Position numbers and translations under genes: made by a program. Under the pieces are notes generated by a model, which was not told where the DNA came from, did not search any database, and was given only the letters and a program-made list of their open reading frames with translations. 64,000 bases of DNA. Origin: Flavobacteriales bacterium. GTDB taxonomy: Bacteria > Bacteroidota > Bacteroidia > Flavobacteriales_D > Sanyastnellaceae. Of the stretch, positions 1 through 64,000 are shown one piece after another; the first letter of the stretch is position 1; every line of letters begins with the position of its first letter. Location of the stretch: positions 16,874 through 80,873 of the forward strand of contig JBMYZL010000010.1 in the NCBI GenBank assembly GCA_049610385.1, read 5' to 3'.

Positions 1-1538
1 CTCCAGAAGGTCATTGGCATGCTGGAATTTCAGCATCGAAGTTTGGTTCCACCCAAGTGCCACAGCGGATGTTCTCTTATCTCGGTCGAACGTATGAATT
101 GTCGGAAGGTGAATTGCCCAACACCGCTGGTCAGAGCGCTCATTTGGTCATCGGCTTGGAACAATTGACCCAATCTGGCCATGAATGGCGTGTGGGAGGG
201 AAAGTATCGGATATGCGCCAAGGTCTGTTTCCGGGGATTGTGGGGGTGCCACGTCAGCAGGATTTGGCTCCCAATGAAGGCAGGTTTGAACGGCGTCTTC
301 CACAACAACGTGCATCGCGTTGTTTGGCGACCTGGGGATGGAACCATACAGCCGGAAACGCAAACCGCTGGAAGGCAATGGGTTCGGTAGGCTGGATTCG
401 CCGGATTGAACGTGCACCCCCACATGCACACGGTTGGGGCCCCTTGCCGGATTCCGATGTGAGTCTATTGCTCGAGGAATGGACTGGCTTCGTTGAATTG
501 AAACATCTGGGTCCTCATGGTTCAATGGGGCTTCAGGGTGAATCTCAATCGACAACTGCCTCTGGTTGGGAGTTTCTTGTGCCCAATCATCGTCGCTTGC
601 GTGGATCTCTGGTTGGCGAATGGCAGGGAGGACTTTCTTCATGGGCGGCGCGGGTAGATGTTGTTGCGGCCCGTCAATCAGGCCATGATGAGCCCATGTA
701 CAACACATGGGGTGACGTTGTGGGTGTGGATGTGCGGGCCATGGCCTTCCGAACCATTTTGCCAGGCGGAATGCTCTCTTGGCAGCTACCGCTTCGTTGG
801 CGGAAACAGCCCCTCGGGGGAACCTTGACGGTGGCAGCTTTCGGACGTGTACCGAGCAATTATGAGTGGGGCGCCAATGGCATCCATCACGGAACTTTCA
901 GGTACGAACAGGGCAATCCTGAGCTCAATACGGAATGGACCTTTGAGGGGCGACTACAACTTCAGGAACGGAATGAAGACTTGGGTTGGAGTCACCTCTT
1001 TCAGGGATTTGTTGCCTTGCACCGCGGATTCATTTCACTCACACCGAGTGCCACATTTGCTCCCATTGCTCATGCGGGGCAAATTCTCCGGTTTCAGGCC
1101 AACAATGCGTTCAGAACTGGCGCGGAGGGCACCATCTCATGGAAAAACAACGGCCAAATGTGGACGTTGATGGCATCGGTATTGGGACAGTGGGATTTGG
1201 GCACAGGCTTGGGACTGCCTTTCACCACGCCTGCCCAATTGCGCCTTTCATGGCAGCATAATTTGTGGCGCGGATGCACGGTTGAACTCAGTACACGTGG
1301 AGTGGCGCCGGCACAACTTACCGCTCGAAATGAGGCTGCCACCCCGGGGGCAGTTCTCGTAGACTTCAATTTCGGTCAAACCACCCGTCGGGGCTTTTGG
1401 TCCCTCGACGTGCAAAACGTCTTCAACGCGGCGTGGCTTGATCACATCAGCGCTTACCGCGCTTTGGGCATAGCGGCCCAAGGCCGATGGGTGCAAGTGC
1501 AATTCAGCACGACGCTGAAGCACAACTCTAAAAAATGA
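1..1538 (+). CDS. TonB-dependent receptor, C-terminal beta-barrel part (5' end lies outside the window)
   Basis: Frame 3 is open from base 3 to the TGA at 1536-1538, with no stop upstream of the GTG at 57 used by the ORF track, so the gene is cut by the window edge. Barrel-type motifs are present: HHGTFRYEQGNPELNTE and the terminal SLDVQNVFNAAWLDHISAYRALGIAAQGRWVQVQF. A lipoprotein gene follows with an ATGA overlap, which is a typical receptor-lipoprotein pair. The family call rests on motif recognition only. Confidence 0.6.
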   Translation, partial: PEGHWHAGISASKFGSTQVPQRMFSYLGRTYELSEGELPNTAGQSAHLVIGLEQLTQSGHEWRVGGKVSDMRQGLFPGIVGVPRQQDLAPNEGRFERRLPQQRASRCLATWGWNHTAGNANRWKAMGSVGWIRRIERAPPHAHGWGPLPDSDVSLLLEEWTGFVELKHLGPHGSMGLQGESQSTTASGWEFLVPNHRRLRGSLVGEWQGGLSSWAARVDVVAARQSGHDEPMYNTWGDVVGVDVRAMAFRTILPGGMLSWQLPLRWRKQPLGGTLTVAAFGRVPSNYEWGANGIHHGTFRYEQGNPELNTEWTFEGRLQLQERNEDLGWSHLFQGFVALHRGFISLTPSATFAPIAHAGQILRFQANNAFRTGAEGTISWKNNGQMWTLMASVLGQWDLGTGLGLPFTTPAQLRLSWQHNLWRGCTVELSTRGVAPAQLTARNEAATPGAVLVDFNFGQTTRRGFWSLDVQNVFNAAWLDHISAYRALGIAAQGRWVQVQFSTTLKHNSKK

Positions 1539-2344
1539 AAATCACCATGACTTATTCTTTTTATTCTTTAAATTTTTCCTTCTTGGCCTTGGTGGCCATT
1601 CTTTTGGCCTCATGTAAAACCACAGATATCGAACCGCCGACACTTTGCACGCCTGCAGGGACGGAAAACAGTGTTTTGGCCGATGAAATCGAAGCAATGG
1701 CCGGTACGACGCTCACCCTCACTGAACGCTTATGTGACAATGAGGAGTTGAGTCAGGTACGCTGGGACATTCACAACGCCGCAGACCATGCCCATGAGGA
1801 AGGGGAAGACGAGGAGGGTTTTGTGTTGCATTCCGGTGCATCATGGGAGCTCCTTGAAATCGTGAGTGTTTCTGGAACAGAAGCGCAAGCATCACTTGCC
1901 GTGGACTTGCCGCTGACAGTGCGTGGTGTGTGGGACATTGTGGTTTCCATCGTGGATATTGAAGGCAATGTCTCCCAAGATTTGGTCACCCAGCTTCACA
2001 TCGAAAATGATCATTTGCCTGAATTCTTCCTTTCCAGTGTCAACGGGGTGAATCCAGATACTTGGGAGGGTGAACAAATTTGGAGTGCCGGTTCTGAAGT
2101 GACGATGCAAGGCTCTGTTTCTGATACAGACGGCCTTGAAACTGTGATTCTCGAACTGATTCAAGAGTCTTCTGAGTCGGTCCTGTGGGATGCTGAATGG
2201 ACCTCAGTGGGAAACAGCACTTTGACTTTCGATGAAGTGATTGCGCTTCCCTCCGAGGCAGCTGGGGAGTGCCACTTTGAGATGCATGCAACGGATGTCT
2301 CTGGCCACGAGGTCGAAACTGGATTTCACGTAGAGATCGAATAA
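1535..2344 (+). CDS. Lipoprotein with two DUF4625-like beta-sandwich modules and a His/acid-rich loop
   Basis: Signal peptide plus lipobox (FLALVAILLASC). The ATG at 1535 overlaps the receptor stop (ATGA). His/Glu-rich loop HNAADHAHEEGEDEEG. There is a clear paralogue at 38604-39377 (VRGVWDIVVSIVD vs IRGVWDLWVNASD; LHIENDHLPEF vs IRIENDSIPLF). The DUF4625 name is recalled from the family's typical position next to TonB receptors and has not been searched. Confidence 0.6.
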   Translation: MKITMTYSFYSLNFSFLALVAILLASCKTTDIEPPTLCTPAGTENSVLADEIEAMAGTTLTLTERLCDNEELSQVRWDIHNAADHAHEEGEDEEGFVLHSGASWELLEIVSVSGTEAQASLAVDLPLTVRGVWDIVVSIVDIEGNVSQDLVTQLHIENDHLPEFFLSSVNGVNPDTWEGEQIWSAGSEVTMQGSVSDTDGLETVILELIQESSESVLWDAEWTSVGNSTLTFDEVIALPSEAAGECHFEMHATDVSGHEVETGFHVEIE

Positions 2345-2391
2345 ATCGCCACATGCGGTCTCGGTTTTGAGACGTTTGACTGTTTCAAGGT

Positions 2392-2417
2392 GAGGCGCGG
2401 CATTCATGTCGCGCCTC
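2392..2417 (+). terminator. Candidate intrinsic terminator hairpin downstream of the lipoprotein gene
   Basis: GAGGCGCG (2392-2399) pairs perfectly with CGCGCCTC (2410-2417). The stem can extend inward (G-U, C-G, A-U) to 11 bp around a UUCA tetraloop. It lies 48 nt after the stop at 2344. The trailing sequence UUCGCCUU is only weakly U-rich, hence the low confidence. Confidence 0.35.
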
Positions 2418-2634
2418 TTCGCCTTGGCATCCTCAAAATGTCCGCTTGATGCCGGCTTTTTGAATTCCAAATAGATTCAGCGCAATGGGGAGTGTTTCAC
2501 CATTTTGACGAAAACACTTGGCCATTCGTCGTCTACTTGGAACTGAACTTCCTGTTGTTGCATTCAAGACCAGTTGAGCAAGCGAAAAGGCAAATTCTCT
2601 GCATCCAAAGGTCCGGCAGTTTACACAAGGTAAA

Positions 2635-3810
2635 TCAGTAAATGAAGGGGTTTTCTCCTTTGTAGTTGAGTCTGATCAAGTCGAGGCCTGCTTGCAAAAG
2701 GTCTCCCATGTTTTGGGACTTTTTGAAGTGAACGTCGCCCGTCAGTTCGTACAATTCGGTTTTTAAGGTTTCAATTTTGTCTTCCATCGAGAGCGGTTGC
2801 GCTTTCATGCATCTGAGCAGATCCTGGAGTCGAATCTTCTCACTTGAAGCCCGCCGGGCCATAAAAGAACGTTCCTCCTTGATGTATTGCTCCACCGATT
2901 CTTTGGGGAGGACTTCCCGGGTCATTTGGCTTAGCAATTCATTTTCAGGCAAGCATTCGGGTTGGTAAACCAAGGCATTGCCCTCATAACTCTGTTGATC
3001 GAAATCAATTGCCCGAATTCGGTATTGGATTCGATCAAAATCTTGGGTGATGACCACAACGTAATTGTAGGAACGCATGTCTCCCAGCAAGCGCAGAAAG
3101 CAACGTTGATTGAATTTGATGTATTCTTTTGCCAGAGCCCTTTTGTCCTGTATCGTCAAATGCGGCAGTCGCTCCGTGATGAAGACGTCTCCGGGAAGCC
3201 CGACGATGTGTTCTTCGATGAGGGTGTCTTGCCAAACGAGAAAATGGATTCGGTTGGGGGAAAGCAGTTGTTCCAGTTCGAGACCATAGATCCGTGAAGC
3301 ATCGCATTTTTTGATGTACAGGAAGACGTAGTTGTCATTGATGATATTCCGAATCTTGATTCGAAACGGTTTTGTGTTCCCAAAGGTGCAAAAGGCAATG
3401 CTGTCCACAGTGAGAAATGGGAGCAAGACGTCACTGCCATCGGCATGCAGGATGGAGTAGAGTCGCTTGAGGTTGATGATGAGTTCGTCGCGATCAGCAG
3501 CGGAATACATGCAGTTCACCCACAGAGTGTCTTTTTCATCAGCGTCGAGAATGGCAACGCTGCCTTCAAATCTGAGCAGGTCGTCATAGGTGACAGGAAT
3601 CTCCAGAGACCGGCCATGTTCCTTGAGGTATCGATGCAACGATTCGGTCACGGGAAACGGGATCTTCTTTTTGGAAATGAGTTTGTTGTTCATGGGCTTG
3701 GTTGTCGTTTGCGTGAGACTTGACTCCACTGTTTCCAAGTTTTGTAATTGTGTTGTCGAGAAAGCGAGTGGTTCGGAATGTTTTGCACATCCGTTGATTG
3801 AAAGCGCCAT
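2635..3810 (-). CDS. Conserved hypothetical protein with a possible protein-kinase-like fold; the probable true start is the ATG at 3693
   Basis: A long ORF with no competing ORF on either strand. The first 39 codons look non-native, and MNNKLISKKK at 3693 is the likelier start. The ordered motif series YIKK ... GLELEQL ... LLGDMRSYNYVVV ... IRAIDFD resembles the Lys / Glu / D-x4-N catalytic loop / Mg-binding Asp of RIO/Kdo/ABC1-type kinases. The function is inferred only. Confidence 0.6.
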   Translation of the reverse strand: MALSINGCAKHSEPLAFSTTQLQNLETVESSLTQTTTKPMNNKLISKKKIPFPVTESLHRYLKEHGRSLEIPVTYDDLLRFEGSVAILDADEKDTLWVNCMYSAADRDELIINLKRLYSILHADGSDVLLPFLTVDSIAFCTFGNTKPFRIKIRNIINDNYVFLYIKKCDASRIYGLELEQLLSPNRIHFLVWQDTLIEEHIVGLPGDVFITERLPHLTIQDKRALAKEYIKFNQRCFLRLLGDMRSYNYVVVITQDFDRIQYRIRAIDFDQQSYEGNALVYQPECLPENELLSQMTREVLPKESVEQYIKEERSFMARRASSEKIRLQDLLRCMKAQPLSMEDKIETLKTELYELTGDVHFKKSQNMGDLLQAGLDLIRLNYKGENPFIY

Positions 3811-4060
3811 CGCACTGAATGGCAGTGGTTGTCCTGTGAGGTTAGAAGGTTTCTCTGGTTTTGATCAAATCAAATGATGGGCCGTCCTTCAACGGAATCG
3901 CTGAATATCCTTTGAATTTGCTCTGCTGTTCATGGTCCAATGAATTGCATACAACTGGTGCAAGTGTTGAATCAAACACGTCGAGAATTTTCTGCTTTCT
4001 GATGGTGGTCGTAAATTACCTCCACATGGCTTTTCCGTTTGGAAGTAGAATCATCAGAGA

Positions 4061-5188
4061 ATGGATTTCAATCGAATGAAACTGCAGGTAAAACAAATGC
4101 TCACCCACTACATACAAGTTTTGTTCTTGGTTCTTCTGGCTGCAGGTTCTTGGTCGGTTGCTCAGGGGCAATCGCTGAGTGACGCAAGCGATATCAATCT
4201 GATGCAGTTTTGGTCGCAAGAACCCAACGGCTGGAGCTACCCGATTGCGATTTCCATTCCAGAAGGTGATCCACCTTTCGGTGGATTTCCAGTGGGCGTG
4301 ATTTTGCATGGGAGCAATGGGAATGGCCCAGCGATGCTCGATCTTGGTGAATCATTGCTTTGGAACCACATTTTGATTGCGCCCACGGGTTATTTGAACT
4401 CTTGGAACCTTTGTGGTGAAAGCAGCGAAGCGCCTGACATCGCGATGTTGGCCGAACTCATCGCACAGCTTTTGACCTTTGACAATGTGAATCCCGAACA
4501 CATTAGACTCATCGGTTTCTCCAATGGTGCAGGATTGGTCAATCAAGGATTTATAGAACTGGATTCCACTGCGATTGATGTGTTTGTGGCCATCGTCTCC
4601 CAAATGAATGAACCTCAATTTCATCAAGGCGCATTTCATCGCCCATCAGGTCTGACCATTCCTCCGATGGCGTTTTGTGGATACGATGAGGTGGTGTTGC
4701 CTCCAATGGGCAGGAAATACCTCTCCATTTGCAACCACAATGACTCTGTTGTGCCTTATGATGGAGGGCCTGCTGTGGGAAATGTTTTTCTTCCTGCAGA
4801 GGTTTCGATTCATCAGGTAGCACTCCAGCAAGGACATGTGGGGCCGCCAGTACCGGGTGAAGATCTGAATGCTCCCGGATTGACGGTGTTTTCATATTTG
4901 GATGGTGATGTCGTCCTCTTGCGCGGAGGGGCTGAACATGGCACGAATCCCGCACAACTGGAATTCGCAGCTGAATTCTTGGCCATAGACGAGTCACCAG
5001 ACCCTCCCACATCTGGATGCATTGAGGATTTGGACAATGACTCTCTCGTTGCAGTAGCGGATGTTTTGTTGCTTTTGGGAGAATTCGGTTGCTCGACTTT
5101 TTGCAATTATGATGTGAACGGTGATGAATGGGTCAACGTTTCAGACCTCCTTCAAATGATATCAGCTTTCGGCACCATTTGCAATTGA
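4061..5188 (+). CDS. Secreted alpha/beta-hydrolase (PHB-depolymerase/LpqC-type esterase) with a C-terminal dockerin-like double EF-hand module
   Basis: Signal peptide (VLFLVLLAAGSWSVAQGQ). VILHGSNGNG and the nucleophile elbow GFSNGAG. The C-terminal 58 aa carry two D-x-N-x-D..V...D.L.L...FG repeats (DLDNDSLVAVADVLLLLGEFG and DVNGDEWVNVSDLLQMISAFG). The start could be one of the downstream in-frame ATGs (4076 or 4097). Confidence 0.65.
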   Translation: MDFNRMKLQVKQMLTHYIQVLFLVLLAAGSWSVAQGQSLSDASDINLMQFWSQEPNGWSYPIAISIPEGDPPFGGFPVGVILHGSNGNGPAMLDLGESLLWNHILIAPTGYLNSWNLCGESSEAPDIAMLAELIAQLLTFDNVNPEHIRLIGFSNGAGLVNQGFIELDSTAIDVFVAIVSQMNEPQFHQGAFHRPSGLTIPPMAFCGYDEVVLPPMGRKYLSICNHNDSVVPYDGGPAVGNVFLPAEVSIHQVALQQGHVGPPVPGEDLNAPGLTVFSYLDGDVVLLRGGAEHGTNPAQLEFAAEFLAIDESPDPPTSGCIEDLDNDSLVAVADVLLLLGEFGCSTFCNYDVNGDEWVNVSDLLQMISAFGTICN

Positions 5189-5222
5189 GCCTCTTGGTGC
5201 TCCGAATTTTGTGGTGTCCGTT

Positions 5223-6029
5223 TCAGGTCAGAGGCACGAGTACACGGGAATGTGCATAGGTAATCGCTTCCCCCTCGATCTGAACATGCTCAGGGAAGAC
5301 TTCACATTGCAAGTGGCCACCCCGTGGGGAAAGCTGTTGAGCACTGAGTTGGGTTTTCCCCAATCGTTCAGCCCAGAACGGGGCTGATGTGCAATGGGCT
5401 GAGCCGGTCACTGGATCTTCCAAGATTGTGGCTTGAGGGGTGAAAAATCGAGAGACAAAGTCCACATTTTCACCCAATGAACTGACAATGACACCACCGG
5501 TACCCAAATGGATTTGGTCAAACACCGTTCGGTTGATCTCGATTTGCTCGATTTCTTTCTGACTCGGGTAAATCAGCAGGAAATCTCGTGACCGATGGAC
5601 TTCAACAGGTCGAATGCTGAACGCATTCTCGAATTCACTGGGCAAGGATGCCGGAACAGGATGTCGTTTGGGCAGCAACATGGAATAGCCACGTGCACCT
5701 CTTCTCACGACCAATGTGCCGCTGTTTGTCTCGAATCGAACTTCATCCAGGTGACATGCGATGTGGGCGAATACAACATGGGCTGTTGCCAATGTCGCAT
5801 GGCCGCAAAGGTCCATTTCCAGATCAGGAGTGAACCACCTCAAATGATAAAGACCCGGACCTTTTTGGATGATATAAGCGGTTTCAGCAACTGCATTTTC
5901 TTGAGCCAGTGCGAGCAAAATTTCGTCATCGAGCCAAGCTTCAAGGAGCATGACGCAGGCAGGATTGCCAGAAAATACCCGATTTGTGAAAGCGTCGACT
6001 TGGTACAAATTGCATTCCATAAATGGCAA
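5223..6029 (-). CDS. PhzF-family isomerase (phenazine biosynthesis-like protein)
   Basis: The N-terminus LYQVDAFTNRVFSGNPACVMLL, then AVAETAYI and MDLCGHATLATAHV, are hallmark PhzF/YddE motifs. The length (about 265 aa) fits. Confidence 0.85.
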   Translation of the reverse strand: MPFMECNLYQVDAFTNRVFSGNPACVMLLEAWLDDEILLALAQENAVAETAYIIQKGPGLYHLRWFTPDLEMDLCGHATLATAHVVFAHIACHLDEVRFETNSGTLVVRRGARGYSMLLPKRHPVPASLPSEFENAFSIRPVEVHRSRDFLLIYPSQKEIEQIEINRTVFDQIHLGTGGVIVSSLGENVDFVSRFFTPQATILEDPVTGSAHCTSAPFWAERLGKTQLSAQQLSPRGGHLQCEVFPEHVQIEGEAITYAHSRVLVPLT

Positions 6030-6201
6030 GTTAGCATGTCTCGATGAGGTGTCTGTCGATCCCCATCAGGTCTCCTGAGATCCGCACTTCTCACCCCAGT
6101 CAAAACAGCAGAAATGACAGATTCATCGAGGGTGATTTTCCGATTTGATTCGAAAATGGAACCTGCAGGCAATTTTGCTTGAGTTGGATTAACTTCGGAC
6201 G

Positions 6202-7899
6202 ATGACATCGTTCCTGAATCCTTTTTTTACAGCTGCCATGCTGTTTTCGGCTTCCACATTGATGGCTCAAAATGCGGGTGAATTGGATCCTTCTTTTGGC
6301 GAAGAGGGACTGGCGATTTTATCTCCCGTTGCGTCCAATTCCATGGACAATGCGCAGTGCGTGGATATTCGGCCCACGGGTGAAATTGTGTTCGCCGGTG
6401 TCAGTGGCGGATTTTCTGGCTTCGGCATGACGGTCGGTCAGGTGTTACCAGATGGCACCATGGATGTGTCTTTTGGGACGAATGGGGTGACCACAATCGA
6501 GGGTGTCGGGGGGTCGAATTTTGGTTATGACATCGAAGTTCTCACGGATGGCAAATTGTTGGTGTGTGGGGCGGTGAGTTTGACGGCGGCGAACACGGCC
6601 ATGGCGGTTTGGCGTTTCACGACCGATGGAAATTTGGATGCTTCATTCGGGGACAATGGTGCTTTGATTGTGGATGTGGATTCCAGTGAAGATTATGCCC
6701 GAGACATTTTGATGGATGGCTCAGGCCAAATCACCGTGGTGGGCAACTCCAAACAACCGGACAATTTCCTCTATCGCGCCGTCATGATTCGATTCGATGA
6801 ATCGGGAATTGTGGATGGCAACTTTGGGATCTATGGGACCCAAGTATATCCCATGAACACGGATGTGAATTGTGATGTCAGGGCGGGTGTCATGTCACCT
6901 ACAGGAGAAATTTATCTCGCCGGATATACGACGGTTTCAAGCACATCTCAGCCCATCGTGATGGGGTTTTCCAATTCGGGTGAACCCCTGGAAAGTTTCG
7001 GCGAGGCAGGTATTTTCAATACAGGCGTAGAAGGTCGATATTTTGACGTGGACTTTGCCAACAATGGATTGATTGCTGTTGGTGATGGCAACAATGGGGC
7101 CACTGGAGTGGTTCGCGCCCACAACTTGACCGGCGAAATCAATCCCTATTTCGGTGATTCAGGGACGGCCTTGGTTTCAGGTGCACCCGGGAATGCATTG
7201 TTGGCCTTGGAGATGCAGGCCGATGGAAAAATTCTGGTTGCAGGTTCGGCTTCCATGGGCTTCATGATGCGTGATTTTTTGGTTGCCCGATTGCATTCCA
7301 GTGGATTTTTGGACCAGGAGTGGGGCCAAGACGGGGTGACCGTTACTGAGGTTGGACCCGGATTTGAAGATGTGAATGATTTGGCCATTCAGCCTGATGG
7401 AAAAATTGTCGCAGCTGGCTTTGGTCAATTCACCAACAACGAGTACGTCTTTGCCCGGTACGATTCAGGAGAATTGGGGGAAGTTTTGGGCTGCACAGAG
7501 CCGGAAGCCTGCAACTACAACCCGAATGCCACTTCGGATGACGGTACCTGCTTCAGCCCCGGTGATGCTTGCGATGACGGTGATGATGAAACCGAGAACG
7601 ACACATACAACGAAAGTTGCGATTGTATCGGACAGCCATTGGTGAATGGTTTATCCGCCCTCGAGGTGGCTGGTTTTCAGTTGTTTCCCAACCCCGCTGT
7701 TGATTGCGTAAACATTCGTTTCCCGACTGCACAGCCGAGGAGCATTGTACTCAGAAGCTTGGCTGGAGAGCGAGTATGGGAAATGAAATCGGAAACAACA
7801 GAAGAGTGGATTGCGCTGAACAGTGTGGCTTCCGGGGTGTACACCTTGTCCATTTCGGATGCCCACCAAATCTGGGTTGAGCGGTTGGTCATTCATTAA
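6202..7899 (+). CDS. Secreted delta-60 repeat protein with T9SS type-A C-terminal sorting domain
   Basis: Signal peptide (AAMLFSASTLMAQ). At least 7 copies of the D.SFG..G motif spaced about 55-60 aa apart (DPSFGEEG, DVSFGTNG, DASFGDNG, DGNFGIYG, LESFGEAG, NPYFGDSG, DQEWGQDG). A Cys-rich CTEPEACNYNPNATSDDGTC linker. The C-terminal tail is QLFPNPAVDCVNIRF...GVYTLSI...LVIH. Confidence 0.75.
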   Translation: MTSFLNPFFTAAMLFSASTLMAQNAGELDPSFGEEGLAILSPVASNSMDNAQCVDIRPTGEIVFAGVSGGFSGFGMTVGQVLPDGTMDVSFGTNGVTTIEGVGGSNFGYDIEVLTDGKLLVCGAVSLTAANTAMAVWRFTTDGNLDASFGDNGALIVDVDSSEDYARDILMDGSGQITVVGNSKQPDNFLYRAVMIRFDESGIVDGNFGIYGTQVYPMNTDVNCDVRAGVMSPTGEIYLAGYTTVSSTSQPIVMGFSNSGEPLESFGEAGIFNTGVEGRYFDVDFANNGLIAVGDGNNGATGVVRAHNLTGEINPYFGDSGTALVSGAPGNALLALEMQADGKILVAGSASMGFMMRDFLVARLHSSGFLDQEWGQDGVTVTEVGPGFEDVNDLAIQPDGKIVAAGFGQFTNNEYVFARYDSGELGEVLGCTEPEACNYNPNATSDDGTCFSPGDACDDGDDETENDTYNESCDCIGQPLVNGLSALEVAGFQLFPNPAVDCVNIRFPTAQPRSIVLRSLAGERVWEMKSETTEEWIALNSVASGVYTLSISDAHQIWVERLVIH

Positions 7900-7919
7900 A
7901 AAGCCAAGATGAAATAGTC

Positions 7920-8936
7920 ATGAAGAGATCGAAGTTCTTAAAAATGGTAGGAGCAGCAGTGGCATTGCCTGCAAGCTTACCCGCTGTGGGAGGTTCCGAG
8001 TTCAAAAGGTCGAAGATTTCTGGAGCGAACTCGCGCGGCAATTGCATTTTGATTCCCTCAGAGACCCCGGGTCCGTTTCCCTTGGATTTGGAAGAAAATG
8101 AATTCTTTTTTCGTCAAGACATCACAGAGGGAGTGCCTGGGGTCCGACTCAGGCAACGGGTTCGCATTATCAGTGTTGACAACTGTGAGCCCATGGCGAA
8201 TGTACGTGTCAACATTTGGCACTGCGATCGCGACGGGAATTATTCAGGTTATGGCACAGAGGCAGGGTTGACCTATTGTCGGGGTTATCAATTCACGGAT
8301 GCGAATGGGGAATGTGAATTTGTCACCATTGTGCCAGGTTGGTACCCGGGACGCGTGACCCATGTTCATTTTCAGGTGTATGTAAGCACGCAATACAGTG
8401 CGGTTTCTCAGTGGACTTGGCCCCATGATGCGGTTGTTTCGGCCGTGGCATCTCACCCAGAATTGTACCCGGAGGGTCCAGATCCCTTGACACCAGAACA
8501 AGATGGGGTTTTTGCCAATGGCTATGAGTTGCAATTGGCGGATTTGGAATGGGATGCGGAAGCCGGAGAGTACACGTCGTTCTTTGAGGCAACTGTTGAG
8601 GGTTCAGGAACCACGGGCTTGGGCCATCAGGAAAGGCAGACGGCTGCGGTGATGGATTTGGGCCAAAATTTCCCCAATCCAACTTCGACGCAGACCACGA
8701 TTCCATTTGTACTTCATCAATCTGGGCAAGTGACTTTGACTTTCTGGTCGTCAGATGGGCAATGCGTTTACCGAAAGGATTGGCCTCATCTGGGATCGGG
8801 TCAGCATGACGTGTTGGTGAATTTTGACCAGTTGGGCTTGATGCCGGCTTCTTATGTTTATCAACTGGCATGCGTCGCCTCTAACTCAGGCGAACGTTAT
8901 GTTGCGGTTCGACGCATGACCGCCTTCTCGCGTTGA
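7920..8936 (+). CDS. Intradiol ring-cleavage dioxygenase-like protein with T9SS type-A C-terminal domain
   Basis: The motifs ETPGPFPLD, VNIWHCDRDGNYSGY and GWYPGRVTHVHFQV match the protocatechuate/catechol intradiol dioxygenase core. The C-terminal tail is LGQNFPNPTSTQTTIPF...ASYVYQL. Confidence 0.7.
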   Translation: MKRSKFLKMVGAAVALPASLPAVGGSEFKRSKISGANSRGNCILIPSETPGPFPLDLEENEFFFRQDITEGVPGVRLRQRVRIISVDNCEPMANVRVNIWHCDRDGNYSGYGTEAGLTYCRGYQFTDANGECEFVTIVPGWYPGRVTHVHFQVYVSTQYSAVSQWTWPHDAVVSAVASHPELYPEGPDPLTPEQDGVFANGYELQLADLEWDAEAGEYTSFFEATVEGSGTTGLGHQERQTAAVMDLGQNFPNPTSTQTTIPFVLHQSGQVTLTFWSSDGQCVYRKDWPHLGSGQHDVLVNFDQLGLMPASYVYQLACVASNSGERYVAVRRMTAFSR

Positions 8937-8939
8937 GAT

Positions 8940-10001
8940 TTAGAATTCCAGGGTGAAAGAGAACCAAGGCACGGGAAAGCCGAATCCATCGCCGATTATG
9001 CCGGCCAAACCGTAATCCCAGAGCCACCCGGTGTTCTTGTTGTAGCTTCTGACGCCCAATGAAATGCCACCACCAGAACTTCTCCACGGCGACGACGTTG
9101 TTGAAATGGGATAGCTGGAATAGTAGGGGGGGCTCAAAATGGAGACTTCATCCCTACGCAAGGATGGCACCACCAAATGATTCTCCGTGATGAGCCAGCG
9201 GTTGGGCGTTAGAGGAAGCATGGCGCTGAGGCTTATCAAGAGCGGGTTTTGCCATACGTCATGTCGTCTTGTAGCCCTGTATTGACGCTGCCAGTATCCG
9301 GGTGGACTCCATGTGGACGCGATGAACGTGGAATCCAATTCGATGTTTGAATAGTAATATCCATCGTCGAATTTGTTCACCAACCCCAAGTTGAGAGTCA
9401 GGTGCTTGTCTTCGTCTCCAAAGGTCACATTCGCAAACCCGAGTACCAGAGGACGATCCAAGATTCCATAGTAGTCCACTGAGGCCAAGCCTCCGATGGA
9501 CATGTGGATGTTTTCACCCACTTGTCCGCCATACTTGGCCGTTACACCGGCGCCCATCACAGAGACCATAAAACCACCTGTGAAACGATTAGAAAATCCG
9601 TAACTGATTGAATTTAAGGCAACATTGGACTGGAAATATCCTTCGCCTTCGGCCAGTTGAAAGCCAGAAGGAGCGAAAAAGTATCGACTGGGTTGATTGC
9701 TCGCATTGATGAATCCTTGACTCAATTCCTTTTCATTGAGTTGGACATCGAGCAATTCTTGAATGAGGTATTTCGGAATGGAAGTGTCGCCCAAACCTGA
9801 AATGTCGATCACAACTTCTTGTTCATTGATGGCGATGAGTCGTCCTATTTTCAAAGTCCCATCATTCAAAGTAATCTGCACAAATTGTGGTTGACTTGAA
9901 TCAGACACATCGGATTGCGCCTCGGTGGTTCCTGTGGTTCCCAAAACAAGGACAATCCAAATCAAAACCAAATTCCAATGGGAGGAAAAGGGTACTTTCA
10001 T
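8940..10001 (-). CDS. Outer-membrane beta-barrel-like hypothetical protein (paralogue of 29727-30632)
   Basis: The ORF track extends to 10247, but the ATG at 10001 gives a normal signal peptide (MKVPFSSHWNLVLIWIVLVLGTTGTTEAQ). It shares SRYFFAPSGFQLAEGEGYFQSN and FANVTFG with the 29727-30632 product. Alternating hydrophobic, Gly/aromatic-rich strands end in an aromatic residue (FSFTLEF). Confidence 0.6.
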   Translation of the reverse strand: MKVPFSSHWNLVLIWIVLVLGTTGTTEAQSDVSDSSQPQFVQITLNDGTLKIGRLIAINEQEVVIDISGLGDTSIPKYLIQELLDVQLNEKELSQGFINASNQPSRYFFAPSGFQLAEGEGYFQSNVALNSISYGFSNRFTGGFMVSVMGAGVTAKYGGQVGENIHMSIGGLASVDYYGILDRPLVLGFANVTFGDEDKHLTLNLGLVNKFDDGYYYSNIELDSTFIASTWSPPGYWQRQYRATRRHDVWQNPLLISLSAMLPLTPNRWLITENHLVVPSLRRDEVSILSPPYYSSYPISTTSSPWRSSGGGISLGVRSYNKNTGWLWDYGLAGIIGDGFGFPVPWFSFTLEF

Positions 10002-10100
10002 GGCCAAAAATTTTGGCTTCAAGTTAAAATAAAACTGATGGTTACAGCCTTGAAGCAATCCATGAACTTGTCGAATTTCCCTTTGAAATTTTGACATAAT

Positions 10101-13100
10101 TTGACCTCCATGTCCAAGTACCCTCTGATTGCAACTTTCTTGTGGTGGACGGCAGTCCCCTTTCTCTTCTTGTTTTCCATCCAGGACACCCGGGCCCAGC
10201 GTTCTTCTGCGGCCATGAATGTTTCCGTTTTTGAAGATGCTTTGCAATTCCGTTGCATCGGTCCTTTTCGCGGAGGGCGTTCTGCAGCTGTGACGGGGGT
10301 GCCCGGTGATCCCATGACATTTTACATGGGGGCGACAGGCGGTGGGGTTTGGAAAACGGCCGATGGCGGAAACACTTGGGAAAACATATCGGATGGATTT
10401 TTCGGAGGTTCGATTGGAGCGATTGCGGTCAGTGCTTCAAACCCAAACGTGCTTTATGTCGGAGGGGGAGAGGTCACTGTGCGGGGCAATGTTTCACCTG
10501 GAACAGGCATGTACAAGTCGGTTGATGCTGGACGGAGCTGGGAAGCCATTGGACTGACCTCATCCCGTCACATTCCCCGAGTTCGCATTCATCCAGAGAA
10601 TCCGAATATCGTATATGCGGCAGTACTCGGTGATTTGTTTGCCGATTCGGAAGAACGTGGGGTTTATAAGTCTGTAGATGGAGGCAAAAATTGGAATCGT
10701 GTGCTTTTTGCCAACTCCCGCGCAGGGGCTGTGGATCTCATCCTGGACCCTGTGAATCCCGAGGTGGTGTATGCCAGCACCTGGAATGTGCGCCGCACGC
10801 CTTATGATTTCTCCTCAGGTGGTGAAGGGTCGGATTTGTGGAAGTCCACGGATGGCGGGCGAACATGGAGTTCTTTGTTGGAAAACAAGGGACTGCCGGA
10901 AGGTCCTTACGGCATCATCGGGGTAACAGTATCGCCGGTCAATCCGGATCGGATTTGGGCCATCATTGAAAATGATCAAGGCGGAGTGTTTCGTTCGGAT
11001 GATGGGGGCCAAACTTGGATTCAAACCAACCAAGATCGAAGCCTCCGACAGCGCGCATGGTATTACTCACGCATTTATGCCGACACAGAAGATGTCAATC
11101 GCGTCTACGTCATGAATGTGGCGTACCATGTTTCGAATGATGGCGGTCGCACCTTCGAAGCGCGCTATGCGCCGCATGGAGACCACCATGATTTGTGGGT
11201 GGCACCCGAAGACGCAAATCGACTGGTTATTGCCGATGATGGTGGGGCACAAGTCAGTTATGACGGGGGACAGAATTGGTCCACATACATGAACCAGCCC
11301 ACTGCCCAGTTCTACCGGGTCACAACAGATGACCACTTCCCTTACCGCATCTATGGCGCGCAACAGGATAACTCAACCGTTCGGGTGGATAGCCGTTCAA
11401 GGAGAGGCCGCATCACCGACGAAAATTGGGAGTCTACAGCAGGCGGCGAGAGTGCGCATTTGGCACCGGATCCCAAGAACAACGACATTGTTTATGGGGG
11501 CAGTTATGGAGGGTTTTTGACCCGATACAACCACAAGTTGGACATGAACCGCGCGATCAATGTATGGCCAGACAATCCGATGGGTTATGGTGCCGAAGGA
11601 ATGAAATATCGATTCCAATGGAACTTTCCTGTGTTCTTTTCTCCACATGATTCGGAAGTGCTTTACACGGCATCTCAATTTTTGCATGCCTCGCGAAATG
11701 GAGGCGAAAGCTGGGACATCATTTCACCAGATTTGACCCGTTCCGAACCGGAGAAGTTGATTTCATCGGGCGGCCCCATTACGAAAGACAACACAGGCGT
11801 TGAATACTATGCCACGATTTTTGCTGCAGTGGAGTCGCCGTTGGAACGCGGGGTACTGTGGTGTGGTTCAGATGATGGGTGGATCCACGTCACCAAAGAT
11901 GGCGGGGAGCGGTGGCAAAATGTCACCCCAAAAAACTTCCCCGATCGCGCATTGGTGAACAGCATTGAAGTCGATCCGCATCGCCCAGGGGGATTGTATG
12001 TGGCCGCTACACGCTACAAAATGGGGGACTACCGGCCTTATTTGTTTCACACATCAGATTACGGGGAGACTTGGAGGTCATTGACTGAGGGCATACCAGA
12101 GGGGCACTTCACTCGGGTGATTCGGGCGGATCGACGGGTACCCGGGTTGTTGTACACGGGAACTGAATTTGGTCTTTATGTCAGTTTGGATGATGGGGAG
12201 CATTGGCAACCTTTCCAAAACAACATGCCGCAAGTGCCCATCACAGATTTGGCGCTCAAAGACAATGATTTGATCGTCGCCACCCAAGGCCGAAGTTTTT
12301 GGGTCTTGGATGATCTCGATGTCCTCTGGCAAGGACTCGAAGAGCAGTGGAATGGACAGGCACCTTGGTTGTTTCAGCCACATCCCACAGTTGGGTTTGG
12401 TGGCGGATCTGGCCAAACTTCATTGATTGCTGGGACCAACCACCCTGCAGGTGTGCGGATTCACTACTGCATTCCCGAGGGTGTAGAGATGGGCGAGTTG
12501 GTTTTCAAGGATGCTGAAGGTCGACTGATTCGGCGGTTTTCGACGGAAGCTGAAGAGGAAGATGATCGGATTGAGTTCGAGGTTGGGTTGGGGCACTTTC
12601 ATTGGGACCTGCGGCACGAGAGAGCCGATGAATTCGAGGGTTTGTTGATGTGGTGGGGGACCTTGTCGGGACCCGTCAGTCCACCTGGGAATTACACGGC
12701 TGATTTGATTTTGGATGGGGACACGTTGACCACATCTTTTGACATCTTGCCAGATCCGAGAGCGGAAGGGGATGTCCAAGATCGACAAGCCCAATTTGAA
12801 TTTCTGCTGGAGATTCGGAACAAAGTAGATGAAACCCATGACTGCATTCGTCAGATGCGCGGGGTTCGTGAACAGATGACAACACTCCAATCTCGCCTGG
12901 ATACAGCTGAGCACAGCACACTGAATGCCTTTGTGGACACTTTGAACGCCCAGTTGACAACCGTCGAAGAAACGCTCTATCAAACGCGGCTCAAAAGCAA
13001 CCAGGACATGCTCAATTACCCCATAAAACTCAACAACAAATTGGCGCACTTGGGCTCTTTGGCGAGCATGGGAATCTACCGACCCACGGCACAAATGATT

Positions 13101-13232
13101 GCGGTGAAAAATGAAATCACAGCGGCCATAGATGAACAATTGGGTCGCTGGAATGGCATTCTTGAAGCGCAAATCCCGCAACTCAATGCCATGATTCGTG
13201 AACAGGCCATCGATTTCATTCAGCCTGAATAA
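10101..13232 (+). CDS. BNR/Asp-box repeat double beta-propeller protein (sortilin/VPS10-type 'glycosyl hydrolase' family)
   Basis: Signal peptide. At least 11 Asp-box motifs S/T-x-D-x-G-x-T/S-W (KTADGGNTW, KSVDAGRSW, KSVDGGKNW, KSTDGGRTW, RSDDGGQTW, VSYDGGQNW, VTKDGGERW, TSDYGETW, ...). About 1,040 aa is typical of this family. The start may be the ATG at 10110 rather than the TTG at 10101. Confidence 0.8.
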   Translation: MTSMSKYPLIATFLWWTAVPFLFLFSIQDTRAQRSSAAMNVSVFEDALQFRCIGPFRGGRSAAVTGVPGDPMTFYMGATGGGVWKTADGGNTWENISDGFFGGSIGAIAVSASNPNVLYVGGGEVTVRGNVSPGTGMYKSVDAGRSWEAIGLTSSRHIPRVRIHPENPNIVYAAVLGDLFADSEERGVYKSVDGGKNWNRVLFANSRAGAVDLILDPVNPEVVYASTWNVRRTPYDFSSGGEGSDLWKSTDGGRTWSSLLENKGLPEGPYGIIGVTVSPVNPDRIWAIIENDQGGVFRSDDGGQTWIQTNQDRSLRQRAWYYSRIYADTEDVNRVYVMNVAYHVSNDGGRTFEARYAPHGDHHDLWVAPEDANRLVIADDGGAQVSYDGGQNWSTYMNQPTAQFYRVTTDDHFPYRIYGAQQDNSTVRVDSRSRRGRITDENWESTAGGESAHLAPDPKNNDIVYGGSYGGFLTRYNHKLDMNRAINVWPDNPMGYGAEGMKYRFQWNFPVFFSPHDSEVLYTASQFLHASRNGGESWDIISPDLTRSEPEKLISSGGPITKDNTGVEYYATIFAAVESPLERGVLWCGSDDGWIHVTKDGGERWQNVTPKNFPDRALVNSIEVDPHRPGGLYVAATRYKMGDYRPYLFHTSDYGETWRSLTEGIPEGHFTRVIRADRRVPGLLYTGTEFGLYVSLDDGEHWQPFQNNMPQVPITDLALKDNDLIVATQGRSFWVLDDLDVLWQGLEEQWNGQAPWLFQPHPTVGFGGGSGQTSLIAGTNHPAGVRIHYCIPEGVEMGELVFKDAEGRLIRRFSTEAEEEDDRIEFEVGLGHFHWDLRHERADEFEGLLMWWGTLSGPVSPPGNYTADLILDGDTLTTSFDILPDPRAEGDVQDRQAQFEFLLEIRNKVDETHDCIRQMRGVREQMTTLQSRLDTAEHSTLNAFVDTLNAQLTTVEETLYQTRLKSNQDMLNYPIKLNNKLAHLGSLASMGIYRPTAQMIAVKNEITAAIDEQLGRWNGILEAQIPQLNAMIREQAIDFIQPE

Positions 13233-13241
13233 CATCTTTGC

Positions 13242-13487
13242 ATGAAAACACTTTGGAATCAGGATTCTGTTCGCCGCCGTTGGTTTTTGCACGGAGCCTT
13301 GGCCTACACTTGCATCGGAGCGGGACTCTCCATGATGATGGATGCTTCTGCCCTTCGAACAGACTCACCTGAAGACTGGACTTGGTTTTGGGAGGGCACC
13401 CTTGGTTTGGTGGTCCTCATGACAGGCTTGTCGTTTTTCGGAAATGCCATTCGCCTGTGGATACGCATGGACCGGTCCTGTGGATAG
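13242..13487 (+). CDS. Small two-TM membrane protein (hypothetical)
   Basis: An ATG lies 10 nt after the upstream stop. There are two hydrophobic segments (FLHGALAYTCIGAGLSMMM and GTLGLVVLMTGLSFF). I recognise no homology, and it fits exactly into the gap before the convergent gene. Confidence 0.4.
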   Translation: MKTLWNQDSVRRRWFLHGALAYTCIGAGLSMMMDASALRTDSPEDWTWFWEGTLGLVVLMTGLSFFGNAIRLWIRMDRSCG

Positions 13488-13490
13488 GAT

Positions 13491-14681
13491 TCAATCTTGC
13501 AGCTGTCCTGCAATGTATCCCGTGGTCCAAGCGGCTTGGAAATTGAAACCACCGGTGACCCCATCGATGTCCAAAACCTCTCCTGCAAAATGCACCCCAG
13601 GTGCTTTTTGGCTTTGCATGGTGTCGAAGTTCACCTCTGTGCAATCCACCCCACCACAGGTGACAAACTCTTCTTTGAACGTCGTTTTTCCGCGCACCTT
13701 ATGGACATCATTTGTGAGCAATTGGAGGAGCTTGTTTCGTTGTTTTTTTCCCAGTTCGTGCCACAGACGATCCAGTGGAATGCCTGACCGGACAAGCAAA
13801 TGACGCCAAAATGCCTTGGGCAAACCTGGAAATGGACACGCATTGCTGATTTTCCGTTTGTGGATTTCAGGTAAAGCTGCTTCAATTTCTTTTTGAATCA
13901 ATCCTTCATGGCGTCCATCCAACCAGTTGATGTGCACGTGGAAATGGTATTGACATTGGGCCAGTTCACGTGCCGCCCAAGCGGACAATTTGAGAATGGC
14001 CGGTCCACTCAATCCCCAGTGAGTGATTAAAATGGGGCCGCTTTGAACCCATTGGGTCCCTTGAATTCGCGCCGTGGCCTGAGGAATCACCACCCCCATT
14101 AATTGGGTGATGTCATTGCCCGGCATGTTGAAAGTGAACAAAGAGGGAACCGGTGAAATGATGCGGTGTCCGAGGGGCTGAAGCCAATCAAAGCCGGCTG
14201 GTTTCGGATGTCCACCAGTGGCGACAATTACCCGATCGAAGTGAAGTCCATTGACCACCAAATCGGGCAATAGCTGGTCGATGACTGTCTTTCGCTGAAT
14301 GACAATACCCGCTTGTTTGGTGGCTTGCATCAGGCAATCCACAATGGTTTGTGATGAATCTGTTGTCGGGAACATACGACCATCGGATTCGGTTTTCAGA
14401 GCAACTCCCCGTTGCGCGAACCAATTGATGCAGTCGTGGACTTGGAATCTTCGAAAAGCCCTTTTGAGCCACTTTCCGCCTCTGGGGTAATGGTTGGCCA
14501 ATTGGCTTGCAGAATCACAAGCATGAGTGACGTTGCAGCGGCCTCCACCGGAAATTTTGACTTTGGCCAAGAGTTTGTCCGTCTTTTCAAAAATCACAAC
14601 TTGCGCTGTGGGGTGGTGTTCGGCAACGGAAAGGGCCGCAAAAAAACCCGCTGCCCCACCCCCGATAACGGCCACTTTCAT
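13491..14681 (-). CDS. BaiN/HI0933-family NAD(P)/FAD-dependent oxidoreductase
   Basis: The N-terminal MKVAVIGGGAAGFFAA Rossmann motif followed by KVKISGGGRCNVTHAC is diagnostic of the HI0933/YhiN/BaiN family. The ATG overlaps the upstream stop by 1 nt (TGATG). Confidence 0.85.
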   Translation of the reverse strand: MKVAVIGGGAAGFFAALSVAEHHPTAQVVIFEKTDKLLAKVKISGGGRCNVTHACDSASQLANHYPRGGKWLKRAFRRFQVHDCINWFAQRGVALKTESDGRMFPTTDSSQTIVDCLMQATKQAGIVIQRKTVIDQLLPDLVVNGLHFDRVIVATGGHPKPAGFDWLQPLGHRIISPVPSLFTFNMPGNDITQLMGVVIPQATARIQGTQWVQSGPILITHWGLSGPAILKLSAWAARELAQCQYHFHVHINWLDGRHEGLIQKEIEAALPEIHKRKISNACPFPGLPKAFWRHLLVRSGIPLDRLWHELGKKQRNKLLQLLTNDVHKVRGKTTFKEEFVTCGGVDCTEVNFDTMQSQKAPGVHFAGEVLDIDGVTGGFNFQAAWTTGYIAGQLQD

Positions 14682-17086
14682 CAGGGTGATGTTTTTGGGA
14701 GTATGCTTGCTTTCCCGATGCCATTTGCTTCAATATCTGCGCGGTTCATTCGCTGCTTGCGAAATTTTCCAGTGTGATACAAAGGCGCTTGGTTGTCATA
14801 GAAAGGACTCAAAACATTGCCGGATTGTCCTGTGGGAAGGACGCTCTCGGCGTCTTCAATGTCAGCAAAATCGATGCCGATGCGCATGGAAGGACCAGAA
14901 AAGACCTCGAAGTTCAATTCTTGCTTGAGCTTGAATTCATATTTGTTCAGGGCATCTTTCGCGGCAGGCAAACGGAAGGGACCCACCCCGAGCCATGACC
15001 CCAAAATGGGGACGTCTTTCATCGCATGGTGGTGGGTGACCGTGTGAAGGCGTTCATAGGTCCATTCGGTGGTATCTGGTCCCAATTTCTCTTGCAAATC
15101 CACTAGCGCTTGTTCCAAGGCTGACGCTAAAATTTCACGCGCGGTTTCAACACCTTCAGTCTCCACATCATCCCACCACAAGGATTCGAGATTTTCCAGC
15201 AAACGAGGGAACGTGTTTTCAGAAACGATGGTTCGGTGGAAGGTTTCAAATTTCTCAGCTGCGTCAGTCTGATCGCGAGCGTGAGTGGCGATTTCGTCGG
15301 CCATAGCCCCTTCGATGGCTCGGTACATCCAACGGTAGTAAACTGTGGGTAAAACTTCACCCAATTCATGGCTTCCGGTCCACCCGCGCAATCGATTGGC
15401 CATTGTGGCGGCCTCCTCTGAAAGGGAGGCTCCCGAAATCGCCGAAAGCATCTTGGACGTATTCAGGGCATAGACCAAGGAATGGCCATCCAGTTGCAGC
15501 TGTTGAGCGTCTTCAACGGTCCAATCAGCCTTTGTTGTGGAAAGGGCATTGAGGATACCGGCGGCGCGGGTGTTACCAGAATAATAATGGCCGGGAATGT
15601 GCATGCCCAAAACTGAATCGGGCGCGTTGTTGGCAGAGTAGACAAAACCTGAAGCAGGGTTGACCTGACGGGGGTTCATGAAAAACGGATGCCAGCCCTG
15701 GGGATCGTTTGCGGATTGGGTCCCATCAATGGCGGTTTTGGTATCGACATGTTCAGGCCGAATGGGCAGTTTGGCACTGGCCCACCAAGCGATGTTTCCA
15801 GATTGGTCACCATACATCAAATTCAACCCTGGGGCATGGACCAAGGCCGCAGATTCTTCAAAGGCCTCAATCCCTCCCTTTCTTGAAAAACCGTAAAAGG
15901 CTTCATGAAGTCGATTCTCTGGATATTGGGTGAAAGTCCACCACATGGAGATGTCCTCTTCAATCAATGGCCCATGCGGGGTGCTGAGAATTTCGAATGC
16001 CAAAGGCTTCTGATCGGCGATGTAGATGGTGTCAACTTCTGAATACAAATCATGCCATTCTCCATCTTGCAGGTATTGCCCATTGCGGATGGTCTCTCGG
16101 TACAAATCGATGTCGTCATTCACAAACATGGTGATGCCCCAGGCATGATTTCGTGTGTGACCAATGGCAGGAAAAGGAAGCCCTGCGAGGTGGTTCCCGT
16201 AATACTCCAATCCCGGTGCAACAACATGCGCCTCATACCAGACAGAAGGTTGGGCGTAAGCCATGTGGGCATCATTGCAGAAAATGACTTGACCTGAGGC
16301 GGTCTTTTCTCCGCTGATCACCCAAGCATTGGAGCCCATCCACTGGGGAATCGGGCGTTGGGCATCCAATCGCAGTGTGCGTTTAGCCAAACCGGAGATG
16401 TCATGCTTGAAATTCAATGAATCGGGCGCATTTTTTCCGACCGGAATCCGGGTAAACCCTTCGGCACCGACAGCCAAATCGCTCCAATGTTCCGGTGTCA
16501 ATTGGGACTTCATCCAGTCCAAAATGGGTTCGGTTTTCAAATGGATGGCAAACGTGTAGGCCATGAACCCCGTGGCGCAAAAAACATCCTCCAGATTGAA
16601 GGATTCAGGCCGGGATCCCAGCAATTGATATTCAAGGGGAATCTGCCCTTCTTGGATGAAGGAATTGATCCCTTGGAGGTAAGCCCGCATCGCATTTTGA
16701 ACCTCCTGGGGTGCTTGACTGACAAACTCTCTGGCTGATCGTTTAGCGGCTTTTCGCATCCCCAAGGTGCGCAAGTATTGGTCGTTCTCGACCATGTCTT
16801 CGCCCAACAATGCCGACAGTTCACCGCCCCCAGCCCTCCGGAGCAAGTCCATTTGCCACAGGCGTTCAGATGCATGCACATGGCCCAAGGCAAACATGGC
16901 ATCGGGTTCAGATGCCGCATAGATGTGAGGCACCCCCATGTCGTCAAAGAAGATGTCTACAGGTGCATTCACAACCTCCGAGTGCAATGTGAAATGGTAA
17001 TCGGGCTTGTGGGTTTGGACCCAAAACAGTCCCCAAACCAAGGTCAACACTAGGGCGATCAGCAAAATACGGAGAATGATTTTCAT
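14681..17086 (-). CDS. Penicillin-acylase-family Ntn hydrolase (peptidase S45; possible acyl-homoserine-lactone / beta-lactam acylase)
   Basis: N-terminal membrane or signal segment. DDMGVPHIYA, ERLWQMD and the autoprocessing site GSNAWVISG (the Ser would become the beta-subunit N-terminal nucleophile). About 800 aa. Confidence 0.85.
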   Translation of the reverse strand: MKIILRILLIALVLTLVWGLFWVQTHKPDYHFTLHSEVVNAPVDIFFDDMGVPHIYAASEPDAMFALGHVHASERLWQMDLLRRAGGGELSALLGEDMVENDQYLRTLGMRKAAKRSAREFVSQAPQEVQNAMRAYLQGINSFIQEGQIPLEYQLLGSRPESFNLEDVFCATGFMAYTFAIHLKTEPILDWMKSQLTPEHWSDLAVGAEGFTRIPVGKNAPDSLNFKHDISGLAKRTLRLDAQRPIPQWMGSNAWVISGEKTASGQVIFCNDAHMAYAQPSVWYEAHVVAPGLEYYGNHLAGLPFPAIGHTRNHAWGITMFVNDDIDLYRETIRNGQYLQDGEWHDLYSEVDTIYIADQKPLAFEILSTPHGPLIEEDISMWWTFTQYPENRLHEAFYGFSRKGGIEAFEESAALVHAPGLNLMYGDQSGNIAWWASAKLPIRPEHVDTKTAIDGTQSANDPQGWHPFFMNPRQVNPASGFVYSANNAPDSVLGMHIPGHYYSGNTRAAGILNALSTTKADWTVEDAQQLQLDGHSLVYALNTSKMLSAISGASLSEEAATMANRLRGWTGSHELGEVLPTVYYRWMYRAIEGAMADEIATHARDQTDAAEKFETFHRTIVSENTFPRLLENLESLWWDDVETEGVETAREILASALEQALVDLQEKLGPDTTEWTYERLHTVTHHHAMKDVPILGSWLGVGPFRLPAAKDALNKYEFKLKQELNFEVFSGPSMRIGIDFADIEDAESVLPTGQSGNVLSPFYDNQAPLYHTGKFRKQRMNRADIEANGIGKASILPKTSP

Positions 17087-17107
17087 GCGTTATCGAATGG
17101 AGTTGAA

Positions 17108-18220
17108 TCAGGGTACAAATGGCAGGCGATGTACTTGTGATGCGCCCGAATCGTTGATGGCACGAATGAAATTGGCGCCAGACATTTCCAAAAAAGAAAG
17201 GGTCGTACCCGATGAAACACGAGGCAACATCCAGATCAGGCGCCCTTGCCAGTCCCATCCTTCCAATTGGCAGGGTTGCTGCATTTGGATTTGCCTGGGA
17301 TGGATTTCGAAAAGTGCGGGTAGACCAACGGTTTCCGCCACTTCGATGTTGTTGAAACCACCGGAGCAGTGAGCGTCAAAAAAGGACCAAATCACTTCCG
17401 TGCTCTGCACATCTTGACTGCCCCAAGCCCCAAACCAATCATGTCCTCCGCCCACGACGCGATAATGATGAAACTCTTGTCCACTGGGTGCACCATGATA
17501 GCGAATCATTTCAACGGTGGTGATGTCCAAGAATTCTTGGTTGGGCAATGTGATTTGATCGGAAGCGGTGGTCCCCATCAATTCTGTCCAAAAGTCGATG
17601 ATTTCGGGAACTCCAGCCATGCCCCAGTTGGCGTTGCCGACACCGGTGTTGTAGCCCACTACCAAATCCGCAGTCCCATGAAGATGCACAATCGGTACGG
17701 GTTCACTTGGATTGCAATGGATAAAATCATAACCACTCATGGCCCCTGTGACAGAACCTACAGCGCGAAATGTTTCTGGATGTTCACAAGCCAATGAATA
17801 ACTCATTTTACCGCCATTGGACATTCCGCAGGCATATGTACAAGACGTGCCCAGCTCGTGCTGGACTTGCAGGTGTTCTGCGAGCGCAACCAGAAACCCA
17901 TGGTCATCCGCGTCGCTGATACCCAGATTTGCATTCCAGTGGCTGATGCCAAGGTCATCCAAGGTGCCCTGCGGATAGCACACTGCAAATCCTTCCGATT
18001 CTGCGAGGGCTGACCAACCACTGTAAAATCGAATGATGTCGGCAGAACTTGTGTAGCCATGAAGGACAAACACCAATGGTGCCCCCGGCGCCAACAACTC
18101 AGGCATGTCCAAATAGTAGATTCGCTCGATGCCGTCGTAATCAAACGTTTCTTGTGCTTTTGTCGGGGACACGGCACATGACAGGACAATGAAGAAAAGA
18201 AGCACTGCAGCTTTTTTCAT
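17108..18220 (-). CDS. Secreted PHB-depolymerase/LpqC-type esterase, possibly with a divergent T9SS C-terminal domain
   Basis: Signal peptide (VLLFFIVLSCAVSPTKAQ). LVFVLHGYTSS, the nucleophile elbow CGMSNGG and HLHGTAD. The roughly 90-aa C-terminal extension after the hydrolase core is beta-rich, but its sorting-domain motifs are weak. Confidence 0.7.
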   Translation of the reverse strand: MKKAAVLLFFIVLSCAVSPTKAQETFDYDGIERIYYLDMPELLAPGAPLVFVLHGYTSSADIIRFYSGWSALAESEGFAVCYPQGTLDDLGISHWNANLGISDADDHGFLVALAEHLQVQHELGTSCTYACGMSNGGKMSYSLACEHPETFRAVGSVTGAMSGYDFIHCNPSEPVPIVHLHGTADLVVGYNTGVGNANWGMAGVPEIIDFWTELMGTTASDQITLPNQEFLDITTVEMIRYHGAPSGQEFHHYRVVGGGHDWFGAWGSQDVQSTEVIWSFFDAHCSGGFNNIEVAETVGLPALFEIHPRQIQMQQPCQLEGWDWQGRLIWMLPRVSSGTTLSFLEMSGANFIRAINDSGASQVHRLPFVP

Positions 18221-18620
18221 GAGCGCAAGTTAACCGCGAAAACAGGAGTCGGCATTTTCGAAGGATGAACGATTTTTTGTTCGGTTTCAATTGATGCATC
18301 TCAAAATCACCTGGATTTGATGGGGTTGAACCTGAAACAAAAATTGCGATGAGCCCCACCTTATTGGGTTGGCACTCTATCTTGTGTGGGTGGCCCAATG
18401 AGTGGGTCAACGCCCACTTGTGATTCCATGAGCAACTTGGACCTTTTGCGAATGGCAAGGGGAGGCAATTCTTCAGGTCAGCACTGGCATCACCCAAGAA
18501 ACCAATCGCTTCATCCAGGAGTGATGAAACAATGAAGATTGAAAAACGGTGTCAGCCTCAAATGGAACAGGTTCTTTTTTGATTTTCGGCGTCCTCTCCG
18601 AAGGCTGTATGCTGTCGGTG

Positions 18621-19193
18621 TCAATTATTTGAATCTTTCTTCCATTTGATGTTGCAGCCGATGGAAGGAATTTGCCCCTCTTCAGGAACCGGTTCTCCGG
18701 CTAGCAACAAGTCCGCCACGCGCCGAAGGTCAGATCCAGTTACGGGTGTTTCGTTTCCCGGCCGCGAACCGTCAAACTGGCCGCGATACACGCATTTTCC
18801 ATGGGCATCGAAAGCGGAAATATCAGGTGTACAGGCGGCATCATAGGCCTTGGCTACATCTTGACTTTCGTCGAACAGATATGGAAATCGAAACGCATGT
18901 TTCAGTCCTAGCGCCTGCATGGCAGGTACATCGTCCTGGGGATGGGTGATGACATCGTTACTGGAAATGGCGACGAATTGAAGGCCACGAGATTGGTACT
19001 CGTGTGCAAACACCACCAATTCTTCCAAAATGTGAATCACATAGGGACAATGGTTGCACATGAACACCACGATAGTGGGGCCCTTGTCGAAGAATTCCGA
19101 GGAATGACGCATTTTTCCGCTGACGGCATCAGGGAGGTTGAACGCAGGAGCGGTGAAGCCCAGGGGTATAGAAGTGGTGGGAGTGAGTGCCAT
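18621..19193 (-). CDS. Thioredoxin-fold thiol-disulfide oxidoreductase (AhpC/TSA-like)
   Basis: FTAPAFNLPD followed by VVFMCNHCPYV (a CxxC-type centre), then AISSND and AYDA..TPD. Length is 190 aa. Confidence 0.8.
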   Translation of the reverse strand: MALTPTTSIPLGFTAPAFNLPDAVSGKMRHSSEFFDKGPTIVVFMCNHCPYVIHILEELVVFAHEYQSRGLQFVAISSNDVITHPQDDVPAMQALGLKHAFRFPYLFDESQDVAKAYDAACTPDISAFDAHGKCVYRGQFDGSRPGNETPVTGSDLRRVADLLLAGEPVPEEGQIPSIGCNIKWKKDSNN

Positions 19194-19235
19194 GTGAAGA
19201 TTGAACTTTCTCGTGAAATACAGGTTGCTAAAGTT

Positions 19236-19754
19236 ATGTTGTCGAATGCGATTTGGTTAACGGTGTGGTTGTTGTTGTTCGGGTCAAAATTTGGAGGAGA
19301 CCACAATTGGTCCGTCGTAGACGATCGGGTCATGGGCGGTGTGAGTCAATCTCAAATGGAGGTCATACCTGAGGGGATTCGTTGGTCAGGGACGCTGAGT
19401 TACGAACAAAATGGAGGTTTCGCCAGCATCAGAAGCGCGTGGAAACCGGGCTGCATCTCAGGCATGAAAAGGGTGCGTATGTGTGTGCGCGGATCTGCTG
19501 ACGAATTCGCATTCAGGATGTCGTCTTCACAACGGTATTATGATCCGGTAGCGGAATGGAAATTCAATCCGACAACAGACTGGAGTTGGATGGATTTTGA
19601 TTTGGAAGAATCTGAAATCACAGTTTTGGGTCAATTGACGGGTGGCAAGCTCGACCCGCGCCAAGTGGCCACAATCGCGCGGCTCGGATTTATGCGAAAG
19701 TCGGGTGATGCAGGGCCGTTTTGGTTGGAGGTGTCTGCCTTGGAATTTGAGTAA
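19236..19754 (+). CDS. CIA30-family protein (complex I intermediate-associated protein 30-like)
   Basis: The ORF track starts at 18942, antisense to the thioredoxin gene. The ATG at 19236 gives a signal or anchor segment (MLSNAIWLTVWLLLF) followed by the CIA30 hallmark WSVVDDRVMGGVSQS and GGFASIR. Confidence 0.7.
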   Translation: MLSNAIWLTVWLLLFGSKFGGDHNWSVVDDRVMGGVSQSQMEVIPEGIRWSGTLSYEQNGGFASIRSAWKPGCISGMKRVRMCVRGSADEFAFRMSSSQRYYDPVAEWKFNPTTDWSWMDFDLEESEITVLGQLTGGKLDPRQVATIARLGFMRKSGDAGPFWLEVSALEFE

Positions 19755-19784
19755 GTTCAAGACCCTTGCATCGGAAGCCCCCCA

Positions 19785-20927
19785 TCAGGGAAAGGGATTG
19801 CTCAGCCACCAAGCGTCAAAGACGACCGTGTCGGTCAGGGTCTCGAGAAATGCAACGAGGGCGTCCCTTTCTGTCTCAGTCAGTTCCAACTGATAAGGAT
19901 TTTGTCCAGGAGGACCGAAGCCTGCTTCCGTCAATCGCTCATCCAAAAATGGGTGCGGCTGAATCTCTTGGTCGTAAAAATCCACCACTTCATGGAGAGT
20001 TGCGAATCGACCATCATGCATGTAGGGCGATGTGAGTGCGACATTCCGCAAGGAAACGGATCGGAAACGCCCATCGTCTTCAGGCATTCCCGTCAGCGCA
20101 CCACGTCCCGCATCGCCAGCAGCTGCGTAATCCAATTCCAACCCATTAATGAAAAATTGAGTGCCGAAAAAATTCAATCCACTGTGGCATTGATTGCAAC
20201 GGGTCTCATTGTTGAAAAACAAATCTTTCCCCATCAGCTCGAGTGTGGTGAAGTTGGAAAAGTCACTGGATAACCCTTGGTCATACCTCGACTGATGGCT
20301 TTGGATGCTTCGAATGAATTGGCTCAATGCGGAAGCGATGCGGTCTGATGTCACTGAGGAGTCTCCAAAGGCCTCGAAGAACAACGAATGGTAGTGGGGG
20401 AGTTGCTCGAGCTTTACAACCAAATCATCCAAATCCATGCCCATTTCGTCCGGATGCTCGATGGGCTCCAATACTTGGTTGTTCAAGCCTACAGTTCGAC
20501 CGTCCCAGAACATGCGTCGTTGATATCGCATGTTGAACAGAGGCATGGCGTTTCGGTGGGTAGGCTGGCCGGAAATACCGATGGAACGGCTTGTCTCATC
20601 GCCAAAGGCTTTGGATTGAATGTGGCAACTGCCGCAAGACACGGTTCCGTCTGCGGAAAGGGTGGGGTCGTAAAACAGCACCCGGCCCAACGTGGCCCCC
20701 GCATCGGAAATGCTTCCACCGGTTGAAAAAAGCTGCAAAGCAGGATCATTCAGCCAATGTTCGGGATAAGACAATTCGCTGTAGGAGAATGGCGTGGAGG
20801 GCAGTGAAGGCAGAAGAACGTTGGGCGAACCCATTCCCTCAGTTGGAAGGGGTTCGGCGTTTTTTTGGCAACCCCAACAGATCCAAGCGATGCACCCCAG
20901 AATCCACCATTTGCAAACCCCTTTCAT
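19785..20927 (-). CDS. Di-haem cytochrome c peroxidase (CCP/MauG family)
   Basis: Two CxxCH haem-binding sites (CGSCH and CNQCH) with the spacing and flanking motifs of CCP (FYDPTLSADGTVSCGSCH; LRNVALTSPYMHDG). Signal peptide present. Confidence 0.85.
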   Translation of the reverse strand: MKGVCKWWILGCIAWICWGCQKNAEPLPTEGMGSPNVLLPSLPSTPFSYSELSYPEHWLNDPALQLFSTGGSISDAGATLGRVLFYDPTLSADGTVSCGSCHIQSKAFGDETSRSIGISGQPTHRNAMPLFNMRYQRRMFWDGRTVGLNNQVLEPIEHPDEMGMDLDDLVVKLEQLPHYHSLFFEAFGDSSVTSDRIASALSQFIRSIQSHQSRYDQGLSSDFSNFTTLELMGKDLFFNNETRCNQCHSGLNFFGTQFFINGLELDYAAAGDAGRGALTGMPEDDGRFRSVSLRNVALTSPYMHDGRFATLHEVVDFYDQEIQPHPFLDERLTEAGFGPPGQNPYQLELTETERDALVAFLETLTDTVVFDAWWLSNPFP

Positions 20928-20960
20928 GTGTTCAAGATACGGCCAACGAGCGAGTGCATC

Positions 20961-21512
20961 TCAGTCATAATGAGCGACCCGTGTTTCACCTTGGGTCAAA
21001 CGCCATGTTCCCACTTCACTTTTTTCAATCGAGAAAATGACTTCATAGGGGAGGCATTGAGGTTCCAAAACGAACTCGACCATACCGGACAAGGAGCTCC
21101 CGACATCGAGACCTTGGGATTCCGTTCGAATGAGTTTTTGGGTGAAAGTCGTGGGTTCTCGAATTACACGTACCCACTTGTGAATCCAGGGGTCAATCTC
21201 CGCAAGTGATGGTGGAATCTCCATCAGGGAGGTTGAATCACTGCTGAAAAAAGCGTTGGGGTCCAATCCAAATCGCAGGTGCCCATAAAAGTGATCAGCG
21301 GAGAGCGGACTGTAGACCCAGCTGCCTTCAACGAATTCCAAGCTCGTTGACAAAATCAGGGTATCTCTGTGGATGTTCTGCAGTTCAACGTGGACTTCAA
21401 AATCCTCGAAATGCGGGAAAGGAGAACCGATTGGCGATTGGGCACGGGTCGATGGACATGCACTCCAAACAACCATCCACATGGACCACATCGCATGCAA
21501 CCGGCGTCTCAA
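20961..21512 (-). CDS. Secreted hypothetical protein
   Basis: Signal peptide (MWSMWMVVWSACPSTRAQ). It overlaps the upstream gene by 4 nt and sits 33 nt before the peroxidase gene. No family recognised. Confidence 0.5.
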   Translation of the reverse strand: MRRRLHAMWSMWMVVWSACPSTRAQSPIGSPFPHFEDFEVHVELQNIHRDTLILSTSLEFVEGSWVYSPLSADHFYGHLRFGLDPNAFFSSDSTSLMEIPPSLAEIDPWIHKWVRVIREPTTFTQKLIRTESQGLDVGSSLSGMVEFVLEPQCLPYEVIFSIEKSEVGTWRLTQGETRVAHYD

Positions 21513-21817
21513 GGTTCGACCATTTCAACCGAAACCTCGATTTCGTTCCCATGCTTTTGGATGCGAGCGGTTCCGCCAGGAATGACCATCACGGTATCCC
21601 CTTCAAATCCTTCAGCCGAAAGCTCCTCGATGATGATTTCAACTTCATTGTCACCGGAGTATTCGCCTTGGAAATCCATGGTTTTCATCATGCGAACGAT
21701 TTCATGGGATGTGCCGGAGGGTGCGCAAGCGGAAGGCGGACAGGTGACCCTGCCGATGGCAAATCCGATGAGGCCAAAGGCGGCTGCGATGAGGAGGCTG
21801 ATCGTGTTGTTGTTCAT
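21509..21817 (-). CDS. Small N-terminally membrane-anchored hypothetical protein
   Basis: A single TM segment (ISLLIAAAFGLIGFAIG) followed by an acidic 70-aa domain. It starts 9 nt after the upstream stop and has a 4-nt overlap with the next gene. Confidence 0.5.
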   Translation of the reverse strand: MNNNTISLLIAAAFGLIGFAIGRVTCPPSACAPSGTSHEIVRMMKTMDFQGEYSGDNEVEIIIEELSAEGFEGDTVMVIPGGTARIQKHGNEIEVSVEMVEP

Positions 21818-21826
21818 GAGTTCAAA

Positions 21827-22723
21827 TTAAGGAAATCTTGGGGTCAGAAGGGGCTCGAGTGCAGAGGAGACAAACTGTTCACCTTCACATGTCAAGTGAT
21901 GCCAGTCCCGAAAATAGGAATGCGGGTGGTGGGATTTGCCAAGTTCCAAGGTTTGAACATGGTCGGGGAATGCGATTTTCAGCCCCTCGAGGAACAACCG
22001 ATAGTTCGCATAAGATTCTGGATGAATTTGTCTCAAGTAACTGTCTTCGAGTGGATTTTCCACCAAAATGAGTTGCCAATTCTGTTCTGCAACCAACTCA
22101 GCACATCGTTGATATAAATTCTGGATGGGCTCTGAATCGGGCCACCAGTTCGTGTGCATAAAATCGTGGACTTGGCCCCGTTTGAAATCTTTTGGCACAC
22201 TGCGTTGGGTGCAGTCTTGATCGAAACGCATGTAGACCCGTTTGATTTGGAAAGTGTGGAGCAACGCACGCCAGCGGAACAATTTAGGCGCCAAAGAATC
22301 CCAAAGGTCATTCACTTGGAGCAAAGGAGCCAATTTGCCCAAGCTTTGAATGTCCCAGCGATCACGTTGGGGTTGGCCACTGAATCTCCGAAGGGCTTGC
22401 GGGGCAAATTTGGAGGGCCAAATCGAAAGCACAACAGTGTGCAATTTCGAATCTTTTTCGGCCGTTTCTGCAATGGCTTCGAGGTATTTGTAGGAGGTGT
22501 AAGGGTCTTGTGCTGAGGTGGTGAATCGGGGACGCTGGGGCCAAGGAATGTCGTCGGCATGGCTGTCTCCTATCAACACCAATTCATGTGCATGAACCTG
22601 AGAAATGACTTGCCTTGAATGCCAAAACTGAATGGTTTTGACACCCCAGGCCACCCCCAAAAGTGTAAACAGGATTACGTAAACGCGAGCGAAAGAAGAA
22701 CGGGGGTTGTGGCCAATCTGCAT
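21827..22723 (-). CDS. SGNH/GDSL-like partner protein of the MBOAT acyltransferase (AlgJ/AlgX/PatB-like role inferred)
   Basis: The ATG at 22723 lies 4 nt after the MBOAT stop; the longer ORF to 22984 overlaps MBOAT in another frame. N-terminal TM (VYVILFTLLGVAWGV), block-I-like LIGDSHADD and block-V-like RDWHHL (DxxH). Confidence 0.6.
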   Translation of the reverse strand: MQIGHNPRSSFARVYVILFTLLGVAWGVKTIQFWHSRQVISQVHAHELVLIGDSHADDIPWPQRPRFTTSAQDPYTSYKYLEAIAETAEKDSKLHTVVLSIWPSKFAPQALRRFSGQPQRDRWDIQSLGKLAPLLQVNDLWDSLAPKLFRWRALLHTFQIKRVYMRFDQDCTQRSVPKDFKRGQVHDFMHTNWWPDSEPIQNLYQRCAELVAEQNWQLILVENPLEDSYLRQIHPESYANYRLFLEGLKIAFPDHVQTLELGKSHHPHSYFRDWHHLTCEGEQFVSSALEPLLTPRFP

Positions 22724-22727
22724 GGGT

Positions 22728-24170
22728 TTAAAAAGCAAAGTAGATGAATTCCGTGGCCTCATTTCGCTGTGAAAAAGCGAGCACCCAGAAAACGAAGAAG
22801 GTCTCAGGCCACACACGTTGGAATCCATGACGCCACGGCCAGCGCACACCATGTCGGAACAACAGCCACTCCAACACGATGAACAGGGCCAGTAAAAAGG
22901 CGAACATGCGCTCGTCAGCAGCCCCCCAAAACGCGCGATAGGCTTCCCAGTTGCCCAACCCTTGATCCCATCGAGCCACAACATTGCTCAAATAAGTTCG
23001 CGCAGCATCCAAATTCTCTGCTCGGAAAAACACCCAGGCCAGACAGACCCAGAAAAAGGTGACAACTGCTCGCCAAGAGTCTTGCCACTTCCAATCGTTT
23101 TGAAAAGTCTTGTTGCGTCCCATCCAAAAGATGGGAACAAAAAGCGCAGCGTGGATGGCTCCCCAAATGACAAAATTCCAGGATGCCCCGTGCCACAACC
23201 CTGAAATCAAAAAGACGATGGTGATGTTGCGCAGGCTCGTCCATCGACTCCCACGGGAGCCCCCCAAGGGAATGTACAGGTAGTCACGGAACCATGTGTT
23301 CAGGGATACATGCCAACGACGCCAGAACTCAGCCACATTTCGAGAGAAATATGGAAATCGAAAGTTGCTGCGCAATCGAATGCCAAACAACCGTCCCAAA
23401 CCGATGGCGATGTCACTGTAGCCGCTGAAATCTCCATAGATTTGAAGGGCAAAGGCCACAACACCGATGACCAAGACTGGTCCCGTGAACAACTCAGGGC
23501 TTTCAAACGCCGCGTTTGCATAGCCGGCGGCTCCGTCAGCGATCACCACCTTCTTGAACAGGCCGTATGCCATCAACCGGAGTCCAATTTTGACCCCCGA
23601 TTCAGTGACTGGACGCAAACGCTGAAGTTGAGGCAACAAGCGTTGCGCACGTTCAATGGGACCTGCAACCAGTTGTGGAAAGAAGGCCACATATGCCCCA
23701 AATTCGACCCAGTCCCGGCTAGCGCGCAGTTGACCACGGTAAACATCGATGGTGTAGGACAGGGTTTGGAAGGTGTAAAAGCTGATGCCCACGGGCAGGA
23801 CAATGTTCAGGCTTGGGCGATTCATTTCCACCCCCAAACCAGCCCATGCATCGATCCAACTGTCGATGAAAAACCCGGCATATTTGAAAGTAGCAAGCAG
23901 ACCCAAATTGATGGCGAGCGAAATCGACAGGAATAGCCGCCTGGTATGGGCATTCAACAGGGGCTTTTCCAATTGTTGAGCGACCCAAAAATCCGTTGCT
24001 GTGGACAGGGCAATCAAGGAAAGGAAACGCCAGTCCCACCAACCGTAAAACAGATAGGATGCGGCCAGGAGCAAAAAGTTTTGGCCTCGCAGTCGGTGCC
24101 GAAATGGTCCATGGAATAGCCAGAGGACTGCTGGGAGAAAAATCCAAAATGCACCGGCTGTGAACGACAT
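22728..24170 (-). CDS. MBOAT-family membrane-bound O-acyltransferase (AlgI/DltB/PatA-like)
   Basis: A multi-TM protein with the canonical LLAASYLFYGWWDWRF N-terminus, FPQLVAGPI, and the catalytic-His region FWRRWHVSLNTWFRDYLYIPLGG. Confidence 0.85.
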   Translation of the reverse strand: MSFTAGAFWIFLPAVLWLFHGPFRHRLRGQNFLLLAASYLFYGWWDWRFLSLIALSTATDFWVAQQLEKPLLNAHTRRLFLSISLAINLGLLATFKYAGFFIDSWIDAWAGLGVEMNRPSLNIVLPVGISFYTFQTLSYTIDVYRGQLRASRDWVEFGAYVAFFPQLVAGPIERAQRLLPQLQRLRPVTESGVKIGLRLMAYGLFKKVVIADGAAGYANAAFESPELFTGPVLVIGVVAFALQIYGDFSGYSDIAIGLGRLFGIRLRSNFRFPYFSRNVAEFWRRWHVSLNTWFRDYLYIPLGGSRGSRWTSLRNITIVFLISGLWHGASWNFVIWGAIHAALFVPIFWMGRNKTFQNDWKWQDSWRAVVTFFWVCLAWVFFRAENLDAARTYLSNVVARWDQGLGNWEAYRAFWGAADERMFAFLLALFIVLEWLLFRHGVRWPWRHGFQRVWPETFFVFWVLAFSQRNEATEFIYFAF

Positions 24171-24204
24171 GGGCTGAAAATTACAACTGGGAAGGCCGGC
24201 GACC

Positions 24205-24212
24205 TATATTTG
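24205..24212 (+). promoter_or_regulatory. Exact Bacteroidetes -7 promoter box (TATATTTG) upstream of the ydbS-like gene
   Basis: It matches TAnnTTTG exactly and lies 19 nt upstream of the ATG at 24232, in a 61-bp divergent intergenic region. No good -33 TTTG was seen at the expected spacing. Confidence 0.3.
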
Positions 24213-24231
24213 ATTGCGAAATTCGCGTGTC

Positions 24232-24783
24232 ATGGAGGAAACAGATTCAAAACCGTTGATGCGGCCCAACGCGGTTTTGAAGCAGGAGCAATGGCCTGCA
24301 TTTCGTTCGGAAGATTTTGCGCCATTGCCGGGTCGATTTCGTCGACTGCGAAAGGGGGTCATCTTGTGTATTGGTCTTGCATTGTCCTTGGCACTCAGCT
24401 CAGTATTTGTGATTGCAGCTTGGACTTCTGATGCTTTTGAAATGCCCTGGATGGCGTTGTCTTTGGTCGTGGGCATCATCATTGCAGGTGGAGCCATCGG
24501 GTTGGGCGTAGAACGGAAATCTTTCCCGAGAAGAGGCTATCTGGTTCGTGAACATGACATCACCTTCAGAAAGGGCTGGCTCTTTCGCAGTCGAGTCACG
24601 GTTCCTTTCAACCGGGTTCAACACAGTGAGGTCGTTCAGGGTCCATTGCTGAGGTGGAAAGGCCTGAGTACGCTGAAAGTATATACGGCGGGTTCTTCAG
24701 GGGCGAATCTGAGCATTTCCGGACTGGATGAGGAGGTGGCACAAATGCTTCGCCAAACCATCAATGAACGCATTCGTGATTGA
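24232..24783 (+). CDS. YdbS-like membrane protein with a bacterial PH (bPH_2/DUF304) domain
   Basis: Two TM helices followed by GYLVREHDITFRKGWLFRSRVTVPFNRVQHSEVVQGPLLRWKGLSTLKVYTAG, the bPH_2 signature. The TTG at 24214 used by the ORF track sits 1 nt from the -7 box, so I prefer the ATG at 24232. Confidence 0.7.
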   Translation: MEETDSKPLMRPNAVLKQEQWPAFRSEDFAPLPGRFRRLRKGVILCIGLALSLALSSVFVIAAWTSDAFEMPWMALSLVVGIIIAGGAIGLGVERKSFPRRGYLVREHDITFRKGWLFRSRVTVPFNRVQHSEVVQGPLLRWKGLSTLKVYTAGSSGANLSISGLDEEVAQMLRQTINERIRD

Positions 24784-26266
24784 TTTCAGCAAGCCGCGTC
24801 GGCAACATCCTTTGGGATTGGTGGTCCATTTGTGGCAGAACGTCCTCCGGTCCCTCCGTGCTTTTTTTCCGTTGATTTTGGTGTTGGCTGTCACTGAAAA
24901 GGTGCAATTGGCATTGATTTGGAGCGGTGCTGCATTGGGCTTTTTTTTGGTGATTTTCACCACGTTGGAGTATTTCCGTTTTCGCTACCACATCGAGCGT
25001 GATGTTGCGTTGGTGGTGCGCCGCGGAGTGCTGCAATTGGAGCGTCTGGAAATTCCGTTCTCACGAATACAAGCGGTTCATTTGTCACGCCCCTTGTTGT
25101 GGCGTGTTCTGGGATTGACGGCGGTGAGCCTCGACACAGCTGGAAGTTCAGGGAATGAACTGGAAATACGAGCGTTGTCTTCCGCGGAGGCGCATGCCCT
25201 CCGGCAACAACTCCGACACGCGATTGGGCAACGTGAACGGCACGTTGAAGAGCAGCCAGAATCTCCGGTGATCAAGGATCTCAGTCAGTTGGTGTTGTCG
25301 TTGACCCACCGGGATTTGTTGCGCATCGGATTGACGATGAATCATTTGCGGAATGGTATGTTGGCATTTGGCGCGGTCGCGGGTGTGGGCATGCAAATTT
25401 TGGATGTGCTATCGCCTCAATTGGATTCACTCCCTTCGTGGCAAATGGGGTTGTTGAGTTTGTTCAGCGGATTGTTATGGATCATGGGCATTTTGTTCTT
25501 TTCTGTCATGGGCATTTTCATCAGTATGCTTTTTGCGGTGATGGAGCATTATGGACTGAGATTGGTTTTGGCGAAAGACCGATTGGAATTGACGTCGGGC
25601 TTGCTGCGCAGAAATGAGTATTCCATCCTCCTGAGCAAGGTTCAAATCCTGCGATGGCGAAATTCTTGGTTGCAGCGCGCTTTTGCATTGGAATCGCTTC
25701 AAATTCAACAAGCTCGCGCCGCTTCAGAAGCAGGATCACATGCCTTGAAATTGATGTTGCCGGGTTTGAGTGCCCATCACACCACAGCCCTTGAGGATAT
25801 TTTCAATTGTCGCCATTCCGGTGAAACCCGTTTGGTGCGCCCGGTTGCTTTTCATTTGTGGTTGTCGCGTTTGGCTTATTTTACACCTGGACTTCTCTTC
25901 GCTTCTGCGTTTGCGATCTTGAGTGGTGACTGGCTTTTTCCAGGGTCTTTATTCGCAGGGTGGATGGTTTATTCGTGGCACGCTGGGAGGTGGTATCATG
26001 AGGCCAAATTTGTCCACACCGACGGAAAGCATGTCTGGTTTCATGAAGGTTGGTGGAAGCGCGAACGTTCATTTGCGAGATCACACCAACTGCAACGTGT
26101 GACTTTGACTCAGCACTTTTTGCAAGTTCGTCGGGGTTCGGCTCACCTTCACCTGCACACGGCTGCTGGCACCGTCACCATGCGCCACATTGATTTGGGC
26201 ATCGCAGAAGCCCTCGCAGATGAATTCTTGGCGAGGGTGGAAGCCCATCGCGGCCCATGGATGTGA
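24764..26266 (+). CDS. YdbT-like membrane protein with three bPH_2 domains
   Basis: Repeated '..R.G.L.....IPFSRIQ.V....' units (ERLEIPFSRIQAVHLSRPLLWRVLGL; ILLSKVQILRWRNSWLQRAFAL; SHQLQRVTLTQHFLQVRRGSAHL) alternate with TM pairs. It overlaps the ydbS-like gene by 20 nt, the classic ydbS-ydbT arrangement. Confidence 0.7.
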   Translation: MNAFVIDFSKPRRQHPLGLVVHLWQNVLRSLRAFFPLILVLAVTEKVQLALIWSGAALGFFLVIFTTLEYFRFRYHIERDVALVVRRGVLQLERLEIPFSRIQAVHLSRPLLWRVLGLTAVSLDTAGSSGNELEIRALSSAEAHALRQQLRHAIGQRERHVEEQPESPVIKDLSQLVLSLTHRDLLRIGLTMNHLRNGMLAFGAVAGVGMQILDVLSPQLDSLPSWQMGLLSLFSGLLWIMGILFFSVMGIFISMLFAVMEHYGLRLVLAKDRLELTSGLLRRNEYSILLSKVQILRWRNSWLQRAFALESLQIQQARAASEAGSHALKLMLPGLSAHHTTALEDIFNCRHSGETRLVRPVAFHLWLSRLAYFTPGLLFASAFAILSGDWLFPGSLFAGWMVYSWHAGRWYHEAKFVHTDGKHVWFHEGWWKRERSFARSHQLQRVTLTQHFLQVRRGSAHLHLHTAAGTVTMRHIDLGIAEALADEFLARVEAHRGPWM

Positions 26267-26305
26267 CGCGTATTGAATGCGCACTTTCTGGGCCCCCATT
26301 TCGAA

Positions 26306-29146
26306 TCACTTTTCTTCACGCAAAATTTGTAGCGTTCCCGAACAATAGTCTCTCAACTCTGGCGTGTCGCTGCAATTCATCTCCAGGGTCTCCAATGTGT
26401 AATAATAGAGCCCATCGGCCAGCACTTGCCCATTTTCATTTTCACCGGCAAACGGTTCTGTGTTGTGGGTCTGCAAATAAACCCGCTTTCCCCAGCGATT
26501 GAATATGGACAACTCATATTTCAAGCATTCATTGGCTACGCCATTGAATTGCAGAATTTCATTGTCACCGTCTTTGTTGGGGGTGATGACATTGGGCACA
26601 TAAAAATTGGCCAAATCAAACTCACTTTCCAAATACTCATCCTGTGTTGCGCTGTATGCACATCCATATTGATCGGTCAAGATGAGCTCTATGGAATAGT
26701 CTCCGGTGACGTTGAATGGGTAATCAGCAATGGCTGCAACTTCGACCAAATCGCCATCGAATGACCAGTTATATGTATAGATTTCGTCAGGGTCAGGTGC
26801 ATTTGGGGTCAGTACTACCCGGTTGCATTTCACATCAAAATCAAAGGCCAAATCATCAAAAGGGGCGGGGATGATGTACTCAGAAGTGGTTTCCCCGCCA
26901 CATCCAAATTCATCATAGTACGCGTAGGTTACAAAGTAATCTCCCGGCGCTGCTGAGCCATGATTCAAGTTTGTGCCCACGACAAATGGCCCGCTTAAGG
27001 CACCTCCTGGTGGCTGAGGATCCAATGGAATGACATCCAATTCGGGACAATAGCTGGTTTCAATGTTGGGTTCGACAGTGGGAATGGGTTGAATATCGAG
27101 ATCGACAGTCAGGATGCTGTCACAGCCCAGGTTGGTCACATATTCAGCGATGTAAGTACCCGCATTGCTGACTTCGGTGCCATCTGGCAAAGTGAAACTT
27201 TCTCCTGCGCAGATGGTCTCTTCAAACAACAAATCGTAGGCAGGTTGCAATGTCAAGTTCAGAATGATGCTGCTATCACAACCCCAAACAGATTGTAAAT
27301 CAAATTCGAATACCCCAGATTCTTCCGCCAGATCGCCATCGGGCAATACATAGGGTTCGTTGGAGCAAAGCGTGGCCTCTATCCACTCGTCTTCATATGC
27401 TGGGTGCACGGTGATGTCATACACAGCCGTGCTGTCGCACCCAGTAACTGCTGAGGTGTAAATCACCTCGTACACTCCCGTGGTGTCGGCTTGAGGACCA
27501 TCGGGTATGTTGACATACTGGCCATCGCAGATGTCATAAGCGTATTCTGTGTAGATGGTCGGGATGATTTCTGCCACTGTGGTGATGGTGCTATCACATC
27601 CAGCTTGAACGGATGGAAGCACAGTTACAAAAGTGCCCGATTCGGTCAACAAGGTGCTGTCAGGGAGGTAGTAAGGGTCGTCTTGGCAAACGATGACTTC
27701 TTGGCTGATTTGGTACAGCGGGGTCTCAAAGAGTTCTGTGAGGATGATGCTATCACAACCGGCCACACTGACAAGTGTGGAGGTGTAATCTCCCGGGGTT
27801 TCGGCGACGATCCCGTCGGGCAGGACATAGGTTTCCCCTTGACAATAGTAGGCTTCTTCTGCCACAGTGATGGCATAACCAACAGTCACGGTGGTGTCGG
27901 AACTGCAGCCCGTGGTCGTTCCTGTGATGGTGTAGGTGGTGGTTTCATCAGGCGATGCCAATACCACTGGACCACTCGTGGTGCTCAATCCCGTGGCCGG
28001 CGTCCACGTGTAGGAATTGGCACCTGAGACCACAATCAGGGCGGTTTCGTCGTTGCAAACCGTGGGATAGGGTGGGTCGATTGTCAAGACCGGATAGGGT
28101 ACCACCACAACCGTGATGTCCACGGTGTCTTCACACTCGGGGTTCGTGACATACACCGAATACGTTGTGGTGGTGTCTGGATTGGCTGTGACCACGCCGG
28201 TATTCGTGTTGCTGAGTCCAGTCGAAGGAAACCATTCGTAGGTGTCCGCTCCTTCCATGGTGATTTCAACTTCACCGCCCTCACAATACACAGGGTATGT
28301 GGGGGAGATGTTCAAGGCGACACCGCCGATGGGCGTGATGGTCACAGATCCCTCTCCGTTCACATTCCCTGCGGTGCAGGTCCCTCCAGCTGGTGTCAAG
28401 CTGGATCCACCGCCACCGCCACCACCACCCACAGCGGTGGTGAATGTGACGCAATCTGAACCGCCGCCACCGCCTCCAAATCGACCCCCACCACCGCCAC
28501 CACCTGGGGCTTGGCTGCCGCAAGGGTCGGAGCCACCCGCCCCACCATTGCCAATGGTTCCGGGGAATCCAGCGTTTCCGCCGGAAGCCCAAGGGGGGCC
28601 GCCAAAGCCGCCCATGAATGACGTTCCTCCACCGCCGCCGTCTCCGTAAGTGTCCTCACCATCCACACCATTCAAACAGCCACCGTTTCCTCCGTCGGCA
28701 TCTGAAGTTCCACCGCCCATGCCACCGCCTCCAGATGCCACGGCAAGTCGTTCGCTGAATCCGTAGGGTGCAATTCGAATGTCGGATGCACCACCCCCAC
28801 CACATGAACGTGATGCGAAGGGACTCGCATTGGCTCCATTCCCCCCGCCATTCCAGCCGCCTGTGAAGCAATCGCCTTCGCCGCCCACACGAATTTCCAG
28901 GACATCACCGGAGAAGACATCAATTGTGGCGGTCACAGTGGCGCCGTTGCCACCATTTGTGCCTCCGCCGGCGCCACCTTTCAAAGTGACTTCCAATTGA
29001 TTGACACAGGGCGGGACGGTGTAGGTTTGGACTGAACCTGTGTAATTGAAGACTACCGGGGTTTGGGTAAAAGCAGATTTGGAGGTGAAGACCAAGACGC
29101 AAATGGTCAGGACCCATTGGGTAAAGAGAAGGATGTTCTTGCTCAT
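26306..29146 (-). CDS. Large T9SS type-B cargo: glycine-rich N-terminal domain, Ig-like domains, five Cys-containing tandem repeats and a gliding-motility-type C-terminal sorting domain
   Basis: Signal peptide from the ATG at 29146 (MSKNILLFTQWVLTICVLVFTSKSAFTQ). Gly-rich block at aa 64-254. Repeats are listed separately. The C-terminus NFYVPNVITPNKDGDNEILQFNG...YELSIFNRWGKRVY is the type-B (CHU_C) sorting domain. Confidence 0.8.
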   Translation of the reverse strand: MSKNILLFTQWVLTICVLVFTSKSAFTQTPVVFNYTGSVQTYTVPPCVNQLEVTLKGGAGGGTNGGNGATVTATIDVFSGDVLEIRVGGEGDCFTGGWNGGGNGANASPFASRSCGGGGASDIRIAPYGFSERLAVASGGGGMGGGTSDADGGNGGCLNGVDGEDTYGDGGGGGTSFMGGFGGPPWASGGNAGFPGTIGNGGAGGSDPCGSQAPGGGGGGGRFGGGGGGSDCVTFTTAVGGGGGGGGSSLTPAGGTCTAGNVNGEGSVTITPIGGVALNISPTYPVYCEGGEVEITMEGADTYEWFPSTGLSNTNTGVVTANPDTTTTYSVYVTNPECEDTVDITVVVVPYPVLTIDPPYPTVCNDETALIVVSGANSYTWTPATGLSTTSGPVVLASPDETTTYTITGTTTGCSSDTTVTVGYAITVAEEAYYCQGETYVLPDGIVAETPGDYTSTLVSVAGCDSIILTELFETPLYQISQEVIVCQDDPYYLPDSTLLTESGTFVTVLPSVQAGCDSTITTVAEIIPTIYTEYAYDICDGQYVNIPDGPQADTTGVYEVIYTSAVTGCDSTAVYDITVHPAYEDEWIEATLCSNEPYVLPDGDLAEESGVFEFDLQSVWGCDSSIILNLTLQPAYDLLFEETICAGESFTLPDGTEVSNAGTYIAEYVTNLGCDSILTVDLDIQPIPTVEPNIETSYCPELDVIPLDPQPPGGALSGPFVVGTNLNHGSAAPGDYFVTYAYYDEFGCGGETTSEYIIPAPFDDLAFDFDVKCNRVVLTPNAPDPDEIYTYNWSFDGDLVEVAAIADYPFNVTGDYSIELILTDQYGCAYSATQDEYLESEFDLANFYVPNVITPNKDGDNEILQFNGVANECLKYELSIFNRWGKRVYLQTHNTEPFAGENENGQVLADGLYYYTLETLEMNCSDTPELRDYCSGTLQILREEK
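27083..27850 (-). repeat. Five tandem repeats of about 50 aa (C-x-G/D-x-x-Y-x-L/IPDG-x6-G-x-Y/F-x9-11-GCDS-x7-L-x4-P-x-Y) inside the 26306-29146 gene
   Basis: Read directly from the translation: YCQGETYVLPDG..GDYTSTLVSVAGCDSIILTELFETPLY; VCQDDPYYLPDS..GTFVTVLPSVQAGCDSTITTVAEIIPTIY; ICDGQYVNIPDG..GVYEVIYTSAVTGCDSTAVYDITVHPAY; LCSNEPYVLPDG..GVFEFDLQSVWGCDSSIILNLTLQPAY; ICAGESFTLPDG..GTYIAEYVTNLGCDSILTVDLDIQPIP. Confidence 0.75.
28400..28980 (-). repeat. Low-complexity GGN-codon (glycine-rich) coding region
   Basis: Runs such as GGGGGGGRFGGGGGGS and GGGGGGGGSS. The plus strand therefore reads ccaccgccaccgccaccaccaccc and produces a spurious Pro-rich antisense ORF (28242-28649). Confidence 0.8.
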
Positions 29147-29229
29147 GGTTGGTGCCAAAATAGGCATACTTCATCAACTCTTTGCATTCCAAAAGGTTGC
29201 AAATTGCCACTTGAATTGGTTTTTGGACA

Positions 29230-29712
29230 TTGGAACGGAAGATGGAAGGAATTTATAAACGGACACTTGAACAATTGGATGCGGCGGATGCTGAACTTTT
29301 GGATTCAGCATTCGAAGCCGCGGCCTCAGCCTATGCACCCCATTCGAAGTTTCATGTCGGAGCTGCCGCTCGTCTATCATCAGGTCGATTGGTGGTCGGG
29401 AGCAATCAGGAAAATGTGGCTTTTCCCTCGGGATTGTGCGCTGAGAGGGTGGCGGCATTTGCTGCGGGAGCTCAATTTCCGAATGATTCGATTGAAGTGA
29501 TGGCCATTGTCACCACCAATGGTGAGAAAGTTCTCGGCGGCTTCAGCCCATGTGGTGGGTGCCGTCAGGTGCTCTTTGAAAGCGAAGAACGTCAGGAACA
29601 GCCAATCCGCCTAATTCTTCAGGGGGGGCGAGATGCCGAAATCATGGAGGTGACCTCTGCCGCAGTGCTGTTGCCGTTGGCCTTTAAGGCCCGAGGCTTG
29701 GGTGAGGATTGA
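29230..29712 (+). CDS. cdd: Cytidine deaminase
   Basis: The zinc-binding motifs LCAERVA (C/H-A-E) and PCGGCRQV (PCxxC), an N-terminal APHSKFHVGAA, and a 160-aa length. Confidence 0.85.
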   Translation: MERKMEGIYKRTLEQLDAADAELLDSAFEAAASAYAPHSKFHVGAAARLSSGRLVVGSNQENVAFPSGLCAERVAAFAAGAQFPNDSIEVMAIVTTNGEKVLGGFSPCGGCRQVLFESEERQEQPIRLILQGGRDAEIMEVTSAAVLLPLAFKARGLGED

Positions 29713-29726
29713 ACCCAGATTCAAAA

Positions 29727-30632
29727 TCAATTGAACGCCACAGTCCAGCTGATCCAAGGAATGGGAATGGTGACGTCATCGACCATTAGCATGACCATGG
29801 CGTAATCAAACAAAGAGTCCTTATTCTCAGAAGCGCGGCGAATTCCCAAACTGAACAGTCCAGCATTGTCGCCAGCACTGGTGATTAAGTAGTTTTCGCT
29901 CATGAGCCAGGTGCGTTCATTCATGTTGGTCATGAAGGACACGTTCAAAATGAGGTTGGGGTTGTTCGAGGGAAAGGCTGAACCTGCTCCCAAAGTCAAA
30001 TTCGACATTTCACGTCCGAAAGTCACATTGCCAAAACCAATTCCGAGGGGTTCATCAATCAATCCATTGAAGGGAACCACGACAATTCCACCCATCGAGC
30101 CGAAAACCCCTCCGTTTTGGACATCGCCGGAAAATGTTGCCCCAAGTTTGGCAGAGCCGCCCAAACCCAGAAAGGGAACAAAAGGAACACCCAATGTCAG
30201 TTGATCCGTAACCCCATAAGATACTTGGTTGTAAATGAGATAGCCATTTTGATAATAGCCTTCCCCCGCTTGCAATTGAATTCCACTTGGGGCGAAGAAA
30301 TAACGGCTGGATTGAGGATTGTAACGTTTGGGAGCCACCACAAATGGCTGATTCGAAACTTCCATGCTGATCATGTCAATCTTTCGGATGATCATGATGC
30401 CGAGCTCCAAGCTCTCAACGCGGATGAACTCGTCGTTCTTTTCGATTACACGCCCACGGATTTCCTGTCCATTCACCAGTTGGACCTGCACATATTCTGA
30501 AACTTGGGTTTCTACCGTATCGGTTGACAACGTTTGCCCCAAGGACAAATTGGACCAGAAAATCAAAAAAAGGAAGAGAGCAATGCTCAAGGCCCACCTT
30601 TGAAGATGAATTGCATTGGAGTTCATGAACAT
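29727..30632 (-). CDS. Outer-membrane beta-barrel-like hypothetical protein (paralogue of 8940-10001), last gene of the VTC operon
   Basis: Signal peptide (ALSIALFLFLIFWSNLSLGQ). A small N-terminal beta domain (VQVQLVNGQEIRGRVIEKNDEFIRVES). SRYFFAPSGIQLQAGEGYYQN and FGNVTFG are shared with the 8940 product. The C-terminus is WISWTVAFN. Confidence 0.6.
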   Translation of the reverse strand: MFMNSNAIHLQRWALSIALFLFLIFWSNLSLGQTLSTDTVETQVSEYVQVQLVNGQEIRGRVIEKNDEFIRVESLELGIMIIRKIDMISMEVSNQPFVVAPKRYNPQSSRYFFAPSGIQLQAGEGYYQNGYLIYNQVSYGVTDQLTLGVPFVPFLGLGGSAKLGATFSGDVQNGGVFGSMGGIVVVPFNGLIDEPLGIGFGNVTFGREMSNLTLGAGSAFPSNNPNLILNVSFMTNMNERTWLMSENYLITSAGDNAGLFSLGIRRASENKDSLFDYAMVMLMVDDVTIPIPWISWTVAFN

Positions 30633-30702
30633 GGTTTCAGACTTGATGTTGTGGTGGCAATTTTAGTCACGAAATCTCAATTGTGAGCGCAGCATCAGAA
30701 AA

Positions 30703-31419
30703 TCAGCTGTTCGATTTCTTCTTCTGTCTGTACTTCATCCAACGATCCAAATCCAAAGAGGCGCCTGCGTTCAGAATGGCTCTGGCCCCTTGAATCGGAT
30801 CATCTGTGGGCGCATCCCAGATCAATTTGGCTTGCAGAGCGATTCGCTTGTTCAATTCGTGTTCTATGCTGGCGAACAGGCGAAATCCGTTCATTGTACC
30901 AGCGGTACTGCCGGACCGCGTGCCGCCTGGGATGAAGACTTCTCCTCCACATTTGCCATCCCAATCTTTTTGGATACGAAAGCTACAAGTCATCTTCAGG
31001 CGGCTGACTCGATTGGGCCAGGTGCCTCGGTCGTCACTCAGGACATCCGTGTATTTCCACTGATGGCGCAAACGAATGATGGCCTTGAAATCGCCCCACC
31101 TCTGGTCAAACTCAACTTGGGCATGATAGCGGTGAGCCAAATGATTGATGTTCATGGCAGGCCCTTCGCCTTGAAATCGATAGCCCAATCCCAGTTGCCA
31201 TTGATCGGATGCCTTGAATTCAAAACCAGTTTCCAAGTAGTTGCGGTCCACTTGATTGCCTTCTCTTCGGTGTCCGTACTCGGCTTGAACTTTGAAGGGG
31301 CCGGGCAATCCATAACCACCAGAGACATCCCACCAAGTGCAGGGAGTCTGTCCCCAAACGCCATTGGAAGTCTGGATGATCAAGGCAAGAAGCAACCATG
31401 GAATGAGACGAACGCGCAT
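30703..31419 (-). CDS. DUF2490-like outer-membrane protein
   Basis: Signal peptide. Repeated amphipathic strands with an R/Y/W-rich pattern (LGLGYRFQGE, HRYHAQVEF, IRLRHQWKY, RLKMTCSFRI). The DUF2490 name is recalled from its usual co-occurrence with VTC/DUF4956 genes and has not been searched. Confidence 0.5.
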   Translation of the reverse strand: MRVRLIPWLLLALIIQTSNGVWGQTPCTWWDVSGGYGLPGPFKVQAEYGHRREGNQVDRNYLETGFEFKASDQWQLGLGYRFQGEGPAMNINHLAHRYHAQVEFDQRWGDFKAIIRLRHQWKYTDVLSDDRGTWPNRVSRLKMTCSFRIQKDWDGKCGGEVFIPGGTRSGSTAGTMNGFRLFASIEHELNKRIALQAKLIWDAPTDDPIQGARAILNAGASLDLDRWMKYRQKKKSNS

Positions 31420-31431
31420 CGAATTCGAAGG

Positions 31432-31866
31432 TCAATTGTCCAGGACGGTCAGGGTGCCTAGGTTCACGGTGTCCCTTTTTTCCACAATTTCCACGGTTTT
31501 CATGATGACGGTGTCCCCGGCGGGAAAAGCACCTGTGCTGTCCCGGGAATATGCGAAAACGGTGTAGCTCCCTGGAAGGAGATAACTGAACCGAAAGGTC
31601 CCATCGAAATGGGATGTAGTCTTGTCCCCATACATGTCCTCATCCCCATAGATGATGAAAACATCGTGATCACCTTTGAAATCTTGGTGAATAATTTGGC
31701 CAAAATTGGAGGTGTATTCCACTTCATAGATGCGACCTTCGATGACAGCACGTCCGCCTTCACCCGGCCCCATTCGGCAACCTGCGAACAGAAATGCCGC
31801 AAGACCCCATGCCCCAATCCAGTTACTCGGATTTGTGGTAGTCTGAAAAAGCTTGGTCATCGTCAT
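31432..31866 (-). CDS. Lipoprotein with a carboxypeptidase-regulatory-like (CarboxypepD_reg) beta-sandwich
   Basis: Lipobox LFAGC. The core GRAVIEGRIYE...GDKTTSHFDGTFRFSYLLPGSYTVFAYS is typical of CarboxypepD_reg-type domains. Possible starts are 31866, 31860 or 31896, and all overlap the upstream gene's 3' end. Confidence 0.55.
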   Translation of the reverse strand: MTMTKLFQTTTNPSNWIGAWGLAAFLFAGCRMGPGEGGRAVIEGRIYEVEYTSNFGQIIHQDFKGDHDVFIIYGDEDMYGDKTTSHFDGTFRFSYLLPGSYTVFAYSRDSTGAFPAGDTVIMKTVEIVEKRDTVNLGTLTVLDN

Positions 31867-32452
31867 AATAATAGATGCGCACTTGCGCAGTGTCATTCAA
31901 AAAATCGATGCGGCCTATATCAAAACGATTGATTTTGAGACCAGTCCGGGATTCCAAGTCCGTATGCATTTCTTCAGCGCGCTCGGGAACGATCAAGTCA
32001 ATGCGCTCGTAGATGACTGTCTTGCGGGTTTCGTGTTTGAGTAACCACAAATACTCAAGACCAAAGGTCATGGCGACCACAACGGCATTGATCAAAAGTG
32101 TCTCTGCGACACTGATTCGGTTGGCAGCCAAGGCATTGACAACGGAAATTCCGATGACAATGAACAGGTAGGTCATCTCTTTGATGTCGATGGCATTTGT
32201 TCGGTAGCGGATGATTCCGAAAATCGCAAACAGCCCCAAGCCCATGCCCGTATCGATGTCCAGCTTTTTCAATCCAAAACACAAGAAAAATGTCACCAAA
32301 CCGATGAGGTAATAGGTGAACAAGTAATCTTTGCGTTTGGTCTTGGGATAATAGAGGAAACGCACGATGACGGTCATGAAAACCAAATTGGCAATCAGCC
32401 TTGCGAGCAACTTGTAAAAGTCACCGTCCATCCACGTGATTTCAAATGGCAT
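31823..32452 (-). CDS. DUF4956-family multi-TM protein
   Basis: Four or five TM helices, the conserved-looking FGIIRYRTNAIDIKEMTYLF, and a soluble C-terminal domain of about 70 aa. It immediately follows (11-nt overlap) a VTC-domain gene, the standard pairing for DUF4956. Confidence 0.65.
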   Translation of the reverse strand: MPFEITWMDGDFYKLLARLIANLVFMTVIVRFLYYPKTKRKDYLFTYYLIGLVTFFLCFGLKKLDIDTGMGLGLFAIFGIIRYRTNAIDIKEMTYLFIVIGISVVNALAANRISVAETLLINAVVVAMTFGLEYLWLLKHETRKTVIYERIDLIVPERAEEMHTDLESRTGLKINRFDIGRIDFLNDTAQVRIYYYDDDQAFSDYHKSE

Positions 32453-33230
32453 TTTTCTTCAGTTTAGAAAGTTTACGGCGTTTGGCCTTGAATCGATTGG
32501 CCTTGAGGCCGTCTTGTGTATCCACGAGACCCATGCAGTATTTGCTGATTCGTTCTGGACGAATCTGGGATGCTTTCGCCCATCGGGCAAAAGGTGACCT
32601 GCGATTGATGCCAGATTGTTTCAATTCGGCAATGCAAACGCCAGACCACTGGGTCAGTTCCAGTTCGCTCGATTGCGTCCCGAGGCTGGGCGTTGCCACT
32701 TCAATGTTCCAATCCAATGTGAGGCGTTCTGTGTGTTCGTGGTTCACCAGTGTGATGCGATCAAATCGGTTGAACAGGGAAGGATGCAGGCTCAAAGGAC
32801 TCACCTCTTGTTCCGCAATGAAGCGAAGCTGGGAATCATCGAAATGGGGGGCCAATTGAGGCAGTCTCAATCTCCTTTTATCGGTGAGACCTTTCCGTTT
32901 CAATTTGACCTCCAAAAACACCAAGCCCGAATCCACATAAGATCGTTTCCGGACTTTGTGCCGTCGAACTTTTCGGCTGTGGTGAGCAAAGTAAAGTTGG
33001 TGATTTGGATGATCGTAATACAGGGTTTCATATCGAGAACTCCGACGGTTGTCTACAGATAGCACCGCATAATGTGCATCGAGCAATTGAAGGGCTTGAA
33101 GCAACTGAGCTGCTGACAACAGGTATTTGGTGTCTTTGCGTCGGAGCAATTCCACACTGTCCATTTCTTCGAGAGAAATGGCTGAGTAGCGGTCCAGGAC
33201 TTCTGGGAACGAATCTGACAGGTCGATCAT
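32442..33230 (-). CDS. VTC-domain protein (CYTH/triphosphate-tunnel, 'polyphosphate polymerase domain-containing protein')
   Basis: LRRKDTKYLL, RYETLYYD, a basic HHSRKVRRHKVRKRSY stretch, VFLEVKLKRKG and ICIAELK fit the charged beta-tunnel strands of VTC/CYTH domains. About 260 aa, with no TM. Confidence 0.7.
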   Translation of the reverse strand: MIDLSDSFPEVLDRYSAISLEEMDSVELLRRKDTKYLLSAAQLLQALQLLDAHYAVLSVDNRRSSRYETLYYDHPNHQLYFAHHSRKVRRHKVRKRSYVDSGLVFLEVKLKRKGLTDKRRLRLPQLAPHFDDSQLRFIAEQEVSPLSLHPSLFNRFDRITLVNHEHTERLTLDWNIEVATPSLGTQSSELELTQWSGVCIAELKQSGINRRSPFARWAKASQIRPERISKYCMGLVDTQDGLKANRFKAKRRKLSKLKKNAI

Positions 33231-33280
33231 GCAGGTTGATTGCGACGTCCGAAGATAGGGAAGTTGGGTAACTTGTCCCC

Positions 33281-36200
33281 ATGATTCGATTATCCTTTTC
33301 GCTTTTGCTCATTGGGGCTTTTGTCCTCCCGATTTGGAGCCAAACCGTCCCCCAGACTCCCTATGGATTCGCCACTTCAGACCCGGACTGGGTTCGGCTG
33401 ATGTACGAGGCGGTTGCAAATGGAGATAAGTCTGAGACCACCTTGGAAGCCGTCCGGGAGGCTTATGCCCATTTTCATTCGAATCATCCCTTTGAGAAAA
33501 CACGGCATACGCAGTTCTACAAGCGTTGGGTGCGGCAATCGGACTTGAAGGGTCACCGTCGAGATGTGCTTGGAGGTGTTGCCAATCGTTTGTCAGGGGC
33601 ATGGTCTGAGCTTGGACCCTGGCATTACGATCCGGAGGTGGCCATGGACTTTCAGGTGCAGTCGCCAGGAGCATGCCATGTGTACACTGTGGACCAAGCG
33701 GCTTCGAATCACGAGGTGGTCTGGGCTGGAACGGCGACAGCGGGGGCATGGAAATCGACGGACCATGGCGCTCATTGGAATTTGATGACCCGGGAATTGC
33801 CCTTTGGAAGCGTATATGCCATTGCCATCCATCCAGAGGATCCTGATCGGGTCTGGATTGGTGAAGGAGATGGCCAATTGTGGAGAACCACAGATGGAGG
33901 AGATTCCTGGAGTGTATGCGGCGGCAGCGCATTTGGCAGCGTAGATCGGTGGTATCGAGACCTCAAGATTTGGCCAGATTCCTTGGGAGGGCATTTCTTG
34001 TTGGCAGCCACGAATTATGGAATGTGGCGCAGTGAAGATGGCGGGGAGACCATGGACTACATTGGAGCTGGGGAGTTTATGGAGTTAGAGGCCCATCCAG
34101 AGAACGCAGAGGTAATTTACACTGTGGAACTGGTGGGCAACAACACGGCGTTTCGAAAATCTTTGGATGGTGGCCAAACCTTCCTGACCGCATCAGAATC
34201 GGGAGGTTTGGGTTGGCCTACGACTCCAACGAGTGAGCATGAACAAAGACGCTGTGAGATTTCGGTGACTCCGGCGAATCCAAGTAAAATCATGGTGTTG
34301 GCCTCAGGCTCTACTCCGGAAGGCAGTGGTTTGTATGGCATTTATGTCAGCGATGATGAGGGAGCCACTTTCAGCCAGACCTGTTGCGGGGACGGACCCG
34401 GCGGACCTTGGGATGCAGAGAACAACCCGAACATCCTGGGTTGGTCCGGCGATGGCACGGGAGATGGAGGTCAGTTTTACTATGATTTGGCTTTGGGTTT
34501 GTCTCCCACGGATTCAGAGCGCGCATTTGCTGCGGGAATTAGCGTTTGGAGAAGTTTGAATGGTGGGGGCAATTGGAGTCTGAATGGCCATTGGGTCACA
34601 TGGTCTGGGGAATTCACGGCTGACCGCTACACCCATGCAGACGTTCATGACATCAAGTTTTTTGAGCGTTTGGATGGCACAGTGGACATGTGGGTGGCGT
34701 CGGATGGTGGACTTCACCATTCTGGAGATCAAGGGGATCACATGGAACCACGTATGTATGGCATTCAAGGCACTGATTTCTGGGGGTGGCAGGCAGGTTG
34801 GCGCAGCCCGGATGTCATGGTCGGGGGCACCTACCACAACGGCACATTGATTCGGAATGGGGACATTTACCACTGGGGAGCTGAAAGTGATACCGCAGGT
34901 GGTTGGCTAGCTGAGCTCGCGGGTGACAACTTCAGGGGTTTTGTCAACCCGGCGGATGCAACCCGAGGATACCACGATGGTGGGGCCTTCGAATTCAGTG
35001 ATGATCGTTGGACCCGGATTCAAGGATTGGCTTTTGACGGGGACAAGAAGCCCAACACAAGCTATTTCATCGGAGAATATGGAAATTTAGAATGGGACCC
35101 GAGATGTTCGAATTGCATGTACTCACCTGTTGGTAATTCACTGTGGTACAGTTCAAATGGGGGAGTCTCATGGATTGAATTGCACAACTTTGGTGGGGAC
35201 AAAATCATTTCCGTCAAGGTGAGTCCGCGCCATCCGGAGCGCATCTATGTTTCACACAAGAATACCGGATCCAATTGGCGGATTCATCGTTCTGATGATG
35301 GCGGGGAGAATTGGACGAATGTGTCGATGAATGTTGCAGAAAATGGCGGAAATTCCAACCGTCCGATTTACCTCGAAGTCGATGGGGACAACCCGGACCG
35401 GGTGTGGGCCATTCTCACAGGGAGTCAAAATGGACACAAAGTTTTCGAATCGCAGAATGCGGGGGAAAGCTGGCAGGACCTGACCACGCCAACGCTTGAA
35501 GACCAGCGCGTCATCAGCATTGCCCATCAACGGGGGACTTCAGGGGGGCTTTATTTGGGAACCTTGGGACAGGTGTATTTCCGGGATGATGTGTCCATGG
35601 ATTGGGCAATTGTGGGTACATCCGGTCTTCCTGTCCGGACGACCCATTTGTTTTTGCAGCCCAACTACTGCGATGGGACCTTGCGCAGCGCTGGAAACCG
35701 AGGGGTGCATGAGGTGGATTTTGTTCAGCCTTCAGCCGTCCGGTCTGGATTCATGGCAGATCGCTTGGAGGTGAATTTGGCCTCTCCCTGTGAGACCCCA
35801 CCCGTTCGCTTTTCAGAGGTGGCTGTCGCAGGTTGCGGCGACTTGACAGTTGAATGGTCATTCCCTGGAGGGACCCCGAACACCGCTGCCGGACCGGAAG
35901 TCTTGGTGCAGTATGACACGCCCGGGTCCTATGACGTGACTTGCACTGTGACGGATTCTGCCGGCAACCCAGATACGTGGACTTGGGCTGACATGATCCA
36001 GGTCGTAGATGATCCCGTGCTCCCGAGTGGTGGGTTCACGGAAGGATTTGATGGGACTCAATTTCCACCTGAAAATTGGCGGATGGAGACCCCGGGACAT
36101 CCTTGGGAACAGGCCTGGGATTTGTGGGATGCAGAGAATGGGGTTGCCCAATTCCCGAATTACTGGGTCGACACCGAAGGTGCCATGGATTTGCTCATCA

Positions 36201-36790
36201 CACCTGGTTTCAATCCCACGGGTTTGGACCAAGTCCGTTTTGATGTGACCTACCAAACCTATGGCGATTATGAAGATGGCCTTGCGCTTTGGGGCAAACC
36301 TTCTGGCGCCGATGATTGGACAACGCTTTGGTCAGCTGAAGGAAACAACTTGGCCGTTTCGGACTGCTACACTTGGTTTTGGTATGACACCGATGGAAGC
36401 CCTGCTTCAGAAACCCAAGTGGTTCCCTTGCCATTGGAATGGACGGAGGGGCAAGTGGCATGTTTGGAATTGGCATGGGTGAACATCGGAGATTATGGTA
36501 ACCACATTTGGCTTGACAACATTGAAGTGGGGCAGTCACAGGGGCTGCCTGCGTTCGATGAGCAATGGATGGTTTACCCCAATCCGAGTGGTGGAGAACG
36601 CATCACCGTGACTGCAAGGCCTGATGAGGTTGAATTGCTGGATGCCAAAGGACAGAGGGTGCGCATCTTTCAAAAGGAGAATATGGACGATGGTGGGTTG
36701 GAATTGAATGTCTCGGGCTTGCCCGGAGGCCTGTATTACCTGAGGGCAACTGGTTATCCTGTGCTCAAATATGTGAGGACGAATCCGTAA
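33281..36790 (+). CDS. Secreted BNR/Asp-box beta-propeller protein with PKD domain, choice-of-anchor-J-like domain and T9SS type-A C-terminal domain
   Basis: Signal peptide. Asp-boxes (KSTDHGAHW, RTTDGGDSW, RSEDGGETM, KSLDGGQTF, RSLNGGGNW, RSDDGGENW, SQNAGESW). PKD-like WSFPGGTPNTA...YDVTCTVTDSAGN. GFTEGFDGTQFPPENW. The tail is MVYPNPSGGERITV...GLYYLRA. Confidence 0.75.
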   Translation: MIRLSFSLLLIGAFVLPIWSQTVPQTPYGFATSDPDWVRLMYEAVANGDKSETTLEAVREAYAHFHSNHPFEKTRHTQFYKRWVRQSDLKGHRRDVLGGVANRLSGAWSELGPWHYDPEVAMDFQVQSPGACHVYTVDQAASNHEVVWAGTATAGAWKSTDHGAHWNLMTRELPFGSVYAIAIHPEDPDRVWIGEGDGQLWRTTDGGDSWSVCGGSAFGSVDRWYRDLKIWPDSLGGHFLLAATNYGMWRSEDGGETMDYIGAGEFMELEAHPENAEVIYTVELVGNNTAFRKSLDGGQTFLTASESGGLGWPTTPTSEHEQRRCEISVTPANPSKIMVLASGSTPEGSGLYGIYVSDDEGATFSQTCCGDGPGGPWDAENNPNILGWSGDGTGDGGQFYYDLALGLSPTDSERAFAAGISVWRSLNGGGNWSLNGHWVTWSGEFTADRYTHADVHDIKFFERLDGTVDMWVASDGGLHHSGDQGDHMEPRMYGIQGTDFWGWQAGWRSPDVMVGGTYHNGTLIRNGDIYHWGAESDTAGGWLAELAGDNFRGFVNPADATRGYHDGGAFEFSDDRWTRIQGLAFDGDKKPNTSYFIGEYGNLEWDPRCSNCMYSPVGNSLWYSSNGGVSWIELHNFGGDKIISVKVSPRHPERIYVSHKNTGSNWRIHRSDDGGENWTNVSMNVAENGGNSNRPIYLEVDGDNPDRVWAILTGSQNGHKVFESQNAGESWQDLTTPTLEDQRVISIAHQRGTSGGLYLGTLGQVYFRDDVSMDWAIVGTSGLPVRTTHLFLQPNYCDGTLRSAGNRGVHEVDFVQPSAVRSGFMADRLEVNLASPCETPPVRFSEVAVAGCGDLTVEWSFPGGTPNTAAGPEVLVQYDTPGSYDVTCTVTDSAGNPDTWTWADMIQVVDDPVLPSGGFTEGFDGTQFPPENWRMETPGHPWEQAWDLWDAENGVAQFPNYWVDTEGAMDLLITPGFNPTGLDQVRFDVTYQTYGDYEDGLALWGKPSGADDWTTLWSAEGNNLAVSDCYTWFWYDTDGSPASETQVVPLPLEWTEGQVACLELAWVNIGDYGNHIWLDNIEVGQSQGLPAFDEQWMVYPNPSGGERITVTARPDEVELLDAKGQRVRIFQKENMDDGGLELNVSGLPGGLYYLRATGYPVLKYVRTNP

Positions 36791-36802
36791 CAAGGGAATG
36801 CG

Positions 36803-36810
36803 TACCTTTG
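36803..36810 (+). promoter_or_regulatory. Exact -7 promoter box (TACCTTTG) upstream of the cold-shock gene
   Basis: It matches TAnnTTTG and lies 34 nt upstream of the TTG start at 36845, in a 54-bp intergenic region. No clear -33 element. Confidence 0.3.
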
Positions 36811-36844
36811 TGCCTCAAATTCATTCATCTAATCACACGATATT

Positions 36845-37294
36845 TTGGGTCGATCAAATCAAACATTCAGCAAGCGGGAACGAGAACTGAAAAGAGAGAA
36901 AAAGCGCAAGGAGAAGGAGGCCAAGAAATTGGCTCGGGCGGAAAACAAGACCACGCTGGACTCAGATGACATGATTGCCTACGTGGATGAATTTGGACAA
37001 ATCACGGATACGCCACCTGACCCGACCCAGCGAGAAGAGGTCAGTTTGGAGGACATCGAAATCAGTGTGCCGAAGAAGGAAGAATCAGACGATGATGGAT
37101 TGCATGAAGGAATTGTCAGTTTCTTCAATGAAGAGAAAGGCTTTGGTTTCATTCGGGATTTGCAGACCCAGGAGCGGATTTTCGTTCATGTGAGCAATCT
37201 CGTGGATGAAATTACGGACAACCAGCGGGTGACGTTTGAGATTGAGATGACAGACCGTGGTCCAGGGGCCATGAAGGTCACCCGTGTGAAGTGA
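36845..37294 (+). CDS. Cold-shock-domain protein with a Lys/Glu-rich N-terminal extension
   Basis: The C-terminal HEGIVSFFNEEKGFGFIRD...IFVHVS..V contains the RNP1-like KGFGFI motif of CSD proteins. The N-terminal MGRSNQTFSKRERELKREKKRKEKEAKK extension requires the TTG at 36845; the first in-frame ATG is at codon 43. Confidence 0.8.
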   Translation: MGRSNQTFSKRERELKREKKRKEKEAKKLARAENKTTLDSDDMIAYVDEFGQITDTPPDPTQREEVSLEDIEISVPKKEESDDDGLHEGIVSFFNEEKGFGFIRDLQTQERIFVHVSNLVDEITDNQRVTFEIEMTDRGPGAMKVTRVK

Positions 37295-37338
37295 TTCCCT
37301 TTTGTGGGGTAACGTTGGAAGCCATTCACGGGTTGAGG

Positions 37339-37346
37339 TAAATTTG
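37339..37346 (+). promoter_or_regulatory. Exact -7 promoter box (TAAATTTG) abutting the start of the FAD oxidoreductase gene
   Basis: It matches TAnnTTTG. Its last G is the first base of the GTG at 37346, and the next in-frame GTG (37352) is 5 nt downstream, which implies a leaderless or near-leaderless transcript. Confidence 0.3.
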
Positions 37347-38620
37347 TGTTTGTGAAACGTCCTTTGGTGATCGGTGGAGGGATTGCTGGCCTGGTGGCTT
37401 GCATCGAGCTGGAACGACTGGGGCATGCTCCCATTTTGATTGAGAAGGAATCGGAATTGGGCGGGCGGTTGAAAACAGATTGGGTGGATGGGGTGCCCAT
37501 TGATCGTGGATTTCAAATTTTGCTGACGGCATACCCCGAGGTCAAACGATTGTTGGATGTGGATGCCTTGGACCCCATTTGGCTGGACAGCGCGGCGCGG
37601 GTTTTTCGCGCTTCAGGAGGCGCCCCTGTTTTGGTCGGGGACCCACGAAGGTGTTTTTCGGATTTGATGGCAACTTGGTCCAGTGGTCTGGTTTCAGGTA
37701 AGGACGCCTGGAACATGTGGCGCCATTTGCAGGGCATGAGAACCCCGAAGCGCGTCCGAAACTTGTTCGCGGAGAAAACCACCCAGCGCACGACAGCTGA
37801 AATGCTTGAAAGCAAGGGCTATTCAGTTGAGCTCGTGGATGAATTTTTTCGGCCCTTTTTTGGAGGCATCTTTTTGGACAGGAGCCTGACGGTGCCCGAG
37901 AGCATGTTCAATTTTGTTTTGAGCATGTTTGCGACAGGCCGGGCCATTTTGCCACGTCAAGGCATGGCTGCAGTCGTCAATCAGCTCCAGTCGAAACTTC
38001 AACGGACAGATATTCGATTGGGTGCTCAGGTCGGTTGGGTAGATGAGGATGGTCGGTGTGTCCGACTGGCAGCGGGCGAATCCTTTATGGGGGATGGGGT
38101 CATTCTGGCCACGCCAGGTTGGACCCGTTCCATCAAGGGTGAATGGATGAAGGATGACGCATTGGATTGGAACAGGACCGTGCGTTACGTTTGGTCATTG
38201 TCTGCCGATGTCAAAACCTTCAATCGCCCGCTGATCGGTTTGACCCCAGGATCTAAGCGCATCACCAACATGCACTTTTTCCGTGATTTGAATTCGAAAT
38301 GGCCTGACTGGGTGTCGGTTACAGCCGTGTCTGGAATGCACGACATTGTGGACATTGCGGATGATCACGAAATGCGCCAAGAATTCAAGTTGGGCACAGG
38401 AATTGTCGTCCGAGAAACCATTGCGATGCAGGACATTCCGATGGCCTTGCCACAGCTTCGGCATCCAGTCTATGAGCCAGCATTGGAATCCACATGGCTC
38501 TCCAACGGTGTCTTGAAAGCAGGTGATGATCGGTCGAATCCATCTTTTAACGGCGCTGCGAGATCGGGGGCCCAGGCTGCCATTGCCTTGCACAACAATT
38601 TGAATGCTCATGCGATGTAA
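37346..38620 (+). CDS. NAD(P)/FAD-dependent oxidoreductase (amine-oxidase / phytoene-desaturase-like)
   Basis: The N-terminal dinucleotide fold PLVIGGGIAGLVACIELERLGHAPILIEKESELGGRL (GxGxxG ... E ... GGR). About 420 aa. The true start may be the GTG at 37352. Confidence 0.75.
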   Translation: MFVKRPLVIGGGIAGLVACIELERLGHAPILIEKESELGGRLKTDWVDGVPIDRGFQILLTAYPEVKRLLDVDALDPIWLDSAARVFRASGGAPVLVGDPRRCFSDLMATWSSGLVSGKDAWNMWRHLQGMRTPKRVRNLFAEKTTQRTTAEMLESKGYSVELVDEFFRPFFGGIFLDRSLTVPESMFNFVLSMFATGRAILPRQGMAAVVNQLQSKLQRTDIRLGAQVGWVDEDGRCVRLAAGESFMGDGVILATPGWTRSIKGEWMKDDALDWNRTVRYVWSLSADVKTFNRPLIGLTPGSKRITNMHFFRDLNSKWPDWVSVTAVSGMHDIVDIADDHEMRQEFKLGTGIVVRETIAMQDIPMALPQLRHPVYEPALESTWLSNGVLKAGDDRSNPSFNGAARSGAQAAIALHNNLNAHAM

Positions 38621-39377
38621 TCTGATGATGGGTGCGCTTTTGCTGGCTGGATGCTGCTGGAGCTTGGCGGGCTGCCAGCGAGAGGATGTTGAAGCGCCCG
38701 AACTGACCCTTGTGGTCAATGGCACGGTTGCCCCTGAAATGGCCACCGCAGATGCTGGGAAAAGTCTTTGGGTCACCATGGAGTTGTCGGACGACCAAGG
38801 CTTGGCCCGAGTTGAATTGGATTTACATAGTGCGGTTGGGCATGGTCATGAGGGCATGGCTCCTGATTCTCTGGTGTTGCACAGCGGAGCTGCAGATTGG
38901 GAGGTAATCGATGTGGATTTCTTGGATGGCCCAAGTGCCTTGGTGAACAAGCAGTTCGATATTCCCAGCCACATCCGAGGGGTCTGGGATTTGTGGGTGA
39001 ACGCATCGGATGCTTCGGGTCAATCCACGACGGGTGTGGGCCTCCAAATTCGGATAGAGAACGACAGCATTCCTTTGTTTGAACTGGACTGGAATGAGGT
39101 GCCTACTTGGGAGGCTGGTTTGGATCACGTTGTTCCCGGACAAGTCGCTGACGGGGATGGACTTGTCCAAGTTATGCTTCGCCTCATGGGGCCGTCGGGT
39201 GAATTGCTGCAAGAAACCTCCGTGCCATTGGATGCTGGCGATACACTTGCGACTCTATCTGATGTCACGTTATCCGTCCCGTTCTCAATGGAGGGAACAC
39301 TTTGCCAACTGGAAATGTATGCCCAAGATGAACACGGGCATAGTTGCACCACCCAAGTGGAACTCCCAGTGAATTAA
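38604..39377 (+). CDS. DUF4625-like tandem-domain lipoprotein (paralogue of 1535-2344)
   Basis: Lipobox (LAGC). It shares domain order and motifs with the 1535 product (His-rich loop HSAVGHGHEGMAP, IRGVWDLWVNASD, IRIENDSIPLF, MYAQDEHGH vs MHATDVSGH). It overlaps the upstream oxidoreductase gene by 17 nt. Confidence 0.6.
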   Translation: MLMRCNLMMGALLLAGCCWSLAGCQREDVEAPELTLVVNGTVAPEMATADAGKSLWVTMELSDDQGLARVELDLHSAVGHGHEGMAPDSLVLHSGAADWEVIDVDFLDGPSALVNKQFDIPSHIRGVWDLWVNASDASGQSTTGVGLQIRIENDSIPLFELDWNEVPTWEAGLDHVVPGQVADGDGLVQVMLRLMGPSGELLQETSVPLDAGDTLATLSDVTLSVPFSMEGTLCQLEMYAQDEHGHSCTTQVELPVN

Positions 39378-39393
39378 CTGACGGCCCGAGGCC

Positions 39394-41628
<2,235 letters not shown>

Positions 41629-41648
41629 CTATCTATTTGACCTTTTAT

Positions 41649-42794
41649 TCAATGAACTGGAGTGCCGGTGATGTGCGCTGCGACATTGAAGAAATTTTCT
41701 TCTCCTTCTCGATAGGGTTGCGCTGTAGGGATGTGAATGGTGAGTTCGTGCCACCCTGAATCCAATTGCCCGATGTCGAATTGGCGTGGTGGTACATCAC
41801 TGCCTGGGCACCACCCAGATCGAGAATAATCACTGCTGGCAATTCGTTCTTGAATGCTATCACCGCGCCAAAAAGTCTTTTCAGTCCAAACTCCGGAACT
41901 CGGGTTGAATCGACGGAAGGATGCGCAATCTGTGCGCCAAGGTGTGAATCGACCCACTTCGATGGTATCCAACTTGATCATGTGCTCGCACGGGGTGAAT
42001 TCATCTCCAGTATGATGCCCCCCATGGCCCGTGGTCGTGAGAAAAAGACGAGTTTCCTCGAGGGCTTCATTCAAGTGGAATCGGGTGTGCACAGGACCAG
42101 CAGCAAACCCAGTATACGTTTCTTGGTTTTCAAAAAGTTTGGTTGTGTTGAGCAAGGGGATTGCCACATCTGCTTTTTTCGGATGCACTTCGGCTGTTGT
42201 CGGAAGCCAGTCCAATTGAACACAACAAGTGTGCCCTGCATCGCTCCATGTGTCGATGAAAATACCCAAATGGAAGGTCCCTTCCAGTTGAGGCAAAATG
42301 GCCGTAATATCTGAAGTCCAACGCACCGAATCCGCCCAATTTGGAATGTACACGGGGCGATATTCATCGAGCCTTTCTTCGTGTGAGAAATGTCCAACAC
42401 CAAAGGGCGTGATGAATCGAAGCAGTTCCAGGGCCGGTACATCTGGGGCGTCACCACGCGCCAATGATGCCCGGACTTCAGGCGCATCGGGCCAAACAGC
42501 GACCAATCCCGATTTGTCCCACGGATCACCGGCGGATCGCAAGGTCATTTGTATTTGGCAGGTCGGCTGTTGGTCATAAATCGGGCCTTCGAAGGATTTG
42601 ACACAAAGTCTGCCATTGTCCAAGCGTCTCCAACCGTCGTCATTGAAAAGAGAATCGCGGTTGGCATCCGGCTGAAAGGCCACCACCAATTCATCGGCCA
42701 CTTGCAAAGTGTGAGCTTGTTCATTTTTTACTTGGTGGTGACAACCGAAGCTCAGAATGGCCAGGACAGGGACAAGGACATTGAAGGGATGCAT
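41649..42794 (-). CDS. PNGase F-like protein (peptide-N4-(N-acetyl-beta-glucosaminyl)asparagine amidase F family) lipoprotein
   Basis: From the ATG at 42794 there is a signal peptide plus Cys (VLAILSFGC). Collinear matches to recalled Elizabethkingia PNGase F motifs: DPWDKSGLVAV (DEWDRYANVYV), LRFITPF (GRFITPY), FIDTWSDAGH...LDW (YTETWLAKG...DFD), TTTGHGGH (TISGWGH) and SRSGWCPG (DRAGWCPG). Confidence 0.6.
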   Translation of the reverse strand: MHPFNVLVPVLAILSFGCHHQVKNEQAHTLQVADELVVAFQPDANRDSLFNDDGWRRLDNGRLCVKSFEGPIYDQQPTCQIQMTLRSAGDPWDKSGLVAVWPDAPEVRASLARGDAPDVPALELLRFITPFGVGHFSHEERLDEYRPVYIPNWADSVRWTSDITAILPQLEGTFHLGIFIDTWSDAGHTCCVQLDWLPTTAEVHPKKADVAIPLLNTTKLFENQETYTGFAAGPVHTRFHLNEALEETRLFLTTTGHGGHHTGDEFTPCEHMIKLDTIEVGRFTPWRTDCASFRRFNPSSGVWTEKTFWRGDSIQERIASSDYSRSGWCPGSDVPPRQFDIGQLDSGWHELTIHIPTAQPYREGEENFFNVAAHITGTPVH

Positions 42795-42855
42795 CAGTGG
42801 CTCTATCGCTTTGTTGATGCCGAAAATTAGCGGACATTTGATATATCTTGCGCAC

Positions 42856-44136
42856 ATGAGAAAAATCTTGTTCCCAATTCGGGACGCTTTCTTGACGGCC
42901 CTTCTAGGTCTCGGGTTCTCGGAAGGTCAAGCGCAAAATGGATGCAATGGTGAACGTTACCGTTACACTTCGGCATTCCCTGAAATCGAAGTGTCATACG
43001 ACCATGTGTACGGTGGAAACATCAACGCACTGGGTTTGCAACAGGATTTGGTTTTCGATTTGTACACACCAGCAGACGACATCGCCGTAGATCGAGCTCT
43101 GGTTGTGGTGGCCCACGGAGGCTTTTTCTTGGCTGGCTCGAATGATGGTGCAGATGTGGTTTCAATCTGCGAAGATTTGGCCCACATGGGTTATGTCGTT
43201 GCCTCCATTTCTTATCGATTGGGTGTGGATGATTTGTTGGGCCTTCAGACCTCGATGATTGAGGCGGTTTGGCGGGGGGTTCACGATGCGCGAGCGGCTG
43301 TGCGATTTTTTCGGAAGTCTGTGGTTGAGGCGGACAATCCATACGGTATTGATCCCGAACGGATTTTAATGGGCGGGGTGTCTGCCGGTGGTTTCATTGC
43401 CTTGCATCATGCTTATGTCAACCAAGAAGATGAAATTCCAGACCAAATTGACCAGACCGCACCAGGCATGGGCGGTGGATTGGAAGGGGAGTCTGGAAAT
43501 CTGGGTTATGATTCTGATGTGATGGGCATCTTCAATATCGCAGGGGCCCTTCACACTGTGGACTGGATGGCTTCAGGAGATGTCCCGCTGGTGTCCGTGC
43601 ATGGCGATGCGGATCAAACCGTTCCCTATGGGACGGATATGCTTACCCTTACATTCATTCCGATCATTGAGGTGGATGGCTCGGCCACCATCCATTCAGC
43701 GGCAGAGAATTTGGGCATCGAAAACTGTCTGGTGACCCTGCCAGGTTTGGACCATGTGGCACATGTCGGCAATGCAATGGCTTATCAGCAAACTTTCTCG
43801 GCCATTGCAGGAGCGATGTCAGGATGGCTTTGCGCAGATTGGGAAATGACTTGTGAAACTTATGATTATACCAGCTCAATCCTTGAGTTTTCTTCCCTGT
43901 TGGATTGGCACTTGTACCCCAATCCGCTTCGGAGAGGGGAACTTTTGAAATGGGAGGGGGTGACTGGGGTTAATCGCATTCAATTGATGGATGCCACGGG
44001 ACGGACATTGTTCAATCGACCAACCCATGGGATGCAGTCTATCGTTTTGGATGTTCCCCCCGGAGTCTATTGGATGATGGCCCTGGACAGTCAAGGGCGC
44101 GCTTTGGGGCGTTCTGCACAAATCATGATTCAGTGA
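42856..44136 (+). CDS. Secreted alpha/beta-hydrolase (carboxylesterase/lipase type) with T9SS type-A C-terminal domain
   Basis: The ATG at 42856 gives a signal peptide (FLTALLGLGFSEGQAQ). The oxyanion HGGFFLAGS, the nucleophile elbow GGVSAGG and VHGDADQTV. The tail is HLYPNPLRRGELLKW...GVYWMMA...IMIQ. Confidence 0.7.
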   Translation: MRKILFPIRDAFLTALLGLGFSEGQAQNGCNGERYRYTSAFPEIEVSYDHVYGGNINALGLQQDLVFDLYTPADDIAVDRALVVVAHGGFFLAGSNDGADVVSICEDLAHMGYVVASISYRLGVDDLLGLQTSMIEAVWRGVHDARAAVRFFRKSVVEADNPYGIDPERILMGGVSAGGFIALHHAYVNQEDEIPDQIDQTAPGMGGGLEGESGNLGYDSDVMGIFNIAGALHTVDWMASGDVPLVSVHGDADQTVPYGTDMLTLTFIPIIEVDGSATIHSAAENLGIENCLVTLPGLDHVAHVGNAMAYQQTFSAIAGAMSGWLCADWEMTCETYDYTSSILEFSSLLDWHLYPNPLRRGELLKWEGVTGVNRIQLMDATGRTLFNRPTHGMQSIVLDVPPGVYWMMALDSQGRALGRSAQIMIQ

Positions 44137-45322
44137 AACCCTGATTACCTGGCAAGTGGAATGGGCAATTCTGAGGCGATGGCTTGAAATAACTTTGATG
44201 CAAATCTCCTGGGCCGGGTTGGTAGAAAAAATTGGTGTGCGTTTCGACGTGGTTGTCAAATTCCCTGTGAAATTGGGGAGTTTGGGGTGAAGACATGGGT
44301 GGATTGAGCCAAGACCAATCTCCCGTGACCGCCTTTCCCTTGTCCTGTTCGGCTTCACAAAATTTTTCGAATGCCCGCCCCAAGCCATGGTGGTCCCCCA
44401 AAGTCACTCCAGCGGCGTCGAAACTGTATAGGACAGCACGGTTGAGTTCGACCAAAGCCCGATCTCGCCACAGCGTTCGGTCGTTTCGTGTATCAAGGCC
44501 AATGATTTTTGCCATTCTTGGCAACAGATTGTATCGATTTTGATCCGCCAGATTTCTGGCGCCGATTTCAGTGCCCATGTAATATCCATTGAATGGGGCG
44601 CAAGGATAGACGATGCCTCCAATCTTCAGGGCGAGCTCAGACAGCAGAGGCAGGGCATACCATTTCCATTGTTCTTTTTGGACGTCGGGGTATTCGGGGT
44701 GTGCAATGGGTACTTCGTGCAAAAGTTCGGGGTGCTTCTGAAACACATCGAATGGAACCCCGGTTTCCCCGCGCCAGTGAATTTCCCATGGCAAAGGGGT
44801 GAAGGCGTCGCGGTTCTGGGGGTGCCAACCTCGTTGAATCACCCGATTTGTGAAGGATATCGTGGCTGGATCTCCAAGTTGCTCATCCTTGAACCCAGCA
44901 TAGCGAATCAGCTGATGATTTGCGATGCGAACTTCGTCTGGATTCCCAAGGTTGCGGGCAGGAAATATCGTGATGAAGCTGCGAATTTTCCCCCCATTGA
45001 AAGCCATTTGAATGTGTGAAATCAGATGGTCATGAACTTCTTCCACACTGTTGACATCGCGGGCATCTCGCACTTGTAATGAACGCCATACATGCCTTCC
45101 AATGCAGCGGTTGCTGTTCCTCCAAGCCAACTGGGCTCCATACTGCAATTCCTCAAAGGTATGGGTGTAAGTTCCGGTCGCCTTGATTTCTTTATTGACA
45201 GCCCTCATCCGCTCCGTGAATTGATTCTCATCCCGCAACCCCACAGCATTTCTTTCGTCCTCTGCGCACGCGCGGAAGAACGATTGGGCTTCTCTCCACA
45301 ACGATTCACTCATGACAGACAA
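44123..45322 (-). CDS. nos: Bacterial nitric oxide synthase, oxygenase domain only
   Basis: The haem-thiolate motif AWRNSNRCIGR (Cys codon at 45104-45106), the substrate-binding APFNGYYMGTEIGARNLAD, LWRDRALVELNRAVL, and the C-terminal TGDWSWLNPPMSSPQTPQFHREFDN...NFFYQ are collinear with Bacillus/Staphylococcus bNOS. No N-terminal Zn/pterin hook and no reductase domain. Confidence 0.85.
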   Translation of the reverse strand: MSVMSESLWREAQSFFRACAEDERNAVGLRDENQFTERMRAVNKEIKATGTYTHTFEELQYGAQLAWRNSNRCIGRHVWRSLQVRDARDVNSVEEVHDHLISHIQMAFNGGKIRSFITIFPARNLGNPDEVRIANHQLIRYAGFKDEQLGDPATISFTNRVIQRGWHPQNRDAFTPLPWEIHWRGETGVPFDVFQKHPELLHEVPIAHPEYPDVQKEQWKWYALPLLSELALKIGGIVYPCAPFNGYYMGTEIGARNLADQNRYNLLPRMAKIIGLDTRNDRTLWRDRALVELNRAVLYSFDAAGVTLGDHHGLGRAFEKFCEAEQDKGKAVTGDWSWLNPPMSSPQTPQFHREFDNHVETHTNFFYQPGPGDLHQSYFKPSPQNCPFHLPGNQGFTES

Positions 45323-45364
45323 ACGATTGATTCATGTGTTTTGTTCAGAGGAATCCGGCGTCAG

Positions 45365-48300
45365 TTATCGAAACATGTGGATGGCACCTGTCTTTTCGAG
45401 GCGCCTCCCGTCATGAAGCCGCAGAAGAATGAGGTATGAGTATACGCCATCCTCAGTGAAGAAATCGCCGTTCTGGTCGTTTCCAATCCAATGCTCGCCC
45501 AAGTCTTGCGATTTGAAAACAATTTGACCCCAGCGATTGAAAATCAAACATTCATATTGCAGAACTTCATCCGGTTCAAAGCCCGTTGGCACCGCTTGCC
45601 AGGCATCATTGACACCATCGTGATCAGGTGTGAAAGAGCTTGGAGCAAAGAAATCAATGGGGTCCACAAAAGGAATCATCCTGCAGGTGGTTGTTGCGCA
45701 TTCAATGGAATCGGTCACGGTCAGGCAGATCACCGCTGGATCGGTTGGAGCCGACAACAAATTGAGGGTCAAGTTGGGGTCTGTGCCCTCAATGTCAGAG
45801 CTTTCTTGAAATTGCCAAACCCAACTCACAAGCAACGAATCTTCAACTGACCACGTTGAAGTCGCATTCACCCAAGGTTCGTAGCGAGACGGATCCTCTG
45901 GCGAAATGGAAAAGCCGGAAGCGGGTGAAGGAGATCCGCATATACCAACGCTCTCTGAGATACCAACGCATCCCACTGTTGAAGTGACCGTCCTGTATAG
46001 TTCTCCGCATCCTGCGTCATGCAAGGTGAAGGTGGCCTCGGTCAATTCCGAAGATGGAATCACCACACCGGAAGGTTGTACAAAACTCCATGAAACGCTT
46101 TGTCCTCCAGTTCCTGTGGCTTCAAAGTTGTAAGGCACGCAACCCGTTACCGGAAACACTTCGAAGGAGGCATCTGGCAATGGATGGATGGTGATGTCCG
46201 CCTCAGTTGTGGATCCGCATTCACCAGTCAACACATATTGGACTGAATAGTCTCCAGGGGCAGCTACCATGAACGTTCCGGATGCATTGACACCATTGCC
46301 GCCGAACTGTCCCCCGGGTGTGTTGGGGGTGAATTGGATGGGCAGGTCATTCAAACAGGCCTCTGTGATGGGGGTGAACGCTGAGGATGGATTGGGAATG
46401 ACTTCAATCGAAGTGCTCTCTGAAGTGGGGCAATCGCCAAAGGTTTCGTAGAGCAAATCCCAAGTTCCAACACCAGCAGCGGAAGGATTGAAAGTATTTT
46501 CATCCAAACACCCTGAACATCCAGTTGAGCTCCAAACGCCATTGCTGACGGATGCTTGGAGATTGACCGCTGTAGCCCCAACACAAATGGGGTTCGGGTT
46601 CACCACGCCGAGGTCTGGAGTGAGTAGAATTTCGAAAGTCGTCGTCAAACTGGCCGGACAAGTCCCCGTACCGGTGTATGTGATCTCAACAGTTCCCTCA
46701 CCCGCAGCTGCAGGGTCGAATATGCCGCTGGACGAATCGAGGCAAACTGCGCACGATGCCGACCAATAACCTGACTCGAGATAATTTGTGGTGAATTCAA
46801 AGGGGTCAGATTCGGTGCACAAGTAGGAAGGAAGTCCCAACACCAGCGGGACAGGTTGAACCACTGTCATTTCAAATGAATCTGACACGGCTTCGCATCC
46901 ATCAACTTCACCGCTCAACACCCACCACCCCATGTCATCCAAGGTGACTCCTTCCCACGTGTCTCCTGGGCCAGCAGAAGTTTCTACACCGGCCGAGGTC
47001 CATGTCAAGTCTGCATTGTTGGGCAGTTGGGCAATGGGCTCAGGCAATGTCACTTCCGATCCTTCGCAGGCACTGAGGGAAGACTCAGTCAGTTCCAAGT
47101 CAAACGTCGGAGTGATGATCAATTCAAAATTCGCAGGGGCCGATATACAACCATCCAAATACGCCACAACTTGTCCCAGGCCACCATCCGCAAGAGAAAG
47201 GTTGGTGAGGGATGGATTGTTGTTGACTTCTGTCGTGCCATCTGGCCAAGTCCAGACCACAGAATCCATGCCCAATTCGGGATTGGCTTCGAAGGCAACA
47301 TCATCCCCTTCGCAGATGGGTGAATCCCATGCAGGTGACGGGGGCGCAGGCCCCTCGGCGATGTCCAAGAGAACGGTGTCAGGCTCAATCTCACAGCCTG
47401 CGGCATTCAGTCCATTCAGGATGTACATCCCGGTATTTTCAAGGGTTACATTGGGCAAAAAGAGGGTGTCTTCAGTGCTCACAACAGATCCGTCATGGGT
47501 CCACTCATACGTAGCGCCAGGAACCTCATTGGGGACAATTTGGATGGATTCCCCGACACAAATGTCTTCAGGATTTGACAAGGTGAGTTCGAATTCAGGT
47601 TCCGCAAAGTCGGAGAAGTAACCATATCGCCCATAGCTCCCTTGTTGACCAATCATCAAACCCAAATGAAAGGCGCCGGATGCGTTTGTCACTTGGGTGG
47701 CATTGCCTGTGATTACCCAGCTCGGATTGATGATCTGTGCGAACATCCATTCTCCATTTGAAGCAGGCACCACTGAAAAGTCGCCAGCCTGAAGGTTGTT
47801 CGGATTGCCATTGACGAGGAAATCACCTTCTGTCCCTGCTGGGGTCAGAACATTCAATCGAAAGTTGTCGTTGGTAGATCGGAAAAAAACGACCTCACCT
47901 GACCCCGTGCATTCGAGGGCGGGCAGCATCCCTCCACCCACTTCGCATCCGAATCCAGTCACTTGAAATATCAAAACGGGTTCAGTTGTTTCGATGTGAA
48001 GCGTTGGATCTAGGACTTGAAGTGACAGTGATTCGCCTGTATCCAAACTGCCCAATAAAGGCGTGCCGTTTTGGGTGATTCCTGTTCCATTTTGGGTGGC
48101 CAAGATGTAGATGCGTTCATTGGATGTCAGCCCCCCACGGATGGCAACGAATTCTGTCCCAGCCTCGGTGATGGGGGTGCACTGATCTCCAACCAAATCA
48201 AAACACAAGGTGCTGCCGGATGTCTGTTCAATGGAATCATCTGAGATGGTGATGGCGATGGGTGCTGAGCTGGTCACGGACGTGCCTGTCGGATGAGCTG

Positions 48301-48925
48301 GGCCCGACACCCCTGCCGATCGACAACCATAGGTTTCTCCAGCATTCAAAATCACGTCGAAGGGAACGCCCGCAGGGTGATTCAAGAGGTTGACACTTGG
48401 CGTGATGGTGATGACCGTATTGTCTTCCGTGGCCACGATGTCAAATGCCGATTTGGATTGCGGAAAATGATTGGGCAACTGATTTTGAAAGGGCAACAGG
48501 AATTCTGTGCCCAGGGCATTTTGGCCTTTCAGCACGAAAACGTCAGCATTCAAAGCATTGTCGATTTCGTAGTAGCAGGAAATATCCGAGGTGCTTGTGA
48601 TGTGGATTCCTTTCTGCAAAACCGAATTGGCAGGCTTGTTTTCCAATAGATCCAGAAAAGGTGTCAGGTCCAAACTCATGGCATCATTCGCCCCCAACCC
48701 CAATTCAATGGGCGCAAAAGTGGGGTCAGCAGGCAATTCAACCGAAACTTGAGCCGGTTCCTCACCTGAACTGAATCGCAGCATGATGGGGTCGTCTCCA
48801 TGTCCCGCCCAAACTTCAGGTGCAACGAACCAAAATGAATCGTCCAATTGTCCAAGAACCACTGACTGCCCCACCAACAAACAAGCTGCGGTGAGGAGTA
48901 CGCGATTAAAATGGGGACAATTCAT
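45365..48925 (-). CDS. Giant T9SS type-B cargo (adhesin-like, multiple Ig-like domains, gliding-motility-type C-terminal sorting domain)
   Basis: The ATG at 48925 (the ORF track uses a TTG at 48931) gives MNCPHFNRVLLTAACLLVGQSVVLGQ. A large beta-helix or IgGFc-binding-like N-terminal region (GTEFLLPF.., GTEFVAIRGG), then many Cys-bracketed Ig-like units. The C-terminus is FFAPSSFTPDHDGVNDAWQAV...YECLIFNRWGQIVFKS. Confidence 0.8.
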   Translation of the reverse strand: MNCPHFNRVLLTAACLLVGQSVVLGQLDDSFWFVAPEVWAGHGDDPIMLRFSSGEEPAQVSVELPADPTFAPIELGLGANDAMSLDLTPFLDLLENKPANSVLQKGIHITSTSDISCYYEIDNALNADVFVLKGQNALGTEFLLPFQNQLPNHFPQSKSAFDIVATEDNTVITITPSVNLLNHPAGVPFDVILNAGETYGCRSAGVSGPAHPTGTSVTSSAPIAITISDDSIEQTSGSTLCFDLVGDQCTPITEAGTEFVAIRGGLTSNERIYILATQNGTGITQNGTPLLGSLDTGESLSLQVLDPTLHIETTEPVLIFQVTGFGCEVGGGMLPALECTGSGEVVFFRSTNDNFRLNVLTPAGTEGDFLVNGNPNNLQAGDFSVVPASNGEWMFAQIINPSWVITGNATQVTNASGAFHLGLMIGQQGSYGRYGYFSDFAEPEFELTLSNPEDICVGESIQIVPNEVPGATYEWTHDGSVVSTEDTLFLPNVTLENTGMYILNGLNAAGCEIEPDTVLLDIAEGPAPPSPAWDSPICEGDDVAFEANPELGMDSVVWTWPDGTTEVNNNPSLTNLSLADGGLGQVVAYLDGCISAPANFELIITPTFDLELTESSLSACEGSEVTLPEPIAQLPNNADLTWTSAGVETSAGPGDTWEGVTLDDMGWWVLSGEVDGCEAVSDSFEMTVVQPVPLVLGLPSYLCTESDPFEFTTNYLESGYWSASCAVCLDSSSGIFDPAAAGEGTVEITYTGTGTCPASLTTTFEILLTPDLGVVNPNPICVGATAVNLQASVSNGVWSSTGCSGCLDENTFNPSAAGVGTWDLLYETFGDCPTSESTSIEVIPNPSSAFTPITEACLNDLPIQFTPNTPGGQFGGNGVNASGTFMVAAPGDYSVQYVLTGECGSTTEADITIHPLPDASFEVFPVTGCVPYNFEATGTGGQSVSWSFVQPSGVVIPSSELTEATFTLHDAGCGELYRTVTSTVGCVGISESVGICGSPSPASGFSISPEDPSRYEPWVNATSTWSVEDSLLVSWVWQFQESSDIEGTDPNLTLNLLSAPTDPAVICLTVTDSIECATTTCRMIPFVDPIDFFAPSSFTPDHDGVNDAWQAVPTGFEPDEVLQYECLIFNRWGQIVFKSQDLGEHWIGNDQNGDFFTEDGVYSYLILLRLHDGRRLEKTGAIHMFR

Positions 48926-49511
48926 ATACAAATGAAATCAAAATTGAGGATTCACCAGGAGAATGTTTTCTGTTCGAAAACAAACGCAGATGTGAAGCAT
49001 CACAAACAGAATTTACCGGTTTTTTCAGCTCATTTCATTGATGAGTACGACACCACTGCAAACCAGAAAACAACTGGCTTCGGAATTGGGTTGCACGGTG
49101 CGTTCCACCTGATGAATCCAAATTTCTTATCCAGTTGCTCCGAACACAAAAACATCCAATCACTCCGATTCCCGTGGAACGATGTGCAAGTTAGCTCAGG
49201 ATAAACAAAATCAGGGTTTGCATAGCCATCCAGATGGGAAGAGACAGCAGTCCATTTGGGCGGGCTTCATGTTGCATTGGAATCGCGACAACAGTTTTTG
49301 CACATTGGGATGATGCCGCTGTCAAAACGAACACGTTTGAAAATCGTTCGGAAAAGCCTGTGTTTTGGTCGGCTATCAGATGTGTCTGAGCATTTGGAGG
49401 TCAAGTCAGGCGAGATGAAGAAGATGTTCATGGAGACGCTGGATTTTTGTGATTGATGTTGCCTTGATGATGATCGGCCATCTGTGGGTTCAATAGTGGT
49501 TAAATTGCGAC

Positions 49512-50282
49512 ATGAATGTTTTGGAGGGTTTCGGCTTCGTTTTGGTTTTGTCGGGATTCGTGATTGGATGCAGGTTTGAGCCTTCTGAGGATTCGGTGTC
49601 AAATTCCCCTCCGGCCTTCGACGATACACAGGAGTCGACATGGACATTGCAACCAGGTTGGGGCCTTGAATTGAACGCCCCTTGTTCCATCGACTTTTGG
49701 GCAAATGATGAAGAGATGGGGCATTTTTATTTGGTCCGTACTTCTGAAGGCAAGTTCATCACGGCACCCGGTTTTCCTGAAACATGGAGGCGGGCAAGAC
49801 GAACAGGAAAACCTCGGGCGGGCATTCATGCGTTTGTTTTGGGTGAGCCTGCCATTGAGCAGGCCATTTGGTTTCTTTCCCACACATCGAGTGATGATTG
49901 GGGGGAACTGCCGCCTGTTTTGGATTTGGAGTCCTTGTGGGTGGAGAATGGCATGAGCACAAAAGCCTGTGAAAGAGAATGGCTTCGATGGCTTCGGCGT
50001 GTGGAAGCCGTGATGGATTGCCGCCCGATACTGAAAATGGGTTCGGAATTTGCCAACCGCCACATTCAAGACACCTTGTTCAATCGATATCCACTTTGGT
50101 TGAGTGACTGGAGCTCAGAACTTCAGAATGTACCAAAAATATGGGAGGAGACAGGTTGGACTTTTGCATCAGCACCTCCCTTGGAAAAGGGGCAGATAAG
50201 CCCGGATGGTGGGCAACCCGTTCTGTGCCGTGCCACACCCAATTTCCCCTTTGTACAACCCTCTTCTCCTGCACATGAATGA
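49512..50282 (+). CDS. GH25-like (lysozyme/muramidase-fold) lipoprotein, divergent
   Basis: Lipobox (FVIGC). Collinear GH25-like motifs: SIDFW, HFYLVRTSEG, GIHAF, AIEQAIWF, LPPVLDLE and YPLWLSDW. The first catalytic-region motif is GLELN rather than the usual G-I-D-V-S, so activity is uncertain. Confidence 0.5.
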   Translation: MNVLEGFGFVLVLSGFVIGCRFEPSEDSVSNSPPAFDDTQESTWTLQPGWGLELNAPCSIDFWANDEEMGHFYLVRTSEGKFITAPGFPETWRRARRTGKPRAGIHAFVLGEPAIEQAIWFLSHTSSDDWGELPPVLDLESLWVENGMSTKACEREWLRWLRRVEAVMDCRPILKMGSEFANRHIQDTLFNRYPLWLSDWSSELQNVPKIWEETGWTFASAPPLEKGQISPDGGQPVLCRATPNFPFVQPSSPAHE

Positions 50283-50865
50283 AGTCTATGAACAAACTGT
50301 GACCTCATGGTCATCGGTTGTTGGCCAACCTCCGGGGACGCGATTTGAATCTTGTATCCTGCGTGATTTTTCAGCCCGCGAAGTTTCAGGAGGTGAGAGG
50401 AGAGGGACATTCGCCACGTTTCGATTTGAAGATTGTCGATTTGAGTCATGTGATTTGAGCAATGTTCCGATCAATGGAACTCACTTTCGGGATGTTTCAT
50501 TTGCCGATTGTAAGCTCGCTGGCTTGCGCTGGGATACAGCGGCATCCATGGGTTTTGCCTGCGTTTGGAGCCGTTGCAAGATGCCTTACTCGGTCTGGGA
50601 AGGGATGGACCTGCGATCATGTCGGTTTGATGAGGTGGATTTGACTGAGTCCGACTTTGGCCAAACCCAATGTCAAAAAATGGATTTTCATCATTGCAAC
50701 TTGATGGGTGCCCGATGGGCAGGAGCTCATTGCGATGAGGTCGATTTTACCACAGCCATTTCGGTTTCCATGAACCCCGTGGAAACGTCTCTCAAACGGG
50801 CAAAATTCCGGCCGGATCAATTGGGCAGTTTGCTCGCCCATTGGGGCATCGAAGTCTCGACTTGA
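50275..50865 (+). CDS. Pentapeptide-repeat protein
   Basis: The ATG at 50275 overlaps the upstream stop (ATGAATGA). Long runs of the A(D/N)LXX-type pentapeptide periodicity (FEDCRFESCDLSNVPINGTHFRDVSFADCKLAGLRW; CRFDEVDLTESDFGQTQCQKMDFHHCNLMGARWAGAHCDEVDF). Confidence 0.7.
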   Translation: MNEVYEQTVTSWSSVVGQPPGTRFESCILRDFSAREVSGGERRGTFATFRFEDCRFESCDLSNVPINGTHFRDVSFADCKLAGLRWDTAASMGFACVWSRCKMPYSVWEGMDLRSCRFDEVDLTESDFGQTQCQKMDFHHCNLMGARWAGAHCDEVDFTTAISVSMNPVETSLKRAKFRPDQLGSLLAHWGIEVST

Positions 50866-51009
50866 TTTTCGGTTGCAGAGCCTATCGGCAATGGAGACTC
50901 GGGCTTGGTTGTGTTCGCGAAAAAGTTCACATTTTCTTCAAGCTTCGGATACGTGAATTCAAGGATTGCTTGTGATTTCCGCATTTTTGCAAAGGCAACG
51001 TATGGATAG

Positions 51010-52200
51010 ATGAGCCATTTATTAGGGACCAAGCAAGTATCATCGATGCTGTTGTGCATCGGATGTTTCAGCACCGCTTTTTGGGCGCAAGTTGATTCGG
51101 TAAGCGTTCAATTTCGGGTCCTCGCCCCAGGGCTTTCTCCGGACAGTTCCGTCTACCTGGCTGGAAGTCCGTCAGCGTGGGGGATTTGGAGACCAGATGG
51201 AGTGAGATTGGGGTATGTTGGTGATGGGGTTTGGGCAGGCCAAGTCAACATGGCTTACCCGCAAACCTTTGAGTACAAGTTCACGCTGGGGCTGTGGTCA
51301 CATGAAGCTCTGGATTCGGAGGGGTTTCCATGGGAAAATCAAACCGCGTCCGTGGCGGAAAATCTGCTGATTGAAGCCCAAATTGACGATTGGCTCGCTG
51401 GCGGGGATCCACCGCGCAGAATCCAAGGGCAGGTGACGGGCCAAGTGGATCGCATAGAAAATTGGGAATGGCCGGGACTCCAACCACGAGATGTCCATGT
51501 CTGGGTCCCTCCGGGTTACACGGAACAACCTGAAATGTTCTGCGATGTGCTGTTCATGCATGATGGACAAAATGTTTTTGATCCTGTGACCAGCAATTTT
51601 GGTGTGGATTGGGGGGTGGACGAAACCTTGGATTCTCTCATCCGCCTTGGACATTTGCATCCAACCCTTCTTGTGACGGCGGACTGCACCGATCATCGGT
51701 CCACGGAATACGCACCGGGGCCGGGTGGGGAAGCTTATTTGGATTGGGTGACAAAAGGGCTCTTGCCCTGGTTGGCTCGGAATTACCGGGTTCATGAAGG
51801 GCCGCTTCACACAACTGTTGCCGGTGCCTCGATGGGGGGACTCATTAGCTTCATGTTGGCAGAACGGCACCCTGAGGCTTTCGGAGCTGCCATTTGCATG
51901 TCCCCGGCTTTTGTCTACAATGGATTGGATTATCCCGAGGTTGTCGGAAGCCGCCCTTGGCCAACAGAAGCTGGATATTTTTACATCGACAATGGCGGGG
52001 TCGGGTTGGAGGAAGTGTTGCAACCGGGTGTCGATCGGATGCGATCTGTTCTAACCGATTTGGGCTTAGATTCAACGGATTTTTCTGTGCAGCAATTCCC
52101 AGAAGGGCATCATTTTGAGGCTGATTGGGGTGCGCGTTTTGGAGATGCGATTCAAGAAACGTCTTCCGCCTTGGACCGGCGAAGAATGAACAACCATTGA
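51010..52200 (+). CDS. Esterase-D/enterochelin-esterase-type alpha/beta-hydrolase with an N-terminal CBM20/48-like beta-sandwich
   Basis: Signal peptide. The N-terminal VQFRVLAPGL..SVYLAGSPSAWGIW......W...V......EYKF pattern resembles a starch-binding-type module. The core has VWVPPGY, LFMHDGQNVFD and the nucleophile elbow GASMGG. Confidence 0.7.
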   Translation: MSHLLGTKQVSSMLLCIGCFSTAFWAQVDSVSVQFRVLAPGLSPDSSVYLAGSPSAWGIWRPDGVRLGYVGDGVWAGQVNMAYPQTFEYKFTLGLWSHEALDSEGFPWENQTASVAENLLIEAQIDDWLAGGDPPRRIQGQVTGQVDRIENWEWPGLQPRDVHVWVPPGYTEQPEMFCDVLFMHDGQNVFDPVTSNFGVDWGVDETLDSLIRLGHLHPTLLVTADCTDHRSTEYAPGPGGEAYLDWVTKGLLPWLARNYRVHEGPLHTTVAGASMGGLISFMLAERHPEAFGAAICMSPAFVYNGLDYPEVVGSRPWPTEAGYFYIDNGGVGLEEVLQPGVDRMRSVLTDLGLDSTDFSVQQFPEGHHFEADWGARFGDAIQETSSALDRRRMNNH

Positions 52201-53372
52201 AAATTGAACAGGGCAAGAATCACAAAAAGAAGGGCTGTGGACTTTCCTGGGAAATGAACTGCAAATAGAATTGAAATCAGAACGTCAGGAATCGGTCCGG
52301 TCAGCGCGTTGGAGATCTTTTGACCATCCCAAACGGCTCCTACCCACCACAGATTCCACAACACCCAAAGGATTCCAGATGCCAACAACGTCGTTGACAG
52401 GGATGCTTCGCCGATGAGAAGCCCCAGAGCCCCCAACAAGGTCAGGGCCCATCGGGTGAGGAGTCCGATGAGCAAGGATTGTGCTGGCATGACCTGAAAT
52501 TTGGGCGCAGCTGGGTCCATGGCAGGGGGGGGAATGACTCCGCCCAACTGCGCAGGGCCCCAACCTGGTGGGGAAAACAAAAACTTCAATTTTGTGGGCA
52601 AGTCTGGCATTTGCTGCATCCCTTGCCAGAGTCGACGCCAAGGTTGCAGTTGAGCCCGGACAGGATTGAACGTCTCTGCAGGAACTGTAATGCCATATGT
52701 GGGCGGTTCGATTTCGGGCTGAAATGTGCCGAAAAGCCGATCCCATACGATGAATACGCCTGCATGGTTTTTGTCGATGTATTCCGGATTCCGTCCATGG
52801 TGAACCCGATGGTGGGAGGGGGTATTCATGATCCATTCCAATGGGCCCAAGTGGCGAATGGATTCGGTGTGAATCCAAAATTGGTAAACCAAATTCACGG
52901 CCATTACACTGGCAAACATCCATGGAGGCAATCCTACCGCCGCCAGCGGCCAATACACCCACATCATCAAGATTTTTTGTGCGGCACTTTGGCGCAAAGC
53001 GACCCCCAAATTGTAGTCTTCGGATTGATGATGGACAACATGACCAATCCAAAACAAATTCACCCGATGTGACCAGCGATGAGCCCAGTAATAGGCGAAA
53101 TCTGACAAAATGAAGGCGGTGGCCCAACCCCAGGCGCTATCAGGCCAATCCCAAGCTCCACGGAATCCTGAGCATGCGGCATGAACTGTCGTGAAGGCTG
53201 TAACCGTGATGATTTTTGCAAAAACACCTGTGGTTTGATCCATGATGCCACAACCCAAATTGGCCAGGGTATCTCCTAGGCGATAGATGCCTTTTTGACC
53301 CCGATGGTCCCAAAACCACTCCACTGTCATCAACAGAAGGAAAACAGGAATGCTGTAAAGAATGATTTCCAT
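52152..53372 (-). CDS. Fatty-acid hydroxylase / sterol-desaturase-family membrane di-iron enzyme with a C-terminal multi-TM extension
   Basis: His boxes HRWSH, HVVHH and HHRVHH, plus NHAGVFIVWDRLFGTF. The ATG at 53372 (MEIILYSIPVFLLL) is preferred over the TTG at 53474. About 130 extra C-terminal residues form 3-4 hydrophobic helices. Confidence 0.8.
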   Translation of the reverse strand: MEIILYSIPVFLLLMTVEWFWDHRGQKGIYRLGDTLANLGCGIMDQTTGVFAKIITVTAFTTVHAACSGFRGAWDWPDSAWGWATAFILSDFAYYWAHRWSHRVNLFWIGHVVHHQSEDYNLGVALRQSAAQKILMMWVYWPLAAVGLPPWMFASVMAVNLVYQFWIHTESIRHLGPLEWIMNTPSHHRVHHGRNPEYIDKNHAGVFIVWDRLFGTFQPEIEPPTYGITVPAETFNPVRAQLQPWRRLWQGMQQMPDLPTKLKFLFSPPGWGPAQLGGVIPPPAMDPAAPKFQVMPAQSLLIGLLTRWALTLLGALGLLIGEASLSTTLLASGILWVLWNLWWVGAVWDGQKISNALTGPIPDVLISILFAVHFPGKSTALLFVILALFNFQWLFILRRSKAEDVS

Positions 53373-53470
53373 GGGGTTCGTCTCAATGTTCCTATCTGGC
53401 AATATATCGCAAGATCGGCGCTCGCGAAATGGTTGACATGGATGATTTTGGCCCACCCCTTGTTGACCGT

Positions 53471-53746
53471 TCAACCGCTGGGCTTCGTGCCTGTGGCCAC
53501 GGATGTTGCGGACGGATTTTGTGGGTGATGGCTGCAGGATTTTCGCAAACGTCGAAAAGCGATGTTGTGAATCTGTCGGGTGCTGAGTGGATCTCCTGCA
53601 TGGTTTTGGAATTCTTGTAGTGCCTCATCGATGACATCACTTCCCGCGCCTGCGGCTTCCAATGAGGCACGCAGTTTTTCAGGGAGAAAAATTTCCACTT
53701 GGCCGTTAGACTTGATCAATTTTGCCGGTTTGGCGAAATCAATCAT
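53471..53746 (-). CDS. Stand-alone ATP-cone domain protein
   Basis: From the ATG at 53746, the sequence LIKSNGQVEIFLPEKLRASLEAAGAGSDVIDEALQEFQNHAGDPLSTRQIHNIAFRRL fits the ATP-cone pattern (K..G..E.F...K...SL...G.......). About 91 aa. It is divergent from the large fusion gene. Confidence 0.55.
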   Translation of the reverse strand: MIDFAKPAKLIKSNGQVEIFLPEKLRASLEAAGAGSDVIDEALQEFQNHAGDPLSTRQIHNIAFRRLRKSCSHHPQNPSATSVATGTKPSG

Positions 53747-53758
53747 TTGGCAAAGGAC

Positions 53759-53766
53759 TAACTTTG
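53759..53766 (+). promoter_or_regulatory. Exact -7 promoter box (TAACTTTG) 5 nt upstream of the ATG of the large fusion gene
   Basis: It matches TAnnTTTG and sits inside the 25-bp space between the divergent start codons at 53746 (-) and 53772 (+). Confidence 0.3.
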
Positions 53767-53771
53767 TTTGG

Positions 53772-56700
53772 ATGTTCAAGGCGCGGAAAGCCGTATTCTG
53801 GATTGCTCTTTTGTGCACGGTGTTGCCCTTGCTTCGTGTATACTGGGTGTTCCTGCAGGAGGCCGAAGCTGGACGCTCTGCTTGGCATGGTTTGTTGCCT
53901 GAGCTGGTCTATGATGTGGAGCTCAACATGGAATTGATGGATGCCGAGGCCTCCAGCACCATGCGCACTTTTTTGCCTGTGAACTCCGAGCGCCAAACTG
54001 TTTTAGAAGAGGCTACCGTCGAAGGACCTGGCGCCGAATCCATTGAGACCTCGGATGCGGGACGGCTGGCCACTTGGTCGGGTAGGAATTTTCCGAATCC
54101 AGCGATGGAAATGTCCGTTCGCCACCGGTTTCGCATGCGGATGCAGACCTTGGTTGTGGACTTGTCAACCTTACCGGATGAAATCGGACGTGTTCGTCCC
54201 TCACATCGGGTCCATTTGGAACCCACAGATGTGGTGCAATCCGCGTCAGAAGAGATTCGGGATCGATTGATTTCTTTGGGGGCGCTTTCGGACACCCTGA
54301 CGCTTTTGAATCGATTGGATTTGGTTTTTGAAGATGTCCAGGGACTTCGGAAGGCACCGTTCAAGGGAACGACTGACGCGTTGACAGCCTTGCGCTTGGG
54401 TGAGGCATCGTGCAATGGGCGGAGCCGGTTGATGGTGGCCATGCTTCGCCACCTGGGTGTTCCTGCCCGGTTGGTCGGGGGGCTGATTCTTGAAGGTGGT
54501 ACCAAACAAACGAGTCACCAATGGTTGGAAGCCCACCTTGGGGGACATTGGGTTCCATTTGATGCGCTCAACGGCCATTTTGGAATGCTACCGGCGAATT
54601 ACTTGAAATTGTACCTCGGAGATGAGGGCCTGTTTCGGCATTCAGCAGGTCTTCCTTTCAATTACAGTTTCACCATTTCGTCGCGATTGGCCGTTCCTGT
54701 GGAAGGCCTCAATTCGCATCGACTTTGGCGCGCGTTTGACGCTGCAGGCATTCCTGTGTCATTGTTGCAGTTCCTTTTGCTGCTCCCCATTGGGGCCGTG
54801 GTTGTAGCGGTGTTGCGGAATGTGGCTGGGGCCAAAACATTCGGCTTGTTCCTCCCGGCATTGTTGGCCGTTTCCATGCGAGAAACAGGGTTTCTTCTGG
54901 GTTCCATGGCCTTTGTACTGGTGATTGGTTTGGTGGCTGCATTGCATCCTTTGCTGGAGCGTTGGCGGTTGATGTATACCCCGAAGCTGGTCATTTTGCT
55001 CGTGGCTGTTGTGGGATTGTTTTTGGGGATCAGCGCATGGGGGGTTCAAGCGGGAGAGGTAGAATTTGCCTACATCACCCTATTTCCCATTGTCATTGTT
55101 GCCATTGCTGCGGAAAGATTTGCGCGAAAATGGGAGGAGTGGGGAGCGATGGATGCGCTGTCAACCGCATTCCAAACGATGCTGGTTGTGGCTGTAGCCT
55201 ATTGGGTCATGGGGTCTCTGACCTTGGAAGCTGCGTTTTTGGCGTTTCCGGAGTTGTTTTTAGTCCTGGTGGGATGGATGTTGTTGCTGGGTCGATGGAC
55301 GGGGGTGCGTTTGTCCGAATGGCATCGATTTCGACGCGTGGAGGGAAATTTGTTGGGGATGAACGCTCGGAATGTCTTGGGGGTGTTCCGACACAATTCT
55401 GCACGTGCGATTGCTTTGGCCAATGATAAAATTGGGACCAAAAAAGCCCTTCAAGAGGCTGGGGTTCCGGTTTCACCCATGCTCGGCGTTTTCCCGACTG
55501 TTTTGAGTTTGCAAGGACTGCGTTCGGTGCTGGATCGCCCGGTGGCCTTGAAACCAGCGGCTGGACGCGGCGGTGGAGGCATTTTGTTGTTGATTCCAAC
55601 AGGACATCACACGTGGTGCAACATCCATGGGGGGGAGGTGACTTGGGAGGAGATCAATCAGCATGCCACTGAAGTGATTCATGGCCGGTTTTCATTTGGG
55701 GATGAAGACCAATTGTTGGTCGAGGAAATGTTGGAGCCCGCGCCTGAAATTCTGGAGCTTCACGGAGAGGGTGTGGCTGATTTTCGATTCATTTTTGAGC
55801 GAGGAAAATTGTTGATGGCCATGTTGCGATTGCCCACCAAGGCTTCACATGGCAAGGCCAATTTGCATGCAGGAGGTGTGGGTGTGGCGATTGATTTGGA
55901 ATCCGGAATATTGGGCAAAGTGGTGGGTCCCTCCTGGGTGGATGCCCACCATCCTGATGGTCCGTTGGTGGAAGGAAAGAAAGTCCCAGATTGGCCTGCT
56001 CTTCTCCGGGTTGCGGAGGCATCTGCAGCCATTTCTCCCTTGGGGTTTGTCGGGGTAGATTTGGTGTTGGACAAGCGATTGGGCCCTGTAGTTCTGGAAT
56101 GGAATGCACGACCAGGATTGGAAATTCAAAATGTGCATGGAAAGTCCCTCTTGTTGTCACAATTGGATCCAGAAAAAGGCGTTCCCATGCCATGGCGAAT
56201 TCTGGGTTTTACATGCGCTTTGGCGGGTTTGATTCTGTTTTCAGACCAAACCTTGTTGTCGGAATGGAACAAAACGGCTGAAGAGACTTGGGTGGTGGGA
56301 GATGTCAGACTTCAGGAAAACCAATGGCAATGGGCTGAGGATATGGAAGGTGAGTCCCGTTCAGCACCGGGATGGAATCCCGAAGATCCATTGGTGAACT
56401 TGGCCTTGGAGGCAGAAGACCGGAAATCTTGGTCTCGGGCGCTTGAAATTTGGTTTCAGTTGGCAGACTTATATCCCGAAGCAGCCGTTCCATGGAATGG
56501 AGTGGCTCGTGCCCATTTCCGGATGCAATCTTGGGAAAAAGCATTGAGGGCATATGACGAAGCGATAGCTCGTGATAGTCTGAGCCATCTGGCTTGGGTC
56601 AACAGTGGCATTGCAGCGAGTCAACTGCAACGCCACAAGTCAGCTACGGCGAGATATCGGCGTGCCCAGGCCATCGCTCCGAATCGCATGAGTGCATGGT

Positions 56701-58472
56701 TGAATGAGGGGATTGCATGGGTGAGGGCTGGGGAATTTGCTCAAGCATTGGTACCGCTGAACCATGCGGAAGAGAGAACCACAGGTGCACGTCTGGCGAG
56801 TGTGTTGGTCTACAAGGGGCAGGCATTGTCCAAATTGAATCAATTTGCCGCTGCGAGACAGGCTTTTGAGGAAGCCATTTCACTGAATCCTGACTCTGAA
56901 TTGGCGCGCTTGGGTTTGGCGTCTTTGGAGACCAAATGGGAACGGCAAATGGATTTGGTCAATCAGGTGCTGCAATTGAATCCCACGTCATCCATGGCCT
57001 TGTTTGCAAAAGGCCAATTGCTGGTTGATCAGGGTGATTTGAATGGCGGAGAGTTGCTCATGGAACGTGCATTGGATCTCAGTCCAAGAAATGAAGAGGT
57101 GGTGCGGGGGTTGGTTGGTTTTTATTTGGAGATTGGGAAAATCAAGTCTGCTTTGGCCTTGGTGCCACTGGGTGAAGCAGAGGCAGAGTGGATGAATGTC
57201 CTGGGTCCGACAGCTTGGTTCATTCAAGGCCGAATTTTGGCGAAGCAGCAGAATGATTCCGCAGCCGTCAAAGCTTATGAAAAGGCCTTGGCAGGTTCAG
57301 AAGGTGAGATGGCGGAGGCGTGGCTCAATCGCGGGGTTTCACTCCGACGGCTCAAAGAACCCCGCATGGCCATTGCCTCCTATGTCCAGGCGGTGGAACA
57401 GCGAGAATCCTACCCAGAGGCTTGGTACAACATGGCCTTGGGCTATTCCGAGTTGAACCGGATGGATTCGGCCATTTGGGCCTATCAACAATGTCTCGCG
57501 TTGGATCCGGAACGGGTGAACGCGCATTACAATTTGGGTTTATTGTTCAGCGAGTCGGGACAAACAAAAAATGCCATTGCGGCTTGGCGAAAGGCTGTTG
57601 AGTTGGATCCTGGCATGCGGAAAGCTTGGTTCAATTTGGGGGTGAACTTGCGGCGCAGCAACCAGGTTGAGGCGGCTGTGGCTGCGTATGATTCATTGCT
57701 CCTGAGATTTCCAAATGATGAAAGAGCTTGGTACAATCGTGCCATTGCCCTCCGAAATTTGGGACAAAATAAACGCGCCATTCAAAGTTATCGGATGGCC
57801 CTCGAGGCCGATCCTGACTACATCGCAGCATGGATGAATTTGGGCGGGTTGCATGCCGACCAACGGAACTGGGGTGCTGCTGCCCGTGCATACTTAGAGG
57901 CTGTTCATCGCGCTCCTGATGATGCAGAGGCCCGATTCAACCTCGGATTGCAACTGAGGCGATTGAACCGTGAGGACGAGGCGGTTTTGGCGTTTGAACA
58001 ATCGGCACAATTGGACGCCGAATATGATCGGCCTCGGCTGCAATTGTTGGAATTGTATCGAGAGCGAGGAAATGTTAAAGGGTTGTTGCGAATTCAAGAC
58101 GACCAGTTGTCCATGGATTCCTTGTTGTCATGGGGTGGGGATTCGATTTATGAGTACGGTCGCGCCCTTCACCGCGCGGATTTGCAGCGACGTGCCATCA
58201 GCCGATATGCTTTGAGTGAACAGGAGGGCAAAGCAGGAGATTGGCCGATTTATTGGACAGCCAAGGCCTGGGAAGAATTGAATCAACTGGAGGCGGCAAA
58301 CGAGACTTATGGATTGTTGTTGGAACGCAACCAATCGTTCAAATTTGGCCTCTATCGTGGAGCGATGTTGAAAAAGAAATTGGGAGATTTGACTGGGGCC
58401 AATTCACTGTGGCTGCAGTTGGAAGAATTGTACCCTTCTTTTGCAGAGGAAAAATGGAAGGACAAACCGTGA
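53772..58472 (+). CDS. 1,566-aa multidomain membrane protein: TM - transglutaminase-like core - 7TM block - RimK/alpha-L-glutamate-ligase-like ATP-grasp - TM - ~700 aa TPR array
   Basis: The ATG at 53772 (MFKARKAVFWIALLCTVLPLL) is preferred; the ORF-track start at 53580 runs antisense through the ATP-cone gene. The TGase core is LGEASCNGRSRLMVAMLRHLGVPARLV..SHQWLEAHLGGHWVPFDAL (nt ~54342-54614). Seven hydrophobic helices span 54750-55304. The ATP-grasp domain has LGMNARNVLGVFRHN, ALKPAAGRGGGGI, LVEEML and VVLEWNARPGLE (55347-56159). A further TM lies at 56193-56240. Repeated TPR-like W/A/Y..G/A...A....A...P units run to the C-terminus. Confidence 0.8.
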   Translation: MFKARKAVFWIALLCTVLPLLRVYWVFLQEAEAGRSAWHGLLPELVYDVELNMELMDAEASSTMRTFLPVNSERQTVLEEATVEGPGAESIETSDAGRLATWSGRNFPNPAMEMSVRHRFRMRMQTLVVDLSTLPDEIGRVRPSHRVHLEPTDVVQSASEEIRDRLISLGALSDTLTLLNRLDLVFEDVQGLRKAPFKGTTDALTALRLGEASCNGRSRLMVAMLRHLGVPARLVGGLILEGGTKQTSHQWLEAHLGGHWVPFDALNGHFGMLPANYLKLYLGDEGLFRHSAGLPFNYSFTISSRLAVPVEGLNSHRLWRAFDAAGIPVSLLQFLLLLPIGAVVVAVLRNVAGAKTFGLFLPALLAVSMRETGFLLGSMAFVLVIGLVAALHPLLERWRLMYTPKLVILLVAVVGLFLGISAWGVQAGEVEFAYITLFPIVIVAIAAERFARKWEEWGAMDALSTAFQTMLVVAVAYWVMGSLTLEAAFLAFPELFLVLVGWMLLLGRWTGVRLSEWHRFRRVEGNLLGMNARNVLGVFRHNSARAIALANDKIGTKKALQEAGVPVSPMLGVFPTVLSLQGLRSVLDRPVALKPAAGRGGGGILLLIPTGHHTWCNIHGGEVTWEEINQHATEVIHGRFSFGDEDQLLVEEMLEPAPEILELHGEGVADFRFIFERGKLLMAMLRLPTKASHGKANLHAGGVGVAIDLESGILGKVVGPSWVDAHHPDGPLVEGKKVPDWPALLRVAEASAAISPLGFVGVDLVLDKRLGPVVLEWNARPGLEIQNVHGKSLLLSQLDPEKGVPMPWRILGFTCALAGLILFSDQTLLSEWNKTAEETWVVGDVRLQENQWQWAEDMEGESRSAPGWNPEDPLVNLALEAEDRKSWSRALEIWFQLADLYPEAAVPWNGVARAHFRMQSWEKALRAYDEAIARDSLSHLAWVNSGIAASQLQRHKSATARYRRAQAIAPNRMSAWLNEGIAWVRAGEFAQALVPLNHAEERTTGARLASVLVYKGQALSKLNQFAAARQAFEEAISLNPDSELARLGLASLETKWERQMDLVNQVLQLNPTSSMALFAKGQLLVDQGDLNGGELLMERALDLSPRNEEVVRGLVGFYLEIGKIKSALALVPLGEAEAEWMNVLGPTAWFIQGRILAKQQNDSAAVKAYEKALAGSEGEMAEAWLNRGVSLRRLKEPRMAIASYVQAVEQRESYPEAWYNMALGYSELNRMDSAIWAYQQCLALDPERVNAHYNLGLLFSESGQTKNAIAAWRKAVELDPGMRKAWFNLGVNLRRSNQVEAAVAAYDSLLLRFPNDERAWYNRAIALRNLGQNKRAIQSYRMALEADPDYIAAWMNLGGLHADQRNWGAAARAYLEAVHRAPDDAEARFNLGLQLRRLNREDEAVLAFEQSAQLDAEYDRPRLQLLELYRERGNVKGLLRIQDDQLSMDSLLSWGGDSIYEYGRALHRADLQRRAISRYALSEQEGKAGDWPIYWTAKAWEELNQLEAANETYGLLLERNQSFKFGLYRGAMLKKKLGDLTGANSLWLQLEELYPSFAEEKWKDKP

Positions 58473-59728
58473 AATGCAATCGGATCTCGGCTGCCTTGTG
58501 CCTGCTGGCTGGGCCTTGGATGGCGCACGTGTCAGGACAATCTTGGGAGCAAGATGTGGAGTTGGGTTGGTTGAGCGGATTGGAGTGGAATGTATTTCAT
58601 TCTCCCAGCTCGTATCGAGACAATTTGGGGGTGGATATTCCTGTTGATTCCTTGATATTGGATGACAGGCTCTCCATCGGTCGCATGGAATTGGACTGGG
58701 AACGTGATGACGATCAAGGGCGATGGAAAATCAATTCAGACGTTTCTTTTTCTCGCTACAACACCCTAACTGCAGCGAACCGCAAATCTTTGGAAGGACG
58801 AATCACCCGAGAACATGCGCTCAATGACCGCATTGAGGGGGCCATTGGGATTCGACTTCGCGATGAGACGCGGCTGGGCATCAACATTTTGGGTGATGAA
58901 TTGCTGACTTCTTTCAGTTTTTTTCAGGCCCAATTGGAGGCAGATTTGAACGCACAGGTCCGATCGGATATGGAGTTGGAATTGTCTTGGGAGTTGTTCA
59001 GGAAATGGTACGATCAGCGAGCTACAGGGGAATCTTTGGATCAAACTGAATGGTCCATAGAATTGGGGTGGTCATGGGAGCCAGAACGTCGGGTGAAAGG
59101 GCTGCGTGATTTAGATCTGGTTGGGCAAAAGCGAACTGATCCACTGGGTGAATTAACAGCCGACTTTCAACACCGTCAAAAAAATTATGCGAACTGGCTC
59201 AATTTGGATATTCTGGATGAGAGTCGAGATCCTTTGTTGCCTACGCCATTTATGCCTTTTGACTCAACTTTCGCACACCCCTTGCGGACATGGACTTACA
59301 CAACGGCCACTGTTCGATATGCACTGCCTGAATGGCGTGGCTGGGAGGTACGCGTGGATTTTCGTGCGCAAAAACGTTCAGACTTGAGCCTTGGTGATTT
59401 TGGGTACCGCGATGCCAAATCGGCCATAAGAATTGGTCACGAGGGAGATGAATTGGAGTTGACCAGCTCATTGTCATACACCTGGCGGGAGTATACGGAT
59501 CGGTTGGCAGAGCAAATCACACCCACCCCTTATCCCCTTCTGAAATACAATTATTTGCGTCTGGATTTGAAGGCTGAGTACAGATTGCGGAAGGGCTTGT
59601 TGTTGCTGGGTTTGATCGACTTCACCCAGCGAAGTTCCAACACCACAGCCGTGGATCGAAGAACGCGTCGAGCTTATCAAACCGGATCCATCCTCATCGG
59701 GTTGAGCGCAGAGTTCAATTCGCCTTAG
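58454..59728 (+). CDS. Outer-membrane beta-barrel hypothetical protein, translationally coupled to the fusion gene
   Basis: The start is the ATG at 58454 (19-nt overlap) or the GTG at 58469 (GTGA overlap with the stop at 58470-58472). Signal peptide [19 protein letters not shown]. Long alternating polar/hydrophobic strands rich in R/D/E/W/Y. No family recognised. Confidence 0.6.
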
Positions 59729-59738
59729 TTTCGCACTC

Positions 59739-60995
59739 ATGGGAATATTGATCAGCCTCTTCGGCATGGTGGCCTTGATGGGCGCCGGCTGGTTGTTGTC
59801 GTCCAGTCGCAAATCCATTCGTTGGAGAACGGTTTTGGGCGCCTTTGCGATTCAATTCGGTTTCGGTGCCTTTGTGCTTTATGTGCCCTGGGGCAAGCGG
59901 GCATTGCAAGCGACTTCTGAGGCCGTCAACCAAGTCATTCAATATGGCCAGGATGGGATTGACTTCATGTTTGGTGCCTTGGCTTCGGATCAGATGTCCG
60001 AGATTTTTTCAGGAGGTGGATTCGTTTTCGCATTTCAAGTGTTGCCGATCATCATCTTTTTTTCTTCCCTCATCTCCGTGCTTTACTACATCGGCGTCAT
60101 GCAGTGGGTGATTCAATTGTTGGGGGGCGGTTTGCGCTGGTTGTTGGGCACTTCTCGTGCGGAGTCAATGTCCGCAACTGCGAACATTTTTGTCGGTCAG
60201 ACAGAGGCCCCGTTGGTGGTCAAGCCCTTCATCGCGGGGATGACGCAGAGTGAGTTGTTTGCCATCATGGTGGGTGGATTGGCGTCTGTCGCGGGTTCCG
60301 TTTTGGTGGGTTACGCCTCGTTGGGGGTTCCTGTTCCATATTTGATTGCGGCCTCGTTCATGGCTGCGCCAGGGGGGTTGTTGTTTGCCAAATTGATTCG
60401 CCCGGAAGTTGAGTCCCCGAGGGAGGATTTGAAACTTGCAGAGGAAGAAGAAGAGGAAGCTGCGGTGAATGTCATTGATGCGGCCGCCAAGGGGGCGGCT
60501 TCAGGAGTTCAGTTGGCCTTCAATGTCGGGGCCATGTTGTTGGCATTTGTAGGAATCATTGCCTTGATGAATGGATTGATTGGGGGTATTGGCGGGTGGT
60601 TTGGCCAAGAGAACTGGTCCTTGGAAGCAGGTCTGGGTTACCTTTTTGCTCCGGTTGCATTCCTCATTGGCGTGCCTTGGTCTGAGGCCATCATTGCGGG
60701 TTCATTTATTGGGCAGAAGTTCATCGTCAATGAATTTGTGGCCTACTTGAATTTTTCACCCTATCTCGCGGAGGATGCTGTGGTGGAGCTGTCTGAGAAG
60801 ACGAAGGCCATCATTTCCTTCGCCTTGTGTGGCTTTGCCAATTTGTCTTCCATTGCCATTTTGTTGGGTGGCATTGGTTCTTTGGCACCATCTCGACGCT
60901 CTGACATTGCGCGTTACGGCATGATGGCCGTGATCGCAGCCACATTATCGAACCTCATGTCGGCGACAATCGCTGGCTTTTTCCTGAGCCTGTGA
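59739..60995 (+). CDS. nupC: NupC/CNT-family nucleoside transporter
   Basis: A multi-TM protein with the characteristic N-terminal R.I.WRTV..G...QF.F..FVL and the central [15 protein letters not shown] motif. About 418 aa. Confidence 0.85.
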
Positions 60996-62281
60996 TGACA
61001 TCGCTTTCATCATCCTTGTTGCCTGCTGAGGTCATTCGGCGTAAGCGAGATGGAGAAGTGCTTTCTGCTGAAATCCTCGGTGATTTCATCCGTGGGGTCG
61101 TCACGCAGGAAGTGAGCGACGCTCAAATCGCAGCTTTTTCCATGGCCACCTATTTCAAGGGCCTGAATCCGGAGGAGAGAACGGCCATCACCCGCGCCAT
61201 GGCGCATTCAGGAACGGTGCTGCAATGGGATTCGGAGCAACTGGGGGGGCCAGTCCTGGACAAACATTCCACGGGCGGTGTGGGTGATACGGTCTCCTTG
61301 TTGTTGGCCCCATTGCTGGCCGCTGTGGGCGGTTATGTGCCCATGATCGCTGGAAGGGGCCTGGCGCATACTGGTGGTACCATTGATAAGTTGGAGAGCA
61401 TCCCGGGCTACAACGTACAGGTGGAACTGTCCTCATTCCAGTCCATTGTCGCACGACATGGATTTTCCATTTGTGGTCAGACAGCGAATTTGGCGCCCGC
61501 CGACGCACGCATGTATGCCACGCGCGATGTAACCGCCACGGTAGAACAAAATGGACTGATTACGGCATCGATTCTGTCCAAGAAACTCGCGGCAGGTCTG
61601 CAATGTCTGACGATGGACATCAAGACAGGGTCAGGCGCCTTCATGCGCACGCGTGCTGAAGCGGAATCTTTGGCCGAAGTGATTTGCGAAGTGGGCAATG
61701 CTGCTGGGATGGACACCCAAGCTGTCATTACAGACATGTCTGAGCCGTTGGCGGAATCAGCAGGAAATGCGCTCGAGGTGAGAGAAGCAGTTGAAATCCT
61801 TCGAGGTGAGCGCAAGGATGGGGGTCTTTTGGAAGTGACCATGGATTTGGCCCAGCGAATGTGCATTCAATCGGGGCTTCCGGAAAAGAGGCTCTTACAG
61901 GCCCTGCAATCCGGAGCTGCCATGGAGTGTTTTTCCAAAGTCATCCATGAGATGGGCGGACCCGTGGACTTTTGCGACCGCTTGGATTATTATCTCCCCA
62001 TGGCGCCAATTGTTCGACCTGTGTTTGCCAAACTCGGAGCGAAGGGTGTCATTGGACAGGTAGATACTAGGGAATTGGGCATGGCTGTGGTGGATTTGGG
62101 AGGAGGAAGACGGCGAACTGGAGACACCATTGACTCTCGGGTGGGATGCGTGGACTGGGCGCGCCTGGGCGATTCAATGGACAAGCCTTTGGCGGTGATT
62201 CACGCTGCAGATGAGGCATCTTTCGGGCGTGCCGCCCAACGGATTCAAAATGCATATCAACACAAGCAAGGCGATGGTTAA
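60992..62281 (+). CDS. deoA: Thymidine (pyrimidine-nucleoside) phosphorylase
   Basis: IRRKRDG..LS..EI..F, AAFSMA, the [10 protein letters not shown] signature and [23 protein letters not shown] overlap with nupC. Confidence 0.85.
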
Positions 62282-63056
62282 GGTCAAGGTTTTTGATTCC
62301 AAAGGGTTGAAGGACAAGCCGCGGACAGCCATTGAAGTGGAGTCGTTTGAGGCTGGGGAGTTTCACCGGTTGGTTCAATCCCGGAGAAGTGTCCGGATAT
62401 ACACCTCAGATGAGATCCCAGAAGATGTGGTTCGGCGGGTGCAACATTCTGCGTTGTTGGCACCGACCTCCAGCAATTTGCAAACCACCGAAATTCACTG
62501 GGTGAGGGGGGAGAAAAAGCGCGAGGAGCTGGTTTCCGCCTGCTTGGACCAGCCTGCAGCTGCGACGTCCCGAGAGTTGTTTGTGGTTGTGGCTCGGCCG
62601 GACTTGTGGAAGCGGAACAACAACTGGATGATTTCGCACTTGGAATCAGACCCAGCCACCCCAGAGCGGGCTTTGCAATACTTCAAAAAAATCACGCGCT
62701 TGGTTTACACCCTCGGGCCATGGGGGATTTTGGGGCCAATCAAACGGGTTTGGCTGTTTTTACGCGGCCTACAGAAAGCCACACCACGTGAGCCCGTCAG
62801 CTTGGCGCAATTGGAAACTTGGGCGCAAAAAACAGCGGCTTTGGCTTCAGCGCATTTCATGTTGGGCATGCGGGCTGAAGGCTTTGACACATGTCCCATG
62901 GAGGGGATGGATTCAAAGCGGGTGAAAAAAATCCTTGGTTTGCCAACTTCCGCGTGCATCAACATGGTGATTTCAGCAGGAAAGCGTGCCGAAGGAGGTG
63001 TTTACGGACCGAGATTCAGGTTTGATTCAGCATATTTTCTGATTGATCACGATTGA
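62274..63056 (+). CDS. Nitroreductase-family protein
   Basis: The ATG at 62274 overlaps the deoA stop by 8 nt. RRSVRIYTSDEIPEDVVRRVQHSALLAPTSSNLQ matches the nitroreductase N-terminal FMN-binding motif (RRS.R.....P......I...A..APS..N.Q). Confidence 0.7.
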   Translation: MVKVKVFDSKGLKDKPRTAIEVESFEAGEFHRLVQSRRSVRIYTSDEIPEDVVRRVQHSALLAPTSSNLQTTEIHWVRGEKKREELVSACLDQPAAATSRELFVVVARPDLWKRNNNWMISHLESDPATPERALQYFKKITRLVYTLGPWGILGPIKRVWLFLRGLQKATPREPVSLAQLETWAQKTAALASAHFMLGMRAEGFDTCPMEGMDSKRVKKILGLPTSACINMVISAGKRAEGGVYGPRFRFDSAYFLIDHD

Positions 63057-63060
63057 ATCT

Positions 63061-64000
63061 TCATTCCGCGCGGATGCGCAGAATTTTGATTTGATGACCC
63101 TGTTCATCGCGCCAGAAGTAGGTGCCTGCCGGCAAATTGGACAAGTCCAGAACCAATGCATCGCCTTGGGCGGTTGCCATGTCTGATTGCACGACTTGTC
63201 CGTTGGTGCTCAACAATTGCCAGGAGCCTCTTTCCGAAGGGACGGTTTGTTGCAATTCCACAATGCCTGTTGTCGGATTGGGAAAGGCCACCAAAGAAGA
63301 AGCTGAGATTTCGTCGAATCCTGCAGTGAGGTCGTTGAAGTGAATGTAGTCCGTGTACTCCAATTCGTCATCGGCCATCATGTGAAATTCGCAGGGTAAA
63401 GTGCCATCCCATCCTGTGGCATCCATGGATGGGGGTGTGATGAGCACTGTGAATCGTTCTCCAGGGTAGATTTTCAGTGTATCCAGGGGGAGTGCTTCGG
63501 GCAAGGGGCGCCCATCTGACATGACTGCAGTGGCGTTCAGTTCGGCCGGGAAGAGAATATCCATTCGTGAATAGGCCATGGAAGCCAGTCGCAAGGCCAA
63601 TGTTTCGCCTGGTGAATAGGGAATCACAGCCTCCGGCGTGGTCAATTGACTCCCCATCAAACCATTGATCATGAAATAGTTGGGCCTAATGTCATGAAAT
63701 GGAAAGGCACCTGTGGGATTCAGGTTTGTGGCAATCTCCAAATCACTGAACAAGAAAGGGTGAATGGCGTCCGGAACGGCCCCACCTTCGTACAAACTTC
63801 CATCTGGTCGATTGACGACGAACATGCCATACATCCCCATGGTCAAATGAAGGGTGGTTGTGACATGACAATGGTACAAGAAAGTGCCGGAATGATCCGC
63901 CCGAAACTTGTAAATCGCTGTGGAGTCTGTGGGGACATAAAATGACGTTGAAGGCACACCATCATGGGCTTGACTGACGTCAAGACCATGCAGGTGAATG
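63061..64000 (-). CDS. Multicopper oxidase (C-terminal part; 5' end beyond the window) with T9SS type-A C-terminal domain
   Basis: The frame stays open upstream of the GTG at 63957 to the window edge and encodes ..IHLHGLDVSQAHDG.. (an HxHG copper motif). Downstream is LYHCHVTTTLHLTMGM (an HCH...H...M type-1/trinuclear copper motif with unusual spacing). The tail is LVAFPNPTTGIVEL...GTYFW...ILRIRAE. Confidence 0.75.
   Translation of the reverse strand, partial: IHLHGLDVSQAHDGVPSTSFYVPTDSTAIYKFRADHSGTFLYHCHVTTTLHLTMGMYGMFVVNRPDGSLYEGGAVPDAIHPFLFSDLEIATNLNPTGAFPFHDIRPNYFMINGLMGSQLTTPEAVIPYSPGETLALRLASMAYSRMDILFPAELNATAVMSDGRPLPEALPLDTLKIYPGERFTVLITPPSMDATGWDGTLPCEFHMMADDELEYTDYIHFNDLTAGFDEISASSLVAFPNPTTGIVELQQTVPSERGSWQLLSTNGQVVQSDMATAQGDALVLDLSNLPAGTYFWRDEQGHQIKILRIRAE

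Follow-up and report, generated by a model that had tools for sequence, protein, structure and literature searches.

Gene Locus and Neighbourhood

The stretch of DNA considered here, called the window in the following, has a length of 64,000 nucleotides and comes from a marine Flavobacteriales-like bacterium. The gene of interest encodes a bacterial nitric oxide synthase (NOS) oxygenase, which is preceded by the gene of a secreted adhesin-like protein and faces a convergent esterase gene at its 3' end (Table 1). An earlier note on this DNA had placed it in a Bacteroidota context, and this assignment is confirmed by the presence of both T9SS type A and type B sorting domains and by the nearest genomes, which are Flavobacteriales MAGs.

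Table 1. Features of the NOS locus (positions in the window)
Feature	Position	Strand	Remarks
NOS oxygenase CDS	44123..45313	-	396 aa from ATG 45313; stop codon 44123-44125
Alternative NOS start TTG	45322	-	3 codons upstream of ATG; ORF 44123..45322 = 399 aa
Haem-thiolate loop AWRNSNRCIGR	45095..45127	-	aa 63-73; proximal Trp W64, thiolate Cys C70
L224 codon	44642..44644	-	gate for NO release in the distal pocket; I218 in bsNOS and Val in mammalian NOS
Y244 codon	44582..44584	-	position of bsNOS W238 and mouse iNOS W366 in FNGWYMG
Substrate loop GTEIGARNLAD	44543..44575	-	aa 247-257; substrate Glu E249, pterin/propionate Arg R253
Low-complexity linker PGPGDLHQSYFKPSPQN	44168..44218	-	aa 366-382, between core and motif
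Cys-Pro motif C383-P384-F385-H386-L387	44153..44167	-	conserved, C-terminal; candidate haem-regulatory motif
Post-motif extension PGNQGFTES	44126..44152	-	aa 388-396; closest relatives only
Tail peptide bearing the candidate Cys-Pro motif			sequence KPSPQNCPFHLPG
Adhesin-like protein, T9SS-secreted, 1188 aa	45365..48931	-	upstream of NOS; IgGFc_binding and CHU_C T9SS sorting domains
Alpha/beta-hydrolase esterase, convergent	42856..44136	+	weak T9SS type A tail; ATG 42856 likely

The NOS protein starts more likely at the ATG than at the TTG codon, and its resulting length of 396 residues is also that of the gene calls in the 99% and 87% identical relatives. The gap of 42 nt reported between the adhesin and NOS genes, which lie on the same strand, is correct when counted to the TTG and becomes 51 nt when counted to the ATG. 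The description of the upstream gene as a T9SS adhesin-like one agrees with the two domains found in it. For the esterase, the reading frame opens already at 42757, and the ATG given in Table 1 leads to a protein of 426 residues, matching the gene call of a relative.

The order adhesin, NOS, esterase, PNGase F and IDH is found only among close relatives (64–99% identity). The adjacency of adhesin and NOS is kept down to 64% NOS identity and is absent in relatives at 51–55%, where the neighbours are PurT-like and RmuC proteins in one case and a carbonic anhydrase and a metallo-beta-lactamase-fold protein in another. A conserved operon partner can therefore be rejected, and since the gene order is kept only in close relatives, the link to the adhesin reflects shared ancestry rather than function. 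Co-transcription of the two genes is possible. The spacer between them gave no matches to a sigma-70-type promoter or an intrinsic terminator and contains no Bacteroidota TAnnTTTG box.

We also considered possible redox partners. The earlier note had seen none nearby. Likewise, when almost every large ORF of the window was compared with Pfam, neither a flavodoxin nor a ferredoxin or diflavin reductase turned up close to the NOS gene. An amine-oxidase-like flavoprotein (37346-38620), an HI0933-like flavoprotein (13491-14681) and a nitroreductase (62211-63056) were rejected as candidates, as all three are distant and none is a conserved neighbour. The absence of a linked redox partner is normal for bacterial NOS (bNOS). 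No tRNA genes or Rfam matches were found in the window.

The Oxygenase Core

The identification of the gene product as a NOS oxygenase is well borne out. The Pfam family PF02898 covers residues 5-370 with an E value of 3.4e-131 (profile positions 2-359 of 362), the best match to the B. subtilis enzyme (bsNOS) is 1m7z with an E value of 2e-107, and the identity to that enzyme is 46-47%. The AF2 model has a mean pLDDT of 91.7 and superimposes on bsNOS with a TM score of 0.95 and an rmsd of 1.7 Å (Foldseek). The motifs quoted from the first reading of the sequence, namely AWRNSNRCIGR, FNGYYMGTEIGARNLAD, WYALPLL, TGDWSWLNPP and NFFYQ, are all present in the ORF. PF02898 is the sole Pfam domain in the 396 residues, which upholds the claim that no reductase or globin is fused to the oxygenase; the covalent attachment that would characterise a self-sufficient enzyme is thus not found by Pfam. 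A search of the NCBIfam models with the protein gave no match.

In the alignment to bsNOS, the set of haem, substrate and pterin residues is complete: W64, C70, H133, Q134, Y245, E249, R253, N254, W333, W335, F348 and Y364 all have counterparts. W64 and C70 align with the Trp and Cys of bsNOS, and C70 is invariant (120/120 homologues), as are E249 and R253. For the substrate and pterin sites, Q134, Y245, E249, R253, W333, W335, F348 and Y364 correspond to Q129, Y239, E243, R247, W327, W329, F342 and Y357, respectively. The bsNOS numbering was anchored on H128, E243, R247, W329 and Y357 and on the mutant names I218V, H128S and Y357F in the PDB. At the other end of the protein, the alignment begins at bsNOS residue 5, five residues after the N-terminus of the present protein, and there is no N-terminal extension, hook or C-x4-C zinc motif.

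The closest structural counterparts are bsNOS (1M7V/1M7Z) and the Geobacillus stearothermophilus enzyme (2FLQ), with 46-48% identity, TM scores of 0.94-0.95 and rmsd values of 1.6-1.8 Å. Like the present protein, they consist of a single oxygenase domain with the same starting point and without the hook and Zn motif, they share the bacterial-type H128 and N248, a bulky gate residue and all haem, arginine and pterin residues, and they have no dedicated reductase gene. The differences are a Tyr in place of W238, a Leu in place of I218, and H74, C319 and H359, which are conserved in the clade of the present protein and absent from bsNOS. H74 directly follows the haem-thiolate loop, four residues past the thiolate Cys, and C319 is found in 118 of 120 clade sequences. 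Furthermore, the two enzymes end a few residues past the conserved YQ, whereas the present protein continues with a 31-residue tail containing CPFHL. The oxygenase domains of nNOS, eNOS and iNOS share the fold and the catalytic residues at 40-42% identity and a TM score of ca 0.85. In contrast to the present protein, their gate residue is Val and position W366 is occupied by Trp, as can be seen in the nNOS-like representative P0144 with A-V and W. They also have the N-terminal Zn/hook, and after YQ they continue with the CaM linker and the reductase, where we find the Cys-Pro tail.

Compared with the 87% identical relative, 108 codons of the gene differ synonymously and 53 non-synonymously, which indicates that it is under purifying selection. 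As predicted from sequence and fold, the ORF is an intact and genuine bacterial-type stand-alone NOS oxygenase. The enzyme would be a haem-thiolate dimer like bsNOS and would convert L-arginine via N-hydroxy-arginine to NO and citrulline, with a pterin or folate as cofactor and with electrons presumably supplied by flavodoxin/reductase systems of the cell that are not dedicated to it.

Substitutions in the Active-Site Pocket

We now turn to the two substitutions near the haem to which the earlier note had drawn attention. The alignment places them where they were proposed to be, with Y244 opposite bsNOS W238 and L224 opposite I218. The suggestion that they are peculiar to this protein does not hold, since both are typical of the lineage. 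Among the 120 homologues of the clade, the Trp site is occupied by W in 55, F in 31, Y in 22 and H in 12 cases, and the gate by L in 93 and I in 27. In 149 representatives of 50%-identity clusters, the gate is V in 82, I in 58 and L in 8, and the Trp site is F in 23. A specific covariation of Tyr and Leu was also considered and rejected: Tyr, Phe and His always occur together with Leu, yet because Leu is paired with Trp, Phe and His as well, there is no specific coupling. The pattern in the sequences is compatible with plain phylogeny.

As for the kinetic effects that we infer for the two residues, the bulky L224 would be expected to act like the bacterial Ile, leading to slow NO release. The residue at the Trp site contacts the substrate guanidinium via its backbone carbonyl. 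This group is retained here, and Tyr244 should therefore be tolerated.

One could instead argue that Tyr244 and Leu224 are what matters in this protein, giving substrate handling or NO release clearly unlike that of characterised bNOS, and that the tail is incidental. The Val/Ile switch at the gate is known to tune NO release, with structures of bsNOS I218V available in the PDB, and Leu is rare at this position outside the clade (8/149 representatives) and dominant within it (93/120). However, Leu and Ile are both bulky aliphatics, such that only a modest change is expected, and the Trp site varies freely between W, F, Y and H among close relatives with otherwise identical pockets, which argues against a strong functional constraint or novelty there. 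The conservation of the tail motif, moreover, far exceeds that of either site. We consider this proposal unlikely. The pocket substitutions are of less significance, and the natural W/F/Y/H and L/I series could be used for studies of NO-release gating.

The C-Terminal Tail

The protein extends 31 residues beyond the conserved YQ, compared to 5 in bsNOS. The tail of about 30 residues past the usual end that had been noted earlier is accordingly there, although it is not a plain extension, as it carries a conserved CP[FY]H[LI] motif. The linker in front of the motif is between 7 and 38 residues long across the clade, is rich in P, A, S, K, E and G and has a disorder-like composition. Most homologues stop 3-4 residues past the CP dipeptide.

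The motif C-P-[FY]-[HGS]-[LFI] is present in 120 of 121 clade sequences. The shorter pattern C-P-[FYW] is likewise found in 120 of 121 tails, whereas after shuffling it occurs in 18.7 tails on average and in 35 at most. Cys and Pro are conserved to 100%, F/Y to 99%, His to 72% and L/F/I to 90%, and the codon of Cys383 shows synonymous differences between relatives. The His is replaced in one sub-clade (CP[FY]GFD, CPFSS). As judged from these alignments, the motif is the most strongly conserved lineage-specific feature of this NOS.

The tail also overlaps the convergent esterase gene. The reported overlap of 14 nt (44123-44136) is real, comprises the 3' end of the post-motif extension and the NOS stop codon, and occurs identically in the 87% relative. 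Such an overlap could suggest that the ORF is a decaying, non-functional NOS remnant whose tail arose by read-through. This is refuted by the intact catalytic residues, by the excess of synonymous over non-synonymous differences together with the equal frame length in relatives, and by the retention of the tail motif in nearly all homologues, and we attach practically no probability to it.

None of the solved structures aligns past residue 375 of the present protein. In the AF2 model, the pLDDT is ca 55 for residues 371-380 and ca 75 for residues 381-390; the motif is thus modelled with moderate confidence between two flanks of low confidence, and it forms a beta-bridge at H386. From the pLDDT and the beta-bridge, the motif may dock on the NOS core. 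When models with and without the tail are compared by their DSSP strings, strands 227-231 and 360-364 both gain one residue in the presence of the tail, which gives a hint of where it might dock. The pLDDT of residues 241-250 is 90 with and 79 without the tail. All these differences between two runs may be noise.

These results bear on the possibility that the tail binds no haem and instead forms a structural latch or a metal (Zn/Fe) site. In this case, the dimer would be clamped on its open pterin/haem-propionate side by Cys383 and His386, perhaps aided by C319, H359, H74 or the partner subunit, as a substitute for the N-terminal hook and ZnS4 site that bNOS lack. The core ends at Y364, whose bsNOS counterpart Y357 is known from structures to touch the haem propionate near the pterin pocket, and in some lineages linkers of as few as 1-7 residues hold the motif near this region. 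The beta-bridge at H386 and the pLDDT of the motif, the longer strands, the higher pLDDT of residues 241-250 and the additional conserved H74, C319 and H359 would all be in line with a latch, and at a pLDDT of 75 the model could equally represent a latch or a free haem-binding arm. On the other hand, the invariant part of the motif is Cys-Pro-aromatic and not a set of four metal ligands, and the His has disappeared from the CPFSS and CP[FY]GFD sub-clades as it has from many other lineages. An obligatory pairing of C319 with the tail Cys can be dismissed, since C319 and the tail do not co-occur across the cluster representatives, and the differences between the two AF2 runs carry the reservation given above. 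Taken together, we find the latch unlikely, if slightly less so than the other alternatives discussed here.

Proposed Role of the Tail

The pentapeptide C383-P384-F385-H386-L387 has the sequence features of a haem-regulatory motif, that is, a Cys-Pro followed by a hydrophobic residue and with a His nearby. The motifs of IRP2, Bradyrhizobium Irr (GCPWHD) and HO-2 are similarly composed of Cys-Pro and a hydrophobic or aromatic residue, often with a His, and are located in flexible regions. The haem-binding peptide TPILCPFHL of IRP2 contains the very same CPFHL and binds haem with a Kd of ca 0.8 µM, displaying bands of both Cys type (368 nm) and His type (415 nm) (PMC10377097). Irr is a known bacterial case of a Cys-Pro haem-regulatory motif (PMC4700492). 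In HO-2, likewise a haem enzyme, such motifs are part of the C-terminal tail and assist in transferring haem and loading it into the catalytic site (PMC8808069). The differences are that there is no homology to the NOS tail past the short motif, that haem binding by the latter is putative, and that here the motif is carried by a haem-thiolate oxygenase, at its very C-terminal end. The identity of CPFHL with the IRP2 sequence could also represent convergence on a short motif without a shared function. CP dipeptides occur in non-haem contexts as well.

By analogy to these systems, the tail is most likely a tethered haem-regulatory motif, and every function ascribed to it here is one that we infer. 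It would act as a functional module, in which a flexible linker tethers the Cys-Pro-aromatic-His-aliphatic motif and Cys383, together with His386, reversibly binds a second haem. This haem could then be passed on to the catalytic site, a role that has been described for HO-2 and its C-terminal motifs. Alternatively, in the manner of IRP2 and Irr, the tail could make the stability or activity of the enzyme depend on the status of haem, redox or NO. A switching between Cys and His ligands cannot be universal, because one sub-clade (CP[FY]GFD, CPFSS) has no His. The joint reading, namely a functional cytoplasmic stand-alone bNOS with a pocket typical of its lineage and a tail that most likely is a haem-regulatory motif, has in our estimate about an even chance of being right. 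If the motif does bind haem, this would add a haem-thiolate enzyme as a new case to those of self-regulated cofactor loading or haem/NO feedback.

Another option is that the tail Cys is a redox or NO-relay residue, which by S-nitrosation or by a persulfide/disulfide switch, for example with C319, would capture NO+ equivalents from the haem or turn the enzyme off under oxidative conditions. A lone invariant Cys on a flexible arm anchored beside the haem edge would suit such a role, as would the near-invariance of C319 in the clade, and titles in PMC8808069 point to a thiol/disulfide switch formed by the Cys-Pro motifs of HO-2. However, C319 is uncoupled from the tail outside the clade, and a simple thiol switch leaves unexplained why Pro and the aromatic residue after the Cys are so strictly conserved. 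This option is in our view quite improbable.

Recurrence in Other NOS Lineages

The tail is not confined to this clade. Among 85 other cluster representatives with a C-terminal NOS domain, 23, belonging to 11 sequence clusters, have a tail with CP followed by a hydrophobic residue, compared to 0.9 expected by chance and a maximum of 5 in 2000 shuffles. Where other domains follow the NOS domain, this pattern is present in only 1 of 57 proteins. The Cys-Pro-aromatic-His tail is common to the clade (Cys-Pro-aromatic in 120/121), and further lineages of bacterial NOS make use of it as well.

The closest relatives outside the clade among the cluster representatives, with ca 44-48% identity, have the architecture of the Sorangium cellulosum NOS, in which an N-terminal [2Fe-2S]/FAD/NAD reductase is followed by the C-terminal oxygenase. 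The present protein differs from them in having no reductase, EF-hand or cNMP domain. Many of them end in the same CPF[H] tail. A function of the tail as a reductase-recruiting tag can be ruled out, because these self-sufficient fused enzymes carry it too.

It is possible, if short of probable, that many bNOS, both stand-alone and reductase-fused, carry an unrecognised C-terminal haem-regulatory motif, held by a flexible tether next to the haem-propionate/pterin edge, that captures free haem. The captured haem would be handed to the catalytic site, or would make activity or stability responsive to haem, redox conditions or the enzyme's own NO. If this is true, a textbook enzyme family would contain a built-in device for cofactor loading or feedback. 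To our knowledge, all bNOS biochemistry and structures come from Firmicutes, Deinococcus, actinomycetes, Sorangium and one cyanobacterium, and we know of no characterised bNOS reported to carry a Cys-Pro tail. A search of open-access text for bacterial NOS in Bacteroidota or Flavobacteria, or for NOS tails of the Cys-Pro or haem-regulatory kind, returned nothing relevant, and as far as this text goes the C-terminal Cys-Pro tail of NOS is undescribed and a new point.

Finally, the family had been regarded as sporadically distributed, and our survey shows that it is not rare in Bacteroidota sequence data and is abundant in MAGs of this phylum, with more than 6,000 clusters matching at E ≤ 1e-20. 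Several of these are already named nitric oxide synthase oxygenase (NCBI/JGI) and come from Bacteroidota or Flavobacteriales MAGs. The present protein belongs to a very large environmental clade, all of which falls within one 50%-identity cluster. Besides marine Flavobacteriales, other Bacteroidota are represented in it, as is at least one Verrucomicrobiota MAG. In a phylogeny from 2018, the NOS of Spirosoma linguale groups with the globin-type cyanobacterial NOS.

Identity of the NOS gene

The 399-aa open reading frame of the NOS gene opens with TTG. An ATG is present three codons further on, at 45313, and the homologues at 99% and 87% identity have gene calls of 396 aa, so the gene is taken to start there; residue numbers count from this Met. 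The only Pfam domain in the protein is NO_synthase (PF02898, aa 5-370, E 3.4e-131). The closest solved structures are the B. subtilis and Geobacillus enzymes (E about 1e-107); the oxygenase domains of mammalian NOS rank behind (about 1e-90). The AlphaFold2 model (88 homologues, mean pLDDT 91.7) superimposes on B. subtilis NOS (bsNOS) with a TM-score of 0.95 and an rmsd of 1.7 Å. Judged from its codons, the gene is under purifying selection (108 synonymous and 53 non-synonymous differences from the 87% homologue).

We find every NOS oxygenase motif quoted in the earlier note in the frame, and confirm that it shares 14 nt with the esterase frame running towards it and has a T9SS adhesin-like gene upstream. 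The protein is thus an ordinary, intact bacterial NOS of a large environmental clade, already annotated and uncharacterised, and is almost certainly catalytically competent. The earlier interpretation is partly supported: the identification as a NOS oxygenase stands, while the two pocket substitutions are typical of the lineage.

Pocket residues

The protein was aligned to the bsNOS chain, and the numbering was checked against H128S, I218V and Y357F in PDB titles. The alignment places the Tyr and Leu at the two positions that had been proposed for them, and shows that apart from Y244 and L224 the residues contacting haem, substrate and pterin are all conserved (see table).

Neither substitution is special to the window protein. 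In the 120 homologues that match best (48-99% identity), position Y244, the Trp site, is W in 55, F in 31, Y in 22 and H in 12, and the gate (L224) is L in 93 and I in 27. As to Tyr/Leu co-variation, Y, F and H at the Trp site are paired with Leu in every case, but W is found with either Leu or Ile. Across the whole NOS family, represented by 149 representatives of 50%-identity clusters, the counts are W116/F23/Y3/H2 (5 others) and V82/I58/L8 (1 other), respectively. Leu at the gate is thus a hallmark of the clade, and another aromatic residue in place of the Trp is common among natural sequences. In bacterial NOS the Val-to-Ile switch at the gate slows NO release, and the Trp uses its backbone carbonyl to contact the guanidinium of the substrate; L224 is therefore expected to behave like Ile and Y244 to have little effect.

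Residues and genes of the window, with the corresponding bsNOS positions
Feature	Window coordinates	Strand	bsNOS	Remark
NOS frame	44123-45322	-		399 aa
NOS gene	44123-45313	-		396 aa
W64			W60	proximal Trp
C70			C66	haem thiolate
H74	45092-45094	-	Leu	118/120 of clade; four residues past the haem-thiolate Cys (CIGRH)
H133			H128	bacterial-type His
Q134, Y245, E249			Q129, Y239, E243	substrate binding
L224			I218	gate; Val in animals
Y244			W238	Trp site in FNGWYMG; mouse iNOS W366
R253, N254			R247, N248	pterin/propionate Arg; bacterial-type Asn
C319	44357-44359	-	absent	118/120 of clade; helix before pterin lariat
W333, W335, F348			W327, W329, F342	pterin binding
H359	44237-44239	-	absent	118/120 of clade; one-residue insertion before NFFYQ
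Y364			Y357	haem propionate contact
CCP_MauG gene	19785-20927	-		
VTC-domain/DUF4956 pair	31823-33230	-		
Syntenic block	41649-50865			
1630-aa protein	53580-58472	+		
T9SS cargo	6202-7899			
T9SS cargo	26306-29167			
T9SS cargo	33281-36790			
T9SS cargo	42757-44136			
T9SS cargo	45365-48931			
T9SS cargo	63061-63957			

A conserved Cys-Pro motif in the C-terminal tail

The feature of interest in the window protein is a conserved C-terminal Cys-Pro motif. After NFFYQ (Q365) the chain continues as PGPGDLHQSYFKPSPQN-CPFHL-PGNQGFTES. C-P-[FYW] occurs in 120 of 121 clade tails; with each tail shuffled, it turns up in 18.7 on average and in 35 at most. The consensus of the 121 sequences is [G/K/R]-C-P-[F/Y]-[H/G/S]-[L/F/I], with Cys and Pro invariant, and every named MAG locus from Flavobacteriales and Bacteroidota has the motif. 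The linker that joins Q365 to the Cys is 7-38 residues long, with a composition rich in P/A/S/K/E/G. Most clade proteins end 3-4 residues past CP; the window protein runs on for nine residues after CPFHL, an extension shared only with its closest relatives. In the 87% relative the Cys is encoded by a different, synonymous codon.

The whole clade forms one 50%-identity cluster; the other 149 cluster representatives were counted separately. CP plus a hydrophobic residue is found in 23 of the 85 with a C-terminal NOS domain (23/58 when tails of at least 8 aa are taken), where shuffling expects 0.9 and reached at most 5 in 2000 shuffles. These 23 are spread over 11 separate sequence clusters, and a CP-type motif occurs in only 1 of the 57 proteins with further domains after the NOS domain. 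We consider it very probable that the motif is functional and under selection. Our limited literature searches returned no description of it in NOS.

A role in recruiting a reductase was considered and ruled out, since the motif also occurs on NOS proteins with fused reductase domains of their own. N-terminal fusions make up 12 of the 23, and of six scanned with Pfam, four carry BFD-like [2Fe-2S] plus FAD- and/or NAD-binding reductase domains, one a [2Fe-2S] domain only and one EF-hands only. Some of the reductase fusions also have EF-hand or cNMP-binding domains. In three cluster representatives (P0131, P0151, P0138), EF-hand pairs or two cyclic-nucleotide-binding domains precede the [2Fe-2S]/FAD/NAD module and the CPF tail is kept, an architecture that suggests Ca2+- or cNMP-regulated bacterial NOS.

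A sub-clade including two Flavobacteriales MAG loci (L005, L006), P0054-P0057 and relatives has Trp and Ile at the pocket sites and a longer tail: a second, Cys-less motif copy DP[FY]HL, several His, then CP[FY]GFD and a basic C-terminal extension. The tail appears, from these sequences, to have been duplicated or elaborated.

Possible function of the tail

Haem-regulatory motifs are defined as a Cys-Pro dipeptide in a flexible segment, with a hydrophobic residue next and, in many cases, a His close by. Mammalian IRP2 has as its motif CPFHL, the very pentapeptide of the window protein's tail; the Irr motif, GCPWHD, shares Cys-Pro-aromatic-His with the NOS tail; and haem oxygenase-2 is a haem enzyme with Cys-Pro motifs in its C-terminal tail. 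The IRP2 peptide TPILCPFHL has a haem Kd of about 0.8 µM, and shows one band for five-coordinate Cys (368 nm) and one for His (415 nm) (PMC10377097, Table 1). In Bradyrhizobium Irr, a bacterial precedent, haem on Cys29-Pro30 triggers oxidative degradation (PMC4700492). The haem oxygenase-2 motifs bind haem via cysteine, often with a distal histidine, and contribute to haem transfer and loading to the catalytic centre (PMC8808069). By analogy with these three proteins, the NOS tail would be a tethered haem-regulatory motif; that it works by binding haem is plausible, though short of an even chance.

Regarding placement, bsNOS Y357 touches a haem propionate beside the pterin pocket. The core of the window protein ends at the equivalent Y364, and some NOS lineages have linkers of only 1-7 residues, which would hold the motif near the haem-propionate/pterin edge. 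No solved NOS structure aligns past residue 375. In the AlphaFold2 model the pLDDT is about 55 over aa 371-380, rises to about 75 over aa 381-390 and drops to about 41 over aa 391-396; H386 forms an isolated beta-bridge. In a control model that stops at residue 370, strands 227-231 and 360-364 are each shorter by one residue, and the mean pLDDT of the substrate loop (aa 241-250, FNGYYMGTEI) is 79 instead of 90; only this truncated model has isolated beta-bridges at residues 330 and 353. These differences, which may be noise, hint that the motif packs against the sheet flanking the distal pocket. They leave standing a serious rival to haem binding, namely that the tail is a structural latch or a metal site, which we consider unlikely. 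A thiol/NO relay through the tail Cys is a weaker rival still and quite improbable.

The residues H74, C319, H359, W176, R279 and P237 are conserved in the clade and unlike bsNOS. His at the H74 position occurs in 2 of the 149 family representatives, and no co-occurrence of C319 with the tail was found among cluster representatives outside the clade. H74, C319 and H359 may form part of a metal site or of a docking site for the tail.

Distribution and gene neighbourhood

More than 6,000 90%-identity clusters match the NOS protein at E<=1e-20. Bearing on the survey for NOS in Bacteroidota suggested in the earlier note, several of them, from Bacteroidota, Flavobacteriales or Coraliomargaritaceae (Verrucomicrobiota) MAGs, are already named nitric oxide synthase (oxygenase). 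Among species-representative genomes, marine Flavobacteriales MAGs come nearest by NOS (51-57% identity; one partial match, 67%). Together with the many T9SS type A/B sorting domains in the window, this supports the Bacteroidota context.

Relatives with NOS identity as low as 64% retain the order adhesin, NOS, esterase, PNGase F, monomeric IDH; at 51-55% this order is absent and the neighbours are unrelated. The 14-nt overlap is found only in the 87-99% relatives. Compared with the loci of metagenomic relatives (L009-L014), the syntenic block comprises GH25 lysozyme, (pentapeptide-repeat protein), adhesin, NOS, esterase, PNGase F and monomeric IDH. The adhesin-NOS spacer contains no promoter- or terminator-like site that we could find, so co-transcription of the two genes is possible on sequence grounds.

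As had been noted, no redox partner is evident nearby: a Pfam survey of nearly all large frames in the window found no flavodoxin, ferredoxin or reductase gene near NOS. This fits the known use of non-dedicated cellular reductases by bacterial NOS enzymes. About 23 kb separate the NOS gene from one for a di-haem cytochrome c peroxidase (CCP_MauG), and the window also holds a VTC-domain/DUF4956 gene pair; no link of either to NOS was established.

T9SS cargo, bearing sorting domains of type A (Por_Secre_tail) or type B (CHU_C), is dense in the window and includes Sortilin/BNR proteins, a protein with an ALK/LTK glycine-rich domain and, at the window edge, part of a multicopper oxidase. Finally, the 1630-aa protein has an unusual multidomain architecture, in which a transglutaminase core is joined to a 7TM_transglut membrane domain, an ATP-grasp domain of the sugar-transfer-associated kind and a long array of TPRs.

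Follow-up and report, generated by a model that had tools for sequence, protein, structure and literature searches.

A lineage-specific fusion of RloB-like, RloC-like and TPR genes with a coupled outer-membrane barrel gene in uncultured Flavobacteriales

Gene content and domain architecture of the locus

The window, that is, the whole 64,000-nucleotide stretch that was analysed, contains one gene encoding a protein of 1,566 aa and, overlapping its stop codon, a gene for an outer-membrane barrel (Table 1). The maximal open reading frame spans 53580-58472 on the forward strand; the length of 1,566 aa is counted from the ATG at 53772, which agrees with the start position in homologues. From its N-terminus, the protein runs through a membrane helix, a transglutaminase-like head, a seven-helix membrane domain, an ATP-grasp domain, a further membrane helix and a TPR array. 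Pfam searches match Transglut_core (aa 192-265, 54.7 bits versus a cut-off of 23), 7TM_transglut (aa 331-523, 142 bits), ATPgrasp_ST (aa 540-794, 147 bits) and numerous TPR families (within about aa 885-1450); the NCBIfam models TIGR02291 and RloB match below theirs (188 bits versus 314 and 149 bits versus 900, respectively). Directly upstream of the start lies a sequence, TAACTTTG, which we take to be a Bacteroidota -7 element, and the transcript of the fused gene may be leaderless. The same promoter-like element, TAATTTTG, is found in the same place in a fused relative (L007).

Table 1 Features of the locus, with positions in the window.
Feature	Positions	Strand	Evidence
Probable relic of a 352-aa secreted-protein gene (upstream in relatives), marking a deletion scar	53460..53546	+	tblastn
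Truncated ATP-cone ORF, 91 aa, remnant of an ATP-cone plus Mrr-like nuclease gene	53471..53746	-	Pfam, homologues
TAACTTTG, match to Bacteroidota -7 promoter element TAnnTTTG, 6 nt before the ATG	53758..53765	+	sequence
RloB-like + RloC-like + TPR fusion, 1,566 aa	53772..58472	+	ORF, Pfam, NCBIfam
N-terminal membrane anchor, aa 8-26	53793..53849	+	hydropathy, positive-inside count, AF2 helix 2-33
Periplasmic transglutaminase-like (papain-fold) head, aa 27-328	53850..54755	+	Transglut_core, 3ISR alignment, Foldseek
Seven-helix membrane domain 7TM_transglut, aa 329-506	54756..55289	+	Pfam, seven hydropathy peaks, AF2
RimK-like ATP-grasp amidoligase domain (ATPgrasp_ST / TIGR02291-like), cytoplasmic, aa 526-794	55347..56153	+	Pfam, NCBIfam
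Membrane helix, aa 806-826, eighth after the transglutaminase head, ninth overall	56187..56249	+	hydropathy
Periplasmic TPR array, aa 827-1566 (~740 aa)	56250..58472	+	Pfam TPR families
Outer-membrane beta-barrel with signal peptide, 424 aa	58454..59728	+	AF2, Foldseek

The head aligns over its whole chain with the transglutaminase-like cysteine protease 3ISR (Foldseek, TM 0.66-0.69), and in the sequence alignment Cys214 (TGC, 54411-54413), His249 (54516-54518) and Asp264 (54561-54563) fall on its Cys, His and Asp. Cys and His are retained in 211/211 family members; the third position is Asp in 169/211, and since it is Cys or Gly in the other 42/211, the head may instead have a non-catalytic role. 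Although the Pfam name labels the head "inactive", the Cys-His pair is invariant in the family analysed. Judging by this conservation, the universally kept pair is an unusual feature of the whole TPR-linked family. In the ATP-grasp domain, which among solved structures comes closest to RimK, LysX/ArgX and cyanophycin synthetase, K594, D763, E776 and N778 are invariant in one alignment (A2) and at least 90% conserved in another (A4); the conserved residues include the Lys and Mg-binding residues.

Hydropathy places membrane segments at aa 8-26, seven within aa 329-506 and one at aa 806-826, and Lys and Arg are located on the loops predicted to be cytoplasmic, with MFKARKA preceding the N-terminal anchor on that side. 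The AF2 helices of the seven-helix domain have a pLDDT of about 90. The ligase is thus predicted in the cytoplasm and both the Cys-His head and the TPR array in the periplasm, the layout also predicted for RloB and RloC (PMC12239564). Helix 806-826, predicted to bring the chain back to the periplasm, has its counterpart in the anchor at the N-terminus of the stand-alone TPR protein that relatives have, and a junction alignment shows a PW motif before it that is conserved in fused and split forms. The TPR array is homologous to the 753-757-aa TM-TPR proteins of split operons and ends in a conserved YPxFAxEK motif.

The barrel gene overlaps the stop of the fused gene by 19 nt if read from ATG 58454 or by 4 nt if read from GTG 58469. 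Its AlphaFold model is an all-beta barrel (mean pLDDT 76, pTM 0.73), and every one of its top Foldseek matches is an outer-membrane barrel; the similarity is generic (TM 0.3-0.45, with PelBC at rank 50), and searches returned no PDB sequence match and no Pfam or NCBIfam family. Homologues lie on the same strand downstream of the TPR gene in 65/92 loci across phyla; distant ones were found by an iterative HMM, which could drift, but the positions of the matches make drift less likely. In Myxococcota loci a YfiO/BamD-like TPR protein additionally adjoins the barrel. Much of the first-pass annotation is therefore borne out: the domain assignments by Pfam, the occupied catalytic triad by 3ISR and the family-wide Cys-His pair, the cytoplasmic ATP-grasp domain with periplasmic transglutaminase core and TPR array by hydropathy and the positive-inside rule, and the signal-peptide barrel partner by its overlap, AF2 and Foldseek.

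Split operons and the origin of the fusion

In about 85 related genomes from several phyla, the same parts occur as separate overlapping genes in the order (A) transglutaminase-7TM, (B) ATP-grasp, (C) TM-TPR and (D) barrel, where A and B are distant homologues of RloB and RloC, respectively. Scoring of 90 fetched loci by tblastn found separate A, B and C genes in 66, separate A and B in 19 (contigs too short to show C), an A-B fusion with a separate C in one, and the A-B-C fusion in four. The split operons of Sanyastnella coralliicola and many MAGs encode proteins of ~520, 285 and 757 aa, which add up to ~1,562 aa, plus a fourth gene product of 400-424 aa. This form, linked to TPR and barrel genes, extends over Bacteroidota, Calditrichota, Myxococcota, Acidobacteriota, Spirochaetota and Gammaproteobacteria, a wider range than the earlier view of three adjacent genes mainly in Proteobacteria.

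Other partial fusions are also present: A-B proteins of ~810 aa form dozens of clusters, B is joined to C in P0217 and P0230, the 7TM domain is joined to B without the transglutaminase head in P0206 and P0216, and P0234 carries a different periplasmic head ahead of 7TM and B. The periplasmic head is not constant: some family members lack it, and others have an alpha/alpha-toroid there. As read from these sequences, fusions arose independently and in every combination, which, like the barrel homologues downstream of the TPR gene, speaks for a functional coupling of the parts. The triple fusion is rare; a single 50%-identity cluster has it, out of 1.84 billion cluster representatives.

L007, L089 and L092 each carry a fused orthologue (1,556-1,572 aa); the fused proteins are mutually 58-75% identical over ~1,555 aa, with conserved junctions and linkers. 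Nearly all relatives have the three parts as individual genes, each in a frame of its own, as expected if the giant frame were an artefact of assembly or sequencing, or a pseudogene in decay joined by frameshifts, but an assembly from another sample (L088; 99.755% identity, 14 mismatches, no gaps over 5.7 kb including both junctions) and the same single frame in these three other metagenomic genomes, at 58-62% amino-acid identity, make this hardly credible. The uninterrupted frame of 1,566 codons first proposed is thus genuine. A, B and C have become one polypeptide in one small clade of uncultured Flavobacteriales that includes the window, and barrel gene D remains translationally coupled to it.

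The locus represents a widespread four-gene envelope operon that has undergone a lineage-specific fusion, and not a new kind of system; what is unusual here is only the triple fusion, together with the family-wide Cys-His pair. The first-pass annotation could name no described system resembling it. This does not hold, as the four parts also occur as the widespread split operon, and RloB and RloC, whose operon was characterised genetically in 2025 (PMC12239564), are distantly homologous to the first two modules. Of the neighbourhood it proposed, the parts of the fused gene and the barrel are conserved across phyla, while the ATP-cone gene is confined to the small clade.

A putative two-membrane machine and competing readings

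One gene that fuses three normally separate parts, followed by a barrel gene, argues for a single machine spanning both membranes, an idea already put forward from the first reading and supported by the predicted topology and the coupled barrel. In our preferred reading, to which we give a probability of about 0.55, a RimK-like ligase in the cytoplasm produces an amino-acid polymer or adduct, which the 7TM domain, the Cys-His head, the TPR array and the barrel handle or export; a polymer-export step is suggested by analogy. The ATP-grasp domain would use ATP to add amino acids to a cytoplasmic substrate, the likeliest product being an acidic alpha-linked chain as for RimK. The 7TM domain, which in all of the family is either joined to the ligase or next to it, would pass this product through the inner membrane, where the conserved transglutaminase/papain-like head could cleave it or transfer it to an acceptor. 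The TPR solenoid would then deliver it to the barrel for display or release; the divergent ATP-cone ORF would have no part.

In Pseudomonas aeruginosa, removing the periplasmic, polyglutamate-cleaving proteases RloA1-3 is lethal unless rloB or rloC is lost as well (PMC12239564), and this genetic interaction points to a periplasmic product. In Shewanella vesiculosa, disruption of a transglutaminase-7TM gene alters membrane-vesicle output (PMC12096838), in keeping with a role in the envelope. Applying the Pseudomonas genetics to the window protein is an extrapolation, since its scores lie far below the RloB (149 vs 900) and TIGR02291 (188 vs 314) cut-offs. Foldseek gave no structural match indicating a channel for the 7TM domain, and the NCBIfam matches of the TPR array to PgaA, BcsC and PrsT are weak and of a kind that any TPR protein would give.

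We consider it unlikely that the Cys-His head instead remodels the envelope, acting on peptidoglycan stem peptides or cross-linking envelope proteins. The head would then have true transglutaminase or endopeptidase chemistry and be tethered to the outer membrane by the TPR array and barrel, and the ATP-grasp domain would modify a precursor (a stem peptide or lipid-linked intermediate) or merely gate the head. Rlo mutants have defects in cell shape, hypo-osmotic survival and beta-lactam sensitivity that were connected with peptidoglycan by the authors of the study (PMC12239564), and the BamD/YfiO-like protein of the Myxococcota loci would fit such a role. D-Ala-D-Ala ligases are among the Foldseek matches of the ATP-grasp domain, but they are weaker than RimK and LysX; Pfam and NCBIfam detected no LysM, SPOR or PG_binding domain, and the tight, family-wide ligase-7TM association better fits a hand-over of substrate.

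A transmembrane regulator, in which the head and TPR array sense an envelope cue, the 7TM domain relays it to the ligase and nothing crosses the membrane, is also rather improbable. The cue might be osmotic, a protein partner or a piece of peptidoglycan, and the ligase would modify a protein in the cytoplasm, in the way that RimK adds polyglutamate to ribosomal protein S6. RimK, the closest solved enzyme, indeed works on a cytoplasmic protein; a periplasmic head that varies would be natural in a sensor, TPR arrays bind proteins, and the rlo genes of V. cholerae are part of an envelope-stress regulon (PMC12239564). This leaves unexplained, however, both the strictly conserved Cys-His pair and the conserved, translationally coupled barrel, and the genetic interaction of RloB and RloC with the periplasmic RloA proteases suggests a product in the periplasm.

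The divergent ORF starts 25 bp from the ATG of the fused gene, and this arrangement (25-26 bp) is maintained in the four fused loci, which would suit a nucleotide-sensing regulator of the system. Such a role is very improbable: the ORF reaches 25.1 bits with the ATP-cone model, slightly short of the Pfam cut-off of 25.8, its full-length homologues of 275-278 aa (L007, L092, L089) carry Mrr_cat and are thus ATP-cone plus Mrr-like nucleases, and the gene is absent from the 88 other fetched loci. Similarity to these homologues stops at about residue 70 owing to a deletion, whose scar is probably marked by the secreted-protein relic (48% identity over 29 aa, E = 0.004, tblastn); a weak collinear blastn match joins 53508-53541 to 8042-8075 of L007. 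The stand-alone partner gene first proposed was therefore rejected as a component and is a clade-limited, decayed neighbour.

Comparison with known systems

The closest described system is the rloABC operon of Pseudomonas aeruginosa, which encodes stress-tolerance proteins and was characterised genetically (Lormand et al., mBio 2025, PMC12239564). Like the window, it combines a periplasmic transglutaminase-like head on 7TM_transglut with a RimK-related cytoplasmic ATP-grasp protein, in identical gene order and predicted topology, and both the RloB model and TIGR02291 match the window protein, although far under their equivalog cut-offs. No gene for the RloA retropepsin was found in the locus, in the window or beside the genes in the related loci inspected. 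The window family differs in its extra conserved partners, the TM-TPR protein and the barrel, and in keeping Cys and His despite the "inactive" name; in the window, three of the genes are moreover fused into one. The association of 7TM, inactive transglutaminase and ATP-grasp amidoligase was reportedly predicted by comparative genomics by Iyer, Abhiman, Burroughs and Aravind in 2009, said to be the source of PF14402 and PF14397; the window shows the same Pfam families in the same association.

RimK, which with RimB acts as a poly-alpha-L-glutamate ligase on ribosomal protein S6, provides the closest solved fold of the ATP-grasp domain (5ZCT, 7QYS, 4IWX). ATP- and Mg-binding residues are conserved between the two, while the sequence similarity is weak (E about 3e-4), and RimK is soluble, without membrane domain, TPR array or barrel partner.

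Synthase-dependent exopolysaccharide secretion systems (AlgK/AlgE, PgaA, BcsC, PelB/PelC) likewise combine a polymerising enzyme of the cytoplasm or inner membrane, a periplasmic TPR scaffold and an outer-membrane barrel in one operon, with TPR and barrel fused in some. The window has no glycosyltransferase, and its polymerising enzyme would be the ATP-grasp amidoligase; the barrel and TPR similarity is generic, so that this is an analogy of layout and not homology. The Cap capsule system of Bacillus uses unrelated folds (the Mur-ligase-like CapB and the gamma-glutamyltranspeptidase CapD) in a monoderm host, without TPR or barrel. In CapBCA, however, an ATP-dependent amide ligase and membrane partners export poly-gamma-glutamate, and the extracytoplasmic transpeptidase CapD anchors the polymer, the counterpart of the role proposed for the Cys-His head of the window.

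Architecture of the window protein

The window protein, of 1,566 residues, is read from ATG 53772, the start chosen in the first-pass annotation, which we consider sound because homologues start at the equivalent position. The modules expected from that annotation, Transglut_core, 7TM_transglut, ATPgrasp_ST and TPR, were all recovered by Pfam HMM search, with the first three passing their gathering thresholds. A 19-residue hydropathy scan predicts nine membrane helices, and Lys and Arg cluster at the N-terminus and on alternate loops. On the basis of these helices and this charge distribution, the transglutaminase-like head and the TPR array are predicted to be periplasmic and the ATP-grasp domain cytoplasmic, in agreement with the topology proposed earlier; the published layout of RloB and RloC is the same (PMC12239564). 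The AlphaFold model of residues 1-870 reaches a mean pLDDT of 87 and a pTM of 0.78, and none of the top Foldseek hits matches its 7TM domain.

Coordinates of the features discussed (nucleotides of the window unless a locus is named; aa, residues of the window protein)
Feature	Position	Strand	Remark
Maximal ORF	53580-58472	+	uninterrupted reading frame
Gene of the window protein	ATG 53772	+	1,566 codons
Transglut_core (PF01841)	aa 192-265		54.7 bits, gathering cut-off 23 (Pfam)
7TM_transglut (PF14402)	aa 331-523		142.1 bits, gathering cut-off 25 (Pfam)
ATPgrasp_ST (PF14397)	aa 540-794		147.4 bits, gathering cut-off 31.4 (Pfam)
TPR families, dense set	aa ~885 to 1450		Pfam
Predicted membrane helices	aa 8-26; seven within 329-506; 806-826		hydropathy
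Codon of Cys214	54411-54413		TGC
Conserved C-terminal tail	58431-58469		last 13 codons, just 5' of the overlapping barrel start
Barrel gene start	ATG 58454 or GTG 58469	+	overlaps the stop 58470-58472 of the window protein gene
ATP-cone ORF start	53746	-	25 bp from ATG 53772
Putative promoter element	53758-53765; L007 9988-9995		5-6 nt before ATG 53772
Deletion scar	53373-53771; L007 7577-10000
Relic of the 352-aa gene	53460-53546	+	29 aa
Fatty-acid hydroxylase family gene	52152-53372	-
Dockerin/EF-hand-like domain	5003-5185		C-terminal in ORF 4061-5188
Syntenic downstream block	59739-63957; L007 15982-20291; L089 6685-11151
YfiO/BamD-like TPR genes	L068 14307-15329; L078 14311-15378; L055 14268-15233
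Triple fusion L007			Flavobacteriales MAG, 1,572 aa
Triple fusion L089			1,557 aa
Triple fusion L092			1,556 aa
Triple fusion L088	window 54107-59815		matched at 99.755% identity, 14 mismatches, no gaps

The ATP-grasp fold of the window protein was confirmed with the AlphaFold model and Foldseek, and the domain most resembles RimK, LysX/ArgX and cyanophycin synthetase. Its nucleotide- and Mg-binding residues K594, D763, E776 and N778 are invariant in sequence set A2 and at least 90% conserved in set A4. The NCBIfam model of alpha-L-glutamate ligase-like proteins (TIGR02291) gives 187.8 bits against a cut-off of 314.2.

The Cys-His-Asp triad that had been read as occupied was borne out by sequence alignment: Cys214 and its partners His249 and Asp264 each fall on the corresponding triad residue of 3ISR, a transglutaminase-like cysteine protease of Cytophaga hutchinsonii. 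Foldseek aligns the periplasmic head of the AlphaFold model with the full 3ISR chain at TM 0.66-0.69. We aligned 211 members, namely the window protein, 91 loci and 119 database proteins, with P. aeruginosa RloB not among them. Cys and His are kept in all 211, while Asp holds the third position in 169 members and is replaced by Cys in 23 and by Gly in 19. The Cys and Gly replacements are found mostly in Myxococcota, Acidobacteriota and some Gammaproteobacteria (e.g. loci L046, L068 and L060, and proteins P0052 and P0097). The term "inactive transglutaminase", used for RloB and in Pfam, denotes loss of the triad, which the window protein retains. Because Cys and His are present throughout, the label, judged by the alignment, does not describe the 211-member family. 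Thus, the "dead" transglutaminase is worth testing as an enzyme.

Fused and split operons and their partners

The isolation that the first-pass annotation ascribed to the system was overstated, since split operons of the transglutaminase-7TM (A), ATP-grasp (B), TM-TPR (C) and barrel (D) parts are widespread and RloB and RloC, distant homologues of A and B, have been described. The nearest database proteins, with 45-55% identity, come from Flavobacteriales and other Bacteroidota and combine the transglutaminase and 7TM parts in about 520 aa. Their contigs carry four genes with overlapping ends, encoding A (517-529 aa), B (272-287 aa), C (753-757 aa) and an unannotated protein (401-424 aa); the first three together, at about 1,562 aa, match the window protein in length. 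Such a split operon is present on the 4.1 Mb Sanyastnella coralliicola record CP132543.1; the Sanyastnella ATP-grasp gene occupies L006 11566-12429.

A scan with one genome per GTDB species returned 80 loci. By tblastn over 90 fetched loci, A, B and C lie in separate ORFs in 66, and in another 19 A and B are separate on contigs too short to show C. An A-B fusion occurs once, in Catenovulum, where it is followed by the TPR gene and a barrel homologue, and the A-B-C triple fusion occurs in four loci. A search of 1.84 billion representatives at 50% identity matched 624 of them at E <= 1e-30, and exactly one representative, P0136 (1,558 aa, 57% identity), has the triple fusion.

The fused proteins are 58-75% identical to one another, keep a single frame and share conserved linkers (RFRRV-EG-x-LGMNARN and ...PW-TM helix). 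Because these diverged proteins keep one frame and their linkers, and because L088, an independent assembly from a different sequencing run, matches window 54107-59815 without gaps, assembly error and pseudogene decay are ruled out as far as the data allow. A chimera of frameshifted genes, the possibility raised against the gene at the outset, was thus checked against unbroken sister ORFs. These sequence comparisons indicate that the fusion is real but derived.

Other fusions in the representative library include ATP-grasp with TM and TPR (P0217 and P0230, about 1,040 aa), 7TM with ATP-grasp lacking a transglutaminase head (P0206 and P0216), and a 1,422-aa protein (P0234) in which a prenyltransferase-type alpha/alpha toroid precedes 7TM and ATP-grasp. 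This variety, with the head absent or swapped, points to 7TM plus ATP-grasp as the constant core, to which a variable periplasmic head is added and of which TPR and barrel proteins are frequent partners. That the ligase, 7TM and TPR parts occur naturally fused in every combination argues for a single physical complex; the window protein is the extreme case of such Rosetta-stone evidence, and its single chain would be handy for structural work.

The barrel partner proposed in the first-pass annotation is supported by structure prediction and by its distribution. The protein has 15 database relatives, and the AlphaFold model built on that 15-sequence alignment (mean pLDDT 76, pTM 0.73) forms a barrel of at least 16 long antiparallel strands. 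It shows a signal-like N-terminus and an aromatic beta-signal, the latter only approximate because in the C-terminus ...LSAEFNSP the Phe stands three residues from the end. All top 50 Foldseek matches are outer-membrane barrels or barrel-containing outer-membrane complexes, including FadL, porins, OmpG, CymA and chitoporin, with PelBC at rank 50 (TM ~0.4). The TM-scores of 0.3-0.45 make these matches generic, and therefore no porin subfamily can be assigned. The barrel has no family in Pfam, NCBIfam or PADLOC, and its sequence matches nothing in the PDB, even when searched as a profile.

Three rounds of HMM search through the ORFs of the fetched loci detected barrel homologues in 65 of 92, among them loci of Myxococcota, Spirochaetota, Calditrichota and Gammaproteobacteria. 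Nearly always the homologue follows the TPR gene on the same strand, a consistency which argues against profile drift. In Myxococcota loci, an extra YfiO/BamD-like TPR protein of 320-355 aa is encoded between the long TPR gene and the barrel. The tail YP(S/E/T)FA(E/A)EK is conserved at the C-termini of the window protein and of the TPR proteins of loci L001, L003 and L006, and could be a docking motif for the barrel.

Flanking genes

The divergent 91-aa ORF had been taken for an ATP-cone component of the system. It scores 25.1 bits against PF03477 (cut-off 25.8; profile positions 3-70 of 88). At the same place, the triple-fusion loci L007, L092 and L089 carry a divergent gene of 275-278 aa, in which an ATP-cone is followed by an Mrr-type PD-(D/E)xK nuclease domain (in a full-length relative, ATP-cone 21.4 bits and Mrr_cat 23.1 bits against a cut-off of 21). 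In the window ORF the resemblance to this gene stops at about residue 70; the last 21 residues are unrelated and lie antisense to a relic similar to residues 117-145 of a secreted protein of 352 aa, whose gene in L007 lies between those of the cone protein and the fatty-acid hydroxylase. About 1.7 kb of the L007 sequence is missing from the window, including the nuclease domain, the gene of a GC-type dockerin-like secreted protein of 135 aa and most of the 352-aa gene, and another ~0.3 kb is missing as well. The matches that delimit this scar are individually weak (E = 0.004, 0.08 and 0.27), yet collinear.

None of the 88 other fetched loci has the cone-Mrr gene, which as a defence system gives weak PADLOC matches only. 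Since the intact gene is cone-Mrr and the window copy is truncated, its role as a component is not upheld; the sequences mark it as a clade-specific neighbour that has decayed in the window. The 352-aa and 135-aa secreted proteins were likewise rejected as core components, being confined to the nearest Flavobacteriales clade and deleted in the window. A dockerin/EF-hand-like domain elsewhere in the window shares 49% identity over 63 aa with the C-terminus of the relatives' 135-aa protein, and the domain has thus been reused in another secreted protein of the genome.

The spacer between the divergent genes measures 25-26 bp. It contains TAACTTTG, which matches TAnnTTTG, the Bacteroidota -7 promoter element; its counterpart in L007 is TAATTTTG. 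The short spacer and the proximity of the element to the ATG suggest that the transcript is leaderless or nearly so and that promoters lie inside the adjoining coding sequence. A sigma-70 promoter and terminator scan was uninformative: it returned fewer sites than shuffled sequence, and the sigma-70 model is wrong for Bacteroidota. The adjoining protein, of the fatty-acid hydroxylase family, is extended at its C-terminus by a long hydrophobic stretch, and its gene likely starts at ATG 53372, as in L007, rather than at TTG 53474, which would overlap the ATP-cone ORF.

Downstream of the barrel, the fused clade shares genes for a NupC-type nucleoside transporter, thymidine phosphorylase, nitroreductase and multicopper oxidase; split-operon relatives have other genes in their place. 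The NupC-type gene begins 10 nt after the barrel stop, and read-through transcription into it is possible.

Candidate function and relation to known systems

The P. aeruginosa operon rloABC was named by Lormand et al. (mBio 2025; PMC12239564). RloA is a secreted retropepsin-like protease that cuts polyglutamate in vitro, RloB an "inactive transglutaminase" 7TM protein, and RloC a cytoplasmic ATP-grasp protein with 24% identity to RimK (PMC12239564). Cells that lack every one of the three RloA paralogues die at low osmolarity, and deletion of rloB or rloC suppresses this lethality, so that the product or action of RloBC is harmful once the periplasmic polyglutamate-cleaving proteases are missing; RloB hits are 96% proteobacterial, and TPR partners are not mentioned (PMC12239564). 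In a Shewanella vesiculosa screen, disruption of a transglutaminase-7TM gene raised membrane-vesicle output (PMC12096838). Searches by family and protein name found no literature beyond these two studies.

The envelope-spanning design first suggested for the locus appears right, given the predicted topology and the barrel partner. In several phyla the core is accompanied by a periplasmic TPR protein, and the barrel follows in most loci that are long enough, which points to a product that is moved out of the cytoplasm, perhaps out of the cell. The ATP-grasp domain would build an amino-acid chain or adduct in the cytoplasm, the attached 7TM domain would shift the product outward, and the Cys-His head would cleave or transfer it. 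The TPR array and barrel might then bring it to or through the outer membrane, as AlgK/AlgE, PgaA, BcsC and PelBC do; this step is an analogy of layout, homology to these proteins not being demonstrable.

Our tentative reading, with a probability of roughly 0.3, is that the cassette is an unrecognised pathway for synthesis and secretion of a poly-amino acid, e.g. poly-alpha-glutamate, in diderm bacteria of many phyla. A non-ribosomal polymer would be made in the cytoplasm, threaded through a dedicated 7TM translocon, and secreted or covalently attached to the surface via a TPR-guided outer-membrane porin, with the misnamed "inactive" transglutaminase as periplasmic transamidase or release enzyme. 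Two rivals of the chain-or-adduct mechanism, a sensor-regulated cytoplasmic ligase and an enzyme that directly remodels the cell wall or envelope proteins, are both rather unlikely; they accommodate the invariant Cys-His pair and the coupled barrel less readily.

If true, the poly-amino-acid pathway would do for peptides what synthase-dependent secretion does for polysaccharides, and would explain the Pseudomonas Rlo phenotypes by the same polymer being trapped in the periplasm, with RloA needed to clear it. In P. aeruginosa, RloB and RloC have strong effects on antibiotic tolerance, biofilm formation and survival of osmotic stress, and the locus offers testable ideas on an envelope system that is clinically relevant in Pseudomonas. 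Split operons occur in two named isolates, S. coralliicola and Catenovulum sp. SM1970, which may be workable genetic hosts.

Synthase-dependent exopolymer secretion (Alg, Pga, Bcs, Pel) shares the layout of the window system, but those systems have an inner-membrane glycosyltransferase, and the window system, which has none, is not a member; the window protein scores 36.6 bits against 367 for the PgaA model and 24.5 against 858 for BcsC (NCBIfam). Unlike rloABC, the annotated loci have no Zn_protease (retropepsin-like) Pfam gene adjoining the operon. The motif D[TS]GA..[ST], which we take to mark RloA-type proteases, is absent from the six-frame translation of the window and from plausible ORFs of the 92 loci, which is a weak negative. 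Against the RloB model (NF052267, inact_TG_RloB) the window protein scores 148.9 bits with a cut-off of 900, over model positions 177-504 of 508, and its split orthologue in L003 scores 98 bits; by this score, the window protein is classed as a homologue of RloB and not an equivalog. The locus is a rare triple-fusion variant of a widespread RloBC-type branch linked to a TPR protein and an outer-membrane barrel.
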